A stretch of 64,000 bases of DNA from Myxococcota bacterium (GCA_965223415.1 OZ245002.1:3296001-3360000); one strand, 5' to 3'; shown: positions 1 through 64,000, counted from the first letter of the stretch. Translations and numbers: made by a program. Notes: generated by a model not told the origin, from the sequence alone.

Positions 1-974
1 ATAAACTCTCGCCGCCGAAGGGCATCCTGCTCTACGGCCCTCCGGGCTGCGGCAAGACCCTCATCGCGAAGGCGGTGGCGAACGCCCTGGCCAAGCGCAT
101 CGAGGAGCGGACCGGTCGCGAGACGCCGGCCTACTTCCTCAACGTGAAGGGCCCGGAGCTCCTCAACAAGTACGTCGGCGAGACCGAGCACAAGATCCGC
201 GAGGTCTTCAAGCGCGCGCGAGAGAAGGCCAGCGAGGACGTGCCCGTCGTGATCTTCTTCGACGAGATGGACTCGCTCTTCCGCATGCGCGGCTCCGGAA
301 TCTCCTCGGACATGGAGGCCACCGTGGTGGCCCAGTTCCTCTCGGAGATCGACGGCGTCGAGTCGCTGAAGAACGTGATCGTGATCGGCGCCTCGAACCG
401 GCAGGATCTGATCGATCCCGCCGTGCTGCGCCCCGGCCGCCTCGACCTGAAGGTCAAGGTGAACCGCCCGGATCGCGAGGCTGCCTACGAGATCTTCACC
501 AAGTACCTGGTGGAGGACCTGCCCTTCCACGCCGATTCCGAGCAGCGCTACGGAAGCGATCCCTCGAAGATCGTCGACGGCATGATCCGCGACACCATCG
601 ACGACATGTACAACACGGGCGAGGACAACAAGTTCCTCGAGGTGACCTACGCCAAGGGCGAGCGCGAGATCTTCTACTTCAAGGATTTCGCCAGTGGCGC
701 CATGATCGAGAACATCGTCGCCCGCGCCAAGAAGATGGCGGTGAAGCGATTCATCGACCACCAGGAGCGCGGGATCCGGGTGAACGACCTGAAGCAGGCC
801 GTCCAGGACGAGTTCAAGGAGAACGAGGACCTCCCGAACACGACCAACCCGGACGATTGGGCGCGCATTTCCGGCCGCAAGGGCGAGCGCATCATCAACG
901 TCCGCACCCTGATCAGCGGGATCAGCCGCAAGGAGCGGTCGATCGAGAACATCGATTCCGGTCAGTACCTGTAG
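1..974 (+). CDS. arc: Proteasome-associated AAA+ ATPase ARC/Mpa (5'-truncated by window edge)
   Basis: Frame open from position 3 with Walker A GPPGCGKT, Walker [48 protein letters not shown] and C-terminal GQYL proteasome-docking motif. Confidence 0.95.
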
Positions 975-1009
975 GAGGATCTCGCGTCCCCGCGGCGCCA
1001 GGCACGTTT

Positions 1010-2494
1010 ATGGCGATTCCGAAGGTGATGGGGACCGAGATCGAGTACGGGATCACGGTCAAGAACGACCGGGACTTCGATCCGATCTCGAGCTGCGTGC
1101 TGCTGGTGAACGCCTACCGCGAGGAGCGGGTGGCGAAGATCCTGTGGGACTACGACCAGGAGAACCCGCTGGCGGATGCCCGCGGCTTCCAGGTCGACGG
1201 CGAGAAGTACACGCCGAACCAGCAGGAGAACATCGCCCGCAACAAGACCCTCGAGAACGGTGCCCGCTACTACGTGGACCACGCGCACCCCGAGTACTCG
1301 TGCCCGGAGGTGACCAATCCCCACGAGCTGGTCGTTCACGAGAAGGCCGGCGAGCGGATCGTCGAGTTCTCGCGTCGCGAGGCCACGGCCCTGCTGCCCG
1401 AGGGCACGCAGATGCTGCTCCACAAGAACAACAGCGACCACAAGGGAAACAGCTACGGCTCCCACGAGAACTACCTGATGGACCGCCGGACGTCCTTCAA
1501 GCAGATCGTGGAGCACCTGATGCCGTTCTTCGTGAGCCGTCAGGTCTACACCGGCGCCGGCAAGGTGGGCAGCGAGAACCGGGCCCAGCCCTGCGACTAC
1601 CAGCTCTCCCAGCGGGCCGATTTCTTCGAGACCGAGGTCGCCCTCGACACGATGGTGAAGCGGCCCATCATCAACACCCGCGACGAGCCCCACGCCGATC
1701 GCGAGAAGTACCGGCGCCTCCACGTGATCGTGGGCGACGCGAACATGAGTGAGTACACGATCTACCTGCGCCAGGGCGCCACGGCGATCGTGCTGGCCAT
1801 GATCGAGGACGGCGCCATCGACCGGGATCTCTCGCTCCGCGACCCGGTACGGGCGATCAAGGAGGTCTCCCACGATCGCAGCTGCGCCCGCGAGGTCGAG
1901 CTCGCCACCGGCAAGAAGATGAGCGCCGTGCAGATGCAGCTCGAGTACCTGGAGATGGCCCGGAAGTACTGCGGGACGAGGGAGGTCGGCCCCTGGGCCG
2001 GGGACGTGCTCCAGAAGTGGGGCGAGGTGCTCGACGCCCTCGAGCGCGACCCCCTGGAGCTCGCGGACCGCATCGACTGGGTGATCAAGCAGGTGATGAT
2101 CGAGCGCTTCATGGAGCGGAAGTCGCTCGCGTGGGGTGATCCCCAGGTGCAGCTGCTCGACCTGCAGTACCACGACCTTCGCCCCGAGAAGGGCCTGTAC
2201 TATCTTCTCGAGAGACAGGGTCAGGTGGAACGGATCGTGACGGACCAGGAGATCACGAAGGCGATTACCGAGCCGCCCGAGGACACGCGGGCCTACTTCC
2301 GCGGACAATGCCTGAAGCGCTACGGCGAGGAGGTGTTCGGCGTCAACTGGGACTCGATCTCGTTCGGCATCGGAGACGAGCCGATCAAGCGGGTCCTGAT
2401 GGCGGAGCCGCTCAAGGGCTCCAAGCAGCACGTCGACGACCTGCTCGACCGCTCCTCCAGCGCAGCCGAGCTCGTCAAGAACCTTCGCGCCTGA
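1010..2494 (+). CDS. dop: Pup deamidase/depupylase Dop
   Basis: ATG at 1010; GTEIEYG, ENPLADARG, NGARYYVDHAHPEYS, KGNSYGSHENYL, RPIINTRDEPHAD, RLHVIVGDAN; lies between arc and pup. Confidence 0.92.
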   Translation: MAIPKVMGTEIEYGITVKNDRDFDPISSCVLLVNAYREERVAKILWDYDQENPLADARGFQVDGEKYTPNQQENIARNKTLENGARYYVDHAHPEYSCPEVTNPHELVVHEKAGERIVEFSRREATALLPEGTQMLLHKNNSDHKGNSYGSHENYLMDRRTSFKQIVEHLMPFFVSRQVYTGAGKVGSENRAQPCDYQLSQRADFFETEVALDTMVKRPIINTRDEPHADREKYRRLHVIVGDANMSEYTIYLRQGATAIVLAMIEDGAIDRDLSLRDPVRAIKEVSHDRSCAREVELATGKKMSAVQMQLEYLEMARKYCGTREVGPWAGDVLQKWGEVLDALERDPLELADRIDWVIKQVMIERFMERKSLAWGDPQVQLLDLQYHDLRPEKGLYYLLERQGQVERIVTDQEITKAITEPPEDTRAYFRGQCLKRYGEEVFGVNWDSISFGIGDEPIKRVLMAEPLKGSKQHVDDLLDRSSSAAELVKNLRA

Positions 2495-2548
2495 TCGATC
2501 GCCAGGAGTATCCTCGCTTCTCGCCTGCCCCCCGCCAGGAGACATCCC

Positions 2549-2830
2549 ATGATTCGCCGAACCGAACGACGGAACGACTTCGGAAACGAAGCCGACGCGG
2601 AGCTGCTGCTCCGCACGGCCCACGCCGCCGAGAGCACCCAGAAGCAGAAGACCGGAGACGGCGGCGGCGACGAGGGCGGCGAGAAGGCCGGCGACGGCAG
2701 CAAGAAGCTCGCCAAGAAGGGCGAGGCCCTGAAGGAAGAGATGGACGCCCTCGTCGACGAGATCGACGAGGTCCTCGAGGAGAACGCCGAGGAGTTCGTG
2801 AAGAACTACGTCCAGCGCGGGGGCGAGTAG
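2549..2830 (+). CDS. pup: Prokaryotic ubiquitin-like protein Pup (GGE terminus, extended N-terminus)
   Basis: C-terminal DEIDEVLEENAEEFVKNYVQRGGE; AGGAG RBS 7 nt before ATG; immediately upstream of prcB. Confidence 0.93.
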   Translation: MIRRTERRNDFGNEADAELLLRTAHAAESTQKQKTGDGGGDEGGEKAGDGSKKLAKKGEALKEEMDALVDEIDEVLEENAEEFVKNYVQRGGE

Positions 2831-2873
2831 GCCGCTTCCCGTCCGACACCATCACGCACACCGGGGGGGTTCC

Positions 2874-3668
2874 GTGCGGTTCTGGGATGGATACAAGGGC
2901 AGCAGCTTCATGGAGCTGCTCGACGTCGACTTTCCGCAGCTGAAGCCCGACGTCGGCGCTTGGCTGGCGAGCAGTGGGGAGATGCCGGAGACGGCTCACG
3001 GCACCACCTGCGTGGCGCTGCGCTTCGGCGACGGCGCCCTGGTGGCCGGTGATCGTCTCGCCACCATGGGCCACCAGGTGGCGAATCGCGACATCGAGAA
3101 GGTCTACGCCACCGACGACTTCTCGCTCATGGCGATCGCCGGTGCCGCCGGCCCCGCCATCGAGATGGCGCGGCTCCTCGGCATCCAGTTCGAGCACCAC
3201 GAGAAGATCGAGGGCGAGCCCCTCGAGCTCGAGGGCAAGGCCAACACCCTGGCCTCGCTGATCAAGCAGAACCTCCCGGCGGCCATGCAGGGCCTGGTGG
3301 TCGTGCCGCTCTTCGCCGGCTACGACCGGCGCCGCCGGACCGGGCGCGTCTGGAAGTACGAGGTGACCGGCGGCCGCTACGAGGAGCTCGAGTTCGACAG
3401 CATTGGCTCCGGCTCGATCTTCGCCAAGGAATCCCTCAAGAAGTCGTACGCCTCCGGCGCGAGCCGCGAGGAGGCGATCCGCATGGCCATCCAGGCGCTC
3501 ACCGACGCCGCCGACGAGGACACGGCGACCGGCGGCGTCGACCTGCACCGGCAGATCTTCCCCCGCGTGAAGCTCGTGGGTTCCCGGGGCGTGGATGAGG
3601 TGGGTGACGAGGAGATCGCCCAGGTGTACCAGGGCGTCATCGACGCCCGCCGCCGGCCGGGAGCGTAG
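2874..3668 (+). CDS. prcB: 20S proteasome beta subunit
   Basis: Propeptide ending AHG/TT with catalytic Thr, AGDRLAT, GSGS, DEDTATGG motifs. Confidence 0.93.
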   Translation: MRFWDGYKGSSFMELLDVDFPQLKPDVGAWLASSGEMPETAHGTTCVALRFGDGALVAGDRLATMGHQVANRDIEKVYATDDFSLMAIAGAAGPAIEMARLLGIQFEHHEKIEGEPLELEGKANTLASLIKQNLPAAMQGLVVVPLFAGYDRRRRTGRVWKYEVTGGRYEELEFDSIGSGSIFAKESLKKSYASGASREEAIRMAIQALTDAADEDTATGGVDLHRQIFPRVKLVGSRGVDEVGDEEIAQVYQGVIDARRRPGA

Positions 3669-3670
3669 TC

Positions 3671-4363
3671 ATGTCCTTTCCGTTCTACGTCAACCCGGAG
3701 CAGATGACCCAGGACAAGGCCGAGTTCGCCCGCAAGGGCATCGCTCGGGGCAAGTCCATCGTCACCGTCGAATACGACCAGGGCGTCGTGATGGTGGCCG
3801 AGAACCCGACCCGGCTGCACAAGCTGGGCGAAGTCTACGACCGGGTGGCCTTCGCCGGCGTCGGCAAGTTCAGCGAGTTCGATCGTCTCCGGAAGATGGG
3901 CGTGCAGTGGGCCGACGTGGAGGGCTACCGCTTCAGCCGCGACGACGTGCGCGGCAAGGCCCTGGCCAACGTCTACTCCCAGATCCTGGGCGAGGAGTTC
4001 AGCCGCTCGATGAAGCCCTTCGAGGTGGAGATCGTGGTGGCCGAGGTCGGCGATCCGGAGCTCGTGGGCCACGAGAACAACGCGCTCTTCAAGATCGGCT
4101 TCGACGGCACCGTCCAGGACCAGGAAGGCTTCTGCGTGATCGGCGGCTCCGAGGGCAACCTCCAGAACCACATGCAGTCGAACTACCGGGACGGCCTCGA
4201 CCTCGCGCAGGCCCTTGCCCTCGGGCGTGAGGCGCTCCAGCGGGCCGAGAACGGCACGCCGGACCTGCCGGCCAAGAGCCTCGAGGTCTGCGCGCTCGAT
4301 CGCAGCCGCCCGGGTCGCAAGTTCAAGCGGCTCACCACCGAGGAGGTGGCCGGGCTCATCTAG
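3671..4363 (+). CDS. prcA: 20S proteasome alpha subunit
   Basis: N-terminus MSFPFYVNPEQMTQDKAEFARKGIARGKS, YDRVAFAGVG, KPFEVEIVVAEVG typical of actinobacterial-type PrcA. Confidence 0.93.
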   Translation: MSFPFYVNPEQMTQDKAEFARKGIARGKSIVTVEYDQGVVMVAENPTRLHKLGEVYDRVAFAGVGKFSEFDRLRKMGVQWADVEGYRFSRDDVRGKALANVYSQILGEEFSRSMKPFEVEIVVAEVGDPELVGHENNALFKIGFDGTVQDQEGFCVIGGSEGNLQNHMQSNYRDGLDLAQALALGREALQRAENGTPDLPAKSLEVCALDRSRPGRKFKRLTTEEVAGLI

Positions 4364-5232
4364 GCGCCGGCCGTCCGTCCCTTCAGGTAGGCGTAGCCCG
4401 CCCTCGCCGTGGCGAGCGGATCGGGCGCCGTGTCATGCTCGACGAAGTAGTGGCGGAGCCCGGCCTGTCCGGCCCGGGCGAAGATCGCCTCGAAGGGCAC
4501 CGTGCCTTCGCCCGGGTCGACGAAGGTGCCGTCCGCCAGCACATCCTTCACGTGGCAGACGGGGAAGCGTCCCGGGAAGCGGGCGAAGGCCGGCAGCGGA
4601 TCGAAGCCCGCCGCCTTCGCCCAGCCGAGATCGATTTCCAGGCGCACCCGCTCCGGATCCGTCTCCTCGAGGATCACGTCGTAGGGGAGGCGGCCCTCCA
4701 CCGGCGTGAACTCGAAGTGGTGGTTGTGATAGCCGAAGACGAGGCCGGCCTTCGAGAAGGCCTCGCCCATGGCGTTCAGCTCAGAGGCGATCGCCTTCCA
4801 GTCGTCGAGGGAGAGGTCGGTGCGGATGCGCCACTCGCCCTTCTCCTGGTAGACGACCTGGCGCGGCGCCGAGAGGAAGACGTACCTCGCGCCCAGGGCG
4901 TGGGCCGCTTCGATCTCCTGCTCCGGCGGACCCTCCAGGTGCGTCGACGGCGCGCGCAGGCCGAGGCCGTCGAGCATTGACCGGATCTCGCCGGGAGCGT
5001 GACCGGCGCGTCCGGAGACCTGCACCTCCCGGTAGCCGATCGCCGCGACCTTCTCGAGGGTGCCGCGGTAGTCCTTCGCCAGGAGCTCTCGCAGGGTGTA
5101 GAGCTGGAGTCCGGGCTCGATCGGGGTCTCGGTGGATGTCATGGCGGCTCCTGGGCCGAGGGCCGCGCTCCCGGCACCGAGCGCAGCCGCGGTATGCAGG
5201 AAGTGCCGCCGGGTGAAGCCTCGATCGCCCAC
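4360..5232 (-). CDS. Tat-exported sugar phosphate isomerase/epimerase family TIM-barrel protein
   Basis: TRRHFL twin-arginine signal; GLQLYTLR, YHNHHFEF, EIDLGW, HVKD, FVEHD motifs. Confidence 0.85.
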   Translation of the reverse strand: MGDRGFTRRHFLHTAAALGAGSAALGPGAAMTSTETPIEPGLQLYTLRELLAKDYRGTLEKVAAIGYREVQVSGRAGHAPGEIRSMLDGLGLRAPSTHLEGPPEQEIEAAHALGARYVFLSAPRQVVYQEKGEWRIRTDLSLDDWKAIASELNAMGEAFSKAGLVFGYHNHHFEFTPVEGRLPYDVILEETDPERVRLEIDLGWAKAAGFDPLPAFARFPGRFPVCHVKDVLADGTFVDPGEGTVPFEAIFARAGQAGLRHYFVEHDTAPDPLATARAGYAYLKGRTAGA

Positions 5233-5285
5233 GAGAGCGACGCTACCGCCTCCCCGCGGGGCCGGCCAGTCCCGCGGAACGCACC

Positions 5286-5322
5286 GAAAGCTCCCGGCCG
5301 TACCTGCCGATAGAGGAAGGGC
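5286..5322 (+). promoter_or_regulatory. Putative sigma28-like promoter upstream of pafA
   Basis: GAAA-N16-GCCGATAG; 18-mer TGCCGATAGAGGAAGGGC matches the mreB upstream 18-mer at 16/18. Confidence 0.4.
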
Positions 5323-5353
5323 TACATTGGCCCTCCGGACCGGGTGGGAGCGC

Positions 5354-6760
5354 GTGCAGAAGCGAATCTACGGAGTCGAGACCGAGTACGGGATCATCTT
5401 CACCCCTGAGGGGCGGAAGACCCTGCCGGTCGAGAAGGCGATCCGCTTCCTGTTCGAGAAGCTGATCACCACGGAGCACTTCCTGAACGTGTTCCTGGAG
5501 AACGGCGCGCGCTTCTACCAGGACACGGGCTGTCACCCGGAGTACGCGACGCCGGAGTGCGCCTCGCCCCGCCAGCTGATCGTCTACGACCGGGCCGGCG
5601 AGCGGATCCTGGAAGACCTCCAGGACTATGCCGAGGAGAAGATCCGCGAAGAGCGGATCGCCGGAAAGCTCTCGATCTTCAAGAACAACACCGACTTCGT
5701 CGGGAACTCCTACGGCTGCCACGAGAACTACCTCGTCGACCGCGACGTGGACTTCTACTACCTGGCCGAGCAGCTGATCCCGTTCCTGGTCACCCGCCAG
5801 ATCTACACCGGCGCGGGCAAGGTCTTCCAGACCCAGGACGGCGTGCACTACTGCATCAGTCAGCGCGCCCAGCACATCTACCAGAAGATCTCGGGCACGA
5901 CGACGAACGACCGCTCGATCATCAACACTCGCGACGAGCCCCACGCCGACCGGGAGCGCTATCGGCGCCTCCACGTCATCGTCGGTGATTCGAACATGAG
6001 CGAGTACACGAACTTCGTGAAGATCGGCTCGTGTGCGGTGGTCCTCCAGATGATCGAGGACAACTACATCAACAAGGACTTCACGCTCCGCAACCCGGTC
6101 AAGGCGATCAAGGACATCTCCTACGACACGACCTGCAAGCGGAAGCTGCGCCTCGACAACGGGCGCGAGTACTCGCCCATCGAGATCCAGCGCGAGTACT
6201 GCGAGATGGCCCAGAAGTACATCGAGCAGTACCCGGTTTCCGACGAGCTCAAGGAGAGCGTCGGCATGTGGCAGTACGTGCTCGACTGCCTCGACGACGA
6301 TCCCAACAGGCTCGACCGCAAGATCGACTGGGTAATCAAGCGCCGGCTGATCGAGAGCTACGTGGAGCGCCACGGCTCCCGCTGGAGCGATCCGCGGGTA
6401 TTCATGCTCGACCTCCAATACCACGACATCCGCGTGAGCCGCGGCCTCTACTACCTCCTCGAGCGCAAGGGCGCGGTGGATCGCATCCTGAACGACGAGG
6501 AGATCATCAAGGCCAAGACCGAGCCGCCCCCGGACACCCGGGCGCGGATGCGCGGCGAGTTCATCAAGCTCGCGCGCCAGAACGGCATCCAGTACGACCT
6601 GGACTGGTCGAACATCCGGCTCGGCAACCTGCTCAACGTCCGCGTGATCTGCAACAATCCCTTCGAGACGGACACGGAGAAGGTGGCCGAGCTGGTGCGC
6701 ACGATCCAGAAGACGAACCTGCGCAAGACCAGCCTGTCGAAGCTAGTGATCCAGTCTTGA
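5354..6760 (+). CDS. pafA: Pup--protein ligase PafA
   Basis: GTG start after GGGAG; RIYGVETEYG, NVFLENGARFY, HPEYATPEC, KNNTDFVGNSYGCHENYL, SQRAQHI, INTRDEPHAD, DLQYHDI, PPPDTRA. Confidence 0.92.
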   Translation: MQKRIYGVETEYGIIFTPEGRKTLPVEKAIRFLFEKLITTEHFLNVFLENGARFYQDTGCHPEYATPECASPRQLIVYDRAGERILEDLQDYAEEKIREERIAGKLSIFKNNTDFVGNSYGCHENYLVDRDVDFYYLAEQLIPFLVTRQIYTGAGKVFQTQDGVHYCISQRAQHIYQKISGTTTNDRSIINTRDEPHADRERYRRLHVIVGDSNMSEYTNFVKIGSCAVVLQMIEDNYINKDFTLRNPVKAIKDISYDTTCKRKLRLDNGREYSPIEIQREYCEMAQKYIEQYPVSDELKESVGMWQYVLDCLDDDPNRLDRKIDWVIKRRLIESYVERHGSRWSDPRVFMLDLQYHDIRVSRGLYYLLERKGAVDRILNDEEIIKAKTEPPPDTRARMRGEFIKLARQNGIQYDLDWSNIRLGNLLNVRVICNNPFETDTEKVAELVRTIQKTNLRKTSLSKLVIQS

Positions 6761-6782
6761 TCCAGACCCGCGGAGGCCCCCC

Positions 6783-7208
6783 ATGACCGACGCACGTCCG
6801 CATCTCGTCGCCCTGGACCCGGACGCAACGCCGCCGGAAGCCGGCGGAGCGCCGGCGCCGGCTCCCTCCGAAGGACCGCCCGCCCTCGGCCGCTACGGCT
6901 GGGTCGCCGCCGCCCTGGCGCTGGTCTGTGCGATCGGCTGGGGCGTCATGGCCAACCGCGCCTCGCAGCTCGAGGGCGAGCTCGCGGCCTCCCAGGCGGC
7001 CCTGGCCGCCGCCGAGGGCCGTATCGAGGACTACCAGGCACACTTGGGCCAGGTCCGAGAGCGCACCGAAGGGCTCGTGGCCGGCATGGACGCGCTGGTC
7101 GGACAGCTCGGCTCCCTGGCCACGGACCTCGAGAGCCTGGGCGGCCTCGTGGGCGACGACCCCACAGCCGCCGGCAACGAGCCCGGCGAAGCACCCGCCG
7201 GGCCTTAG
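6783..7208 (+). CDS. Hypothetical single-pass membrane protein with coiled coil
   Basis: GGAGG RBS; hydrophobic segment WVAAALALVCAIGWGVM followed by heptad-like helix; host-like codon usage. Confidence 0.65.
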   Translation: MTDARPHLVALDPDATPPEAGGAPAPAPSEGPPALGRYGWVAAALALVCAIGWGVMANRASQLEGELAASQAALAAAEGRIEDYQAHLGQVRERTEGLVAGMDALVGQLGSLATDLESLGGLVGDDPTAAGNEPGEAPAGP

Positions 7209-7293
7209 CTCTTCCGGCCGCCCGCGTCCTCGAGGCGCACCCGGGGTGCGCTCATTTCCCGCGCAATTCCGGCGGCTTCCGGCCGTCCGTCAC

Positions 7294-7329
7294 TCAACTC
7301 CTGCCGCCTCGTGCCGATAGGGGAAAGGC
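7294..7329 (+). promoter_or_regulatory. Putative sigma28-like promoter upstream of mreB
   Basis: TCAA-N15-GCCGATAG, close to the FliA/WhiG consensus TAAA-N15-GCCGATAA. Confidence 0.45.
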
Positions 7330-7372
7330 CGGCCCGGTCCATGCCGGACGGGCCCTGCGCGAGGCGACCTTC

Positions 7373-8407
7373 ATGCTCGACGCCATTGCCGGCCTGTTCA
7401 GTAGCGACCTGGCCATCGATCTGGGCACGGCCAACACCCTGGTCTACGTGAAGGGCAAGGGCCTGATCTGCTCGGAGCCGTCGGTCGTCGCCGTGGCGAA
7501 GGACTCGAGCGGTCGCGGCGACAAGGTGCTGGCGGTCGGCCACGAGGCCAAGGAGATGCTCGGCCGCACGCCCGGCGGCATCCGCGCCATCCGCCCGATC
7601 AAGGACGGCGTCATCGCCGACTTCGAGATCACCGAGGCGATGCTCCGCTACTTCATCCAGCGCGCCCACAACCGGCGCAAGCTGGTCCGCCCGCGCATCG
7701 CGATCTGCGTGCCGCCCTGCATCACCAGCGTCGAGAAGCGCGCGGTGCGCGAGAGCGCGCTCAGCGCCGGCGCCCGCGAGGTGTACCTGATCGAGGAGCC
7801 GATGGCGGCGGCGATCGGCGCCGGCCTCGACGTGACGGCGGCGACGGGCAACATGGTCGTCGACATCGGCGGCGGCACCACCGACGTCGCAGTGATCTCG
7901 CTCTCGGGCATCGTCACCAGCCGATCGATCCGCTGCGGCGGCGACGCCATGGACGACGCCGTCGTCAACTACGTGAAGCGCAAGTACAACATGCTGATCG
8001 GCGAGCGTACCGCCGAAGGCTGCAAGGTGAACATCGCCACGGCTTCGCCGACGGCGAAGACCGAGACGATGGAGATCAAGGGCCGCGACCTCGTCGCCGG
8101 CATCCCGAAGGTCGTCGTCACGACCAGCGAGGAGATCCGCGAGGCGCTGCTCGAGCCGATCGGCCAGATCGTCGAGACCGTCCACCTCACCCTCGAGCGC
8201 ACCCCGCCGGAGCTGGCCGCCGACATCGTCGACCGCGGCATCATGCTCGTTGGCGGCGGCAGCCTGCTGAACGATCTCGACCAGGTCCTCCGCCAGGAGA
8301 CCAAGCTCCCGATCCTGCGCAGCGAGGATCCCTTCACGGCAGTGGTCCACGGCGCCGGCCGCGCGCTGGACAATCTGGACCTGCTGAAGGAAGTGGCGAT
8401 CCAGTAG
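7373..8407 (+). CDS. mreB: Rod shape-determining actin homolog MreB
   Basis: AIDLGTANT, RPIKDGVIADF, IEEPMAAAIGAG, DIGGGTT, GERTAE, LERTPPELAADI. Confidence 0.95.
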   Translation: MLDAIAGLFSSDLAIDLGTANTLVYVKGKGLICSEPSVVAVAKDSSGRGDKVLAVGHEAKEMLGRTPGGIRAIRPIKDGVIADFEITEAMLRYFIQRAHNRRKLVRPRIAICVPPCITSVEKRAVRESALSAGAREVYLIEEPMAAAIGAGLDVTAATGNMVVDIGGGTTDVAVISLSGIVTSRSIRCGGDAMDDAVVNYVKRKYNMLIGERTAEGCKVNIATASPTAKTETMEIKGRDLVAGIPKVVVTTSEEIREALLEPIGQIVETVHLTLERTPPELAADIVDRGIMLVGGGSLLNDLDQVLRQETKLPILRSEDPFTAVVHGAGRALDNLDLLKEVAIQ

Positions 8408-8465
8408 TCGCCCCGGCGGGAACAGAACCGGGGGGCGGCCGGGATTCGCTACATCAGGGCGACCG

Positions 8466-9881
8466 GTGCTGTTCACCCAGTCGACGTTCTTCCTGTTCTT
8501 CGGCCTCGTCTTCGCGGGGGCGTGGGCTCTTCCCGGCCATCGGCTCCACAAGCTCTGGCTCCTCGGAGCGAGCTACGCCTTCTATGCGGGCTGGGACTGG
8601 CGGTTCCTGGGGCTCATCCTGCTCTCGACGGGCGTGGACTACGTCGCGGCCCAGCGCATCCACCACGGCCCGACGCCCCGGGCGAGGCGCGCCTGGCTGG
8701 TTGCCAGCCTCGTGGCGAACCTCGGCATCCTGTTCACGTTCAAGTACCTGGACTTCTTCGCCGCCTCGGCGGCGGCGCTGCTCGAGGCCCTGGGCGCGAC
8801 CGCGAGCTGGACGACGCTCCACCTGGCGCTCCCGGTCGGGATCAGCTTCTTCACCTTCCAGTCGATGAGCTACACGATCGACGTCTACCGGCGTGAGCTC
8901 GCCCCCCATCGCAGCCCGTTGGACTTCGCGCTGTTCGTCGCCTTCTTCCCGCAGCTCGTGGCAGGCCCGATCGTGCGCGCCCGGGACTTCCTCCCGCAGC
9001 TCCGTGAGCGGCCGCGGCTCTCGGCGGTGCCGGTGCGCGCGTGTCTCACGCTCTTCTGGATCGGCTTCTTCAAGAAGGCCTGCGTGGCCGACAACCTGGC
9101 GCTCTGGATCGACCCGGTCTACGCGGAGCCGGCCGCCCACACGGCGGGAGCGCTGGTCGGTGCCGCCTGGCTCTACGCCGTGCAGATCTATTGCGACTTC
9201 TCGGGCTACTCGGACATGGCGATCGCCACCGCCGGCCTGCTCGGCTACCGCCTTCCGCGCAACTTCGCCGCGCCCGCCTTCAGCGTGTCCGTCACCGAGT
9301 TCTGGCGCCGCTGGCACATCTCCCTCTCGAGCTGGCTGCGCGACTACCTCTACATCCCCCTCGGCGGCAACCGGCGCGGAGCGGGCCGCACGCGGCTGAA
9401 CCTGATGGCGACCATGCTCCTCGGCGGGCTCTGGCACGGAGCCGCCTGGACCTTCCTGCTCTGGGGCGCGCTCCACGGGCTCGCCCTGATCCTGCACCGG
9501 GTGTGGCGGGAGCTCGTGGGCACCCGCCGGGCTCCGGGTCGTCTGCGACCCCTCGCCCGGCTGGCCGCCATGGCGCTCACCGCCTGGTGGGTGGTCTTCG
9601 CCTTCGTCTTCTTCCGGGCGGAGAGCCTGCCCGACGCCGCCGTGGCTGCGCGCGCCTTCGTTACCTTCGCCTCGCCCGGGTCGGCGGGCCTGCCCGCCAG
9701 CCCCTGGCCGGTGCTCGCGCTGCTGATCGCGGTCCACGCCCTGTGCTGGAGGTTGCGGCCGGAGGAGCGGGTGGAGGCGCTGCCGCCCGCGGCCTTCGCG
9801 CCCGCCTACGGACTGGCCTGGAGCCTCGCCCTGCTCTGGATCCCGCTCGAGGCGCGACCCTTCATCTACTTCCAGTTCTGA
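8466..9881 (+). CDS. MBOAT family O-acyltransferase (AlgI/DltB/PatA-like)
   Basis: LPVGISFFTFQSMSY, FFPQLVAGPI, QIYCDFSGYSDMA, FWRRWHISLSSWLRDYLYIPLGG, GLWHGA, C-terminal PFIYFQF. Confidence 0.92.
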   Translation: MLFTQSTFFLFFGLVFAGAWALPGHRLHKLWLLGASYAFYAGWDWRFLGLILLSTGVDYVAAQRIHHGPTPRARRAWLVASLVANLGILFTFKYLDFFAASAAALLEALGATASWTTLHLALPVGISFFTFQSMSYTIDVYRRELAPHRSPLDFALFVAFFPQLVAGPIVRARDFLPQLRERPRLSAVPVRACLTLFWIGFFKKACVADNLALWIDPVYAEPAAHTAGALVGAAWLYAVQIYCDFSGYSDMAIATAGLLGYRLPRNFAAPAFSVSVTEFWRRWHISLSSWLRDYLYIPLGGNRRGAGRTRLNLMATMLLGGLWHGAAWTFLLWGALHGLALILHRVWRELVGTRRAPGRLRPLARLAAMALTAWWVVFAFVFFRAESLPDAAVAARAFVTFASPGSAGLPASPWPVLALLIAVHALCWRLRPEERVEALPPAAFAPAYGLAWSLALLWIPLEARPFIYFQF

Positions 9882-11061
9882 CGCCGCGAGGCTGGAGGCT
9901 CTCGAGCACCGCGGGGCAGAGGTCGCGCGCCACGGCCCGGGAGAAGAGCCGGGCGCCGGCGTCGCCCAGGTGGCCGCGATCGAACCACCGCCCCATCGCG
10001 TAGAGCGGGCGCAGATCTTCGGGCGGGGCGAAGGCCACGGGTCGCTCGGGAGCTCGGCTCTCGAGGTGGTGCACGACCCGCCGGGACCACAGGAGGCCGT
10101 CCGCACGCAGGATCGGGGGCAGCAGCGCGCCCGCTCGCGTCCGCGGGCCCTCCGCGGCGGCCAGGAGCCCCTCGACGAATCGCGCCTCCAGGGCCGATAG
10201 GGGCGCACGCTCGCCGGCCTTCGCCCTCTCGAGGTCGCTCACCCACCCCGCGAAGGCCGCGGCGTCACGGCTGCGATCGAGGCGCCGCTTCTCCAGCAGT
10301 GCGCGCACCTCCGGGTCGCCGGTGCGGACTGCCTGCTCGAGCCCGTGATATCCGCGCTGAGCCCGAAGCAGTTCGTCCGGCGGCTCCGGAAGCGGCGCCT
10401 CCGCGAACGCGGCCCGCTGGGCGCTTCCCACCGGCAGGCTGCTGGCGAGCAGGGTGGCCAGGTAGCGGAGCGAGAGGCGGAGCTGGGTCAGCCGGGCCGG
10501 GAGGCGGGAAGACGCGAGCTGCTCGGCCGGCGGACGCACCCAGAGCTGCAGGAAGCCCAGCGGCGCGGTGGCTGCAGAGTTGGCGAAGCGTGCGTGCGGG
10601 TGCGCCGCCAGCTGGAGCGCGGGTCCGTGGGCACCGACCGGCTCGATCAGCACCACCCGGTGCCGCTCGCCCGGAGCCCGGGAGACCCTCTGCGCCACCC
10701 GCGCCATCATCGGCGCCGACATGCCGGGCCAGCCCAGGTTGTAGGAGCGCAAGCCGACGCAGCCGAGCCGGGCGGCCTCGGCGTCCACCACGTCGGGGAC
10801 GATGGCGCGGAACACCCGGCTCGAGCCTACGAACACCAGGTCGAGCTCGGCGCGATGCTCGTCCAGGTAGGCCAGTTTGTCCGAGAGCCGCCCCAGGGTC
10901 TCCAGCGGGAATCGCTCGGCCGGCTCCGACGCCAGGAGCAGCCCGACGAGGAGCGCGGCGGCGAAGGCCGCGGCGAGAGCGGCCAGCAGCAGCGGGCCCG
11001 GGCGCGCCGGCCGTTGGCCGCCGGGAAGGGGCGGCTCGTCCCACCCTCTCCCGGGGCTCAT
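9862..11061 (-). CDS. Membrane-anchored SGNH-hydrolase-like protein (AlgJ/DltD/PatB-like)
   Basis: ATG at 11061 overlaps upstream stop (ATGA); N-terminal TM helix; FVGSSR, NLGWPG and FDRGHL (DxxH) motifs. Confidence 0.7.
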   Translation of the reverse strand: MSPGRGWDEPPLPGGQRPARPGPLLLAALAAAFAAALLVGLLLASEPAERFPLETLGRLSDKLAYLDEHRAELDLVFVGSSRVFRAIVPDVVDAEAARLGCVGLRSYNLGWPGMSAPMMARVAQRVSRAPGERHRVVLIEPVGAHGPALQLAAHPHARFANSAATAPLGFLQLWVRPPAEQLASSRLPARLTQLRLSLRYLATLLASSLPVGSAQRAAFAEAPLPEPPDELLRAQRGYHGLEQAVRTGDPEVRALLEKRRLDRSRDAAAFAGWVSDLERAKAGERAPLSALEARFVEGLLAAAEGPRTRAGALLPPILRADGLLWSRRVVHHLESRAPERPVAFAPPEDLRPLYAMGRWFDRGHLGDAGARLFSRAVARDLCPAVLESLQPRGVRTGSR

Positions 11062-11690
11062 TCCGGCGACAGCACCGCCAGGGCGAGCTGCATGGCGAGC
11101 TGCATGTCGCCCTCCAGCTCGATCAGGCCCGAGAGGAAGGCGTCCTGGGCCGCCACCTCCCCGTTCTTCAGGGCCTCGTAGGCGCCGCGGTCGACCCGGA
11201 TCACGGTGGTGGGCTCGGCGGGAATGGGCTCCTTGCCGAAGTGGGCGAGGAGGGCGAAGCCGCCCGCGCCGGCGAGCTCGAAGCGGAGCGTGCCGGTGAT
11301 GAGCTCCAGGTTCTGCAGGCGCGGCGCGGTGAGCTTGAGGTCGCCGCCCTGGCTGGCCAGAGCGCCCAGGAAGCCCAGCGGCGAGTCGCCGGCCTCTCGC
11401 GCCAGCTGCTCGAAGTCCGGTCGCTCGAGCACGAGGGTGAGGAAGGGCGCGTGCGCCGCCTCGTCGCTCGGCGTCATCGCGCCGCCTTCCACGTTCAGCG
11501 CGAAGCGTCCGCCGCCCTCGCCGCGCACCTCGACCTGGAGGGTTCCGTTCACGTCGCGCATCTCGTCGAGGACGCGCTGGGCCGTCTCCACGGCGCGCTC
11601 CTGCTCGCGCAGGGTGCGCGCCCACTGGGCCGGGAACAGCTCGGTGAAGTAGGTGCGGGGGTCGGGGCCGGACTCGGAGGGCGCGCTCAT
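11058..11690 (-). CDS. SCP2 sterol/lipid-binding domain protein
   Basis: ATG overlaps mltG stop; C-terminal AQDAFLSGLIELEGDMQLAMQL typical of SCP2 domains. Confidence 0.75.
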   Translation of the reverse strand: MSAPSESGPDPRTYFTELFPAQWARTLREQERAVETAQRVLDEMRDVNGTLQVEVRGEGGGRFALNVEGGAMTPSDEAAHAPFLTLVLERPDFEQLAREAGDSPLGFLGALASQGGDLKLTAPRLQNLELITGTLRFELAGAGGFALLAHFGKEPIPAEPTTVIRVDRGAYEALKNGEVAAQDAFLSGLIELEGDMQLAMQLALAVLSPE

Positions 11691-12685
11691 CGGATGCCTC
11701 GCTGGTAGCGGTCCACGGCTCGGGCGTGCTCGGCGTAGGTGCGCGAGAAGTGGTGGGTGCCGTCGTTCTTCGAGACGAAGAAGAGCGCCTGCTCGCCCTC
11801 CGCCGGCTCGATCACGGCGCGCAGGGCCGCCTCGCCCGGATTCGCGATCGGTCCCGGCGGAAGGCCCGGGATCCGGTAGGTGTTGTAGGGGTTCGACTCG
11901 TCTTCCAGGTGGACGCGTCGCAGGTTGCCGTCGAAGTCCGCGATGCCGTAGATCACTGCCGGATCCGTCTCCAGGCGCATACCCTTCGCCAGCCGGTTCA
12001 GGAACACCGCCGCGATGCGCGGCCGTTCCTCGGGCGCGCCGGTCTCCTTCTCGACGATCGACGCCAGCACCACCACCGCGCGCATCGACAGCTCCCGGGC
12101 GGCGGCGCGCTCGGCGAGCGGCGCCCAGGCGATGCGGAACTGGCCGACGAGGTCTTCGATCATCTCCCGCGGCCCGATGCCCCGGGCCCAGCGATAGGTC
12201 TCGGGGAAGAGGTAGCCCTCCAGATCCTCGCCTTCGACGCCGAGGGCGCTGGCCACCTCCGGATCCCGGACCAGGGCGAGGATCTCCTCGGCGCGGGCCC
12301 AGCCCTCCTCCTCGAAGCGCGTCGCGATCTCCACGGCGGTCAGTCCTTCCGGAAACGAGAACGCGTGGGTCCGCACCTCGCCGCGGGCCAGGCGGCCGAG
12401 GATTTCGGCCGGCGACATGGCCGCGGAGAGCTCGTACTCGCCGGCGCGGAGCCCGCGCCCCTGCTCGCGCCAACGAGCGAGCCCTTCGAAGGCCCAGGCC
12501 CGGCGCACGAGCCCGGCCTCCTCCAGCGAGCGCGCCACCCGGGAGAGGGTGGCGCCTTCCGGCACCTCGAAGACCTCGGCCTCCGCCAGGGGCTTCGGCG
12601 CGGTGAGCGCGCGGCGCACGGTGAAGCCGCCGGCGATCGCCGCGGCCAGCACCAGCACGACGAGCGGGATCGCGACCCGCTTCAC
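11687..12685 (-). CDS. mltG: Endolytic transglycosylase MltG (YceG)
   Basis: TM anchor; FPEGLT, LEGYLFPETY, LASIVEKET, NRLAKGMRLETDP, NPYNTY, GLPPGPIANPG. Confidence 0.93.
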   Translation of the reverse strand: MKRVAIPLVVLVLAAAIAGGFTVRRALTAPKPLAEAEVFEVPEGATLSRVARSLEEAGLVRRAWAFEGLARWREQGRGLRAGEYELSAAMSPAEILGRLARGEVRTHAFSFPEGLTAVEIATRFEEEGWARAEEILALVRDPEVASALGVEGEDLEGYLFPETYRWARGIGPREMIEDLVGQFRIAWAPLAERAAARELSMRAVVVLASIVEKETGAPEERPRIAAVFLNRLAKGMRLETDPAVIYGIADFDGNLRRVHLEDESNPYNTYRIPGLPPGPIANPGEAALRAVIEPAEGEQALFFVSKNDGTHHFSRTYAEHARAVDRYQRGIR

Positions 12686-13107
12686 GCTGGCCCCACCGCC
12701 CGGCGCTCCAGGTAGGTGCGCAGCAGCACCGTCGCAGCGACCGAGTCGACCACGGCCTTCTTCTTGCGCCGTCCCTTGCGGCCGGTGGCCTCGAGGGCGC
12801 GCTCGGCCTCGCGGGTGGTGAAGCGCTCGTCGAGCAAATCGACGGGCAGGGCCAGCGCCGTGCGCAGTCGCTCGGCAAAGCGATCCGCGGCCTCGGCCTG
12901 GGCGCCGCGGGTGCCGTCGAGGTGGATCGGCAGGCCGATCACGATCCGCGACACGTCGCGGCTCTGCACCAGCTCGCCGATCGCGGCCACGTCCTTCTCG
13001 GCCCCGCGGCTCTCGACCGGATCGAGGGGAAAGGCGATGCGGTCGTCCCGATCCGACACGGCGAGGCCGAGCCGTCGGCTCCCGTAGTCGATCCCGAGCA
13101 CCGGCAT
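12682..13107 (-). CDS. ruvX: YqgF/RuvX putative pre-16S rRNA nuclease / Holliday junction resolvase-like
   Basis: LGIDYGSRRLGLAVSD, IGLP, DERFTT, VDSVAA; canonical position before mltG. Confidence 0.92.
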   Translation of the reverse strand: MPVLGIDYGSRRLGLAVSDRDDRIAFPLDPVESRGAEKDVAAIGELVQSRDVSRIVIGLPIHLDGTRGAQAEAADRFAERLRTALALPVDLLDERFTTREAERALEATGRKGRRKKKAVVDSVAATVLLRTYLERRAVGPA

Positions 13108-13116
13108 GGAGGGAGG

Positions 13117-15057
13117 CTAACGACTCCGCCGTTCCAGCGCGGTCTGGGCCGCGTCGCGCACCTGGGTGTCCCGCAGCCGGGCGGCCTGGGAGAGCACGCC
13201 CACCGCCTCCTCACCGGGCAGCTGGGCCAGGGCGCGGGTGGCGGCGAGCTTGAGCTCACGCAGGCGCCGCCGGCCCAGGAGGTCCCGACGCAGCACGAGG
13301 GTGCCCAGCTCTCCTGCGGCCTCGGGCCTTCCCAGCTCGCCCAGGGCGCCGATCAAGTCGCGGGCGATCTCCGGGTCCCGGGCCTCCACCGCGGCGTGGA
13401 GGGCGCTGGCGAGGGGGCCCACGGCCCGCGGGCTGCCGGTGCTGGCCAGGCAGGCCATCGCCAGGGGCGGCAGCTGGGGATCGTCGGCGGACAGCGCGCG
13501 GGCCAGGGCGCGCAAGGCCTGGGCGTCGTCCCGGCCGTCGGGCCGGGCCAGCCGCGCGAGGGCGCCGCCGGCGGCTTCCCGGACGAAGGCGTCGGCGCTG
13601 CGCAGCTGGTCGGCGATGCGGGCCACCGCCTCCGGCGACCCCATCCGCTCCGCCAGCTCGATGGCGCGCTCGGCGGTCTCCCGCTCCGGCGAGCCGATGG
13701 CTTCCAGGATCGGCGGCCCGGCGGCCGGGCCGAGGCCGAGCAGCCGCGCGGACAGCCGCTCCGCCCGCTCCGGCGACGTCTCGGTGAGCGCGCAGACCGC
13801 CAGGGCGCGCGCGCCCTCGCCGCCGAGCTGGGGCAGCACCGCCGCCGCCTGCTCCGCGTCTGGACCGCCTTCCGCCATCTGGTCGATCACCGCGTCGAGG
13901 CGCTCGCCGGTCGTCAGGCGCTCCAGGGCCACGCGCGCGATGTCCCGATCGGCCTCGCTGCGCTTGGCATCGCACTCGGCGGCCAGGGCGGCCAGGATGC
14001 GCAGGGTCGGGGCCCGCCCGAGGCCGTGGGTATCGCTCGCCACCAGGCGGAAGAGACCGTCGATCAGCTGGGAGTAGGCGGGCCCGCCCGGCGAGCTCTC
14101 GATCTCGCGCAGCAGGGTCGCCGCCGCGTCGCTGGGTGGTAGGCCGTCGGCGCCCGACGCGGTGGTCTCTCCGCTGCTCTCGGCCAGGGGCAGCACGACC
14201 GGCTGGGTGTCTTCCTCCGCCGTCTCGCCCGGCGGCGGGTCCGGGAGCGTCTGCTCGGTGTCGCTTCCGGCGTGCATCGGCTCGTCGATCGGGTCCGTCG
14301 GGTCGCCGGTGTCCACGCTCCGGGTGACGACGCTCTGGAGGGTCGGCTCGTCGTCTTCGGCGGGCGGCGCCGGACTCCGGGCCGGCTGCGGCTCGGTCTC
14401 GTCGGGCGGATCCGCGACGGGCAGGGGAGGGGACGTCTCGGCCGACGCCGCGACGGGCTGGGGGCCGGACGGCGTCTCGGCAGGCGCCGCGACGTGCGCT
14501 TCCCGGGGCGCAGCGACGGGCAGGGGCACCGGGGTCGGCGCCTCCTCGATCTCCGGTGCGGGGGCCACCCGCGCCGGTGCGGCCGGTCGAGGCATGGGCG
14601 TCTTCGGGACCGGCAGCCCCGGCGCGTCGTCGGGCATCTCGATGCGCACCCCGTCCGGCACGCGTCGCGCGAGGGCCGGGCCCACGCCGCCCTCATCCGC
14701 GACGGTCTCGTCCGGCAACGCCAGCACCTCGACCAGGCCCGCCAGGGCCTCCGCATCCGCGCCGGGCTCGACCCGCAGGCGCCAGACGCCCCGGGCCTGC
14801 CACTCCGAGAGCGGAGCGGCCAGCCGCCCGTCGATGGGAACGCTGCGTCCGCCCTGCTCGAGGCGATCCGGCTCGATGGCCAGCTCGATCGCACCGTGTC
14901 GCTGCAGGTCCGCGGTCCAGGCCCGCCGTGTGTGCTCGAAGACCGGGCCCAGGCGCGGATCGCCGGGCGAGAAGTAGGTGCGTGCCTTCACGACGCGGGC
15001 CAGCTCGAGCAGGAGCGAGACCAGCTCCGGAGTGCTGCGGGGTTCGGTGGCGGCCAT
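13117..15057 (-). CDS. HEAT-repeat protein with Pro/acidic linker
   Basis: N-terminal helical domain, long P/E/A-rich linker, C-terminal HEAT/PBS-lyase-like repeats (VREAAGGALARL, VRDAAQTAL). Confidence 0.7.
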   Translation of the reverse strand: MAATEPRSTPELVSLLLELARVVKARTYFSPGDPRLGPVFEHTRRAWTADLQRHGAIELAIEPDRLEQGGRSVPIDGRLAAPLSEWQARGVWRLRVEPGADAEALAGLVEVLALPDETVADEGGVGPALARRVPDGVRIEMPDDAPGLPVPKTPMPRPAAPARVAPAPEIEEAPTPVPLPVAAPREAHVAAPAETPSGPQPVAASAETSPPLPVADPPDETEPQPARSPAPPAEDDEPTLQSVVTRSVDTGDPTDPIDEPMHAGSDTEQTLPDPPPGETAEEDTQPVVLPLAESSGETTASGADGLPPSDAAATLLREIESSPGGPAYSQLIDGLFRLVASDTHGLGRAPTLRILAALAAECDAKRSEADRDIARVALERLTTGERLDAVIDQMAEGGPDAEQAAAVLPQLGGEGARALAVCALTETSPERAERLSARLLGLGPAAGPPILEAIGSPERETAERAIELAERMGSPEAVARIADQLRSADAFVREAAGGALARLARPDGRDDAQALRALARALSADDPQLPPLAMACLASTGSPRAVGPLASALHAAVEARDPEIARDLIGALGELGRPEAAGELGTLVLRRDLLGRRRLRELKLAATRALAQLPGEEAVGVLSQAARLRDTQVRDAAQTALERRSR

Positions 15058-15175
15058 GGACGGCGGGAGGATAGGCGGTCGGCACCTCCCGGCATCCGGT
15101 GGTATCCTCGACCGGTCGCCCGGCTCCCCCCACCGAGGCGAGCCCCACCCTCCTCCGGTCCCCGGCCCCTCATCC

Positions 15176-15718
15176 ATGGGAACCGATCAACACGGCGCCG
15201 CTGGGCCCCGAGGTCCGGTGCGGTGGGTCGCTCTGGCTTCGTCCACAGGTTTCGGCGTGGGGTTTCTCCCCTGGGCGCCCGGAACCTGGGGATCGGCCCT
15301 TGCGGTGCTGATTTTCGTGTTATTTTCGCCCTTGCCCGGGTGGCTGCTCCTGGCCAGCGGGCTGGCGCTCTTCGCGCTGGGGGTGTGGTCGGCGGACGTG
15401 AGCGAGGCGGTCTTCGAGCGGGCCGACGACGGCCGGATCGTCGTCGACGAGGTGGTGGGCCAGCTGCTGGCCCTCGCGCCGGTCCGCCTGGCCTTCGGCC
15501 CCGAGCGGGCGGGCCAGGAAATCTTCTGGCTCGTGACCGGATTCGTCGCGTTCCGGCTGTTGGATATCCGAAAGCCCGGGCCCGTCGGATGGGTCGAGCG
15601 GCGCACCAGCGGAGGTTTCGGCGTGATGGCGGATGACGTGGTGGCCGGCGTCCTCGCGGCCGTGATCGTCTATCTCGGCCTCGAGCTCGGTCCCGCGACC
15701 CTCGGAGGTGCCGGGTGA
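15176..15718 (+). CDS. pgpA: Phosphatidylglycerophosphatase A
   Basis: GFGVGFLPWAPGTWGS, DDGRIVVDEVVG, FRLLDIRKPGP, GVMADDVVAG. Confidence 0.92.
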   Translation: MGTDQHGAAGPRGPVRWVALASSTGFGVGFLPWAPGTWGSALAVLIFVLFSPLPGWLLLASGLALFALGVWSADVSEAVFERADDGRIVVDEVVGQLLALAPVRLAFGPERAGQEIFWLVTGFVAFRLLDIRKPGPVGWVERRTSGGFGVMADDVVAGVLAAVIVYLGLELGPATLGGAG

Positions 15719-17013
15719 TCGCCGAGGTGCTGACCATCGGAGACGAGCTCCTGCGCGGCGAGATCGTCGACTCGAACAAGTCGTTCCTGTCGGAGCGGCT
15801 GCTGCGCATCGACGTCCACACCCGTTTCCACGCCTCGGTCCGCGACGACCCGGCCGACATGACCGACGCCTTCCTGCGCGCGGCCGGACGCGCCGGCGTG
15901 GTGCTCGTGTCCGGCGGCCTCGGGCCGACCCGCGACGACCTCACGATCGAGGTGCTGGCCAAGACCTTCGGGCGCACGATGCAGCTCCACGAGCCCACGC
16001 TCCGCACCCTCGAGGCCTTCTTCGAGCGCTTCGGCCGCAAGATGGCCGAGAGCAACGCCAAGCAGGCCTGGTTCCCGGAAGGGTCGGACGTGCTGCCCAA
16101 CCCGATCGGCACCGCCCCCGGCTGTCTGCTCGAGGCCGAGGACACGCTCTTCTTCTGCATGCCCGGCGTGCCCCGTGAGCTCTACCAGATGATGGACGAG
16201 CAGGTGGTGCCGCGGATCGCGGCGCGCATCCCGGGCGGGGGCGGCGTGGTGCGCGCCACCCTGCTGCGCACCTTCGGCATCGGCGAGTCGAACCTGGACG
16301 ACGAGCTCGCGGACCTGGCCCGGGACGAGCACGTCAGCCTGGGCTTCCGCACCACCTTCCCGGACAACTTCCTGCGCCCGGTCGCCCGGGGGGCCAGCGA
16401 GGCCGAGGCGGAGGAGCGGCTCGCCAAGCTGTGCACCGCGATCCGCGAGCGCCTGGGCTCGCTGGTCTACGGCGAGGGCGACGAGCAGAGCCTCGAGGCG
16501 GTCGTCGTGCACGGTCTCGTGGAGCGGGGCCTGCGCGTGGCCACCGCCGAGAGCTGCACCGGCGGGCTCGTCGGCGCGAAGCTCACGGCGGTGCCCGGCT
16601 CCTCTGCCGCCTACCAGGGCAGCGTGGTCGCCTACGCCAACGAGGCGAAGGTCGCGCACCTGGGTGTCCCGGAGGCGCTGCTCGAGGCCCACGGCGCGGT
16701 CTCCGAGCCGGTGGCCGTGTCCATGGCCCAGGGCGCCCGGGAGCGCTTCGGGGCGGACGTGGCGATCTCCACCACCGGCATCTCGGGGCCCGACGGCGGG
16801 ACGGAGGAGAAGCCGGTGGGCCTCGTCTGGATCGGCTTCGCCACGGCGGCCGAAGCCGAGGCCCGGGATTTCGTCTTCCCGTTCGACCGCGAGCGCCACC
16901 GGCAGATCACGACCCAGGTGGCCCTCGACTGGATCCGCCGCCACCTGCTCGGCGAGGAGCGGGTGGCGCCGCGCTATCTGCAACGGGCGACATCGCGGGG
17001 AGGGATCGCATGA
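15715..17013 (+). CDS. cinA: Competence/damage-inducible protein CinA (MoCF domain + PncC)
   Basis: IGDELLRGEIVDSN, SGGLGPTRDDLT, GTAPG, PGVPREL, ATAESCTGG, HGAVSE, TGISGP. Confidence 0.93.
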   Translation: MIAEVLTIGDELLRGEIVDSNKSFLSERLLRIDVHTRFHASVRDDPADMTDAFLRAAGRAGVVLVSGGLGPTRDDLTIEVLAKTFGRTMQLHEPTLRTLEAFFERFGRKMAESNAKQAWFPEGSDVLPNPIGTAPGCLLEAEDTLFFCMPGVPRELYQMMDEQVVPRIAARIPGGGGVVRATLLRTFGIGESNLDDELADLARDEHVSLGFRTTFPDNFLRPVARGASEAEAEERLAKLCTAIRERLGSLVYGEGDEQSLEAVVVHGLVERGLRVATAESCTGGLVGAKLTAVPGSSAAYQGSVVAYANEAKVAHLGVPEALLEAHGAVSEPVAVSMAQGARERFGADVAISTTGISGPDGGTEEKPVGLVWIGFATAAEAEARDFVFPFDRERHRQITTQVALDWIRRHLLGEERVAPRYLQRATSRGGIA

Positions 17014-17044
17014 GCGGTCGCCGCCCGGGAGGGATCGTATGAGC
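16998..17044 (+). repeat. Direct repeat of an RBS+start unit (29-bp period) creating a 10-codon mini-ORF 17010-17042
   Basis: GGGAGGGATCGCATGAGC (16998) and GGGAGGGATCGTATGAGC (17027); mini-[13 protein letters not shown] overlaps cinA stop and thpR start via ATGA. Confidence 0.75.
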
Positions 17045-17656
17045 TTCGGCCGCAAGCAGGGATCGCTGGTGAGGAGCTTCGTCGCCGTCTCGCTTCCGGA
17101 GCCGGCGCGGGTGGCCTGCGCGGCGCTGGCCTGCGAGCTGGCGGGCGCGAGCGGCGGGGAGGGCGTCCGCTGGGTGCGCAGCGAGGGCTACCACGTGACC
17201 CTGCGCTTCCTGGGCAACGTCGCCTGCGAGGAGCTGCCGGAGCTGGGCGAGCGGCTGGCGGACGCGGTGGCGGGCGTCGCGCCCTTCGAGCTCAGCCTGG
17301 GCGCGCCGTACCTGTTTCCGAAGGGACGGCGGGCCAAGGTCGTTGCCCTGGGGCTCGCGCCGGAGGAGCCGCTTCAGGAGCTTCAGGCGCGCGTGGAGCA
17401 GGCGGTGGTGGCCCACGGCTTCGAGCCCGAGACGCGGGCCTTCCATCCGCACCTCACCCTCGGCCGCATCCGCAACCGCCGGGTGCCCTCCCTGGACCGG
17501 GTGCCCGCCCCGGCCGCACCGGCCCTTCCCGTTTCCGAGGTCGCGCTCTACCGCAGCGATCTCGCCCGTGACGGCGCCCGCTACACGGCGCTCGCGCGGT
17601 GTCCGCTCGCCGCGGAGCCCGCGCACTCGTTTTCTCACCCTGAGATTCATCGATAG
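17039..17656 (+). CDS. thpR: RNA 2',3'-cyclic phosphodiesterase (2'-5' RNA ligase family)
   Basis: Two 2H motifs HVTLRFLG and PHLTLGR; RSFVAV N-terminus; alternative GTG start at 17069. Confidence 0.88.
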
Positions 17657-17667
17657 GAGAGGTGGAC

Positions 17668-18777
<1,110 letters not shown>

Positions 18778-18810
18778 GCCGCTTCGCTCCTCTTGCGGAC
18801 ACCCAGGCTG

Positions 18811-18985
18811 CGCCGGTCCCGGGCGCCGGCCGGGCGGAATGGCTCGGCCGGGGATCCGGGGCCGCGTACCGGCTCGCATGGAGGGGTCGCCGCTTCTGGC
18901 CTTCGGCCGGCGGCAACCTGAGCGCACGACGGTCGTCGTGCCTGCCTGCGCTTGATTTCCGCCCGGCCGGCGCCCGGAACCGGCG
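18811..18985. repeat. ~175-bp structured element with 29-bp terminal inverted repeats, copy 1 (MITE/REPIN-like or structured RNA)
   Basis: Ends CGCCGGTCCCGGGCGCCGGCCGGGCGGAA ... TTCCGCCCGGCCGGCGCCCGGAACCGGCG; roughly 90% identical by eye to 20497-20670. Confidence 0.85.
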
Positions 18986-19134
18986 CGGCGATGGGTTGGT
19001 GTGCTCGTGCCGCGGTGCGAGGAGGGTCGACTCGGGTCTGCTCGGAAGGAGGAGTGGGGGCAACGCGGGGCGTTCGCGTTGCCCCCGACCATTCCCTCAT
19101 GCGAACCGGCGCGCCCCGGAGCAACGGGGCCTCC

Positions 19135-19147
19135 CAACTGGTTGATA
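19135..19147. promoter_or_regulatory. Putative IHF binding site upstream of pilT
   Basis: CAACTGGTTGATA fits YAANNNNTTGATW exactly, in a locally AT-richer stretch. Confidence 0.4.
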
Positions 19148-19261
19148 TTCCAGCTCTTTTCCGGGCGTCCGTCTCGCACACCCAGCCTGCTCAAGGAGAG
19201 GCCCAGGGCGGTCGAAACACAGGCGAAGCCCCGGCGAACCCGGGAGAGGATTTCTGCGCGA

Positions 19262-20458
19262 ATGCCCATCCAGCTCGACGACATCCTGAAGGTGGCCCTG
19301 AAAGGCGGCGCGTCCGACATCCACTTGAAGTCCGGTCTCCCGCCGATGTTCCGGGTCGACGGCGCTCTCGTTCCGCTGAAGAACGGCGAGCGGATCCTGC
19401 CCGACGAGATGCAGAAGCTGGCGCTCAGCATCATGAACCCGGTGCAAAAGGCGCGCTTCGAGGAATACCGCGAGGCGGATCTGGCCTACGGCATTCCGGG
19501 GCTCGGCCGCTTCCGCGTCAACGTCTTCCAGCAGCGCGGAACCGTTGGCATCGTCTTCCGGGTCATTCCCTTCGGCGTGAAGACGATCGAGCAGCTGCTT
19601 CTGCCGCGGGTGATCGAGAAGATCGCGATGGAGCATCGCGGGCTCGTGCTCGTGACCGGGACGACGGGCTCCGGCAAGTCGACCAGCCTCGCGGCCATGA
19701 TCGACTACATCAACTCGAACCGGACCTCGCACATCATCACCATCGAGGACCCGATCGAGTTCCTGATCCGCGATCGCCGCTCGATCGTGAACCAGCGCGA
19801 GATCGGCGTCGACACCCAGAGCTTCGCCAACGCCCTGCGCGCGGCCCTGCGCCAGGACCCGGACGTCATCCTGGTCGGCGAGATGCGCGATTTCGAGACC
19901 ATCGAGACCGCCATCACCGCCGCCGAGACCGGCCACCTGGTGATGAGCACGCTCCACACCCTCGACGCCACGGAGACGATCAACCGCATCATTTCCGTCT
20001 TCCCGCCCTACCAGCAGAAGCAGGTGCGGCTGCAGCTGGCGTCGATCCTGAAGGCGGTCATCTCCCAGCGCCTGGTGCCCCGTGCCGACGGCAAGGGCCG
20101 GGTGCCCGCCCTCGAGGTGATGGTCTCCACCGCCCGCGTGCGCGAGTGCATCGGCGACAAGGATCGCACCAAGGAGCTCCACGACGCCATCTCGAAGGGC
20201 TTCACGACCTACGGCATGCAGACCTTCGACCAGTCGCTGATGCACCTGGTGAAGCAGGAGCTCGTCACCTACGACGAGGCGCTCAAGCACGTCTCGAACC
20301 CCGACGACTTCGCCCTGCGCTTCCGCGGCATCGCCTCCACCTCCGACGGCACCTGGGACGACTTCGAGTCCGACGAAGAGGGGGAGGAGGCCAAGGCCGA
20401 AGAGGAGGCGCCGGCTTCCGAGTCCTCCTCCGAAGACGACTTCATCGAGAGGTTCTAG
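19262..20458 (+). CDS. pilT: Type IV pilus retraction ATPase, PilT/PilU family
   Basis: [71 protein letters not shown]. Confidence 0.92.
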
Positions 20459-20496
20459 GGGAGGGGGGGGGCGCTCCTCTTCCGCGGGCTGGGAGA

Positions 20497-20670
20497 CGCC
20501 GGTCCCGGGCGCCGGCCGGGCGGAATGGCTCGGCCGGGACACGGGGGCCGCGTAGGGCTCGCATGGAGGGGTCACCGCTTCCGGCCTTCGGCCGGCGGCG
20601 ACCTGAGCGCACGACGATCATGGTGCCTGCCTGCGCTTGATTTCCGCCCGGCCGGCGCCCGGGACCGGCG
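20497..20670. repeat. ~175-bp structured element with perfect 29-bp terminal inverted repeats, copy 2
   Basis: Same orientation and sequence as 18811-18985; internal CTTCGG-capped hairpin. Confidence 0.85.
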
Positions 20671-20948
20671 TTCGCGTCTTCATGGACGGACGCCGATCCC
20701 TTCGTGATGGGGCGCTTGGGCGGGCGGGCGTGGCTGAGAGGAGAGGGTGGAGCCGCCTCGGGGTTCGGAGGGGCGCGTTGCACGCGTTGCCTCCACCCCC
20801 TTCTTCTCTTCGTCGCTGGGTGGTGGTCCGAGTCCCCTCCCGATGTAGGGATCGCGGGGCCCACCCGCCGCCCCGCGATCTCGCACCGAGGAGCGAAGCG
20901 GCCCCCCTCCGGTATCTTCCCCGCCTTCCACCCCCAGGAGGTCCGGCC

Positions 20949-23587
20949 GTGGCGTGGTCTGCGCGAGACGTGCGCGAGACGTTTCTCTCGTTCTTCGAGG
21001 AGCGGGGGCATGCCCGTGTCCCCAGTGCGTCGCTGGTGCCGGAGAACGATGCCACGCTGCTCTTCGTCAACGCGGGGATGGTGCAGTTCAAGCGGACCCT
21101 CACCGGCGAGGAGACGCGGCCGTACTCCCGGGCGGTGACGACCCAGAAGTGCATGCGGGTCTCGGGCAAGCACAACGATCTCGAGGAGGTCGGGCGGAGC
21201 CCGCGGCACCACACCTTCTTCGAGATGCTCGGGAACTTCTCCTTCGGCGACTACTTCAAGCAGGACGCGATCCGCTACGCCTGGGAGCTGGTCACCGAGC
21301 ACTACCGGATCGACCCGGCAGACCTGGTCGTCTCGGTGTTCCGCGAGGACGACGAGGCGGCGGATATCTGGGAGCGGGAGATCGGCCTACCGCCCGGCAG
21401 GATCTACCGGCTCGACGAGGCCGAGAACTTCTGGAGCATGGGAGACACGGGGCCCTGCGGGCCGTGCACGGAGATCCACCTGGACCGGGGGCCGGTCGCG
21501 GGCTGGGACGACGACGATCCCTCCAGCGAGTCCGGGCGCTTCCTCGAGTTCTGGAACCTGGTGTTCATGCAGTTCAACCGGGAGGCCTCGGGGAAGATGG
21601 AGCCGCTGCCGAAGCCTTCGGTCGATACCGGCGCCGGCCTGGAGCGCGTCACCACCGTCCTGAACGGGATGGAGAGCACCTACCAGACGGACCTCTTCAC
21701 CCGGATCCTGGCGCGGGCCCAGGAGCTCGCCGGCGTGAGCCTCGGCAGCGCCGCCGAGAGCGACGTCTCGCTCAAGGTCGTGGCGGACCACGCGCGGGCG
21801 GTCTCCTTCCTGATCGGCGACGGGGTGCTGCCGTCGAACGAAGGGCGCGGCTACGTGCTGCGGCGGATCCTGCGGCGCGCGTCACGCCACGGCGTCCTGC
21901 TCGGCATCGAAGGCCCCTTCCTCCACGCGGTGGCCGACGCGGTGATCGACGAGATGGGCCCGGTCTTCCCGGAGCTGGTCGAGCGCCGGGCCTACGTGAC
22001 CGATCGGGTGAAGCGGGAGGAGGAGCGCTTCCTCGAGACCCTGAGCAAGGGCCTCTCGCTCCTCGAGGAGGAGATCACCGAGGTGAAGGCCGGCGGCGGG
22101 GACATCCTCCCCGGGCCGGTCGTGTTCCGTCTCTACGACACCTTCGGCTTCCCGGTCGACCTGACCCAGGACATCCTGCGCGGCCACGACCTGCGCACCG
22201 ACGACGCGGGCTTCCAGGCGGAGATGGAGGCCCAGCGCTCGCGCTCGCGCCAGGCGTGGAAGGGCAGTGGCGACGCCGGCGTGTACGAGATCTACGGCCG
22301 CATGGCGGCGGATCTCTGCACCAGCTTCGTCGGCTACGAGACCCTCGAGCACGGCGCCCCGGTGACGGCCCTGCTGCGCGGCGGCGAGCCGGTGGAGGAG
22401 GCCGGCACGGGCGACGAGATCGAGCTCGTCGTGGCGGAGACGCCCTTCTACGCCGAGAGCGGCGGCCAGGTCGGTGACATCGGCACCATCGCCACGCCCT
22501 CCGGCCGCATGGAGGTCGAGGACGTGCAGCGGCCCTCCGGCGAGCTGGTGGTACACCGGGGCAAGGTCGCGTCCGGGACGATCCACGTGGGCGAGGCGGC
22601 GGAGCTGGCCGTCGACGCGGAGGCCCGGGCGGCGACGGTGCGCAACCACACGGGAACCCACCTCCTCCACGCGGCCCTGCGCCAGGTGATCGGCCCCCAG
22701 GCGATGCAGAAGGGCTCGCTCGTCGCGCCGGATCGCCTGCGCTTCGACTTCACCCACGACGCGCCGCTCAGCGACGACGAGATCGAGCGCATCGAGGATC
22801 TGGCGAACGCCTGGATCGAGGCGAACGCCTCCGGTGCCGTGCGCACGATGGACTACAAGAGCGCGGTCGAGGCGGGCGCGATCGCGCTGTTCGGCGAGAA
22901 GTACGGCGACGACGTCCGCGTGGTCTCCTTCGGCGACGTCTCCACCGAGCTCTGCGGCGGAACCCACGCCAGGGCGACCGGGGACATCGGCCTGCTCAAG
23001 GTGGTTTCGGAGTCCGGCATCGCCGCCGGCGTGCGGCGCATCGAGGCGCTGACGGGCCTCGGCGCCCTGCATCACCTGCGCGAGCAGGGGCGCACCCTGC
23101 GCCAGCTCGGCGAGCTCCTGAAGGTGCCGGCGGAGCAGGCGCCGGACCGGATCCGCAAGCTCCTCGACGAGCGCAAGGCGGCAGAGAAGGAGATCGCCGA
23201 TCTGAAGCGCGCCCAGCTCTCCGGGGGCGGCGGGGCGGATGGCGGCGGCTGGGAGCAGGCCGGCGAGCTGTGGCGCTACGGCCGCAAGCTCAGCGGCGCC
23301 AGCGGCAAGGAGCTGCGCGGGATGGTCGACGACCTGCGTAACCAGAAGTCGCCGGCGGTGGTGTGCCTCATCTCCGACGCCGGCGAAGGCAAGGTGGCCG
23401 TGGCGATCGGCGTGACGCCGGACCTGCGCGAGCGCCTGCCCGCCGGCGCGCTGATGAAGGACGTGGCGCCGATCGTCGGCGGCAAGGGGGGAGGGCGGCC
23501 CGACTTCGCCCAGGGTGGCGGCAGCGACGCCTCCCGGATCGACGACGCGCTGGCCGCGTTCGAAGCCGCGGTGGCCTCGAGGCTCGG

Positions 23588-23591
<4 letters not shown>
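20949..23591 (+). CDS. alaS: Alanine--tRNA ligase
   Basis: GTG after AGGAGG; FVNAGMVQFK, HHTFFEMLGNFSFGDYFK, GPCGPCTEI, DTGAGLER, NHTGTHLLH, ELCGGTH, GGKGGGRPDFAQGGG. Confidence 0.97.
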
Positions 23592-25549
<1,958 letters not shown>

Positions 25550-25567
25550 CCGCGAAAGCGGCAGATC

Positions 25568-25642
25568 GGGGACGTTCCTTGCAACTTGCGCTTTCCCGCA
25601 GGGAAAGCGCAAGTTGCAAGGAACGTCCCCACTCTTGCGTTC
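25568..25642. repeat. REP-like long palindrome (30-bp perfect stem) between convergent genes; possible bidirectional terminator
   Basis: GGGGACGTTCCTTGCAACTTGCGCTTTCCC-GCA-GGGAAAGCGCAAGTTGCAAGGAACGTCCCC plus tail ACTCTTGCGTTC; related to 56149-56224. Confidence 0.85.
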
Positions 25643-25648
25643 CGGGGG

Positions 25649-26167
25649 TCAGTTGCGGGGTGGGGCGGCGACGTCCGGGGCGGTGGGGCGGAGGGTGTCG
25701 GCGGCGCTGTCGAGGAGGGCCAGGGTCTGGGTGTCGCGCAGGGCGGGATGGTCGGTGCCCAGGAGGCTGCTGGCGAGCAGCATGGCGAGGGTCACCACCA
25801 GCGCTCCTTCCGCCGCGCCTAGCGCGCCGCCGCCGAGGCGGTCGGCGAAGCCGAGCCCGACGGCCCGCGCTCCCCGGCGAAGGGCGCGACCGATCGCGCG
25901 CACACCCACCCACGCGGCGATGCCGACCAGCAAGCCCGCGAGGGCCCGCGCGACCAGCGGCGCCAGCTCCCAGCCCGTCGCGTCCAGGAGCCAGGCCGCG
26001 AAGGGAACGCTGCCGAAGCGGATCGCCAGGCAGGCGGCGGCCACCGCCGCCAGGGAGAAGGCCATGCGGATCATGCCGAGCCCGAGGCCCCGCAGGATCG
26101 CGACGGCCAGCACCAGCAGCGCGGCTGCGTCCACCGAGCCTAGCTCGCCTATCCAGTCCCCAAGCAT
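25649..26167 (-). CDS. cvpA: CvpA (colicin V production) family membrane protein
   Basis: Four TM helices, LRGLGLGMIR and GLGFADRLGGGALGAAEG motifs. Confidence 0.78.
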   Translation of the reverse strand: MLGDWIGELGSVDAAALLVLAVAILRGLGLGMIRMAFSLAAVAAACLAIRFGSVPFAAWLLDATGWELAPLVARALAGLLVGIAAWVGVRAIGRALRRGARAVGLGFADRLGGGALGAAEGALVVTLAMLLASSLLGTDHPALRDTQTLALLDSAADTLRPTAPDVAAPPRN

Positions 26168-26175
26168 CGAGGCGA

Positions 26176-26185
26176 AGTCTACACT
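26176..26185. promoter_or_regulatory. Overlapping divergent -10 elements (putative leaderless promoters)
   Basis: TACACT (+, 26180-26185) 6 nt before ATG 26192; TAGACT (-, 26176-26181) 8 nt before ATG 26167; 24-bp gap with no SD sequence. Confidence 0.5.
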
Positions 26186-26191
26186 GCGGCG

Positions 26192-27784
26192 ATGGGGGGC
26201 GGTCGGTACGACACGATCGTGGTCGGGGCCGGCCACAACGGCCTGACCGCCGCCGCCTATCTGGCCCGGGCCGGGCGGCGCACCCTCGTGCTCGAGCGGC
26301 GGGCCGTCGTCGGCGGCGCCTGCGTGACCGAGGAGCTCTGGCCGGGCTTCCACGTGTCCCGCGCCGCCTACGTGGCGGGCCTGATCCGCCCGGCCGTCGT
26401 GCACGAGCTCGACCTGGCCCGACACGGCCTCGTGTTCCTGCCCCGCGATCCCTCGTCCTTCACGCCGCTGCCCGACGGCGGCAGCCTTCTGATGGGTCGC
26501 GACGCCGCGGCCACCGCCGCCTCCGTCGCGCGCTTCTCACCCCGCGACGCCGATGCGCTGCCCCGCTACGAGGCCTTTCTCGACCGCATCGCCCGGGTGA
26601 TCGAGCCCCTGCTCGACGCACCGGCCCCGGACCCGGCGCGGCCGCGCCTCACGGACCTGCCGCCTCTGGGCCGGGCCCTGCGCGCCGCCTGGCGGCTCCG
26701 GCGCGAGCTCCCGGAGGCCCTGTCCCTCCTGCTCGGCCCGGCCCGCCCCACCCTCGAAACCTGGTTCGAGAGCGAGCCCCTGCGCGGCACCCTCGCCACC
26801 GACGCCCTGATCGGCGCCTTCGCCTCCCCGTCCACGCCGGGCAGCGGCTACGTGCTGTTCCACCACGTGATGGGGGAGACCGGCGGCGCCCGCGGCGTGT
26901 GGGCCTACGTGCGCGGCGGCATGGGCGCCTTCTCGGCGGCGCTGGCCGCCGCGGCGCGAGAGGCCGGCGCCGAGATCCGCACCGACGCACCGGTGGCGCG
27001 CATCGAGATCGCGGACGGACGCGTCCGCGGCGTGACGCTCGCGGATGGCACGGTCTTCGAAGCGGCCCAGGTGGTGTCCGGCGCCGATCCCCGTTGCACC
27101 TTCCTCGACCTGGTCGGCCGCGAGGCACTATCCGACCCGTTCGTGCGGAGCGTCGAAGCCATCGACTTCCGCAGCCCGGTCGTGAAGATCAATGCGGCCC
27201 TCGACCGCCTGCCCGTCTTCCGCGGCCACTCCCCCGGCCCGGAGCCCGGCCCCGAGCACCGCGGCACCATCCACGTCGGCGCCCTCGACCTGGACGCGCT
27301 CGAGGCCTCCTACGGCGCGGCGGCCGGGGGCGAGCTGCCCGGGTGTCCGATGATCGAGCTCACGCTGCCCTCGGCGGTGGACCCCAGCATCGCTCCCGCC
27401 GGCCGGCACGTGGCCTCCCTCTTCGTGCAGCACGTTCCGCCGGAGCTGCCGGCCGCGGAGTGGGACGCCCTGCGCCCGCGCATCGCCGAGCGCGTCTTCG
27501 CCCTCGTCGACGAGGTCGCACCGGGCTTCTCGGAGAGCGTGCTTCACCACGAGGTGCTGGCGCCGCCGGACCTGGAGCGCATCTTCGGGCTCGCGGGAGG
27601 CAACATCTTCCACGGCGCCATGAGCCTCGACCGCCTGGCCTTCCTGCGCCCGGTGCCCGGGCACGGCCGCTACGCCACCCCGATCGCCGGCCTCACCCTC
27701 TGCGGTGCCGGTGCCCATCCGGGCGGCGGCGTGATGGGCGCCTGCGGCCGCAACGCAGCGGCGATCGTCCTGCGCGGGCCCTAG
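26192..27784 (+). CDS. FAD-dependent oxidoreductase, phytoene dehydrogenase-like (COG1233/PYROXD2-like)
   Basis: VVGAGHNGL Rossmann motif, GGACVTEE, VRGGMG, GNIFHGAM, CGAGAHPGGGVMG. Confidence 0.87.
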   Translation: MGGGRYDTIVVGAGHNGLTAAAYLARAGRRTLVLERRAVVGGACVTEELWPGFHVSRAAYVAGLIRPAVVHELDLARHGLVFLPRDPSSFTPLPDGGSLLMGRDAAATAASVARFSPRDADALPRYEAFLDRIARVIEPLLDAPAPDPARPRLTDLPPLGRALRAAWRLRRELPEALSLLLGPARPTLETWFESEPLRGTLATDALIGAFASPSTPGSGYVLFHHVMGETGGARGVWAYVRGGMGAFSAALAAAAREAGAEIRTDAPVARIEIADGRVRGVTLADGTVFEAAQVVSGADPRCTFLDLVGREALSDPFVRSVEAIDFRSPVVKINAALDRLPVFRGHSPGPEPGPEHRGTIHVGALDLDALEASYGAAAGGELPGCPMIELTLPSAVDPSIAPAGRHVASLFVQHVPPELPAAEWDALRPRIAERVFALVDEVAPGFSESVLHHEVLAPPDLERIFGLAGGNIFHGAMSLDRLAFLRPVPGHGRYATPIAGLTLCGAGAHPGGGVMGACGRNAAAIVLRGP

Positions 27785-28506
27785 GGCACCATCCGCAGGT
27801 ACATCCGCGCGTCGCTGCGTGACGGCTCGCGCTCCAGCACTTCGGCCCAGGCGCGGCGGGCGTCGTCGATGCGGCCGAGCGTGTAGGACGTCAACCCGAG
27901 CTGGACCTGGGCCTCCAGGTAGTCCGGGTGCACGCGGAGGATGCGCCGGAACTCGGCCAGGCTCTGGCTGGGCAGGCCGGCCTCGCGGAGCGCGATGCCC
28001 AGGCGGTAGCGGATGTCGTGGAAGCCCGGCGCCCGGTCGAGTGCCTTGCGGTAGGCGTCGACCGCTTCGCGCCAGTCGCCCACCTCGGCGTAGGCGTCGC
28101 CGATCGCCGCGTGGAGGTTCGCCAGCTTCGCGCGGGTGGTGGCGTCGACCCGCTCCGGTCCCTCGTTGCGGAGCGGCTGATCGGCGCTCCGCTCGATCAG
28201 CGAGCGGGATTCGTCGAACATGCCGCGCTGCTCGTAGACCCCGGCCAGGGCCAGCACCGCCTCCGAGTAGCCCGGGTTGATCGCAAGGGCGCGCTCGAGG
28301 GCGTCCGTGGCCGGCTCCAGGGCACCTTGCCGCTCGTGCAGCAGGCCCACCATGTAGTGCACGTCGGCGAAGCGCGGGTGGTTCTCGAGGAGGGGCTGGA
28401 AGGCGCGCAGGGCGCCCACATCGTCACCGCTCTCGAAGCGCTGACGGCCCAGCAGGAAGGTCTCCCGCTCTCGGGCCGTCATGCGGCTCGCATGCCGCAT
28501 GGCCAT
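27781..28506 (-). CDS. Tetratricopeptide repeat protein
   Basis: Multiple TPR units (ADVHYMVGLL...ALAINPGY; DIRYRLGIAL...HPDYLEA); start uncertain. Confidence 0.82.
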   Translation of the reverse strand: MAMRHASRMTARERETFLLGRQRFESGDDVGALRAFQPLLENHPRFADVHYMVGLLHERQGALEPATDALERALAINPGYSEAVLALAGVYEQRGMFDESRSLIERSADQPLRNEGPERVDATTRAKLANLHAAIGDAYAEVGDWREAVDAYRKALDRAPGFHDIRYRLGIALREAGLPSQSLAEFRRILRVHPDYLEAQVQLGLTSYTLGRIDDARRAWAEVLEREPSRSDARMYLRMVP

Positions 28507-28507
28507 G

Positions 28508-29323
28508 CTAGTTCGGGGTGGCCGGCAGTCGGTCCTGGGCGGCCTTGGCCACGTCGCTACCTTCGTAGTTCTCGAGCAGGACTTCGAAGATGTGCGTGGC
28601 CTGGTCGTCGCGGTTCAGGTTCTGGTAGCAGACACCGAGCTTGTAGAGGGCGTCCGCGTCGAGGCCGAGGCCCGGGTACTCGTTCAGCACCGAGCGGAAC
28701 CGGTTCGCCGCACTCTGGAACTCTCCGCGCTCGAAGTAGAAATCACCGATGCCCATCACGTGGGTGCCGAGCTTGGTGCGCAGCTCCTTCCAGAGCGTCT
28801 CTGCCTCGGTGGCCTCCGGGGCGTAGGGGAAGCGGGTGATCACCGCGTCGAGCTGGGCCAGGGCGTCGCGGGTGGCGGTCTGGTCGCGGCCGGGCTCGCG
28901 GCTCTGGTTCTGGTGGCACTTGGCGGCGCGGAGCAGCGCGTAGGGCACCGAGCGGTGGTCCGGGTGGAGCTCGGCGAAGTCCCGGTAGTAGGTGAGCGCC
29001 TCTTCGTAGGATTCCTGCTGGTAGAAGGCGTCGGCGATCTTCAGCTCCGCGTCCGCCACGAGATCGCTGTAGGGGTAGTTGTCGATGATGTCCTGGAACT
29101 TCTGGATCGCGCCGGCATAGTCGGTCACGTCCATGGTCATGAAGCTCTTGCGGTCGGCGAGCAGCGCCTTGCCTTCCTCGAAGAGCTGCTCCGCGGTCGG
29201 CATCTCCTCGAGCTCGGCGTCGGGCGTCGACGCGCAGCCGGCGAGGCCGGCCAACGAGAGGGTCATGACGAGAACGATCGCCGCCCGGTGGGCCAGGCGA
29301 GTGGTTCGAAGCGCGGAAGACAT
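28508..29323 (-). CDS. bamD: Outer membrane protein assembly lipoprotein BamD
   Basis: Lipobox LAGC; DNYPYS, AELKIADAFY, FAELHP, RDQTAT, IGDFYF, AANRF TPR pattern. Confidence 0.87.
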   Translation of the reverse strand: MSSALRTTRLAHRAAIVLVMTLSLAGLAGCASTPDAELEEMPTAEQLFEEGKALLADRKSFMTMDVTDYAGAIQKFQDIIDNYPYSDLVADAELKIADAFYQQESYEEALTYYRDFAELHPDHRSVPYALLRAAKCHQNQSREPGRDQTATRDALAQLDAVITRFPYAPEATEAETLWKELRTKLGTHVMGIGDFYFERGEFQSAANRFRSVLNEYPGLGLDADALYKLGVCYQNLNRDDQATHIFEVLLENYEGSDVAKAAQDRLPATPN

Positions 29324-29389
29324 GCGGCACACCCCCGAAGGTCGTCCGGAAGATCCCCGATTTGGAAGGGTTTTCCGAGACGCCCCGGC

Positions 29390-29419
29390 AAGCTACCCGA
29401 AGCGTGAAGGCGGTGTCAA
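29390..29419 (-). promoter_or_regulatory. sigma70-type promoter for bamD
   Basis: Minus strand TTGACA-N18-TAGCTT. Confidence 0.55.
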
Positions 29420-29494
29420 TTTGCTAGGGTCCGCGGCCTCGCACGGCCCACCTCGCCGTGCCCACACCCCGGGGGAGTCATGGTCCACGATTCA

Positions 29495-29725
29495 ATGAAG
29501 AACCTGCAGTTCGATCGCCGTCTCCGCAGCCGCCGCGGCTGGGTCGCACCCGATGCCTTCGAGACCCATCTCGAGCAGCTCCCCGACGTCACCGACAAGG
29601 GCGAGATGCTGGGCGAGGAGGAGCCCCAGGCGGCCGCCCTGGCGTCGGCGCAGCCCGACATGGTGGCCGAGCCCCCCGCTGCGGCGCCCGCGCCGGGCTC
29701 GGGGTTCCCGCCCTCCGAGGGCTAG
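29495..29725 (+). CDS. Small hypothetical protein
   Basis: MKNLQFDRRL...HLEQLPDVTDKG with host-like codon usage; first gene of the run leading to ispE; start may be 29480. Confidence 0.65.
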   Translation: MKNLQFDRRLRSRRGWVAPDAFETHLEQLPDVTDKGEMLGEEEPQAAALASAQPDMVAEPPAAAPAPGSGFPPSEG

Positions 29726-29740
29726 GAGGCGGCGGGCCTC

Positions 29741-30328
29741 GTGATCAAGTCGCAGTTCGGCGAGGGCCTCGACGACCGCATCCAGCGGATCTTCCCCTTC
29801 CTGTTCAAGCGGCCGATCGATCCCAACCTGCTCTCGGTGCTGGGCGTCCTGGTCTCCTTCGCGGGCGCCTGGGCCTGGGCCGAGGGCCAGCTGCGGCTCG
29901 GGGCGGTCGCGGTGCTGCTCGGCGGCGCCTTCGACCTGGTCGACGGCGTGGTCGCCCGGCACAACGGCACCGCCAGCCCGTTCGGCGCCTTCCTGGACTC
30001 GACCCTCGATCGGGTCGTGGACGGGGCGCTGCTGCTCGCCCTGGTGATGCACTTCGCCCGCGCCGATGCCTTCGCGATGGCATGGGTCGCCGGCGTGGCG
30101 CTCGTCGCGACCCAGCTCGTCTCCTACACGAAGGCGCGGGCCGAATCGGTGGTGCCGGACTTCAAGGGCGGCATCCTCGAGCGCGCCGAGCGGGTGGTCA
30201 TCCTGGTGCTCGGTGCCGTGCTCGGGCTGATGGCCCTGGCCGTGGGCATCGTGGCCGTCGGCTCGACCTGGACCGCCGGCCAGCGCATCGCCATCGCCCG
30301 TCGCCGCATGGCCGGGCTTCACGCCTGA
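29741..30328 (+). CDS. CDP-alcohol phosphatidyltransferase (phosphatidylinositol-phosphate synthase-like)
   Basis: DLVDGVVAR...GAFLDSTLDR signature; SYTKARAE and GILERAER motifs. Confidence 0.85.
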   Translation: MIKSQFGEGLDDRIQRIFPFLFKRPIDPNLLSVLGVLVSFAGAWAWAEGQLRLGAVAVLLGGAFDLVDGVVARHNGTASPFGAFLDSTLDRVVDGALLLALVMHFARADAFAMAWVAGVALVATQLVSYTKARAESVVPDFKGGILERAERVVILVLGAVLGLMALAVGIVAVGSTWTAGQRIAIARRRMAGLHA

Positions 30329-30339
30329 GGAGGACACCC

Positions 30340-30699
30340 GTGCCCGACGAGGACCCGAACGAGAAGGGCTTCACGATCATCGATCGGCGAGGCGAGAAGA
30401 GCGACGAGCCCGAAGCGCCCGCCGAGGAGGCGGCCGCCGGTCCCGCCGACCTGCCCGGGGTCGACTTCGCGAGCTTCTGCCTCTCGCTGGCGACCTCCGC
30501 CCTCTACCACCTGGGCATGGTCGCCGACCCGGAGAGCGGCGAGCAGGGCGAGAAGAACCTGCCGGTGGCGCGGCACACCATCGACACCCTGGCGCTCCTG
30601 CAGGACAAGACCCAGGGCAACCTCACCCCCGAGGAGCAGGAGCTGCTCACGAACCTGCTGACCGAGCTCCGCATGCGGTTCGTGGAAGCCTCCAAGTAG
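30340..30699 (+). CDS. DUF1844 domain protein
   Basis: GAGGAGG RBS; GFTIIDRR, FASFCLSLATSALYHLG, ARHTIDTLALLQDKTQGNL. Confidence 0.8.
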   Translation: MPDEDPNEKGFTIIDRRGEKSDEPEAPAEEAAAGPADLPGVDFASFCLSLATSALYHLGMVADPESGEQGEKNLPVARHTIDTLALLQDKTQGNLTPEEQELLTNLLTELRMRFVEASK

Positions 30700-30706
30700 C
30701 GCCGGG

Positions 30707-31600
30707 GTGGAGCTTCGCGCGCCGGCCAAGATCAATCTGGGCCTGCGCGTCATCGGGCGCCGCGACGACGGCTACCACCTCCTCGATAGCCTCTTCCTCC
30801 CGCTCGAGTGGGCCGACGAGCTGGAGCTCGCCCCCGCCCCGCCCGGCGAGATCCGCTTCGAGCTCTCGGGAGCGCCGGCCCCGGACGTCCCCAGCGGCGA
30901 CGACAACCTGGCGGTGCGCGCGGCCCGGGCCTTTCGCGAGGCCGCCGGCCCGGGCCCCGGCGTGGCGATCCGTCTCCGCAAGCGGCTGCCCTCCGGGGCG
31001 GGCCTGGGAGGCGGCTCCAGCGATGCCGGAGCTGTGCTGCGGGGCCTCGCCGCCGAGGAGCCGGGGGCCCTGGCGCCCGCCGCTCTGGCCGAGCTGGCCC
31101 TCGGGCTCGGCGCCGACGTGCCCTTCTTCCTCGACCCGCGCCCGGCCCGGGTGACCGGGATCGGCGAGCACATCCAGCCCGTGGACGGCGTCGTCGCCTT
31201 CCCGGTGCTGCTGGCCCGGCTCGGTCCGCCCCTCACCACCGCCGAGGTCTTCCGGGCCTATGACCAGGCCCCGGCTTCGTTGACGCCCGGGGGGGCACAA
31301 CCTACGATCCGCCCGCTCTGGGCCCTGAGGGAAGAAGGGGGTCTGGTCCGGGCGGGCCCGCGGCTTCGCGGCCTCCTCCGGAACGACCTCGAGCCGGTGG
31401 CCGGCTCGCTTCGCCCCGCCGTGGCCCGGTTGCGAAGGGAGATCGAAGACAGCGGGGCCCTGGCCGCCGCCATGTCCGGGAGCGGGCCCGTCGTCTACGG
31501 GCTCTACGCGGACGAGGGCAGCGCCGAGCGAGCGGCCGTCCGGGTCCGGGAGCGAAGTGGTGCCGACGTCACGGTGACGCGCACGCTGGCCTCCCCCTGA
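30707..31600 (+). CDS. ispE: 4-diphosphocytidyl-2-C-methyl-D-erythritol kinase
   Basis: APAKINLGL, DGYH, KRLPSGAGLGGGSSDA, LGADVPFF, NDLE, MSGSG. Confidence 0.94.
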   Translation: MELRAPAKINLGLRVIGRRDDGYHLLDSLFLPLEWADELELAPAPPGEIRFELSGAPAPDVPSGDDNLAVRAARAFREAAGPGPGVAIRLRKRLPSGAGLGGGSSDAGAVLRGLAAEEPGALAPAALAELALGLGADVPFFLDPRPARVTGIGEHIQPVDGVVAFPVLLARLGPPLTTAEVFRAYDQAPASLTPGGAQPTIRPLWALREEGGLVRAGPRLRGLLRNDLEPVAGSLRPAVARLRREIEDSGALAAAMSGSGPVVYGLYADEGSAERAAVRVRERSGADVTVTRTLASP

Positions 31601-31609
31601 CGAGTTCAC

Positions 31610-31684
<75 letters not shown>

Positions 31685-31718
31685 GCTTCGGGATCCTCCA
31701 TCCAAGAGGGAGAGCATC

Positions 31719-32399
31719 GTGGCCGACAACGCACTCGCCGCGGAAGTCCGCACCGCCACCGGGAAGGGCGTCGCCCGCAAGCTGCGCGCGGCCGGTCGCG
31801 TCCCCGCCGTGATGTACGGCCGCGGGACCGATTCCGCCGTGCTGGCCATCGACCCCAAGGCCCTGGACGAGGTGCTCCACAAGAGTGGTGCCGGCCGCAA
31901 CACGCTGATCAGCCTGGGCGTCGACGGCGCGACCCACACGGTGCTGCTGAAGGACCTGCAACGGGACCCGATCCACGGGCAGACGCTGCACGCGGACTTC
32001 TACCTGGTCGACCTCTCGAAGACCGTCGAGGTGACCGTGCCCCTGCACTTCGTCGGCAAGGCGGTGGGCGTCGAGTTCGGCGGCATCATGGACCACCCGG
32101 TGCGCGAGCTCCTGATCGAGTGCCTGCCCACGGCGATCCCCGAGTTCTTCGAGGTCGACATCGGCGGGCTCGAGCTGGGCCAGAGCCTTCACGTGAGCGA
32201 CGTCGCCCTCGGCGAGGGCCTCACCTGCAAGACCGAGGACGACTTGGCCGTCGCGATCTGCGCCACGCCCAAGGCGGCCGAGGAAGAGGAAGAGGCGGTC
32301 GAGGGCGAGGAGGGCGCCGAGCTGGCCGAGGGCGAGGAGGGCGCTGCGCCCGACGAGGGCGGCGCCGAGGCTCCGGCCGAGGGTGGCGGCGACAGCTAG
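31719..32399 (+). CDS. rplY: 50S ribosomal protein L25/Ctc
   Basis: GKGVARKLRAAGRVPAVMYG, LQRDP, HADFY, second Ctc domain, acidic tail. Confidence 0.94.
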   Translation: MADNALAAEVRTATGKGVARKLRAAGRVPAVMYGRGTDSAVLAIDPKALDEVLHKSGAGRNTLISLGVDGATHTVLLKDLQRDPIHGQTLHADFYLVDLSKTVEVTVPLHFVGKAVGVEFGGIMDHPVRELLIECLPTAIPEFFEVDIGGLELGQSLHVSDVALGEGLTCKTEDDLAVAICATPKAAEEEEEAVEGEEGAELAEGEEGAAPDEGGAEAPAEGGGDS

Positions 32400-32411
32400 C
32401 CGCGTTCCGGC

Positions 32412-33014
32412 ATGAAGCTCGTGGTCGGCCTCGGGAATCCCGGGGAGCGCTACCGGCGCTCGCGACACAACGCGGGCTTCCGCATCGTCGAGTGCCTGGC
32501 GGAGCGCGCTGCCATCGCCCTCGACGACGAGCGCTACGACGGGCACTACGGCGAGGGCTGGGCGGCGGGCGAAGAGGTCGCCCTGCTGCTGCCCCAGACC
32601 CACATGAACGCTTCGGGCCAGGCAGTCATCCAGGCGTTGCGCGGGCTCGCGACCCTGGATCCGGAGCGGGACCTGCTGATCGTCCTGGACGACATCGACC
32701 TGTCCCTCGGACGCCTTCGCCTGCGGCCGCGGGGAAGCGACGGCGGCCAGCGCGGTCTGCGCGACGTCATCGAGTGGACCGGGAGCGAGGCCGTACCGCG
32801 GTTGCGCTTCGGGGTGGGCCGCCCCCCGCCGGGCCTGGACCCGGTGGAGTGGGTGCTCGCGCCCTTCCGCGCCGACGAGGAGCGGGTCCTCCGTCGCGCC
32901 CTTCCACGTGCCGCCGACGCGGTCCTGTGCTTCCTCAGCGAAGGAGCCGGGCCCGCCATGGACCGGTTCAACGGTCCCCCCGAGCCCGACCCAGGGGTTC
33001 CCCCGGATGCCTAG
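32412..33014 (+). CDS. pth: Peptidyl-tRNA hydrolase
   Basis: LVVGLGNPG, RHNAGF, PQTHMNASG, DDIDL, GSDGGQRG, RLRFGVG. Confidence 0.93.
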   Translation: MKLVVGLGNPGERYRRSRHNAGFRIVECLAERAAIALDDERYDGHYGEGWAAGEEVALLLPQTHMNASGQAVIQALRGLATLDPERDLLIVLDDIDLSLGRLRLRPRGSDGGQRGLRDVIEWTGSEAVPRLRFGVGRPPPGLDPVEWVLAPFRADEERVLRRALPRAADAVLCFLSEGAGPAMDRFNGPPEPDPGVPPDA

Positions 33015-33079
33015 GAGAATCTCTCCTTCCTTCTGCGCCAGGGGCGGGGACGGGGTACAGTGCGCGCCGAAATGGGCCG

Positions 33080-34495
33080 ATGCCGGCCCCGATGGCAGCC
33101 CAGCCCCTGCGTTCCATGCCGGACTCCACTACGCCCGCGCCGCGTCCGCCCAAGCTTGCCGAGCGCCTGGCCCGCCCCTTCGTGCGCTTCATGGAGCTCG
33201 AGATCTCGAGCGCCGTGCTGCTGCTGGGAATGGCCGCCCTCGCCCTGGCCTGGGCGAACTCTCCCTGGGGCGCCACCTACGAGCACTTCTGGCACACGCC
33301 CCTGGGCATCCGGATCGGCGAGGTCTTCACCCTCGAGCTCTCCCTCGCCCACTGGGTGAACGACGGCCTGATGACGATCTTCTTCTTCGTCGTCGGCATG
33401 GAGATCAAGCGGGAGATGGCCTACGGCGAGCTGTCGAGCCGCTCGCGGGCCATGCTGCCGATCGTCGCGGCCCTGGGCGGCATGATCGTGCCCGCGGGCA
33501 TCTACGCCTGGTTCCACGCCGGCGGGCCCGCGATCCGCGGCTGGGGCGTGCCCATGGCCACCGACATCGCCTTCGCCGTGGCCGCCCTCTCGGTGATGGG
33601 CGCCCGGGTGCCCTCGAGCCTGCGCATCTTCCTGCTCGCGCTGGCCATCGCCGACGACCTCGGCGCGATCGCCGTGATCGCCATCTTCTACACCGCCGAG
33701 ATCCACCTGCACTCCCTCGGCTTCGCCGCCGGCGGCCTGGTCCTGTGCTGGCTGCTCAACTGGGCCGGCGTGCGGAGCTTCATCCCCTACCTGGTGGTCG
33801 GCGCCTTCGTCTGGTTCGAGACCCACCACTCCGGCGTCCACGCCACCGTCGCCGGCGTCCTGCTCGGCTTCCTGACGCCCGTGGAGCTGGACCACGACGA
33901 CCACGAGAGCCTGATCGACCGGGGCCGCGGCGCCCTCGAGCACATGCGCGAGCTGCTGACCGGGGTGCACGGCGAGGAGGACACGGTCGACCACGGCGGC
34001 CACGGGCGTCACCACGCCGGCCGCGAGCTGGCCGGTCTGGCTCGCGACACCCTCTCGCCCCTCGACTACCTGGTGAACCTGCTCGAGCGCCCGGTGGCCT
34101 TCGTGATCATGCCGGTCTTCGCCCTGGCCAACGCCGGGGTGGTGCTCGACACCTCGACCCTGGGCGAGCCCATGGCGCTCTCGGTGGCCTGGGCGGTGGC
34201 TCTGGGCCTGGTCCTGGGCAAGCCCATCGGCGTCACGATCTTCGCCTGGATCGCGGTCCGCACTGGCCTGGCAGCGCTCCCCCGCGGCGTGAACTGGGGC
34301 ATGATCGCCGCCACTGGCGTGCTCGCCGGCATCGGCTTTACCGTGGCGCTCTTCGTCACCGCCCTGGCCTTCACGGACCCGGTCCACACCGCCGGCTCGA
34401 AGATCGGCATCCTGGCGGGCTCGGTGGTCGCCACCGCCGCGGGCCTGGTGATCCTGGCTCGCTCGCTCCCCAAGGCGGCCCCGGTTCGGCATTGA
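33080..34495 (+). CDS. nhaA: Na+/H+ antiporter NhaA
   Basis: WVNDGLMTIFFFVVGMEIKRE, GWGVPMATDIAFA, LAIADDLGAI, SGVHAT, PVFALANAG, GIGFT; start uncertain (33080/33092/33116). Confidence 0.92.
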   Translation: MPAPMAAQPLRSMPDSTTPAPRPPKLAERLARPFVRFMELEISSAVLLLGMAALALAWANSPWGATYEHFWHTPLGIRIGEVFTLELSLAHWVNDGLMTIFFFVVGMEIKREMAYGELSSRSRAMLPIVAALGGMIVPAGIYAWFHAGGPAIRGWGVPMATDIAFAVAALSVMGARVPSSLRIFLLALAIADDLGAIAVIAIFYTAEIHLHSLGFAAGGLVLCWLLNWAGVRSFIPYLVVGAFVWFETHHSGVHATVAGVLLGFLTPVELDHDDHESLIDRGRGALEHMRELLTGVHGEEDTVDHGGHGRHHAGRELAGLARDTLSPLDYLVNLLERPVAFVIMPVFALANAGVVLDTSTLGEPMALSVAWAVALGLVLGKPIGVTIFAWIAVRTGLAALPRGVNWGMIAATGVLAGIGFTVALFVTALAFTDPVHTAGSKIGILAGSVVATAAGLVILARSLPKAAPVRH

Positions 34496-34593
34496 CCCGA
34501 TTGTCCCGGGATTGTCCCGTCTGTTGCTGGTGACGATCCAGCAAATTGACGGACAACCGCGCGATTGAGGGGGGATTGATCCCCGTCTATCCT
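34491..34593 (+). promoter_or_regulatory. Putative MocR/PdxR operator and sigma70 promoter of pdxR-pdxST
   Basis: Direct repeats ATTGACCCG/ATTGTCCCG/ATTGTCCCG (34491, 34500, 34511), inverted GGACAA (34551), promoter TTGAGG-N17-TATCCT ending 7 nt before GTG. Confidence 0.55.
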
Positions 34594-34600
34594 GCCTGGC

Positions 34601-36121
34601 GTGATGGATCTCCGGATCGAGCGCAGCGAGGACGGGCGGGGGACCGGGCGGGCCGGCGGGGCGCCGGTGTACCTGCAGATCGCCGGCCAGATCCGCGAGC
34701 GGGTTCGCGAGGGGGCCCTGGCTCCGGGCGACCGGCTGCCGCCGATCCGCGAGCTCGCCCGCCGGCTGGGCGTGAACCGGGACACCGTGAGCACCGCCTA
34801 CGAGACGCTGGCGGCCGAGGGCGTGCTCGACGCGAGGGTCGGCCGGGGCACCTTCGTGCGTGGCCTGCGTCCCCGGACCGGGCCGGCCACGGCGCCGGTC
34901 GAGACCCGGCTGGCCGGCGTCACCCAGCGCCTGCTGGACCTCGAGCGCGGTCGCGTGGCCTATGGGGCGACGGACGACGCGATCCAGCTCCACGCGCTCA
35001 AGCCCGATCCCTCCCTGTTTCCCGTGGAGGCCTTCCGGCGCGCCCTGAACCGGGCCTTCGCGTCCCGCGGCCCGGAGCTCCTCGACTACGGCGAGCCCCA
35101 GGGCGATCGGGGTCTGCGGGAAGCGGTGGCCGAGCGCCTGCGCGCGGCGGGCGCCCCGGCTGGCGGCCCGCTGGGCGCCGACCAGGTCGTGCTCTGCCAG
35201 GGCGCGAGCCAGGGCATCTCCCTCGGCCTGCGGCTCTTCGCCGAGGCCGGGCACGCGGTGGCGGTCGAGGAGCCGACCTATCACAACGCCCTGGCCGCGG
35301 CGACGGGGCTCGGCCTGCGGGTCGTGCCGATCCCGATGCGCCGGCAGGGCGCGGATCTCGACGCCCTGGATCGCGCCCTCGCCCGGCCCGAGGTGAAGCT
35401 CTTCTACACGATCCCGACCTTCCACAACCCGATGGGCACCACGACCGACCTGGCCCACCGCCACGAGCTGCTGCAGATCGCGGCGCGCCACGGCAAGCCC
35501 GTGCTCGAAGACGCCTACGAGATGGACCTGCGCTTCGCCGGCCGTCCGGTTCCCTCGCTCCTGGCCCTGGACGAGGAGGGGCTGGTGGTGCAGCTGCTGT
35601 CGTTCTCGAAGTCGCTCTTCCCCGGGCTGCGCTGCGGCGCGGTGGTGGGCCGCGGGCGCCACGTGGACGGGCTCCTCGCCCTGCGTCACGCGGCGGATCT
35701 GGGCGGCGCCCAGCCACTGCAGGCGGCGCTGGCGGACTTCCTGCGCAGCGGCGCCTACGACCGCCACCTGGCCGGCCTCCGGCGCAAGCTCCGGGAGCGC
35801 CGCGACGCCCTGGTCGAGAGCCTGGCGGCGGAGATGCCCGAAGGCACCGGGTGGCAGCGGCCCGAGGGCGGCTACCAGGCCTGGGTCGAGCTGCCGGAGC
35901 CCCTCGATACCCGGGACCTGCACGCCGACGCCCTGCGCGCCGGCGTGCTGATCGCGCCGGGCTTCCAGTTCCTCCACGACGGGCGCCCGTCGCGGGGGAT
36001 GCGCCTGTCGATCGCCCTGGCGGAGCCCGAAGCGATCCGCCGCGGCATCGCTGTGCTCGGCGACCTGGCCCGCGAACGGCTTCACGAGCGCGAAGGCCGA
36101 CGCGGACAGATCCACGTCTAG
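34601..36121 (+). CDS. MocR/GabR-family PLP-dependent transcriptional regulator (PdxR-like)
   Basis: GntR wHTH (LPPIRELARRLGVNRDTVSTAY, GRGTFV) plus aminotransferase I domain (PTFHNPMG, SFSKSLFPGLR); directly precedes pdxST. Confidence 0.9.
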   Translation: MMDLRIERSEDGRGTGRAGGAPVYLQIAGQIRERVREGALAPGDRLPPIRELARRLGVNRDTVSTAYETLAAEGVLDARVGRGTFVRGLRPRTGPATAPVETRLAGVTQRLLDLERGRVAYGATDDAIQLHALKPDPSLFPVEAFRRALNRAFASRGPELLDYGEPQGDRGLREAVAERLRAAGAPAGGPLGADQVVLCQGASQGISLGLRLFAEAGHAVAVEEPTYHNALAAATGLGLRVVPIPMRRQGADLDALDRALARPEVKLFYTIPTFHNPMGTTTDLAHRHELLQIAARHGKPVLEDAYEMDLRFAGRPVPSLLALDEEGLVVQLLSFSKSLFPGLRCGAVVGRGRHVDGLLALRHAADLGGAQPLQAALADFLRSGAYDRHLAGLRRKLRERRDALVESLAAEMPEGTGWQRPEGGYQAWVELPEPLDTRDLHADALRAGVLIAPGFQFLHDGRPSRGMRLSIALAEPEAIRRGIAVLGDLARERLHEREGRRGQIHV

Positions 36122-36160
36122 ACCGAACCATCCAAGCCATCCCAAGAGGAGGGACCCCCG

Positions 36161-37060
36161 ATGAGCGAGAACGAACGGAGCGACGCCCAGAGCTACGAGC
36201 TGAAGGTCGGCCTGGCCGAGATGCTGAAGGGCGGGGTGATCATGGACGTGACCACGCCGGACCAGGCGAAGATCGCCGAGGAGGCCGGCGCCGCCGCGGT
36301 GATGGCGCTCGAGCGCGTGCCGGCGGACATCCGCGCCGAGGGCGGCGTGGCGCGCATGTGCTCGATCCAGGTGATCGAGGGCATCCAGAAGTCCGTCTCG
36401 ATCCCCGTGATGGCGAAGGTGCGCATCGGACACTTCGCCGAGGCGCGGGTGCTCGACGCCCTGGGCGTCGACTTCGTCGACGAGAGCGAGGTGCTCACGC
36501 CCGCCGACGAGCAGCACCACATCGACAAGCATCCCTTCCGCTCGCCCTTCGTGTGCGGCGCGCGCAACCTGGGCGAGGCGCTGCGGCGCATCGGCGAGGG
36601 CGCCGCGATGATCCGCACCAAGGGCGAGGCGGGCAGCGGCAACATCGTCGAGGCGGTGCGGCACCTGCGCCAGGTGAACGGGGACATCCGCGCCATCCAG
36701 GCCCTGCGGGTCGAGGAGCTCGCGACCCGGGCCAAGGAGCTGGGCGCGCCGGTCGATCTCGTTCGCTACGTCCACGAGCACGGCAAGCTGCCGGTGCCGA
36801 ACTTCGCCGCCGGTGGGATCGCGACGCCTGCTGACGCGGCGCTCTGCATGAGCCTCGGCGCCGAGGCGGTGTTCGTCGGCTCCGGGATCTTCAAGAGCGA
36901 GGATCCGGAGAGCCGCGCCAAGGCCTGCGTGCACGCCACCACCCACTGGCAGGAGCCGGCCGAGGTGCTGAACGCGTCTCGCGGCCTCGGCAAGGCGATG
37001 GAGGGGATCGAGATGGAGACCCTCGACGAGAGCGAGCGCCTCGCCAAGCGGGGCTGGTAG
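36161..37060 (+). CDS. pdxS: PLP synthase lyase subunit PdxS
   Basis: [63 protein letters not shown]. Confidence 0.97.
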
Positions 37061-37067
37061 GACGCGG

Positions 37068-37637
37068 ATGACGATGCCGGCCGTCGGCATCCTCGCGATC
37101 CAGGGCGACGTGGCGGCCCACGCCCGCGCCCTGGATCGCGCCGGCGCCCGTGCCGTCCCGGTGCTGCGCGAGAAGGACCTGGACGGTCTCGCGGCGCTGA
37201 TCCTGCCCGGAGGCGAGAGCACCACCATCTCCAAGGGGATCGACCGGCTCGGCCTGTGGGAGCCCCTGCGGGAGTTCGCCGCCTCGGGCCGGCCGCTCCT
37301 CGGCACCTGCGCCGGCGCCATCCTGTTAGCGCGGGCGGTGGAGCACCACCCGGTGCCCACCCTCGGCTTGCTCGACGCGGTGGCCGTGCGCAACGCCTAC
37401 GGCACCCAGGTGGACTCCTTCGCCGCCCCGGTCGACCCCGGCGCCGAGGAAGGTCTCGATGGCCTGCGCTGCGTCTTCATCCGCGCCCCCCAGCTCGAGC
37501 AGCTCGGCCCCCGGGTCGAGACCCTCGCCCGGGTCGAAGGACGCCCAGTCCTCGTCCGCCAGGCCAACCTCCTGGCCGCCACCTTCCACCCCGAGCTCAC
37601 CCCCGACCCGCGCCTCCACCGCCTCCTCCTCCCCTAG
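37068..37637 (+). CDS. pdxT: PLP synthase glutaminase subunit PdxT
   Basis: GILAIQG, LPGGEST, GTCAG, RNAYG, FIRAP, FHPELT. Confidence 0.95.
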   Translation: MTMPAVGILAIQGDVAAHARALDRAGARAVPVLREKDLDGLAALILPGGESTTISKGIDRLGLWEPLREFAASGRPLLGTCAGAILLARAVEHHPVPTLGLLDAVAVRNAYGTQVDSFAAPVDPGAEEGLDGLRCVFIRAPQLEQLGPRVETLARVEGRPVLVRQANLLAATFHPELTPDPRLHRLLLP

Positions 37638-37731
37638 GGGGTGCTAAGCAAGGGGCCGGTTCCATCTGTTAAGTTGCCGGGCCCGGTGACCCGGGGGGCG
37701 GGGTCTGCTACCTCTCCGGGCCTTCGAATCA

Positions 37732-37820
37732 CCTCGGTCCCCGTCACGGGGCCGCCCCCCGCGGCGGTCTCGAAGCGAGCGGGGGCCCGCCGCGGCCCGG
37801 GCGCGGTGACCGAGAGGAGG
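37732..37820 (+). promoter_or_regulatory. Putative S6:S18 autoregulatory leader RNA
   Basis: CTCGGTC/GACCGAG stem abutting AGGAGG RBS of rpsF; small hairpin CCCCG-TCA-CGGGG followed by CCG, as in known rpsF leaders. Confidence 0.5.
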
Positions 37821-37824
37821 ATGC

Positions 37825-38406
37825 ATGCGGGAGTACGAGACGACGTTCATCGTCCAGCCCGAGATCTCCGACGAGGGCTGCAGCGAGCTGCTCGAACGGG
37901 TCGACGGCGTCCTGGAACGCGAGGGAGCCACCCGGCTCCTGCACGACGACCAGGGCAAGCGCCGGCTGGCCTACGAGATCCGCAAGTTCCAGAAGGGCCG
38001 GTACGTCACGACCTACTACCTGGACGAGGGCAAGGCGGTGGCTCCGCTCGAGCGCAGCCTGCGCCTCGAGGAGTCGGTGCTGCGCTTCCTGACCGTGCTG
38101 CGGAGCCAGGAGGTGGCGGACATCGAGGCCCGCAAGGCCCTCGCCGCCGAGGAGGAGCGGATCCGCGCCGAGCGCGCCCGCGAGCGCGCCGAGCGCGAGG
38201 CCGAGGAGGAGCGCGCCCGCCAGGCCGCGGCGGCCGCCGCGCCGCCGCCGCCCGCCCCGGAGGCCTCTGAAGCCCCGGCGCCCGCCGAAGCCCCGGCCGC
38301 GGCCCCGGCTGAAGCAACGGCCGAGGCCTCCACCGAGGCGCCGGCCGCTGCCGCTCCCGAGGCACCCGCCGCGGAGAAGCCCGACACCGAGGAGACCGCA
38401 GGATGA
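37825..38406 (+). CDS. rpsF: 30S ribosomal protein S6 with long C-terminal extension
   Basis: [26 protein letters not shown]. Confidence 0.93.
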
Positions 38407-38909
38407 GCGACGATCCGAGCGCACCGCGCCCCCCGAGCGACGCACCCGCCGGCGACGCCCCCCGCGGCGACAGCGGTGGCTACCGCGGCGACGGCCCCCG
38501 CGGCGACGGCGGCGGCTACCGCAGTGATGGCCCCCGCGGCCCGGGCGGTGGAGGCGGCCGGCCCGGCGGCGGTGGCGGCGGCTTCCGCCGCGACGGCGAG
38601 CGCCGCGAGCGCGGCCCCATGAGCGTGAAGGCCCGCCTGCGCGCCCGCGCCCGCAAGAAGGCCCGCAAGCAGAAGAAGTCGAAGGGCAGCTTCCTCCGCA
38701 AGAAGGTCTGCCGCTTCTGCGCCGACACGAAGGCGGAGATCGACTACAAGGACCCGAAGGGCCTGCGCTACTTCGTCACCGAGACCGGGAAGCTCATCCC
38801 GATGCGCATCTCGGGCAACTGCGCCAAGCACCAGCGCGCCATCGCCCTGGCGATCAAGCGCTCCCGCCAGCTGGCCCTCATGCCCTACGCGCCCCACCAC
38901 GGGGGCTAG
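38403..38909 (+). CDS. rpsR: 30S ribosomal protein S18 with Gly/Arg-rich N-terminal extension
   Basis: [40 protein letters not shown]. Confidence 0.92.
38460..38540 (+). repeat. In-frame 36-bp tandem repeat (about 2.2 copies) in rpsR N-terminus
   Basis: [12 protein letters not shown] / [12 protein letters not shown] / PRG. Confidence 0.75.
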
Positions 38910-38917
38910 GAGACGCC

Positions 38918-39412
38918 ATGCCCATCCAGGTGATCCTGCGCGAGGACATTGCGAAGCTCGGCATCGCCGGCGATCTGGTCGCCGTGAAGCCCGGCTACGC
39001 TCGCAACTACCTCATCCCCAAGGGCAAGGCGATCTTCGCCACCGCCGCCAAGGTCAAGGAGCTCGAGCACCACCGGCGCATCATCGCCGAGAACGTGGCC
39101 AAGCACCTGAAGGACCTGACCGCCGCGAAGGACCGGCTCGAGCAGCTGCGCCTCGAGGTCGAGGCCCAGGCCGGCGAGGAGGGCAAGCTCTTCGGCTCGG
39201 TCACCTCGGCCCAGATCGCCGAGCTCATCGCCGAGAAGGGCATCGAGATCGACCGCCGCAAGATCGAGCTGGCGGAGCCGATCAAGACCCTCGGCGACCA
39301 CGAGGTGCCCCTGAAGCTGCACCGCGAGGTCATCGCGACCCTGAAGCTGAAGGTGACCGCCGCCGACGCGGGCGAGGCTCCCGCCGAGCCCCCGGCCTCC
39401 GACGAGTCGTAG
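38918..39412 (+). CDS. rplI: 50S ribosomal protein L9
   Basis: VKPGYARNYLIP, GKLFGSVT, IDRRKI, PIKTLG. Confidence 0.96.
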   Translation: MPIQVILREDIAKLGIAGDLVAVKPGYARNYLIPKGKAIFATAAKVKELEHHRRIIAENVAKHLKDLTAAKDRLEQLRLEVEAQAGEEGKLFGSVTSAQIAELIAEKGIEIDRRKIELAEPIKTLGDHEVPLKLHREVIATLKLKVTAADAGEAPAEPPASDES

Positions 39413-39501
39413 TACACTCGGACGCTGGCGGCGCCGCGGGTCGGCGTCGCCCCGAGCTGGCGGCGCCCCGAGACGGCGTCGCCCCGAGGAGGGGGTGATC
39501 C

Positions 39502-41055
39502 TTGGGCGAGGCGACCGGTTTCCACAGCGAGCCCGCGCCCCGGTCCGACGGGCGCAGGCGCCGGCGCGGCGGCGGTGACGACGGCGGGGCTGCCGAGCTC
39601 CTCGGCCGCGTCCCGCCCCACGATCTCGAGGCGGAGAAGTCCGTCCTCTCCGCCCTGCTCCTCGACCCGCGGGTCTTCCACGAGATCTTCGAGGAGGTCG
39701 GGGCCGACGACTTCTACCACCCGGCCCACCAGGTGCTGCTGCGGGCAATGCTCACCATCCACGACGAGCGCCGTCCCGTCGACCTGATCACGCTCTCCGA
39801 GTACCTGACGACCCAGAAGACCCTGGACGCGGTGGGCGGGCCGGTCGCCCTGGCGGAGATCGCCGACTACGCCGCCACCAGCGCCAACGTGCTGCACCAC
39901 GCCCGGATCGTCCGGGACAAGGCGGTGAAGCGGCGGCTCATCCAGGTGGCCAGCGAGATCGCCGAGACCGGCTATGACGAGGAGGGCAACGCCGACCAGC
40001 TTCTCGACTTCGCCGAGTCGCGCATCTTCGAGGTGTCGAAGGCCCAGAGCAAGAGCTCCTTCGCCAGCCTGCACGACGAGATGCCCGGCACCTTCGACTA
40101 CGTCGAGGCGATCATGAACCGGGGGGGCGATCTCACCGGCCTGCCCACGGGCTTCGACGACCTGGACGAGATGACCGGCGGGCTCCAGCCCGGGGAGCTG
40201 ATCATCATCGCCGCGCGTCCGAGCATGGGAAAGACCGCGTTCGCATTGAACATCGCCCGCAACGCGGCGGTGGGACACGGCAAGAACGCCGCCGTGTTCT
40301 CCCTCGAGATGACCACCCGCTCGCTCATCGTGCGGCTGCTCTCGACCGAGGCGCAGATCGACTTCTCCAGCCTGCGCAAGGGCTTCCTGCCCATGTCCGA
40401 CTACCGCAAGCTGCAGACCGCCGCCGACCGCCTCTCCCAGGCGAAGATCTGGATCGACGATTCCGGCGCCCTCGACATCCTCGAGATCAAGGCGAAGAGC
40501 CGGCGCCTCCACTCGGAGCACGGGCTCGACCTGGTGATCGTCGACTACCTGCAGCTCGCGAGCGCCGCTGGGCGACGGGACCGCAAGGATCTCGAGATCG
40601 CCGAGATCTCCCGGGGCCTGAAGGCGCTCTCGAAGGAGCTCGACCTGCCGGTGATCGCGCTCTCCCAGCTGAACCGGGGCCCGGAGCAGCGCGATCCGGA
40701 CAAGCGCCGGCCGATGATGGGCGACCTGCGCGAGTCCGGCGCGATCGAGCAAGACGCGGACGTCGTCGCGTTCATCTACCGGGACGTCGTTTACAACAAG
40801 GAGACCGCCGACCCGCGGATGGCGGAGATCATCATCGAGAAGCAGCGCAACGGGCCGACCGGCACCGTGAAGCTCGACTTCGAGGGTCGCTATGCGCGCT
40901 TCGCCAACCGCGCCGCGGACGAGCCGCCGGACCTTCCGGCGGTGTCCGGCAGCTTCGTGGGCCCGGGTGACGACGCTGGCTTCGGCGGCACGGGCTTCGG
41001 CGACGGCGGCCTCGGCGGCCCGCCGCCGGCACCGGACGACGAGCCGGTCTTCTGA
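39502..41055 (+). CDS. dnaB: Replicative DNA helicase
   Basis: PPHDLEAEKSVL, IAARPSMGKT, FSLEM, IVDYLQL, ALSQLNR, DLRESGAIEQDAD, KQRNGPTG. Confidence 0.96.
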   Translation: MGEATGFHSEPAPRSDGRRRRRGGGDDGGAAELLGRVPPHDLEAEKSVLSALLLDPRVFHEIFEEVGADDFYHPAHQVLLRAMLTIHDERRPVDLITLSEYLTTQKTLDAVGGPVALAEIADYAATSANVLHHARIVRDKAVKRRLIQVASEIAETGYDEEGNADQLLDFAESRIFEVSKAQSKSSFASLHDEMPGTFDYVEAIMNRGGDLTGLPTGFDDLDEMTGGLQPGELIIIAARPSMGKTAFALNIARNAAVGHGKNAAVFSLEMTTRSLIVRLLSTEAQIDFSSLRKGFLPMSDYRKLQTAADRLSQAKIWIDDSGALDILEIKAKSRRLHSEHGLDLVIVDYLQLASAAGRRDRKDLEIAEISRGLKALSKELDLPVIALSQLNRGPEQRDPDKRRPMMGDLRESGAIEQDADVVAFIYRDVVYNKETADPRMAEIIIEKQRNGPTGTVKLDFEGRYARFANRAADEPPDLPAVSGSFVGPGDDAGFGGTGFGDGGLGGPPPAPDDEPVF

Positions 41056-41061
41056 CCGGGC

Positions 41062-42813
41062 CTACGGGCAGCTCGCCCCCGCCGGCGGAGGGCCGCCCGG
41101 ACACAGGTCCGGGCGCACGAACACCCGGATCTCCCGGCGCCTCTCGTCTCCGGCCACCCGCACCCGCCGGGGGCGGAAGCTCCGCCAGGGCACCAGGCCG
41201 TGGGCACGGGCCTCCGCCTCCTCGCGCTCGTCGTAGGTCATGGCCAGGGCGGGGCGGAAGCGCTCCCAGCCATCCGGGTTCTGGGGGATCCCGGCGGGCC
41301 GATCCGCACGAACGGTGACGGCGACGAGCCGGGTCTCGAGGGCGTAGGTGTAGGCCTCGGCGCCGACCAGCACACGGTCCGCCTCGGGCCAGTCCCGCGA
41401 CAGGGCGGCCAGGGCCCGCGAGGTATCGCGGACGCCGAAGGTCGGCGAGCGCAGCTCCGCAGCGATGCGCAGCCCGTCGACGGCGAGGATGGCGAGCAAC
41501 AGTGCCGCAGCCGGCAGGGCGACGGGGCGTGCCGGGAGCCACCCGCGCATTGCCACGGCGAGGAGCGGCCCGCCGACGAGGCCCGCCGTGGCGACCAGGG
41601 ACGTGACGCGCTGCTCCGGAAAGCCCGTGCCGAGGGCGTCGGCCAAGGCCCGGAGCGGCTCCCGCAGGGGAACGGCCGCCACCAGCCCGACGAATCCGCC
41701 GAGCAGCGCGCCGGCCGACGCCAGGCGCAGCGGGGAAGCGGCGTCGCGCGCCGGGAGGGCCACGGCCCCGCCGCGCGCGGCGAGACCGGCGAGCAGGGCG
41801 AGGGGCGGCATCACCGCGAGGAAGCGGCGGTCCGGCGCCCAGGAAAGCAGGGAGAGCAGGCCCAGGCCCACGGCGAGCCAGCACCAGGCGAGTCGCTCCA
41901 GCGCGCCGGTGGGAACGCGGCTCGCCCGGGTGAGGCGCGCCGCGCCGAAGCCGACCGCCAGGGCGAGGAGCGGCCACGAGAAGCGCAGGAAGGCGCTCCA
42001 GGGAAGGGCGGGGCGCGACAGCCCGACCGCGTGGACCGAGGGGAACTCGGAGCCTCGCGCGCCGAGGCCGCTCCGCAGGCTCCCGGCCAGGTCCGCCGCG
42101 GCGTCCGGGTGGGCCAGGGCCAGCGCGCCGAGGGCGGCGATGCCCGCCGCCCCTGTCGCCGCGAAGGCCAGAGGGCCGCGGCCGTCGAAAGGCCGGGAGC
42201 GTGCCCACTCGACCCACCAGAACAGCACGAGGGCCGGGAGCAGCACGGCCGCCGAGTGCTTCGAGGCCAGCGCCGCGCAGAAGGCCAGGCCGGCACCGAC
42301 GCCCCAGAGTGGCCGCCGGGTCGCGGCCAGCCCGCAGGCGGCGGTCACGAGCAGGAGCCCCATCTGCCACGACTCGACCAGGGCGACCCGGTTGTGGATC
42401 AGGTGGAAGTAGGAGAGGCCCAGGGCGAGGGCGGCGAGGAAGGCGGGCCAGACGTCCTCGCGCCGGCGCAGGAGGCCGTAGACGAGGAGGCACGCCGCGA
42501 AGCCGGACAGGGCGCTCAGGAGCCGCGTCTGGGCCAGGCCGACGCCCGCGACCGCGTAGACCGCCCGCAGTGCAGCGCTGTAGGCGGGGGCCATGCTGAG
42601 CCCCGGGTTGTGGTCGTCGGTCGTCCAGCGCCCGAAGACCGCCGCCTGACGGGCGTTGCTCGCCCAGGCGCCCTCGTCGGTGAGCACGCCGCGGAAGACG
42701 TCCAGGGACGGGTCGGCGTCCAGAGACAGGAGCCGCGGCGGGAGGGCGAGGGCCGCCAGCAGCAGCAGGGCGAGGAGATCGCCGCGCAGAACCGACTCGG
42801 TCCCCCGGCTCAC
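41062..42813 (-). CDS. GT-C fold glycosyltransferase (ArnT/PMT_2-like)
   Basis: Polytopic membrane protein; first-loop TDEG motif; ArnT-like RLLSAL, RVALVE, ALASK motifs. Confidence 0.72.
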   Translation of the reverse strand: MSRGTESVLRGDLLALLLLAALALPPRLLSLDADPSLDVFRGVLTDEGAWASNARQAAVFGRWTTDDHNPGLSMAPAYSAALRAVYAVAGVGLAQTRLLSALSGFAACLLVYGLLRRREDVWPAFLAALALGLSYFHLIHNRVALVESWQMGLLLVTAACGLAATRRPLWGVGAGLAFCAALASKHSAAVLLPALVLFWWVEWARSRPFDGRGPLAFAATGAAGIAALGALALAHPDAAADLAGSLRSGLGARGSEFPSVHAVGLSRPALPWSAFLRFSWPLLALAVGFGAARLTRASRVPTGALERLAWCWLAVGLGLLSLLSWAPDRRFLAVMPPLALLAGLAARGGAVALPARDAASPLRLASAGALLGGFVGLVAAVPLREPLRALADALGTGFPEQRVTSLVATAGLVGGPLLAVAMRGWLPARPVALPAAALLLAILAVDGLRIAAELRSPTFGVRDTSRALAALSRDWPEADRVLVGAEAYTYALETRLVAVTVRADRPAGIPQNPDGWERFRPALAMTYDEREEAEARAHGLVPWRSFRPRRVRVAGDERRREIRVFVRPDLCPGGPPPAGASCP

Positions 42814-43118
42814 GCGTTGTAGACCAGCACGCCCAGGACGATCAGTCCCACCGACGCCGCCTGGCGAGCCGTGACGCGCTCGCCTAGCAACGCGCGGGAG
42901 AGCGCCAGCGCGATCACCGGGATGAACCCGTTGGCCATGTAGACGGTGCCGACCTCGAGGCCGCGCAGGGCGACGTAGTAGCCGACCTGTCCCACGAGGA
43001 ACGCCGCGACGGCCAGGAGGAGGGTCGGCGCCGAGCGGCCGACCAGGGAGCCGCGGAGCAGCACGTGTCCGGCGGCGGCCGCCGCGACACCTCCCGCCAG
43101 GGCCGCCAGGTGCATCAT
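42810..43118 (-). CDS. SMR/EamA-like small membrane protein (ArnE/F-like flippase subunit)
   Basis: About 100 aa, four TM helices, LLGERVT...GLIVLGV C-terminus. Confidence 0.7.
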   Translation of the reverse strand: MMHLAALAGGVAAAAAGHVLLRGSLVGRSAPTLLLAVAAFLVGQVGYYVALRGLEVGTVYMANGFIPVIALALSRALLGERVTARQAASVGLIVLGVLVYNA

Positions 43119-43480
43119 CGCTCCGACCCGGCAGAGAGGGCGGCCGCGCCGGCGGCGATCAGCAGGGCGCCCAGGATCTCCGCGGGCCCGACGGGATCGC
43201 CGAAGGCCACCGCCACCGGCAGCATGGCGGGGAAGAAGAGCGCGCCGAACGGGACCGTGCGAGCGATCGGAAAGCGCGCGTGGGCGAGGCTCCAGACGCC
43301 GAAGCGCACGCCGTTCAGGGCCAGCACGACGGCCATGCCCGCGGCGAGGAGAAGCGGTGTCTCCTCGGCCCGGAGATCCACGAGGCTCTTCAGGAGCACC
43401 GCGCCCAGCACCTGGAAGCCGACCGCCGCTCCGACGATGACGACGGCTCCCAAGCCTCCGGCCGTCTCAGACCGCGACAT
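43115..43480 (-). CDS. SMR/EamA-like small membrane protein (ArnE/F-like flippase subunit)
   Basis: About 120 aa, four TM helices, FQVLGAVLLK, FGDPV...GALLIAAG; translationally coupled to neighbour. Confidence 0.65.
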   Translation of the reverse strand: MSRSETAGGLGAVVIVGAAVGFQVLGAVLLKSLVDLRAEETPLLLAAGMAVVLALNGVRFGVWSLAHARFPIARTVPFGALFFPAMLPVAVAFGDPVGPAEILGALLIAAGAAALSAGSER

Positions 43481-44492
43481 CGGCGGCCTTCAGTGCGTCG
43501 CGGAGACGTGCGGCGGTGGCGGCGTCGAGGCGGACGCGGGCGCTCACCTCCTGGACGGGGACCGTGCGCACCGGTGGCCCCCAGCCCATTCGTTCGCCCA
43601 ACGCCGCGAGCGCATCCATCGGCGCCTCGCAGAACGCCTCGTACCCGACGATCCGGGCGCGCCCGCCGGGGAGTGCCGCGAGCTGCGCTGCGGCCATCCG
43701 CCGGTGATAGGCGACCTGGAAGGCCACGTCGTCGACCGGCTCCGCACCGCGGGGGCGGTCCGCGTCGTCCACGCCGTACACCCGCTGCGGGTCCCCCTCG
43801 ATGGCGCTGCGGGCGAGCAGCAGGGCCTGGGCCAGGAAGAAGGGATCCCGCTCGAGAATCAGGAACACGCTCTCCGGGAGCTCGGCGCCGACCCGGGCCG
43901 CAGAGGTGTTGAGCGAGTTGTTCTTCATCACCAGCGGTCGGTCGAAGGCCGCGTCCCAGGCGCCGAAGAAGCGCCGCATCGCGAGGGCCCGCTCCGGCGG
44001 GATGTGGGTCGTGGGCCGGCGCCGGTCCGGCTCCAGCCAGCGGTCCCAGAGGTGAAGGGCGTCGCTCGTGCCGTGGCCGCGCCGGGTCCGGCCGTAGTAG
44101 CTCTCGAGCGCGACGGCTTCGTTGCGGAAGGGGCGGCGCCGGAGCCCCGCGGCGCGGATCGGTGAGCGCGGAAACATCGAGATCCAGTTGGTCGGGTACG
44201 ACACGTCGAAGGCGCGGACCAGGGACTGGAAGACGAGGGTCGTGCCGCTGCGCGGGGGGCCGCCGACGAACAGCGGCGGGCGGGTCGCGGCCGGCGCGTC
44301 CCGGTAGAGCCGCTGCTCGCCCGGCTCGAGCAGCCGGTCCAGGGGCGAGAGGCACGCGCTGCCCAGGGCGGTCCACAGGGCGTAGTAGGCGCTGGCGTCG
44401 CGGCTCCGCAGCACCCGCGCCGCCAGCCCGAGCGGATCCTCGAAGTGGGCCGGGACGATCGCTGCGGCGCGCTCACGATCGGCCGGGGACAT
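43467..44492 (-). CDS. PAPS-dependent sulfotransferase
   Basis: 5'-PSB loop FVGGPPRSGTTL, VMKN, 3'-PB LERDP, VGYEAFC. Confidence 0.85.
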   Translation of the reverse strand: MSPADRERAAAIVPAHFEDPLGLAARVLRSRDASAYYALWTALGSACLSPLDRLLEPGEQRLYRDAPAATRPPLFVGGPPRSGTTLVFQSLVRAFDVSYPTNWISMFPRSPIRAAGLRRRPFRNEAVALESYYGRTRRGHGTSDALHLWDRWLEPDRRRPTTHIPPERALAMRRFFGAWDAAFDRPLVMKNNSLNTSAARVGAELPESVFLILERDPFFLAQALLLARSAIEGDPQRVYGVDDADRPRGAEPVDDVAFQVAYHRRMAAAQLAALPGGRARIVGYEAFCEAPMDALAALGERMGWGPPVRTVPVQEVSARVRLDAATAARLRDALKAADVAV

Positions 44493-44735
44493 GTGGCTCC
44501 CTCGCGGTGGGGTCCATGGGCAACGGCATGGTGCGTGAGTTCCACGCTGGAGGTCAGGGGTGGTGAGCCCCCGGGCCAGATTCGCCCGTCAATGCGCAAC
44601 TTGGCTCGTAACTATCTGTAACCGATTGGATTTCTGACGAAAAAGCGAGACGTGACCGAATCCCCCCGACACCGAAAGGGTGACCCGGGCCACAAAATCG
44701 ATGAAGGTACGTACACCCGTAGCCGCAGGCCCCCT

Positions 44736-45836
44736 ATGGAAGCTCCCCAGCGACCCAGGCTGCTTCTCGTCGTCGGCACCCGTCCCGAAGTGGTGAAGAT
44801 GGCTCCCGTGGTCCGGGCTGCGGATCGGCACGGCGTGCCCTTCCTCCTGGTTCACTCAGGCCAGCACTACGACGACGCCCTGGACGGCGTGTTCTTCCGC
44901 GAGCTCGGGCTGCCCGCGCCCTCGGTCCAGCTCGGAGTCGGCTCCTGCGAGCGCCCGGAGCAGGTGGAGCGGGTTCGCGGCGGCGTGCGGGAGGTGGCCC
45001 GCCGCGAGCGGCCCGACGTGATCGTCGTCCAGGGGGACACCAACTCCGCACTGGGCGGCGCCCGGGCCGCCGACGATCTCGGCATTTCCCTCGCCCATGT
45101 CGAGGCGGGCCTGCGCTGCGGCGACCTGGCGATGCCCGAGGAGCAGAACCGACGCGAGGCCGATCGGCTGGCGAGCCTGCGCTTCGCGCCCACTCCGGAG
45201 GCCCAGGTGGCACTGCTCACCGAAGGATGCGCGCCGGAGTCCGTGTTCGTCACCGGCAACACCGTCGTCGACGAGCTCGAGCGCCAGCTGCCCCGGGCCC
45301 GGGCGCGTGGGGCCGCGGCGCGTCTCGGCCTTCGGCCCGGCGCCTTCGGGCTGGCGACGATCCACCGGCAGGAGGCGGTCCACGACGGTCCGGTCCTGCG
45401 CGAGGTGCTGGCGGGTGTCGCCCGCGGCATGGACGCCTGGCAGCTGCCGGTCGTGCTGCCCGCCCATCCGCGTACCGCCCGGCGGATTCGCGAGCTCCGC
45501 ATCGACCTGTCCGGCGGTCTGCGGCTGATGCCGCCCCTGGGCTACCTGGACTTCCTCTCGCTCCTCGCCGACGCGGCGGTGGTGTGGACCGACTCGGGCG
45601 GCGTCCAGGAAGAGGCCTGCTGTCTCGGCGTGCCGTCGGTGGTGCTGCGCGACTCGACGGAGCGACCGGAGGCGGTCGAGGCCGGCGCCAGCCGGCTCGC
45701 CGGACGCGTCGCCACTTCCATCGAGGCCGCCAGCGCCGCCGCCCGCGAGGCGCCGCTCGGCTGGCCGAACCCCTTCGGAGACGGAAAAGCGGGCGAGAGG
45801 ATCCTGGCCACCTTGCTGCGCTGGAGTGAAAGATGA
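44736..45836 (+). CDS. wecB: UDP-N-acetylglucosamine 2-epimerase (non-hydrolysing; WecB/WbpI-like)
   Basis: GTRPEVVKMAP, SGQHYD, VQGDTNS, HVEAGLR, DSGGVQEEA, RDSTERPE, NPFGDG. Confidence 0.9.
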   Translation: MEAPQRPRLLLVVGTRPEVVKMAPVVRAADRHGVPFLLVHSGQHYDDALDGVFFRELGLPAPSVQLGVGSCERPEQVERVRGGVREVARRERPDVIVVQGDTNSALGGARAADDLGISLAHVEAGLRCGDLAMPEEQNRREADRLASLRFAPTPEAQVALLTEGCAPESVFVTGNTVVDELERQLPRARARGAAARLGLRPGAFGLATIHRQEAVHDGPVLREVLAGVARGMDAWQLPVVLPAHPRTARRIRELRIDLSGGLRLMPPLGYLDFLSLLADAAVVWTDSGGVQEEACCLGVPSVVLRDSTERPEAVEAGASRLAGRVATSIEAASAAAREAPLGWPNPFGDGKAGERILATLLRWSER

Positions 45837-47047
45837 GCGGACGTCGACTGCCCTCGGATCAGGACGCCAGCGGGCGCACCTTCGCCGCCGAGGAGCGCGA
45901 AGAGCTCGATCGCGTGCTTGCTTCGGGAACCCTCACGCCCACCAAGGGAGCTGCGGTGCGCGCCCTCGAGGAGCGCTTCGCCGCGTTGCTCGGCGTGGAG
46001 CACGCCTTCGCCTGCACGTCGGGCACTGCGGCCGTGCACCTGGCGGTGATGGCCCTCGACCTGGAGCCCGGTGACGAGGTGATCACCACGTCGGTTACCG
46101 ACATGGGGGGCCTCTCGCCCATCCTGTTCCAGGGGGCGATCCCGGTGTTCGCGGACGTCGACCCCGACACCCTGCTGGTGACGCCCGAGAGCGTCGAAGC
46201 GCGGCTCTCGCCGCGCACCCGCGCCATCGTCGCGACCCACCTGTTCGGCCGCGCCTGCGACATGGACGGCCTCCGCGCCCTGGCCGAGCCGCGCGGCATC
46301 GCGCTGATCGAGGACGCCGCCCAGGCCTACCTGAGCGAGTGGAACGGCGGGCTGGCGGGAACCCTGGGCGACCTCGGCTGCTTCAGCCTCCAGCAGGGCA
46401 AGCACATCACGACGGGGGAGGGCGGCCTCGTCACGACCGACGACCCGGATCTCGCCCGGCGCGTGCGCCTCGGCGTGAACAAGGCCTGGCCCTACGGCGA
46501 GGACGGGCCCGACCACGAGTTCCTGGCCCTGAACTACCGCATGAGCGAGCTGGTCGGCGCCGTGGCCTGCGCGCAACTGCCGCGCCTCCGCGGCGTTGTG
46601 GAGGCGCGGGTGGCCCGGGCCGAGGAGCTGACCCGCCGGCTCTGCGACGTCCCCGGTCTGACGCTCCCGGCGCCTCCGGCCGGCGGTGTGCACAGCTACT
46701 GGAAGTACGCGCCGACGGTCGACCCGGCCGTCGTCGAGGGCGGTGCCGTGGCCCTCGGCGCGCGCCTCGCCGATCAGGGCATCGCCTGTGCACCGCGCTA
46801 CATCCAGAAGCCCGCGTTCCGCTGCCGCGTGTTCCAGGAGCGCAACACCTTCGGCCGCAGCCACTGGCCCTTCGACCTGGCGCGCCCCGGCGCCTTGGAC
46901 TGGTCGGACGAGCGCTTCCCCGGCACCTGGCGCGGCCTGGAGCGTGTGCTCGTGCTGCCCTGGAACGAGCGATACGACGACGGGGACGTGGCCTTCATCG
47001 CGGACGCGGTTCGAGACGCCGCCCGCGCGCTGAAGGTGGCGGCATGA
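45833..47047 (+). CDS. DegT/DnrJ/EryC1/StrS sugar aminotransferase (WbpE-like)
   Basis: SGTAAVH, PGDEVI, IEDAAQA, FSLQQGKHITTGEGG (PLP Lys), NYRMSE. Confidence 0.9.
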   Translation: MSGRRLPSDQDASGRTFAAEEREELDRVLASGTLTPTKGAAVRALEERFAALLGVEHAFACTSGTAAVHLAVMALDLEPGDEVITTSVTDMGGLSPILFQGAIPVFADVDPDTLLVTPESVEARLSPRTRAIVATHLFGRACDMDGLRALAEPRGIALIEDAAQAYLSEWNGGLAGTLGDLGCFSLQQGKHITTGEGGLVTTDDPDLARRVRLGVNKAWPYGEDGPDHEFLALNYRMSELVGAVACAQLPRLRGVVEARVARAEELTRRLCDVPGLTLPAPPAGGVHSYWKYAPTVDPAVVEGGAVALGARLADQGIACAPRYIQKPAFRCRVFQERNTFGRSHWPFDLARPGALDWSDERFPGTWRGLERVLVLPWNERYDDGDVAFIADAVRDAARALKVAA

Positions 47048-48042
47048 GCGCCGCGGCGCCGGTCCGGACCGGCCTCCTCGGCGCGGGGCGCATCTCCCGG
47101 GCCTACGCCGACGCCCTGGCGGCGACGCCGGCCGCCGAGCTGGTCGCCGTCGCCGATCTCGAAGTGGAGGCGGCCGCCGCCCTGGCCCGCGAGCAGGACT
47201 GCGCCGCGTTCCCGTCGCACCGGGCGCTCCTCGAGGAGGGCGGCTGCGAGGCCGTCGTGGTGTGCACGCCGCCCGCGACCCACGAGCGACTCGCCGTCGA
47301 CGCGCTCGAGCGGGGCGTGGCGGTGCTGTGCGAGAAGCCCCTGGCCCTCGAGGCGGCCTCGGCGAAGCGGATGCTGTGTGCGGCAGAGGCCGCCGGCGTT
47401 CCTTTCACGATGGCGACGAAGTTCCGCTACGTGGCGGACGTGGAGCGGGCCGGGGAGCTCATCGCCGCCGGGCGGATCGGCGAGGTGGTCCTCTTCGAGA
47501 TCGCCTTCGCCGCCGCCGTCGACATGTCTCACCGCTGGAACGCGGATCCCACCGTCTCCGGAGGCGGCGTCCTGATCGACAACGGCACCCACGCCGTCGA
47601 CCTGATCCGCCACCTGGCGGGCCCCATCCTCGAGGTCCAGGCCTGTGAGGGCCGCCGGCTGCAGCAGCTCGCCGTCGAGGACACGGCGCAGCTCTTCGTG
47701 CGCACAGGCGAGGGCGTCGTCGGGCACGTGGACCTCTCCTGGTCCCTGGACAAGGACCAGGCCCACTTCCTTCACGTCTACGGATCCGAGGGGCTCCTGC
47801 GGGTCGGCTGGCAGGAGAGCCTGCTACGCACCGGCGACGGCCAGGTGGAGCGCTTCGGCGACGGCTACGACAAGCTGGACGCCTTCCGCCGCCAGCTCGA
47901 GGACTTCGCGGCCGTCATCCGCACCGGCTCCGCGCCCCGGGTGTCGGGTGCCGACGCCCTCTCGTCCGTGGAAGTGATCCAGGCCGCCTATCGTTCCCTC
48001 GAGGAGGGCCGGTGGCAACGGGTGCCAGGAGCGGGTGGGTGA
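47044..48042 (+). CDS. Gfo/Idh/MocA oxidoreductase (WbpB-like sugar 3-dehydrogenase)
   Basis: GLLGAGRI, CTPP.TH, LCEKPL, GGGVLIDNGTH. Confidence 0.88.
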   Translation: MSAAAPVRTGLLGAGRISRAYADALAATPAAELVAVADLEVEAAAALAREQDCAAFPSHRALLEEGGCEAVVVCTPPATHERLAVDALERGVAVLCEKPLALEAASAKRMLCAAEAAGVPFTMATKFRYVADVERAGELIAAGRIGEVVLFEIAFAAAVDMSHRWNADPTVSGGGVLIDNGTHAVDLIRHLAGPILEVQACEGRRLQQLAVEDTAQLFVRTGEGVVGHVDLSWSLDKDQAHFLHVYGSEGLLRVGWQESLLRTGDGQVERFGDGYDKLDAFRRQLEDFAAVIRTGSAPRVSGADALSSVEVIQAAYRSLEEGRWQRVPGAGG

Positions 48043-48662
48043 CGGCATGGGTCCATCCGACCGCCGAGGTCGAAGAGGGGGCAATCGTCGGTGAGGGCAC
48101 CCGCGTGTGGTCCCACGCTCACCTGCGCGGTCCGAGCAAGATCGGCCGGGACTGCATCGTCGGCGAAAAGACCTACGTCGCCTACGACGTGACCCTCGGC
48201 GACCGGGTCAAGCTCAACGCCTTCGTCTACCTGTGCGCCGGTGTCCGCCTGGAGGACGGCGTGATGGTGGCCGCCGGCGCGGTCTTCACGAACGACCGCT
48301 GGCCCCGGGCGGCGACACCGGATCTCGCCGCGCTCCTCCCGTCGGAGCCGAACGGGGACATGGGGCGCACCACCGTTCGCGCCGGCGCCACGATCGGCGC
48401 GCGCGCGGTGATCGGCGGCGGTCTCGAGATCGGCCGCTTCGCCATGGTCGGCATGGGCGCGGTGGTGACCCGCGACGTGCCCGATCACCACCTCGTGGTC
48501 GGGCAGCCGGCCCGGCCGATCGCCATCGTGTGTCGCTGCGGTCGCCCCCTCCACCGCCTGGAAGAGGGTCCGCCGCCCGCGCGGATGGGCTGCAAGGAGT
48601 GCGGCAGCGTGCTGCGGGTGGGCGAGGACGGCGTCGACTCCTTCGCCTACGGCTCCCGATGA
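48039..48662 (+). CDS. Hexapeptide-repeat N-acetyltransferase (WbpD-like)
   Basis: VHPTAEVE, left-handed beta-helix repeats, VFTND.WPRA, GQPAR, C-terminal CRCG...CKEC. Confidence 0.87.
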   Translation: MTAWVHPTAEVEEGAIVGEGTRVWSHAHLRGPSKIGRDCIVGEKTYVAYDVTLGDRVKLNAFVYLCAGVRLEDGVMVAAGAVFTNDRWPRAATPDLAALLPSEPNGDMGRTTVRAGATIGARAVIGGGLEIGRFAMVGMGAVVTRDVPDHHLVVGQPARPIAIVCRCGRPLHRLEEGPPPARMGCKECGSVLRVGEDGVDSFAYGSR

Positions 48663-49954
48663 CGAGCTGGGCGGTCGTCGGCGGCGGGCTCCTGGGCGGG
48701 ACCCTGGCCTGGCGCCTGGCCCGGGCGGGCCACGAGGTGACCCTCTTCGAGGGGGCCGCCGAGCTCGGGGGCCTGGCGGCACCGTGGCAGATCGGAGACG
48801 TGGTCTGGGATCGCCACTACCACGTGACACTCCTCTCCGACGCCTTCACCCGGGGCCTCCTGCGGGATCTCGCCCTCGAGTCCGAGATGCGCTGGGTGAA
48901 GACGCGGACGTCGCTGTTCGCCGATGGCCGGCTCGCTCCCTGCTCGAACGCGATCGACTACCTGCGCCTGCCGACCCTCGGGTGGATCGACAAGGCGCGG
49001 CTCGGCGCGACGATCCTGTGGGCCTCGCACATTCGCGACGGAGAGGCCCTCGATCGGGTGCCCGTGGAGGTCTGGCTCGAGCGGCTCTCGGGGCGGCGGG
49101 TCACGGAGCGGCTCTGGGCGCCGCTGCTCCGCTCCAAGCTCGGCGATCGCTACCCCGAAGCCTCCGCCGGCTTCCTGTGGGCGACGATCCAGCGGCTCTA
49201 CGCCGCCCGGCGCAGCGGCCTCAAGGAGGAGATGTTCGGCTACGTGCCCGGCGGCTACGCGCGCATCCTGGCCCGCCTCCACGAGGCGCTCGAGGCCGCC
49301 GGCGTCGACGTGCGGCTGAACGCGGCGGTGGCGGAGATCCGCAAGCAGGGCGGCCGCTGGCGAGTCGCCTTCGGCGAAGGCAAGGAAGCGAGCTTCGACA
49401 AGGGCGCGATCACGTTGAGCCCCCGCCGCACCGCCCGCATGCTGCCGGAGCTCCCCGCGGCTCACCGCGCGCGCCTCGACGCCCTGGGCTACCAGGGCAT
49501 CGTGTGCGCCTCGGTGCTGCTCGACCGTCCGCTGGCGGACGCCTACCTGACCTACCTGGTCGATCGCGACCTCCCGTTCACCGCCGTGGTCGAGATGAGT
49601 GCCTTCGTCGAACCGGCGGAGCTGGGTGGACACGGTCTGGTGTATCTCCCCTGCTACCTCCCCGCTTCCGACGAGCGCTTCCGCGCCAGCGACGAGGAGA
49701 TCCGCGAGCGCTTCCTCGCCGGCCTGCGACGGGTGCACCCCCAGGCCACGGAGGACCGGGTGCGCGCCTTCCGCGTCTCCCGGGTGGCAGAGGTGTTCCC
49801 GTTCCCGGTGCAGGGCTACCAGCAGAGCCTGCCCGAGGGCGAGCTCGGCCCGGGCCTCCACTGGGTCAGCTCCGCTCAGATCGCCGGCGGCACCCTGAAC
49901 GTGAACGACACGGTGAGCGTGGCCGAGGCGGCCGCCCGGGAGCTCACCCCGTGA
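48659..49954 (+). CDS. FAD-dependent oxidoreductase (amine oxidase/protoporphyrinogen oxidase-like, glyco-cluster type)
   Basis: VVGGGLLG, FE...LGGLA, DRHYH, GYVPGGY. Confidence 0.8.
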   Translation: MTSWAVVGGGLLGGTLAWRLARAGHEVTLFEGAAELGGLAAPWQIGDVVWDRHYHVTLLSDAFTRGLLRDLALESEMRWVKTRTSLFADGRLAPCSNAIDYLRLPTLGWIDKARLGATILWASHIRDGEALDRVPVEVWLERLSGRRVTERLWAPLLRSKLGDRYPEASAGFLWATIQRLYAARRSGLKEEMFGYVPGGYARILARLHEALEAAGVDVRLNAAVAEIRKQGGRWRVAFGEGKEASFDKGAITLSPRRTARMLPELPAAHRARLDALGYQGIVCASVLLDRPLADAYLTYLVDRDLPFTAVVEMSAFVEPAELGGHGLVYLPCYLPASDERFRASDEEIRERFLAGLRRVHPQATEDRVRAFRVSRVAEVFPFPVQGYQQSLPEGELGPGLHWVSSAQIAGGTLNVNDTVSVAEAAARELTP

Positions 49955-50937
49955 AGCCCTGGGCGAGCCTCTCCCTGGACCTCGACAACCAGTGGTCCTA
50001 CATGAAGACCCACGGCGATCCGGGCTGGGAGGCGCTGCCCTCCTACCTCGATGCCCTGGCGCCCCTGGCCCTGGAGCAGCTGGCCCAGCACGAGCTGCGC
50101 ATCACCTTCTTCGTCGTCGGACAGGACGCGGCCCTGGCGTCCAACCGGGCGGCCCTGCGCTCGCTCCACGACGCGGGCCACGAGATCGCCAACCACTCTT
50201 TCCGTCACGAGCCCTGGCTGCACCTCTACGCCGACGACGAGCTGGAGCGCGAGCTGCGGCAGGCCGAGGACGCGATCGGCGACGCCACCGGGGCCAGGGT
50301 GGCCGGCTTCCGCGGCCCCGGCTACAGCCTCTCGCTCCGGACCCTGGAGCTCCTCGCCGAGCGCGGCTACCGCTACGACGCGACCACCCTTCCGACCTGG
50401 ATCGGCCCCCTCGCCCGGGCCTACTACTTTCGGAGCGCAAGGCTCGGTGCGGAGGAGCGCGCCGAGCGCGGCGCTCTCTTCGGCCGCCTGCGCGACGGCC
50501 TCCAGCCCCTAAAGCCGCACCACTGGCAGCTCGGGGAGCGGAAGCTCCTGGAGATTCCGGTGACCGTGCTCCCCCTCGCCCGGGTGCCGATGCACGTGAG
50601 CTACCTGCTCACCCTGAGCGCCGCGTCCCCGGCGGCGGCGCGCGCCTACTTCCGCGCGGGGCTGGCCCTGTGCCGGGCGACCGGCTTCGAGCCGTCGATC
50701 CTGCTCCACCCCCTCGACTTCCTCGGCGCCGACGACGTGTCGGCCCTGGGCTTCTTCCCCGGCATGCAGCTCGAAGGACGGGTGAAACGCGAGCGGGTGG
50801 CGGAGTACCTGGCGGATCTCACGGCCCGGTTCCACGTGGTGCCGATGGAGGCCCACGCCGCTCACCTCGAGGCGCAGCCGCTCGCGCAGCGCCGCCCCTC
50901 CTTCCCGGAGGCCGCAGGCGTGGGCCTGCCGGCGTAG
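49951..50937 (+). CDS. Polysaccharide deacetylase (CE4)
   Basis: SLDLD, TFFVVG, HEIANHSFRH, GFRGPG, LLHPLDF catalytic motifs intact. Confidence 0.85.
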   Translation: MKPWASLSLDLDNQWSYMKTHGDPGWEALPSYLDALAPLALEQLAQHELRITFFVVGQDAALASNRAALRSLHDAGHEIANHSFRHEPWLHLYADDELERELRQAEDAIGDATGARVAGFRGPGYSLSLRTLELLAERGYRYDATTLPTWIGPLARAYYFRSARLGAEERAERGALFGRLRDGLQPLKPHHWQLGERKLLEIPVTVLPLARVPMHVSYLLTLSAASPAAARAYFRAGLALCRATGFEPSILLHPLDFLGADDVSALGFFPGMQLEGRVKRERVAEYLADLTARFHVVPMEAHAAHLEAQPLAQRRPSFPEAAGVGLPA

Positions 50938-50948
50938 AGAGGTACCCG

Positions 50949-52595
50949 TTGGCCGGGGCCAGGACGCATCTCCTCACCGTTGCGGTCGAGCACGACTTCC
51001 AGGCCACCGCCCTCGGCCCGGTGATCGCGCCGCGGGAGTGGACGCGGCTCGAGTCCCGCGTGCTCGCGAACACCGTGGCCGCTCTTGACCTGATCGAGGC
51101 CCACGGCGCCCGGGCCACCTTCTTCGTGCTGGGCTGGGTCGCCGAGCGGGCCCCGGAAGTGGTGCAGGAGATCGTGCGCCGCGGTCACGAGGTGGCGAGC
51201 AAGGGCTACCTGCATCGCACGCCCCAGTCGATGGCGCCCGACGAGCTGCGCGACGATGCGCTGCGCGCCAAGGCGGCCCTCCAGAAGGCCGGCGACGTCC
51301 CGGTCCATGGGCACCGGGTCGCGCGGGGGAGCCTGGGCCTCGACGACCTGTGGGTGCTCGACGTCCTGGCCGACGCCGGCTTCGCCTACGACTCGAGCTT
51401 CTACCCGCGGCTGCGCTCGATCCGCCGCGAGCCCTGGCGCCGCTTCCCCCACACCCATACCCACGGCGAGCGCACGATCCGGGAGCTACCGCTCTCGACC
51501 TGGGGGCCCGACGAGCTGCTGTTCCCGATCGCGGGGGGCAACGCCTTCCGCCAGCTCCCGGCGTGGGTGTCCCGGGCGGTGATCGGCGATTGGGAGCAGC
51601 GCTACCAGTCGCCGTTCAACCTGTTCTTCCACATCTGGGAGCTCGATCCGGAGGCGCCGCGCATCGCCCGGGCCCGCGGGCTGCGGCGGCTCCGCCGCTA
51701 CCGCGGCCTCGAGGGTATGCGCGAGCGCATCGAGGCCGCGCTCGAGCGCTTTTCCTTCCAGCCGATCGCGGAGCTGCTCGGTCTGGAGCAGCGGCAGGGA
51801 ATGGTGCCCGTGTCGGCAGTTGGGGGGCACACCGGCGCCCGCGACACAGTGGCTCTCTCGCCGACGGCGACGCCGGTGACGATCGTCGTGCCCTGCTTCC
51901 AGGAGGAAGCGGTCCTGGCCTACACGGCGAAGGTGCTCGAGGAGACCCAGGCGCGCCTCGCCGCCGACTACCGCTTCGAGTACGTGTTCGTCGACGACCA
52001 CTCGCCCGACGGCACCTGGCGCCGGCTCGAGGAGCTCTTCGGTGATCGCCCGGACTGCCAGCTTCTGCACCATCCGGAGAACCGGGGCGTGGCCCAGGCG
52101 ATCCTCACCGGCATCCGCGCGGCGCGCACGGAGATCGTCGCGTCGGTCGACTGCGACTGCACCTACGACCCGGGCCAGCTCGCCGGCATGCTGCCGCTCC
52201 TCGACGCCGGGACGGCGATGGTGACCGCCTCACCCTACCACCGGGAGGGCCGGGTGCTGGGTGTTCCCGGCTGGCGGCTGCTGCTCTCCCGCGGGCTCTC
52301 GCGGCTCTACGCCCTGGTCCTGCCGGAGAGCCCCGCCACCATCACCAGCTGCTTCCGGGTGTACCGACGCTCCAAGCTGCTGGACGTGGAGCCCCGGGAC
52401 GGCGGCTTCCTCGGCGTGGCGGAGACCCTGGCGATCCTGGCGCTCCGGGGCGAGCGCGTCGCCGAGCATCCCGCGGTCCTCGAGTCCCGGCTGCTCGGGG
52501 AGTCCAAGATGAAGGTGCTGGCGACGATCACCGCGCACCTGCGCCTCCTCGCCGACCTGGCCTGGCGCCGCCTGAGCGGGCGCGCGACGGCCTGA
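50949..52595 (+). CDS. Fusion of degenerate polysaccharide deacetylase (DUF3473-type) and GT2 polyprenol-phosphate glycosyltransferase
   Basis: Probable TTG start after AGAGG; N-terminal ATFFVLGWVAER, YDSS, HIWELDP; C-terminal IVVPC.QE, VDDHSPDGT, NRG, DCDCTYDP, TSCFRVYR, R..GESKM. Confidence 0.8.
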   Translation: MAGARTHLLTVAVEHDFQATALGPVIAPREWTRLESRVLANTVAALDLIEAHGARATFFVLGWVAERAPEVVQEIVRRGHEVASKGYLHRTPQSMAPDELRDDALRAKAALQKAGDVPVHGHRVARGSLGLDDLWVLDVLADAGFAYDSSFYPRLRSIRREPWRRFPHTHTHGERTIRELPLSTWGPDELLFPIAGGNAFRQLPAWVSRAVIGDWEQRYQSPFNLFFHIWELDPEAPRIARARGLRRLRRYRGLEGMRERIEAALERFSFQPIAELLGLEQRQGMVPVSAVGGHTGARDTVALSPTATPVTIVVPCFQEEAVLAYTAKVLEETQARLAADYRFEYVFVDDHSPDGTWRRLEELFGDRPDCQLLHHPENRGVAQAILTGIRAARTEIVASVDCDCTYDPGQLAGMLPLLDAGTAMVTASPYHREGRVLGVPGWRLLLSRGLSRLYALVLPESPATITSCFRVYRRSKLLDVEPRDGGFLGVAETLAILALRGERVAEHPAVLESRLLGESKMKVLATITAHLRLLADLAWRRLSGRATA

Positions 52596-52643
52596 GCGCT
52601 TCGGTTATCCTCCACGCCCTGCTCGGTGAGGAGGAGCCCCCCG

Positions 52644-53645
52644 ATGCCCGACGTCTCGATGTGGGCCCGCGCGCTGCGGGTCATGCCCAAGGTCGACAAG
52701 CAGGAGTGGGACGCCCTCGACCTGGTCTCGCGCTGGCTCATCGCGACGCGCTCGGCGGTCCTGGTGATGACCTTCACCTCGGCCGCCTTCGCGGGCCTGC
52801 TCGCCTGGAAGGCCGGCGCCTTCGACGCGGGCCGCTGGCTGCTCGTGACCCTGGGCCTGCTCCTCGCCCACGCCACCAACAACCTGGTCAACGACCTCAC
52901 CGACCACTGGAAGGGCGTCGACAAGGACAACTACTTCCGCACCCAGTACGGCCCCCAGCCGGTCGAGTCGGGCCTGCTGACCACCCGCCAGCTGATGGTC
53001 TACATCGCGGTCACCGGGCTGGCGGCCGTCGCCATCGGCGCCTGGCTGGTGGCCGACGGCGGCAGCGGGGTGCTCTGGCTGCTCCTGGCCGGCGCGGTCT
53101 TCGTGCTCTTCTACACCTGGCCGCTCAAGTACATCGGCCTCGGTGAGCCGGCGGTGCTGGTGGTGTGGGGCCCGCTCATGGTCGGCGGTGGCTACTACGT
53201 GATCACCGGCGAGTGGAGCACCCCGGTCGCCTGGGCCAGCGTCGCCTACGCCCTCGGGCCGACGGCGGTGCTGTTCGGCAAGCACATCGACAAGCTCAAG
53301 GAGGACGAGGCGAAGGGGATCCACACCCTGCCTGTGATCCTCGGCGAGACGGTCTCGCGCTGGACCGTGGTCGGCATGCTCCTGGCCCAGCTCGGCGTGA
53401 TCGTCTACCTGGTCGCGACCGGCTACTTCCATCCGGTCATGTTGGTCGCGCTGGGTGCCGCGTTCTCCCTGAAGCGCGTGATCGAGGTGTACCGGGATCC
53501 GCGGCCGAACGAGGCGCCGCCGGAGCTGCCGAAGGGCGTCTGGCCGCTCTACCTGGTGGCCACCGCGTTCTGGTACAACCGCCGCTTCGGCGCCTTCTTC
53601 CTGGCGGCCCTGCTGGCGGACGTGGCGATCTCGCGGCTGGCCTAG
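52644..53645 (+). CDS. menA: UbiA-family prenyltransferase (MenA-like)
   Basis: GAGGAGG RBS; NLVNDLTDHWKGVD, FYT.PLKYIGLGE, HIDKLKEDEAKGIHTL Asp-rich motifs. Confidence 0.7.
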   Translation: MPDVSMWARALRVMPKVDKQEWDALDLVSRWLIATRSAVLVMTFTSAAFAGLLAWKAGAFDAGRWLLVTLGLLLAHATNNLVNDLTDHWKGVDKDNYFRTQYGPQPVESGLLTTRQLMVYIAVTGLAAVAIGAWLVADGGSGVLWLLLAGAVFVLFYTWPLKYIGLGEPAVLVVWGPLMVGGGYYVITGEWSTPVAWASVAYALGPTAVLFGKHIDKLKEDEAKGIHTLPVILGETVSRWTVVGMLLAQLGVIVYLVATGYFHPVMLVALGAAFSLKRVIEVYRDPRPNEAPPELPKGVWPLYLVATAFWYNRRFGAFFLAALLADVAISRLA

Positions 53646-53646
53646 C

Positions 53647-55311
53647 CTACTTCCCGTCCAAGAACTCGTAAGTCACTGAGAAGAAAAGGAATTGGCGCAA
53701 ACGCGCCTCCCGATCGAGTTTCGATTGGTGTATGTTAGGTGGTGCCAACCTACCGAACATACACAGCAATTCGCCAACCGGGGGGTGAAGCGATGCGCCG
53801 ATTCCGAGAAACTCAGCTCTCACTCACGCCCACATGGGGTCCGCATCAACATACCCGAGAGCTGCAGATGATCGCCAGGATCCTCGGGGCGGATCCGCGC
53901 TTGGGTGCTGTTGTGCACGGAGATCTGATCGGGGAACGTCGCGCCGATACCGGCCGTCGGGGCCTCAGCGGCGATCAGGTCCTTCGAATCGCCCTACTCA
54001 AGCAGATCCACGGGCTGAGCTACCGGGAGTTGGAGTTTCACCTCCAGGACTCGGCCGCCTTCCGCAGCTTCGTAGGACTCGGGCTCGGTGACTGGCCCCG
54101 CTTCCAGACCCTTCAGGACAACGTCAAACGGATCCGGCCCGAGACGTGGGAAGCCATCCACCGTGCGTTGATCGGCCTGGCTCGCCGGGAAGGAATCGAA
54201 CGAGGCGAGACGATTCGGGCGGATACGACGGTCGTCGAGGCGAACATCCACGAGCCCGCCGACTCGGCCCTGCTCTGGGACAGCGTTCGGGTGATGACGC
54301 GGATTTTGCGAAGGATGGCGAAGCAACGCCCTTCGCTGCGCAAGATGTTCCCGGATCGTCGTCGTTGCGTGAAGCGACGCGCCTACGCGATCAAGTTCCA
54401 CCGGCGGTCGATCAACCTGGTCGCGAGCTATCGGTGCATGATCCGGGCCACGGAAGAGGTCTGCCAAGCGGCCCGTAGCGTCGCGGAGAGGGTCGCCCGA
54501 GTCGAAGACACGACGCCGCTTCGCGAAGAGCTCCTCGCGGTGCTTCCCCTCGTCGAGCGCGTCATCGATCAGAGCCGTCGCCGTGTCCTCGAAGGCGAGC
54601 GCGTCCCTGCAGCCGAGAAGATCGTGTCGATCTTCGAGCCGCACTCGGACATCCTCGTGAAGGACAATCGAGGCACCTACTACGGTCACAAGGTCTGTCT
54701 GACTGGCGGCAGGTCGTCACTCGTCCTCGACTGTGTCATCGAGGAAGGAAACCCTACGGACTCGACGCTGGTCGAACGTACGCTCGAGCGCCATGCAGAT
54801 CTCTTCGGCAAGGCACCCCGCCAAGTGGCGATGGACGGAGGCTTCGCGTCCATGGACAACGTTGCCAAGGCCAAGGCGCTCGGCGTGGAAGACATGGCCT
54901 TCAACAAGAAGAGCGGACTCGAGGTCCACGAGATGGTGCGCAGCGCCTGGGTCTTCCGGCGCCTTCGTGACTTCCGCTCGGGGATCGAGGGCGTGATCTC
55001 GACGCTCAAGCGAGCGTTCCAGATGGACCGATGCACCTGGCGGGGCCTGGCGTCCTTCAAGGCCTATGTCTGGGCCAGTGTGACGAGCTTCAACCTCGTC
55101 GCCTTGGCCCGCCACCTGCTGACTCGCGAGTTCGCCTGAACCCCTGAGAGTGGTTCGGTCGGTGGACACGTGCGCCCGCGCATCGGAACACGGTCGCTCA
55201 CTCACCCCGACGGCTCCGGGACTGCTGTGACATCGCTACTCTCAACGCCCGCGAAGACCGCCAACGATCCACTAAGAGGCCGACGAACGGCTCTTCTCGG
55301 ACGGGAAGTAG
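53647..55311 (+). mobile_element. Complete insertion sequence (IS5-like/ISNCY DDE type), 1665 bp
   Basis: 18-bp terminal inverted repeats CTACTTCCCGTCC(A/G)AGAA; 5-bp target-site duplication CTAGC (53642-53646, 55312-55316); visibly lower GC. Confidence 0.9.
53793..55139 (+). CDS. DDE transposase
   Basis: LSYRELEFHL.DS..FRSF, RADTTVVEANI (D), KIVSIFEPH, AMDGGF (D), RSGIEGVISTLKR (E). Confidence 0.92.
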   Translation: MRRFRETQLSLTPTWGPHQHTRELQMIARILGADPRLGAVVHGDLIGERRADTGRRGLSGDQVLRIALLKQIHGLSYRELEFHLQDSAAFRSFVGLGLGDWPRFQTLQDNVKRIRPETWEAIHRALIGLARREGIERGETIRADTTVVEANIHEPADSALLWDSVRVMTRILRRMAKQRPSLRKMFPDRRRCVKRRAYAIKFHRRSINLVASYRCMIRATEEVCQAARSVAERVARVEDTTPLREELLAVLPLVERVIDQSRRRVLEGERVPAAEKIVSIFEPHSDILVKDNRGTYYGHKVCLTGGRSSLVLDCVIEEGNPTDSTLVERTLERHADLFGKAPRQVAMDGGFASMDNVAKAKALGVEDMAFNKKSGLEVHEMVRSAWVFRRLRDFRSGIEGVISTLKRAFQMDRCTWRGLASFKAYVWASVTSFNLVALARHLLTREFA

Positions 55312-55327
55312 CTAGCCTCGATCCCCG

Positions 55328-56149
55328 GTGGGACTCAAGCGCTTCGACCGCAAGTTCGGCGCCGATCTCCTGCGGGAGCTGCCGGCGGCACCGGGGGTCT
55401 ACCTCTTCAAGGACGAAGACGGCCGGGTGCTCTACGCCGGCAAGGCGAAGGACGTGCGCCGGCGCCTCCAGGGCTACCGCAACGCGAGCCGTCGCAAGGC
55501 GCACCGCAAGATGCGCACCCTCGTACGGGAGGCGGCCGCTCTCGAGGTGCGGCTGCAACCCAGCGAGCGGGACGCGCTCCTGGTCGAGAACGAGCTGATC
55601 CGGACGCTGCGTCCGCCCTACAACGTGGACGGGGCCTACACCTTCCTCTACCCGGCGATCGGGACGGCCGTGCGGCACCATCAGTCCTTCCTGGTGTTCA
55701 CCACACGGGTCGAGGCCTACGGGATGCTACGGCCACGCTGGCACGGCGTCTTCCGCTCCCGCTACCGCACCCGCGACGCCTTCGACGCGCTCGTGGCGCT
55801 GCTCGAGCTGCTTGGCCACCGCGAGCCGCGCTCGCGGCTGCCGGAGCTTCCGCGCCATCGGGGATCGAGCGTCGCCGCCTTCCGCCGCGCCGGGGACTGG
55901 ATGCCCGGCATCGAGCGACTCCTGGCCGGCGAGTGCGAGGCCGTGCTGCGTGCCATCTCCCGCCGGCTCGTCGAGAAGGCCTCCGCCCGTCGCGACGCCG
56001 ACCAGGTGGGCACCGACCTCCGGCTCCTCCACGATTTCTACGCCACCGACGCCGAGAAGCTCCGCAGCATCCTCCAAGCCGCCGGCCGACCCCCCGGCTT
56101 CGTCTCCCAGGACGAGCGCGACGCCCTCTTCATCGCCCACCGCCCCTAG
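55328..56149 (+). CDS. GIY-YIG nuclease (UvrC N-terminal/Cho-like)
   Basis: PAAPGVYLF, LYAGKAKDVRRRL, ALLVENELI...PPYN. Confidence 0.82.
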   Translation: MGLKRFDRKFGADLLRELPAAPGVYLFKDEDGRVLYAGKAKDVRRRLQGYRNASRRKAHRKMRTLVREAAALEVRLQPSERDALLVENELIRTLRPPYNVDGAYTFLYPAIGTAVRHHQSFLVFTTRVEAYGMLRPRWHGVFRSRYRTRDAFDALVALLELLGHREPRSRLPELPRHRGSSVAAFRRAGDWMPGIERLLAGECEAVLRAISRRLVEKASARRDADQVGTDLRLLHDFYATDAEKLRSILQAAGRPPGFVSQDERDALFIAHRP

Positions 56150-56224
56150 AACGCAAGAGTGGGGACGTTCCTTGCATCTTGCATTCTTCGAAGAATGCAA
56201 GATGCAAGGAACGTCCCCACTCTT
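56149..56224. repeat. REP-like perfect 70-bp palindrome between convergent genes
   Basis: AAGAGTGGGGACGTTCCTTGCATCTTGCATTCTT-CG-AAGAATGCAAGATGCAAGGAACGTCCCCACTCTT; shares arms and flank with 25568-25642 in inverted orientation. Confidence 0.88.
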
Positions 56225-56234
56225 TCACGCTCTT

Positions 56235-57974
56235 TCACTTCTCTTCGAGGAGGGCTTCGTAGTGGGTGCGGGCTTCGGCGGCGGCGCGGAGGAGGGCGGG
56301 GCGGTTGCGACGGAGGTGCTCGAGGGGGATGGCGTCGGAGTAGGGGATCCAGTCCCATAGGGTCTGGTCTTCGATGCGGTCGTCGCCCAGGCGGGCCTCG
56401 AGGTCGGCGATGCGGGCGAGGGCCTCCCGGGCGCGGCGGTGGGTGTGGGGGCCGCGCTCGTGGCCCGGCAGCGTCAGGTAGATGGCGCCGGTGTGGGCGG
56501 CGCTGGGGCGCACGCCGCCCCGCTCCCGGTAGTAGGCTTCGCTCGTCTCGACCAGTTCGGCGAAGTCGAAGGCACGTCGGCCGATCTGCTCCGCGATCCA
56601 GCCGCCGAAACCTCCCGGGGCCTCGAAGACGACGGGCGTCTCGCCGAGCTTGTCGCCCCGCACGCGCAGGGCGAGCCAGCCCGCTTCGTCGAGCAGGGTC
56701 CGTGTCTCGACGCGGAGGTCGCCGGGCGCCGCCTCGCGGGTCGGCAGCGGCCGCGCCTCGCCGTTCACGACCAGCTCGACGTGCTGCACGTCGTCCCGCG
56801 TCGGGTCGAACCGCACCCGCGCACGCACCGTTGCCTGGAGGACGCCAGGCAGGGGAAGCTCGTCGCCGATCCCCGCATCCTCCACCTCCAGCTCGAGCAC
56901 CGGCCCGTTCGTCACGAACGTGCGCCCGGCGCGCACTGCCGCGACCATCGCGGCCCGATCCGGCGGCCCGTCCGCTCGCAGGTAGAAGCGCTCGCGCCCG
57001 GGAATGCCCGCAAAGGGCCCGCACGGGAAGTCCGTGCCGGCGGTCGGGGCGATGCGCAGGCCCAGATCGAGGAGGTCGTACCAGTCCCGGTACCACGGGA
57101 AGTCGAACTGCAGCACCTCGAGGAAGAAGGCCAGCTCCCGTGGCGCATCCAGGGTGAGGCCGGTGCGGGCAGCCCCGAGCCCCCAATGCGCGTAGCCCGG
57201 CAGCCCGTTCTGGCGCAGGCCTTCGCGGAAGGTCGTCTCGTACACGATGTAGGTGTCGCGCCGGTCCACCAGGGCGTCGGCGCCGAGGGTGATCGTGTGG
57301 CCGAGGAAGTGGGTGCGGGGATGCTCCTGGCCCGCGAAGAGCGTCGTGTCGCCGCGCCGGTACTCGCCGGCATCGCCGAAGGCCAGCTGGGGTGTCACGC
57401 TGATCTGGTCCACCGTGCCCATCTGCAGCAGGTTCGCGACGCGCAGGTCCTCGGCGGCCATCCACGTCGCGATGCGCTCCGAATCCGCCTCGCTGCGCCG
57501 CGTGATGTGGACGTGGTCGTCCACCGAGTACCATCCTTCCGAGGCGAGATCGGCCCAGCGCTCGAGGGGCACCTCCAGCCGGGTCTCCACGCCGGCCGTG
57601 ACCAGGGCCTCGTGCTCGGCCACGCGCACCTCGGGCCCGCGGAAGACGCGCAGGCGGTAGCGACCAGGGGGCAGGTCGAGGGCTCCCTCGCCGGTGAGGT
57701 AGAACTGGTCGGTGCCCGTGGGCCCGTTCGGGATGCGGTCCGAGCGGATCATGCTCTCCGCCCACGCCGCCGGCGGTGCCATGAAGCACTCGAAGGTGAG
57801 GGGCAGGGCGTCGGGGGACACCCAGGCCGTGCCCCGCGCGTCGAGCAGCTCGAGCCGTGCCGGCACCGGCGGGCCGCCCTCGCCGTCCAGCACCCGGATC
57901 GCGAGGCGCCCGGTCGCCGGGGGCTCGGTGCACGCCAGCAGCAGGGCGACGAGGGGGACGGCCAGCTTCCTCAT
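56235..57974 (-). CDS. Lipoprotein, CehA/McbA-like PHP-fold metallohydrolase
   Basis: Lipobox LLAC; GWYSVDDHVH, GQEH, GH, YAH, AGTDFP, GRTFVTNGP. Confidence 0.75.
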   Translation of the reverse strand: MRKLAVPLVALLLACTEPPATGRLAIRVLDGEGGPPVPARLELLDARGTAWVSPDALPLTFECFMAPPAAWAESMIRSDRIPNGPTGTDQFYLTGEGALDLPPGRYRLRVFRGPEVRVAEHEALVTAGVETRLEVPLERWADLASEGWYSVDDHVHITRRSEADSERIATWMAAEDLRVANLLQMGTVDQISVTPQLAFGDAGEYRRGDTTLFAGQEHPRTHFLGHTITLGADALVDRRDTYIVYETTFREGLRQNGLPGYAHWGLGAARTGLTLDAPRELAFFLEVLQFDFPWYRDWYDLLDLGLRIAPTAGTDFPCGPFAGIPGRERFYLRADGPPDRAAMVAAVRAGRTFVTNGPVLELEVEDAGIGDELPLPGVLQATVRARVRFDPTRDDVQHVELVVNGEARPLPTREAAPGDLRVETRTLLDEAGWLALRVRGDKLGETPVVFEAPGGFGGWIAEQIGRRAFDFAELVETSEAYYRERGGVRPSAAHTGAIYLTLPGHERGPHTHRRAREALARIADLEARLGDDRIEDQTLWDWIPYSDAIPLEHLRRNRPALLRAAAEARTHYEALLEEK

Positions 57975-58047
57975 GCTCCGGAGCATACGTCGTCCGGGAA
58001 GGGTCGGTGGGGTACGTTGGCCGGAACGGCCCACCACGGAGGACGCC

Positions 58048-59859
58048 ATGGAGCTCCGCACCTTCGGTCGCGATGTCGCCCACATCGATCTCGGCACGGG
58101 AGGCTGGCAGATGCGGCCCGCGCCCGCGGAGTGGGTGCGCAGCTACATCGGCGCCCGGGGCCTCGGCGTCCGCTACGTGCTCGAGGCGGGGCCCGAGGTC
58201 GAGCCGCTCGCGCCGGACAACGTGCTGTGCTTCATGAACGGGCCGCTCACGGGCAGCGAGGCGAGCATGAGCGGGCGCTGGGCCTGCGTGACGAAGTCGC
58301 CGCTCACGGGCACGGTCACCGACAGCCACCAGGGCGGCTGGACCGGCGCACGGCTGCGCTGGGCCGGCTTCGACGGGCTGGTGTTCGAGGGCCGGGCTCC
58401 TGCGCCGGTCTACGCCTTCATCGAGGACGGGGCCATCGAGCTTCGCGACGCCTCCGAGGTGTGGGGCAAGGGGATCCACGAGACGGTTCGCTTCTTCCAG
58501 GAGCGCTACGGCGAGAAGGACCTGTCGGTGAACGCTATCGGGCCCGCCGGCGAGAACCAGGTGCGCTACGCGGCCTGGGTGAACGAGGACGACCGGGCCT
58601 TCGGGCGCGGCGGCACCGGCGCCGTCGGCGGCGCGAAGCAGCTCAAGGCCATCGTCATCCGCGCGGGCAAGAAGAAGAGCGAGGGGCTCGACGCGGACGC
58701 CTGGAAGGAGGTCCGCCGCCACGCCCTGGACCGGATCCGGGACGAGGCCAACATCACGAGCCCGCGCAAGGGCGGCCTCTCGGTCTACGGGACGAACGTG
58801 CTGATGAACGTCACGAATACGATCGGCGCCCTCGGCACCCGCAACAGCCAGCTCACCAGCTTCGGCGATCGGGCCGAGAAGATCAGCGGTGAATTCGTGG
58901 AGCAGAACCTCCTGACCGGTAACCCCACTTGCCACGCCTGCCCGGTCGCGTGCAAGAAGGAGGTGGAGATCAAGGAGGGGCCCTGGGCAGGCCTCAAGAT
59001 GGAGAGCGTCGAGTACGAGCCGGCCTGGAGCCTGGGCGCCAACTGCGACAACGACGACGTCGCCGCTGTCGCGAAGCTGATCGACCAGTGCAACGACCTG
59101 GGCATGGACCCGATCGAGCTGGGCAACGCGCTCTCCGTGTGGATGGAGGCCAGCGAGAACGGCTGGGTGCCCGCCGGCCAGGAGCTCACCTGGGGCGACA
59201 CCCAGGCGATGGTCGCCGTGGCCGAGGACATCGCGGTGCGGCGGGGCTCCGGCAAGGCCCTGGGCGAGGGCCCTGCCCGCGCGGCCGCCGAGCTCGGCCA
59301 CCCGGAAGTCGCCATGGCCGTGAAGGGCCAGGCGGTACCCGCCTACGACCCGCGCGGTCTCAAGGGCATGGGCCTGGGCTACGCCACGAGCAACCGGGGC
59401 GCCTGCCACCTGCGCGCCTACGTGGCCGCCGCCGAGCTCGGCGTCGTGCCGATCGAGGCCGACCCCCTCGAGTGGCGGGGCAAGGGCGAGCTGGTCAAGA
59501 CCTTCCAGGATCTGCACGCCTTCTCGGACAGCCTCGACCTGTGCAAGTTCAGCGCCTTCGCCGAGGGCGCCGACGAATACGCGGCCCAGTACGCCACCGT
59601 CCTGGGCCTGCCCTTCGGCCCCGAGGATGTGATGCGGGCGGGCGAGCGCATCTACAACCTGGAGCGCCACTACAACAACCGTGCCGGCGTCGAGGCGGAT
59701 ACGCTCCCGGCGCGCTTTACCGAAGAGGCGTCGACCCAGCCCGGATCCGAGGGCCACGTCTCGGAGCTCGCCTCCATGCTGGCGGAGTACTACGCGGCGC
59801 GGGGCTGGAAGGATGGGGTGGTCCCCGAGGCCAAGCTCGAGGAGCTGGGCATCGTCTAG
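58048..59859 (+). CDS. aor: Aldehyde:ferredoxin oxidoreductase family (tungstopterin) enzyme
   Basis: GGAGG RBS; YIGARGLG, KSPLTG, IGPAGEN, GRGGTGAV, CHACPVAC, EYE, YDPRG, NRGACH, ERIYNLER. Confidence 0.9.
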   Translation: MELRTFGRDVAHIDLGTGGWQMRPAPAEWVRSYIGARGLGVRYVLEAGPEVEPLAPDNVLCFMNGPLTGSEASMSGRWACVTKSPLTGTVTDSHQGGWTGARLRWAGFDGLVFEGRAPAPVYAFIEDGAIELRDASEVWGKGIHETVRFFQERYGEKDLSVNAIGPAGENQVRYAAWVNEDDRAFGRGGTGAVGGAKQLKAIVIRAGKKKSEGLDADAWKEVRRHALDRIRDEANITSPRKGGLSVYGTNVLMNVTNTIGALGTRNSQLTSFGDRAEKISGEFVEQNLLTGNPTCHACPVACKKEVEIKEGPWAGLKMESVEYEPAWSLGANCDNDDVAAVAKLIDQCNDLGMDPIELGNALSVWMEASENGWVPAGQELTWGDTQAMVAVAEDIAVRRGSGKALGEGPARAAAELGHPEVAMAVKGQAVPAYDPRGLKGMGLGYATSNRGACHLRAYVAAAELGVVPIEADPLEWRGKGELVKTFQDLHAFSDSLDLCKFSAFAEGADEYAAQYATVLGLPFGPEDVMRAGERIYNLERHYNNRAGVEADTLPARFTEEASTQPGSEGHVSELASMLAEYYAARGWKDGVVPEAKLEELGIV

Positions 59860-59868
59860 CGAGCCCCC

Positions 59869-60144
59869 GTGAAGGCCACCTTCTACGCCACCCTGCGCCC
59901 GATCGTGGGCGCGCGCAGCGTCGAGATCGATCTCGCGCCCGGCGCCACGGTCCAGACCTTGATCGAGCTCCTGGCGGGGCGCTGGCCCGGGCTGCGCGAG
60001 CATCTCTTCACCGACGAGGGAGGCCTCTCGCGCCGGGTGAACGTGTTCGTGAACGGCCGCAACGTGCGTTGGCTGGAGGGAGGGGCCACGCAGCTGGACG
60101 GTGTCGGCGAGGTGGACTTCTTCCCGCCGGTCGCCGGAGGTTAG
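59869..60144 (+). CDS. MoaD/ThiS/SAMP-like beta-grasp sulfur carrier
   Basis: FYATLR, VNVFVNG, C-terminal FPPVAGG. Confidence 0.88.
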   Translation: MKATFYATLRPIVGARSVEIDLAPGATVQTLIELLAGRWPGLREHLFTDEGGLSRRVNVFVNGRNVRWLEGGATQLDGVGEVDFFPPVAGG

Positions 60145-60396
60145 GCGGGGCCGGCCCCGGCCGACCGGCGCGTCGTTCCACCAGCCACGGTGACGGCTTC
60201 GAGCCGCCGTCGTGCGCGACCGGTCGCCACCTTGACCGACGCCTCGGAGCAGTGCAGCAGGCTCGCCGTCTCCTTCACGCTCCGCTCGAAGGCGCCGCGG
60301 AGCGGGAGGATCGAGGCTTCGCGAGGCGGCAGCGTACGCAGGCAGGCGAGTCCCCCGGGCCTCGAGCTCCCGCACGGTGGGCTCCGGCTCGTTCAC
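60141..60396 (-). pseudogene. Remnant of ECF sigma factor (region 4 only)
   Basis: Minus frame 60353-60141 reads GLACLRTLPPREASILPLRGAFERSVKETASLLHCSEASVKVATGRARRRLE; no in-frame start, apparent frameshift at a G-run, region 2 not seen. Confidence 0.6.
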
Positions 60397-60545
60397 CGCG
60401 ATCCCCGCCGCCGGCGGCGCTGGCCCTCCCGCCGGCCCCAGTCGATCCCCGTGTACTTCGGGCAGAAGGCGGGTTAGCCCGGGCCGGGTGCCTGGCGCCG
60501 ACCAGCGTCCTATCCTCCGGCGTTCTTCACCGAGAGGAGCGCCCC

Positions 60546-61994
60546 GTGAGCAGCGAATACGGCGTCGTCGACGCGAGCACCATCTCCAGCTGGGACGAGG
60601 AGGCGGACGTGGTCGTCGTTGGCCTCGGCTCGGCGGGCAGCTGCGCCGCCATCGAGGCGCGGGAAGCCGGCGCCGACGTGCTGGTGCTCGAGCGGGCCAG
60701 CGGCGGCGGTGGGCTCACGGCCTCCGCGGCGGGGCATCTCTACATGGGCGGCGGCACCCGGGTGCAGAAGGCCGTCGGCATCGACGACAGCGTCGAGGCC
60801 ATGTTCACCTACCTCATGGCCGTGACGCCCGAGCCGGACGAGGAGAAGATCCGCCTCTACTGCGACGAGAGCGTCGAGCATTTCGACTGGCTGGTGGCGC
60901 AGGGCGTTCCCTTCAAGGACAGCATCCACCGCGAGAAGAACGTGGTGCAGATGACCGACGAATGCCTGATCGAGTCGGGCAACGAGGCGGCCTGGCCCTT
61001 CGCCGACATGGCGAAGGCGGCGCCCCGCGGCCACAAGGTGGCCATGGAGGGTGAAGCCGGCGGCGCGAAGCTGATCGAGAAGCTGGTCGAGGCGGCGGAG
61101 AAGCTCGGCGTGCGGATCACCACCGACGCGGCGGTGAAGCAGCTCGTGCGCGAGGGAGAGCGGATCGTCGGCGTTCGCTACAAGGGCTTCGAGGGCGAGC
61201 GCTGCGTGCGCGCCCGCAAGGGCGTCATCCTCGCCGCCGGCCAGTTCGGCATGAACCCGGAGATGGTGAAGCGCTACTGCAAGAACCTGTCCGACGACCG
61301 GATCGAGAAGCAGGGCTCCACCTTCGACGACGGCGTCGGCCACCAGCTCGGCGAGGCCGCCGGCGGCGTGCTCGACCACATGGACGGCAACCTGGTCACG
61401 TCGCCCTTCTACCCGCCGGAGAAGCTCATCTACGGAATCCTCGTCAACAAGAACGGCGAGCGCTTCGTCAACGAGGACTCCTACCACTCGAAGACCAGCA
61501 TCATGTGCCTCGAGCAGCCGGACGGCGTCGCGTACCTCATCGCCGACGATTCCTTCTACGAGCGCCCGCTCTTCCAATGGCAGGAGCTGGTCGACGCCTG
61601 GGATGACGTGGCCAGCATGGAGAAGGACCTGGGCATGCCCGAGGGCTCGCTGCAGGCGACGATCGCCGCCTACAACGAGAACGCGGAGAAGGGCGAGGAC
61701 CCCACCTTCCACAAGTCGGCGAAGTGGCTGAAGCCGCTCGTGAACCCGCCCTACGCGGCCCTCGACATGTCCGTCGGCAAGGCCAACTACGTGGGCTTCC
61801 CCCTCGGCGGACTGCGGGTGACGATCGACGCCGAGGTCGTTCGCGAGGACGGCTCGGTGGTCGCGGGCCTCTATGCCGTGGGCGGCTGTGCGTCGAACCT
61901 CGCCCAGGACGGGCTCGGCTACTCGAGCGGCACCTGCATCGGCGAGTCGACCTTCTTCGGCCGGCGCGCCGGCCGGCACGTGGCGAAGGGCTGA
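60546..61994 (+). CDS. FAD-dependent 3-ketosteroid delta4-(5alpha)-dehydrogenase-like flavoprotein
   Basis: WDEEADVVVVGLGSAG, YMGGGT.VQKA.G.DDS, APRGH, ERFVNED, GGLR, GLYAVG, YSSGTCIG. Confidence 0.78.
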   Translation: MSSEYGVVDASTISSWDEEADVVVVGLGSAGSCAAIEAREAGADVLVLERASGGGGLTASAAGHLYMGGGTRVQKAVGIDDSVEAMFTYLMAVTPEPDEEKIRLYCDESVEHFDWLVAQGVPFKDSIHREKNVVQMTDECLIESGNEAAWPFADMAKAAPRGHKVAMEGEAGGAKLIEKLVEAAEKLGVRITTDAAVKQLVREGERIVGVRYKGFEGERCVRARKGVILAAGQFGMNPEMVKRYCKNLSDDRIEKQGSTFDDGVGHQLGEAAGGVLDHMDGNLVTSPFYPPEKLIYGILVNKNGERFVNEDSYHSKTSIMCLEQPDGVAYLIADDSFYERPLFQWQELVDAWDDVASMEKDLGMPEGSLQATIAAYNENAEKGEDPTFHKSAKWLKPLVNPPYAALDMSVGKANYVGFPLGGLRVTIDAEVVREDGSVVAGLYAVGGCASNLAQDGLGYSSGTCIGESTFFGRRAGRHVAKG

Positions 61995-61998
61995 GGCG

Positions 61999-63288
61999 TC
62001 ACTCCGGCCAGCGCTCGATCACCCCGCTCTTCATCACGAAGTCGATGCGCTCGAGGACGGTGACGTCCGCCGCCGGGTCGCCGGGGGCGGCCACCACGTC
62101 CGCGAGCTTCCCCGCTTCGAGGCTGCCGAGTCGGTCCGAGACGCCGAGCAGCTCCGCCGCGCTCCGGGTGGCAGCGCGGATCGCCTCCAGGGGCGGCATG
62201 CCGGCCTCTACCATCAGGGCAAACTCCCTGGCGTTCTCGCCGTGGGGGGAGACGCCGGTGTCGGTACCGAAGGCGATCTTCACGCCGCGCTCGTAGGCGC
62301 GACCGAAGGTGACGCGGATCTTCGGGCCGATGGACGCGGCCTTCGGCCGTACCGCCTCGGGGAAGAAGCCCGGGATCTCCGCCTTCTCGGCCACCCACTC
62401 CCCGGCCAGGATGGTCGGGACGTACCAGGTCCCGTGCTTCCGCATCAGATCCATGCCCTCGTCGTCCATCAGCGTGCCGTGGTCGATGGTGTGGACGCCG
62501 GCTCGGACCGCACGGCGGATGCCCTCGGCCCCGTGGGCGTGCGCCGCGACGTGCAGGCCGTAGTCCTGCGCGGTCCCGACGATCGCCCCCAGCTCCTCGT
62601 CGGTGAACTGCGGGTTCTGGCCGCTCTTCGCCACGCTGAGGACGCCACCCGTGGCGGTGATCTTGATCAGGTCGGCGCCGTTCTTGTAGCGCTGGCGCAC
62701 GGCCTTGCGGGCCTCTTCGGGGCCGTTGACGACCCCGGCCTCGGCCCCCGGGTCGCCCATCAGGTCGCGGCGCATGCCGTTGGTGGGGTCTGCGTGTCCG
62801 CCGGTGGTGGCGATCGACTTCTCCGCCGCGAAGATCCGCGGGCCGCGAACGATGCCGGCGCGGATGGCGCTACGCAACGCCACCACGGCGCCGCCGCGCC
62901 CACCCAGATCGCGCACCGTCGTGAAGCCGGCGCGCAGGGTCTTCTCCCCGTTCGCGACCGCCCGGATGGCGTAATCCGTCGCATTCAGGGTGAAGCGCTC
63001 CACGTTCGACCGGGCGCTGTACTCCGCGCTCAGGTGGACGTGCATGTCCATCAGGCCGGGCATGCAGGTGTGGCTGCGGAGGTCGACCTCCCGGCTTCCC
63101 CCCACCGGCGGCGCCCCGTCGAGCACTGCGCGGATCCGGTCGCCGTCGACGACGATCGTCGACGGGCCGCGCAGGGCGGCGTTCTCCGCGTCCACCCGTC
63201 CGCCGCAGCGCAGGGCGACGATCTCGGCCGCGGCGCTCGCGGAGGCGATCGTCAGAAGCAGGGCGAGAAGCGAGGTTCGTGCCGTCAT
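61999..63288 (-). CDS. Secreted metal-dependent amidohydrolase (Xaa-Pro dipeptidase-like)
   Basis: Signal peptide; PGLMDMHVH, GFTTVRD, IKITATGGV, AAHAHG, IDHG, FGTDTG, GSLEAGKLAD. Confidence 0.88.
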   Translation of the reverse strand: MTARTSLLALLLTIASASAAAEIVALRCGGRVDAENAALRGPSTIVVDGDRIRAVLDGAPPVGGSREVDLRSHTCMPGLMDMHVHLSAEYSARSNVERFTLNATDYAIRAVANGEKTLRAGFTTVRDLGGRGGAVVALRSAIRAGIVRGPRIFAAEKSIATTGGHADPTNGMRRDLMGDPGAEAGVVNGPEEARKAVRQRYKNGADLIKITATGGVLSVAKSGQNPQFTDEELGAIVGTAQDYGLHVAAHAHGAEGIRRAVRAGVHTIDHGTLMDDEGMDLMRKHGTWYVPTILAGEWVAEKAEIPGFFPEAVRPKAASIGPKIRVTFGRAYERGVKIAFGTDTGVSPHGENAREFALMVEAGMPPLEAIRAATRSAAELLGVSDRLGSLEAGKLADVVAAPGDPAADVTVLERIDFVMKSGVIERWPE

Positions 63289-63324
63289 GGGCGGGAGCTT
63301 GGCACAGGCCGCTATCCTGTCGCG

Positions 63325-63978
63325 ATGGCGCGGGCTCCGGCACGCAGCGTGGACGAGTCGGTCCACTACCTGAACACCCACGGCGCTCGGGTGGCGTACG
63401 ACCCGGCCTTCCTCGCGGAGCACGAAGCCCGCGAGCTCCTGCCCCGGCTCCTCGCAGAGCTCGAGTTCGACGCGCCGGAGGTCTCGCGAATGCGCCAGCC
63501 CTTCACGGGCCGATGGGTCGAGCTGCCGCGGCGCCAGGCTGGCTACGGCGATTCGGGCACCGCCTACGCCTTCTCCGGGAGCGAGGTGCCGGCGCGGCCC
63601 TGGACGCCGCTTCTCCGGGAGCTGCGCGCGCGGCTCCGCCAGGCGACCGACGTCGACCCCAACTACGTGCTCGCGAACCTCTACCGGAACGGGGCGGACC
63701 ACGTGGGATGGCACACGGACGACGAGCGCGATCTCGGCCCGGAGCCCCTGATCCTCTCGCTCTCCTTCGGCGCCACCCGCGATTTCCAGTTCCGCAGGCG
63801 CGGCGAAGCGGCACGGGCCTTCGACACGGTCAGCCTGCCCCTCGTCTCCGGGAGCCTGCTCGTCATGCGCCATCCCACGAACGCGAGCTGGAAGCACCAG
63901 CTGCCGCGCCGCGGGGGGAAGCGGCCGGAACGGGTGGGTCCGCGCCTCAACCTGACCTGGCGCTGGATCCACCGGTAG
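63325..63978 (+). CDS. AlkB-family 2OG-Fe(II) dioxygenase (ALKBH2/3-like)
   Basis: LPRRQA, NLYRNG.DHVGWHTDDE (HxD), SLSFGATR, WKHQLP, RLNLTWR. Confidence 0.88.
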   Translation: MARAPARSVDESVHYLNTHGARVAYDPAFLAEHEARELLPRLLAELEFDAPEVSRMRQPFTGRWVELPRRQAGYGDSGTAYAFSGSEVPARPWTPLLRELRARLRQATDVDPNYVLANLYRNGADHVGWHTDDERDLGPEPLILSLSFGATRDFQFRRRGEAARAFDTVSLPLVSGSLLVMRHPTNASWKHQLPRRGGKRPERVGPRLNLTWRWIHR

Positions 63979-64000
63979 GAGGGAAGCCGTCATGGAGCGA

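Follow-up and report, generated by a model that had tools for sequence, protein, structure and literature searches.

The first 6,760 nucleotides of the 64,000-nucleotide stretch analyzed here (the window; Myxococcota bacterium, GCA_965223415.1, OZ245002.1:3296001-3360000) raise the question of whether a bacterium with an outer membrane carries a complete Pup-proteasome system of the kind known from Actinobacteria, and how such a locus came to be there. A preliminary description of this DNA had listed the genes and proposed an old, ameliorated acquisition.

Gene content and sequence motifs

Component identities were assigned using NCBIfam equivalog cut-offs and full-length matches. On this basis positions 1–6760 are confirmed as a complete and intact Pup-proteasome operon, as known from Mycobacterium. 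All of the genes named previously were found, in the order and on the strands reported, and the six components – all on the plus strand – score above their equivalog cut-offs.

The window opens within arc (mpa), which encodes the proteasomal AAA+ ATPase. The 3′ part of the gene occupies positions 1–974 (TIGR03689, 745.5 bits, cut-off 504.75; PF17758, PF16450 and PF00004), it starts at G000:C1:3295112, 888 nt before the window, and the whole gene (L084:11112-12974) encodes a 620-aa protein with two OB domains, an AAA domain, a C-terminal GQYL and a coiled coil recognized by visual inspection of the sequence; KYVGE can be read in the translation. The dop gene (1010–2494, ATG start) encodes the 494-aa depupylase/deamidase of Pup (TIGR03688, 587.6 bits, cut-off 492.3), which aligns end to end with the Dop structure PDB 4b0r (residues 5–492, 529.7 bits), with the Dop-specific loop region covered by the alignment. 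The pup gene (2549–2830) has an AGGAG sequence 7 nt upstream of its ATG, and its 93-aa product matches both PF05639 (66 bits, cut-off 27) and TIGR03687 (56.3 bits, cut-off 41.45) and ends in FVKNYVQRGGE; no second pup gene was found in the host genome.

The 20S core is encoded by prcB (2874–3668; TIGR03690, 296.7 bits, cut-off 191.9) and prcA (3671–4363; TIGR03691, 279.2 bits, cut-off 139.05), the beta and alpha subunits respectively, the latter 230 aa long. The PrcB propeptide ends in AHG and is followed by TTCVAL; numbering from that threonine, Asp17 and Lys33 are present. The motifs of Arc, Pup and PrcB that had been described as intact can all be read in the translations. The last gene, pafA (5354–6760), encodes the 468-aa Pup–protein ligase, which passes its equivalog cut-off narrowly (TIGR03686, 557.2 versus 551.3 bits, model positions 1–455 of 457) and aligns with the PafA structure PDB 4b0t (residues 2–449, 362 bits). 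The preferred start codon is GTG, at position 5354, which gives a protein beginning MQKRIYGVETEYG; a start at 5132, implied by the preliminary description, is a spurious 5′ extension. Elsewhere in the host genome there is a PAC2-family homologue (181 bits), a family proposed as the ancestral proteasome chaperone in the relevant portion of Iyer et al. (2008, PMC2588565). A search for BPA/PafE gave no match in the host genome, and none in any control genome either.

Host and genomic setting

The host genome was assembled into one contig of 5.83 Mb (completeness 97%, contamination 1.7%). It belongs to a diderm member of the Myxococcota: the 80 related loci carry the labels Myxococcota or Deltaproteobacteria, and Omp85/BamA, LpxC, BamD and LolA are all encoded, with lolA directly upstream of arc. 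The earlier view of a diderm, deltaproteobacteria-like host agrees with these labels and genes, and the contig is not actinobacterial. Downstream of pafA lie a small membrane coiled-coil orf and mreB (7373–8407), and further into the window are recA (17644–18777), a T2SSE/PilT-type ATPase gene (18956–20458), alaS (20607–23591) and, on the minus strand, bamD/yfiO (28508–29392). The neighbors that had been listed are confirmed, with the exception of DUF1844, which has no match among the 34 window orfs scanned at E≤1e-5.

The GC content of positions 1–8000 (0.645–0.681) is below that of the remaining window (about 0.69–0.76), and upstream of arc, at a distance of about 5 kb, is a DDE transposase gene (L084:5011-6099). 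The third-position GC (GC3) of the six Pup-proteasome genes is 0.88–0.94, compared with 0.81–0.98 for the window's other likely genes, which bears out the codon usage previously called host-like; because GC3 is host-like, the lower GC must lie in codon positions 1 and 2.

A xylose-isomerase-like TIM-barrel gene (PF01261; 4360–5232, minus strand), with the Tat-type N-terminus TRRHFL, is inserted between prcA and pafA. The preliminary description had included it in the module; it has matches in none of the 80 related loci, and the dop–pafA gap in a genome of the same genus (G068) is 861 nt shorter than here. The gene is an insertion specific to this genome and does not belong to the Pup-proteasome system. 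It splits pafA from prcA, and no promoter-like site was found in front of pafA in the host genome.

Conservation across the class

Of the 77 genomes sampled from the same class (the host genome excluded), 75 have strong matches to both PafA and Dop; in the rest of the phylum there are weak PafA/Dop matches only, in 11 of 323 genomes. The order ftsK-arc-dop-pup-prcB-prcA-pafA-mreB is repeated in related species. Sixty-nine of the 80 related loci have the six-gene order (one with frameshifted arc and dop pieces), and the remaining 11 are cut by contig ends; ftsK upstream and mreB downstream are seen in the 45 loci with both flanks. Every locus that reaches prcB (74 of 80) and prcA (79 of 80) has kept them.

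Median identities between the proteins of the window and those of related species are 89% for PafA (n = 80), 85% for MreB (68), 77% for both Arc (66) and Dop (69), 71% for Pup (73), and 60% for both PrcB (74) and PrcA (79). Across 73 relatives the C-terminal 20 residues of Pup do not vary except at the E/Q end, which is GGE in 41 and GGQ in 32. The six components therefore appear to be under purifying selection, to judge from the identities and the invariant Pup C-terminus, and the operon is evidently inherited vertically across this whole class of Myxococcota, between lolA and mreB. Class-wide presence, the fixed ftsK…mreB synteny and host-like GC3 all favor the earlier view of an old locus fitted to its host.

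A sigma-54-type element upstream of arc

The arc ATG is preceded, at a distance of 68 nt, by a −24/−12 element, GGCATGGGCTTTGCA (L084:11045-11059). A sigma-54 promoter is expected to read TGGCAC-N5-TTGCW upstream of the first gene, and cGGCATGGGCTTTGCA has GG at −24 and GC at −12 with canonical spacing. The motif GGYAY-N5-YTGCW is found 42–178 nt (mostly 70–80 nt) upstream of arc in 62 of the 65 relatives with enough upstream DNA, against a background expectation of 0.023 per 460 nt. In an alignment of 13 otherwise divergent upstream sequences only GGCA…TTGC, the ribosome-binding site and ATGAGCGA are invariant, with no conserved upstream activator site. The motif has no matches within the 64-kb window, and no −24/−12 element precedes arc in any of the 21 sister-lineage loci with sufficient upstream DNA. 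The host genome encodes RpoN (PF04552, 212.7 bits; G000:C1:5189481-5189957).

The operon is most likely transcribed from this putative sigma-54 promoter, in which case its expression would depend on an enhancer-binding activator that responds to a particular condition. Contigs from RNA libraries fall on arc, dop, pup and pafA, but are only 90–95% alike and so derive from relatives; they are no proof of transcription.

Proposed function

Taking gene content, motifs, synteny and promoter element together, we think it very probable that the locus is a functional Pup-proteasome system as in Actinobacteria, organized as a compact sigma-54-type operon and inherited class-wide. If the enzymes are active, as we infer, PafA would use ATP to join the side-chain carboxylate of the Pup C-terminal glutamate to lysines of its substrates. 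A Pup that ends in GGE requires no deamidation, and the Pup of this genome, made in that form, would be ready for ligation. The N-terminal coiled coils of an Arc/Mpa hexamer would bind Pup, the tagged protein would be unfolded, and the C-terminal GQYL of Arc would dock on the PrcA ring so as to feed the substrate into the PrcAB 20S core, with PrcB maturing to an N-terminal threonine. Dop would act as a depupylase, taking Pup off again. The suggestion that the GGE end spares deamidation and leaves Dop mainly a depupylase suits this genome; it does not extend to the 32 of 73 relatives ending in GGQ, and a deamidase role for Dop is probably still needed in much of the clade.

Origin and alternative explanations

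The absence of the system from the rest of the phylum means that some transfer into the class is still needed, and it is from that absence only that a putative acquisition is deduced. It is possible, and we put it forward tentatively, that the origin was not actinobacterial and that the operon belongs to an old diderm-type Pup-proteasome lineage shared with KSB3-like and Entotheonellaceae-like bacteria, having been exchanged among these phyla or being older than the sampled actinobacterial clade. PafA is 62–63% identical to proteins labelled Entotheonellaceae and KSB3, compared with 49% to that of Nonomuraea. In a PafA tree rooted on Dop, the Myxococcota sequences (support 98/99) join the Entotheonellaceae-like and KSB3-like sequences (82/98), and all of these fall outside a clade of Nonomuraea and Rokubacteria-type sequences (100/98); the Dop of the window clusters with representative P0016 (95/95) and separately from the Dop group of Nonomuraea (98/99). 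The compact six-gene order is also present in 15 of 27 long sister loci. However, the tree is anchored by a single named actinobacterium (Nonomuraea), and lacks named sequences from Nitrospirota, Acidimicrobiia and other deep Actinomycetota; ultrafast bootstrap support for the joining branch is just 82. Labels of metagenome bins can also err: the close relatives include one assigned to Saccharimonadia and one assigned to Aenigmatarchaeota.

Pupylation might alternatively serve mainly as reversible regulation, or as a tag with another partner, with the 20S core contributing little, as in the corynebacteria that lack a proteasome or by way of a membrane-anchored paralogue of the Pup ligase that this genome also encodes. 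PrcB and PrcA are indeed much less conserved in the clade than PafA, Arc or Dop, and the host carries a third gene of the Pup_ligase family, containing a hydrophobic insert and adjoining a rhomboid-domain gene, yet one pup; pupylation of membrane proteins has been proposed for the Plesiocystis type, in the section of Iyer et al. (2008, PMC2588565) dealing with it. We regard this as rather improbable, given that no related locus long enough to include prcB and prcA has lost them, that Thr1, Asp17 and Lys33 are intact, that Arc has kept its docking tail, and that a PAC2 homologue is encoded.

That the locus was recently acquired from an actinobacterium, belongs to a contaminating actinobacterial contig or results from chimeric assembly near pafA/mreB, as the lower GC of positions 1–8000, the nearby transposase gene and the foreign-looking TIM-barrel gene inside the module might suggest, is extremely improbable in view of the host-like GC3, the presence of PafA and Dop throughout the class, the identity of just 47–53% to Nonomuraea for Dop, Pup, PrcB, PrcA and PafA, the position of PafA outside the Nonomuraea clade, the single-contig genome with little contamination, and the recurrence of the ftsK…mreB context in 45 independent assemblies from many studies, among which a shared mis-assembly is implausible. 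Short-read contigs with zero differences also span 3272–5458 and 6632–7630, although they may derive from the source sample; with the recurring synteny they dispose of the chimera between pafA and mreB that had been envisaged.

Comparison with known systems

The operon of the window, which we read as a vertically inherited Pup-proteasome system, shares with the actinobacterial system (Mycobacterium tuberculosis Mpa, Dop, Pup, PrcB, PrcA and PafA) all six components, each passing its equivalog model, the GQYL, GG[E/Q] and Thr1/Asp17/Lys33 motifs, and the order arc-dop-pup-prcB-prcA-…-pafA. It differs in having a diderm host (BamA, BamD, LolA, LpxC), a sigma-54-type element before arc, and a small membrane coiled-coil orf and mreB after pafA rather than pafBC-like genes. 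It is also compact, whereas at the Nonomuraea locus 5.7 kb separate pup from prcB and 1 kb separates prcA from pafA; the proteins are only about 47–53% identical.

De Mot, in 2007, is said to have treated a full system in a Gram-negative phylum. The Nitrospirota provide such a precedent, attributed to transfer from Acidimicrobiales in the part of Barandun et al. (2012, PMC3511204) that concerns it. For myxobacteria, the only pupylation-related system reported so far, going by the pertinent passages of Iyer, Burroughs and Aravind (2008, PMC2588565), is the Plesiocystis/Rhodopirellula-type membrane-anchored Pup ligase, which occurs without proteasome genes. The host genome has a counterpart of this type, the third Pup_ligase gene mentioned above (642 aa), 240 kb from the operon, and membrane-type homologues of about 630 aa, 33–39% identical, are present in five of five genomes tested from the rest of the phylum. 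Assignment of the PafA and Dop of the window to that type is ruled out, since neither has the insert when matched to its model and both are linked with arc and prcBA.

UBact, reportedly described by Lehmann et al. in 2017, is said to be a small tag with a C-terminal Glu/Gln that occurs alongside PafA/Dop-like enzymes and a proteasome in several Gram-negative phyla. The tag here matches the Pup models (66 and 56.3 bits) and ends in QRGGE, in keeping with its earlier designation as GG-type Pup rather than UBact.

A literature search found no paper on the Pup-proteasome system of this lineage, or on KSB3/Entotheonellaceae Pup-proteasome operons (the papers listed on Entotheonella deal with natural products); NCBI automatic annotation, however, already gives these proteins their names. 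The view that the system is only sporadic outside Actinomycetota agrees with reviews, but PafA-labelled proteins also occur in records from KSB3, Entotheonellaceae, Rokubacteria/Methylomirabilota and Polarisedimenticolia. The nearest relatives of the operon are those labelled KSB3 and Entotheonellaceae (P0158, P0168, P0267; L087, L091, L094 and others), with the same tight six-gene order and identities of 62–66% for PafA, 52–62% for Arc and 53–63% for Dop. They differ in phylum label, in GC content (46–57%) and, as noted above, in lacking the −24/−12 element. The new points are this element before arc and the closeness of PafA to KSB3/Entotheonellaceae sequences rather than to the named actinomycete; the locus is not a new system, and extends the known Pup-proteasome system to a new host group, a class of outer-membrane-bearing Myxococcota that has it in the core chromosome.

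Operon composition and genomic setting

The left end of the window is occupied by the 3′ part of arc/mpa (1–974, + strand; the gene starts 888 nt upstream of the window), which is followed on the same strand by dop (1010–2494), pup (2549–2830), prcB (2874–3668), prcA (3671–4363), and pafA (5354–6760). This locus is a real, intact, and class-wide Pup-proteasome operon. All six predicted proteins pass the cut-offs of their NCBIfam equivalog models: Arc scores 745.5 bits (cut-off 504.75), Dop 587.6 (492.3), Pup 56.3 (41.45), PrcB 296.7 (191.9), PrcA 279.2 (139.05), and PafA 557.2 (551.3). The full Arc protein, read from the genome, is 620 aa long: an extended helical stretch at the N-terminus precedes two proteasomal-ATPase OB domains and an AAA domain, and the C-terminus is GQYL. 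In the translations, Pup ends in ...EEFVKNYVQRGGE, and the PrcB propeptide ends in HG immediately before TT, giving Thr1, Asp17, and Lys33. Solved homologues exist for all six proteins; full-length alignments link PafA to the solved structure 4b0t and Dop to the solved structure 4b0r, the latter taking in the Dop loop region.

The host genome is a single 5.83-Mb contig (97% complete), of which the window covers G000:C1:3296001–3360000, and encodes the diderm markers Omp85/BamA and LpxC, with BamD/YfiO lying inside the window. Upstream of arc are ftsK and, immediately before arc, lolA, another diderm marker (120.2 bits against a cut-off of 112), and downstream of the operon are mreB, ruvX, cinA, recA, a PilT-type ATPase gene, alaS, ispG, bamD, pth, dnaB, and ribosomal protein genes. 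This is a core-chromosome setting. The best 80 related loci carry the public labels Myxococcota, Myxococcales, and Deltaproteobacteria, with about a dozen labelled Spirochaetales/Spirochaetaceae. Single MAGs of the same clade are labelled Gammaproteobacteria or Desulfobacterales, and these and the Spirochaetales/Spirochaetaceae labels are probably wrong taxonomic assignments of bins. The preliminary description of a complete gene set with intact motifs is borne out by the scores, motifs, and structural alignments, as is its diderm host with a recA-pilT-alaS and bamD context by the relatives' labels, the BamA, LpxC, BamD, and LolA genes, and the gene neighbours.

Two other genes of the region were noted. 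A DDE transposase gene (DUF772 + DDE_Tnp_1; − strand) about 5 kb upstream of arc, at 5011–6099 of the stretch of this genome around arc (L084), adjoins plsC and ftsK and is the sole mobile-element gene seen near the locus. Far downstream, at 57703–60144 (+) of the window, is an aldehyde:ferredoxin oxidoreductase gene (AFOR_N + AFOR_C), followed directly by a small ThiS/MoaD-like gene.

Distribution and integrity of the locus

A sample of 401 genomes of the phylum was surveyed for PafA and Dop. Matches are strong (E-values of ∼1e-160 for PafA and ∼1e-120 for Dop) in nine of ten other genomes of the family, in 52 of 53 genomes from other families of the order, and in all 14 genomes of the other sampled family of the class, which amounts to 75 of the 77 genomes sampled from the class. 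Outside the class, 11 of 323 genomes match weakly (E-values from 7e-4 to 2e-42), and in all five of these 11 that were tested the match is a homologue, about 630 aa long, of the membrane-type Pup_ligase paralogue described below. The gene order arc-dop-pup-prcB-prcA-pafA is seen in 69 of the 80 related loci, including one (L007) in which arc and dop are present as frameshifted pieces, and the remaining 11 end at contig ends.

The locus is neither recent nor chimeric. The GC3 values of the six operon genes (0.88–0.94) are like those of the rest of the window, in agreement with the host-like codon usage described previously. The contig had been flagged for a check between pafA and mreB and across 4–9 kb, and it is sound: contigs of a public sequencing run (possibly derived from the sample of origin) cover 3272–5458 and 6632–7630 without differences, thereby crossing the TIM-barrel gene with its two boundaries and the stretch from pafA to mreB, and ftsK before and mreB after the operon recur in 45 of the 80 related loci.

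Conservation and the Pup C-terminus

Median identities of the relatives' proteins to those of the window are 89% for PafA (n = 80), 85% for MreB (n = 68), 77% each for Arc (n = 66), Dop (n = 69), and the partial FtsK (n = 50), 71% for Pup (n = 73), and 60% each for PrcB (n = 74) and PrcA (n = 79), so that PafA surpasses MreB in conservation. Pup's C-terminal 20 residues (VLEENAEEFVKNYVQRGG and a final E or Q) do not otherwise vary among the 73 loci extending to pup; the final residue is E in 41 and Q in 32 (two false regex matches being left out of the count). The proposal that Dop acts mainly as a depupylase follows for this genome, where Pup ends in E, but does not extend to the clade as a whole, which with Q in 32 of 73 loci still needs a deamidase.

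The TIM-barrel insertion and the downstream interval

A xylose-isomerase-like TIM-barrel gene (4360–5232, − strand) lies between prcA and pafA, its stop codon overlapping that of prcA by 4 nt, and so cuts pafA off from the other operon genes. None of the 80 related loci contains a counterpart of it, the genome has no paralogue of it, and in a genome of the same genus (G068) the dop-to-pafA gap is 861 nt shorter, approximately the length of the gene. We conclude that this gene is a species-specific insertion unrelated to the Pup-proteasome system. S/T-R-R-x-F-L is the established consensus of twin-arginine export signals, and the predicted N-terminus of the TIM-barrel protein (...TRRHFLHTAAALGAG...) fits it.

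With the insertion in place, no promoter is evident for pafA itself: none was found behind the TIM-barrel gene either in a sigma-70-type scan of 1–7400 or in a scan of the window for sigma-54 motifs. The scan of 1–7400 gave one sigma-70-type promoter (0.4 in shuffled sequence) and three terminators (3.6 in shuffles), both at shuffle level. The pafA-mreB interval contains a 141-aa orf (6783–7208, +) whose product has a single predicted membrane helix and, after it, a coiled-coil-like segment; it matches no family, and weakly similar orfs (30–69%) stand at this position in 12 of the 80 related loci.

Relationships of PafA outside the class

The PafA query has 6486 family members among 1.84 billion representative proteins. 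The best match outside its own kind (P0005) is 62% identical, with close kin labelled candidate division KSB3 at NCBI, and a large group of 464-aa proteins (62–63% identical) includes one labelled Candidatus Entotheonellaceae. Through a further neighbour, P0011, PafA proteins with the labels Rokubacteria/Methylomirabilota and Polarisedimenticolia are reached. Next outside the clade comes P0009, which is uninformative: it has only three close relatives, and one of them bears the label Aenigmatarchaeota. The sole named actinobacterial record in the comparison, a Nonomuraea gerenzanensis chromosome filed among plasmids, has PafA, Dop, Pup, PrcB, and PrcA at 49%, 51%, 53%, 49%, and 47% identity.

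An initial FastTree of 122 of 150 representatives was used solely for choosing neighbours, and 26 of the 150 entered an intermediate round. In an IQ-TREE phylogeny of 34 rows rooted on Dop, which included 16 of the 150 representatives chosen by length and nearness, the rows from Myxococcota are monophyletic (98/99) and group with those of Entotheonellaceae-like and KSB3-like type (82/98), and the Nonomuraea-type and Rokubacteria-type rows form a separate clade (100/98) that excludes all three. The system is therefore not nested within the actinobacterial clade as sampled here, with one named actinomycete and no named Nitrospirota. By best-hit assignment, this compact six-gene order recurs in 15 of 27 long metagenome loci from the sister groups; the other 12 are truncated or have one gene assigned to a paralogous query.

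Two variations were seen among these relatives. Four Rokubacteria-type PafA relatives (P0382, P0385, P0386, and P0401; 572–705 aa) combine Pup_ligase and Proteasome Pfam domains, and are either true prcA-pafA fusions or gene calls joining two adjacent genes. Two Entotheonellaceae-like loci with a GC content of 47% encode a second PafA-like gene, 55% identical to PafA of the window, which lies some 3.3 kb beyond the operon's downstream end and is transcribed in the opposite direction (L114:13669–15006 and L116:12630–13967, both −).

A sigma-54-type element upstream of arc

In this genome the sequence cGGCATGGGCTTTGCA is located 68 nt 5′ of the arc ATG (L084:11044–11059). Of the relatives, 65 have 400 nt or more of sequence before arc, and in 62 of these the pattern GGYAY-N5-YTGCW is present there, mostly at −70 to −80, against a background of 72 occurrences in 1.45 Mb (plus strand, all loci), or 0.023 per 460 nt; it is absent before arc in all 21 sister-lineage loci. 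When 13 upstream regions are aligned, column identity averages 47%, and full invariance is confined to GGCA, TTGC, the ribosome-binding site, and ATGAGCGA; no conserved upstream activator site is seen. The genome encodes rpoN, and the sigma-54-type motif has no match within the 64-kb window. These patterns suggest that the operon has its own promoter type in the Myxococcota class.

A broader reading, which we regard as rather unlikely, is that the operon belongs to an old and compact diderm-type lineage, comprising the Myxococcota class and the KSB3-like and Entotheonellaceae-like groups and sister to the clade of the sampled actinomycete, rather than being an actinobacterial speciality lent to a few outsiders, and that in the Myxococcota class it was rewired under a sigma-54/enhancer-binding-protein switch. 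If this were so, regulated and probably starvation- or development-linked proteasomal proteolysis would be a core trait of this uncultured group.

Expression and environmental occurrence

Two metatranscriptome libraries contain contigs that are 90–95% alike to arc, dop, the 3′ end of pup, pafA, and mreB. We count this as only a weak hint of transcription, as the contigs come from relatives and such libraries can hold DNA. There is almost no cover at 2101–2700, 3301–3600, and 4201–5100, which is uninformative given that the contigs there are those of relatives. Run shares of 0.05–0.14 in marine, sediment, mangrove, and soil metagenomes provide no evidence of habitat.

Other system components in the genome

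The pup gene is present as a single copy, and an HslV-like gene is located at C1:183787–184302 of the host contig. A search for BPA/PafE gave no match in this genome or in any control genome, so that the negative carries no weight. A gene of the PAC2 family (proteasome assembly chaperone-like; C1:3634406–3635062, 181 bits) is separated from the operon by about 335 kb, and among 14 control genomes this family is otherwise matched only in Corynebacterium and archaea.

A third member of the Pup_ligase family (642 aa; PF03136, 258.9 bits) is encoded outside the window, directly 3′ of a gene for a 547-aa rhomboid-domain protein ending in ...DAFDFSEE (both within G000:C1:3535803–3539434, or L085:5803–9434 in the extracted stretch). 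It is interrupted by a hydrophobic, probably transmembrane insert, and all five genomes tested from other classes of Myxococcota have homologues of about 630 aa (33–39% identical). The gene matches the membrane-anchored type that Iyer et al. 2008 (PMC2588565) described for Plesiocystis.

Comparison with known systems

The mechanism is the textbook one, and no new mechanism is revealed. Reviews still treat pupylation and the bacterial proteasome as mostly confined to Actinobacteria, Nitrospirae being among the sporadic exceptions (PMC3511204, PMC6466877, PMC8223512). Our searches found no paper linking pupylation with Myxococcota, and none naming Myxococcota among the papers listed for the proteasome or PafA. 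Automatic annotation at NCBI already names Pup--protein ligase in Myxococcota, KSB3, Entotheonellaceae, and Rokubacteria bins. The host range is new relative to the searched literature, and the diderm-type PafA clade and the sigma-54-type element are modestly new aspects of the operon. A large lineage with an outer membrane thus holds the full system as a conserved part of its core genome, which gives a natural comparison for three questions: what in the Pup-proteasome system is general and what is peculiar to mycobacteria, what use a diderm with an HslV-type gene of its own makes of cytoplasmic tagging and degradation, and when and by what route the system passed between phyla.
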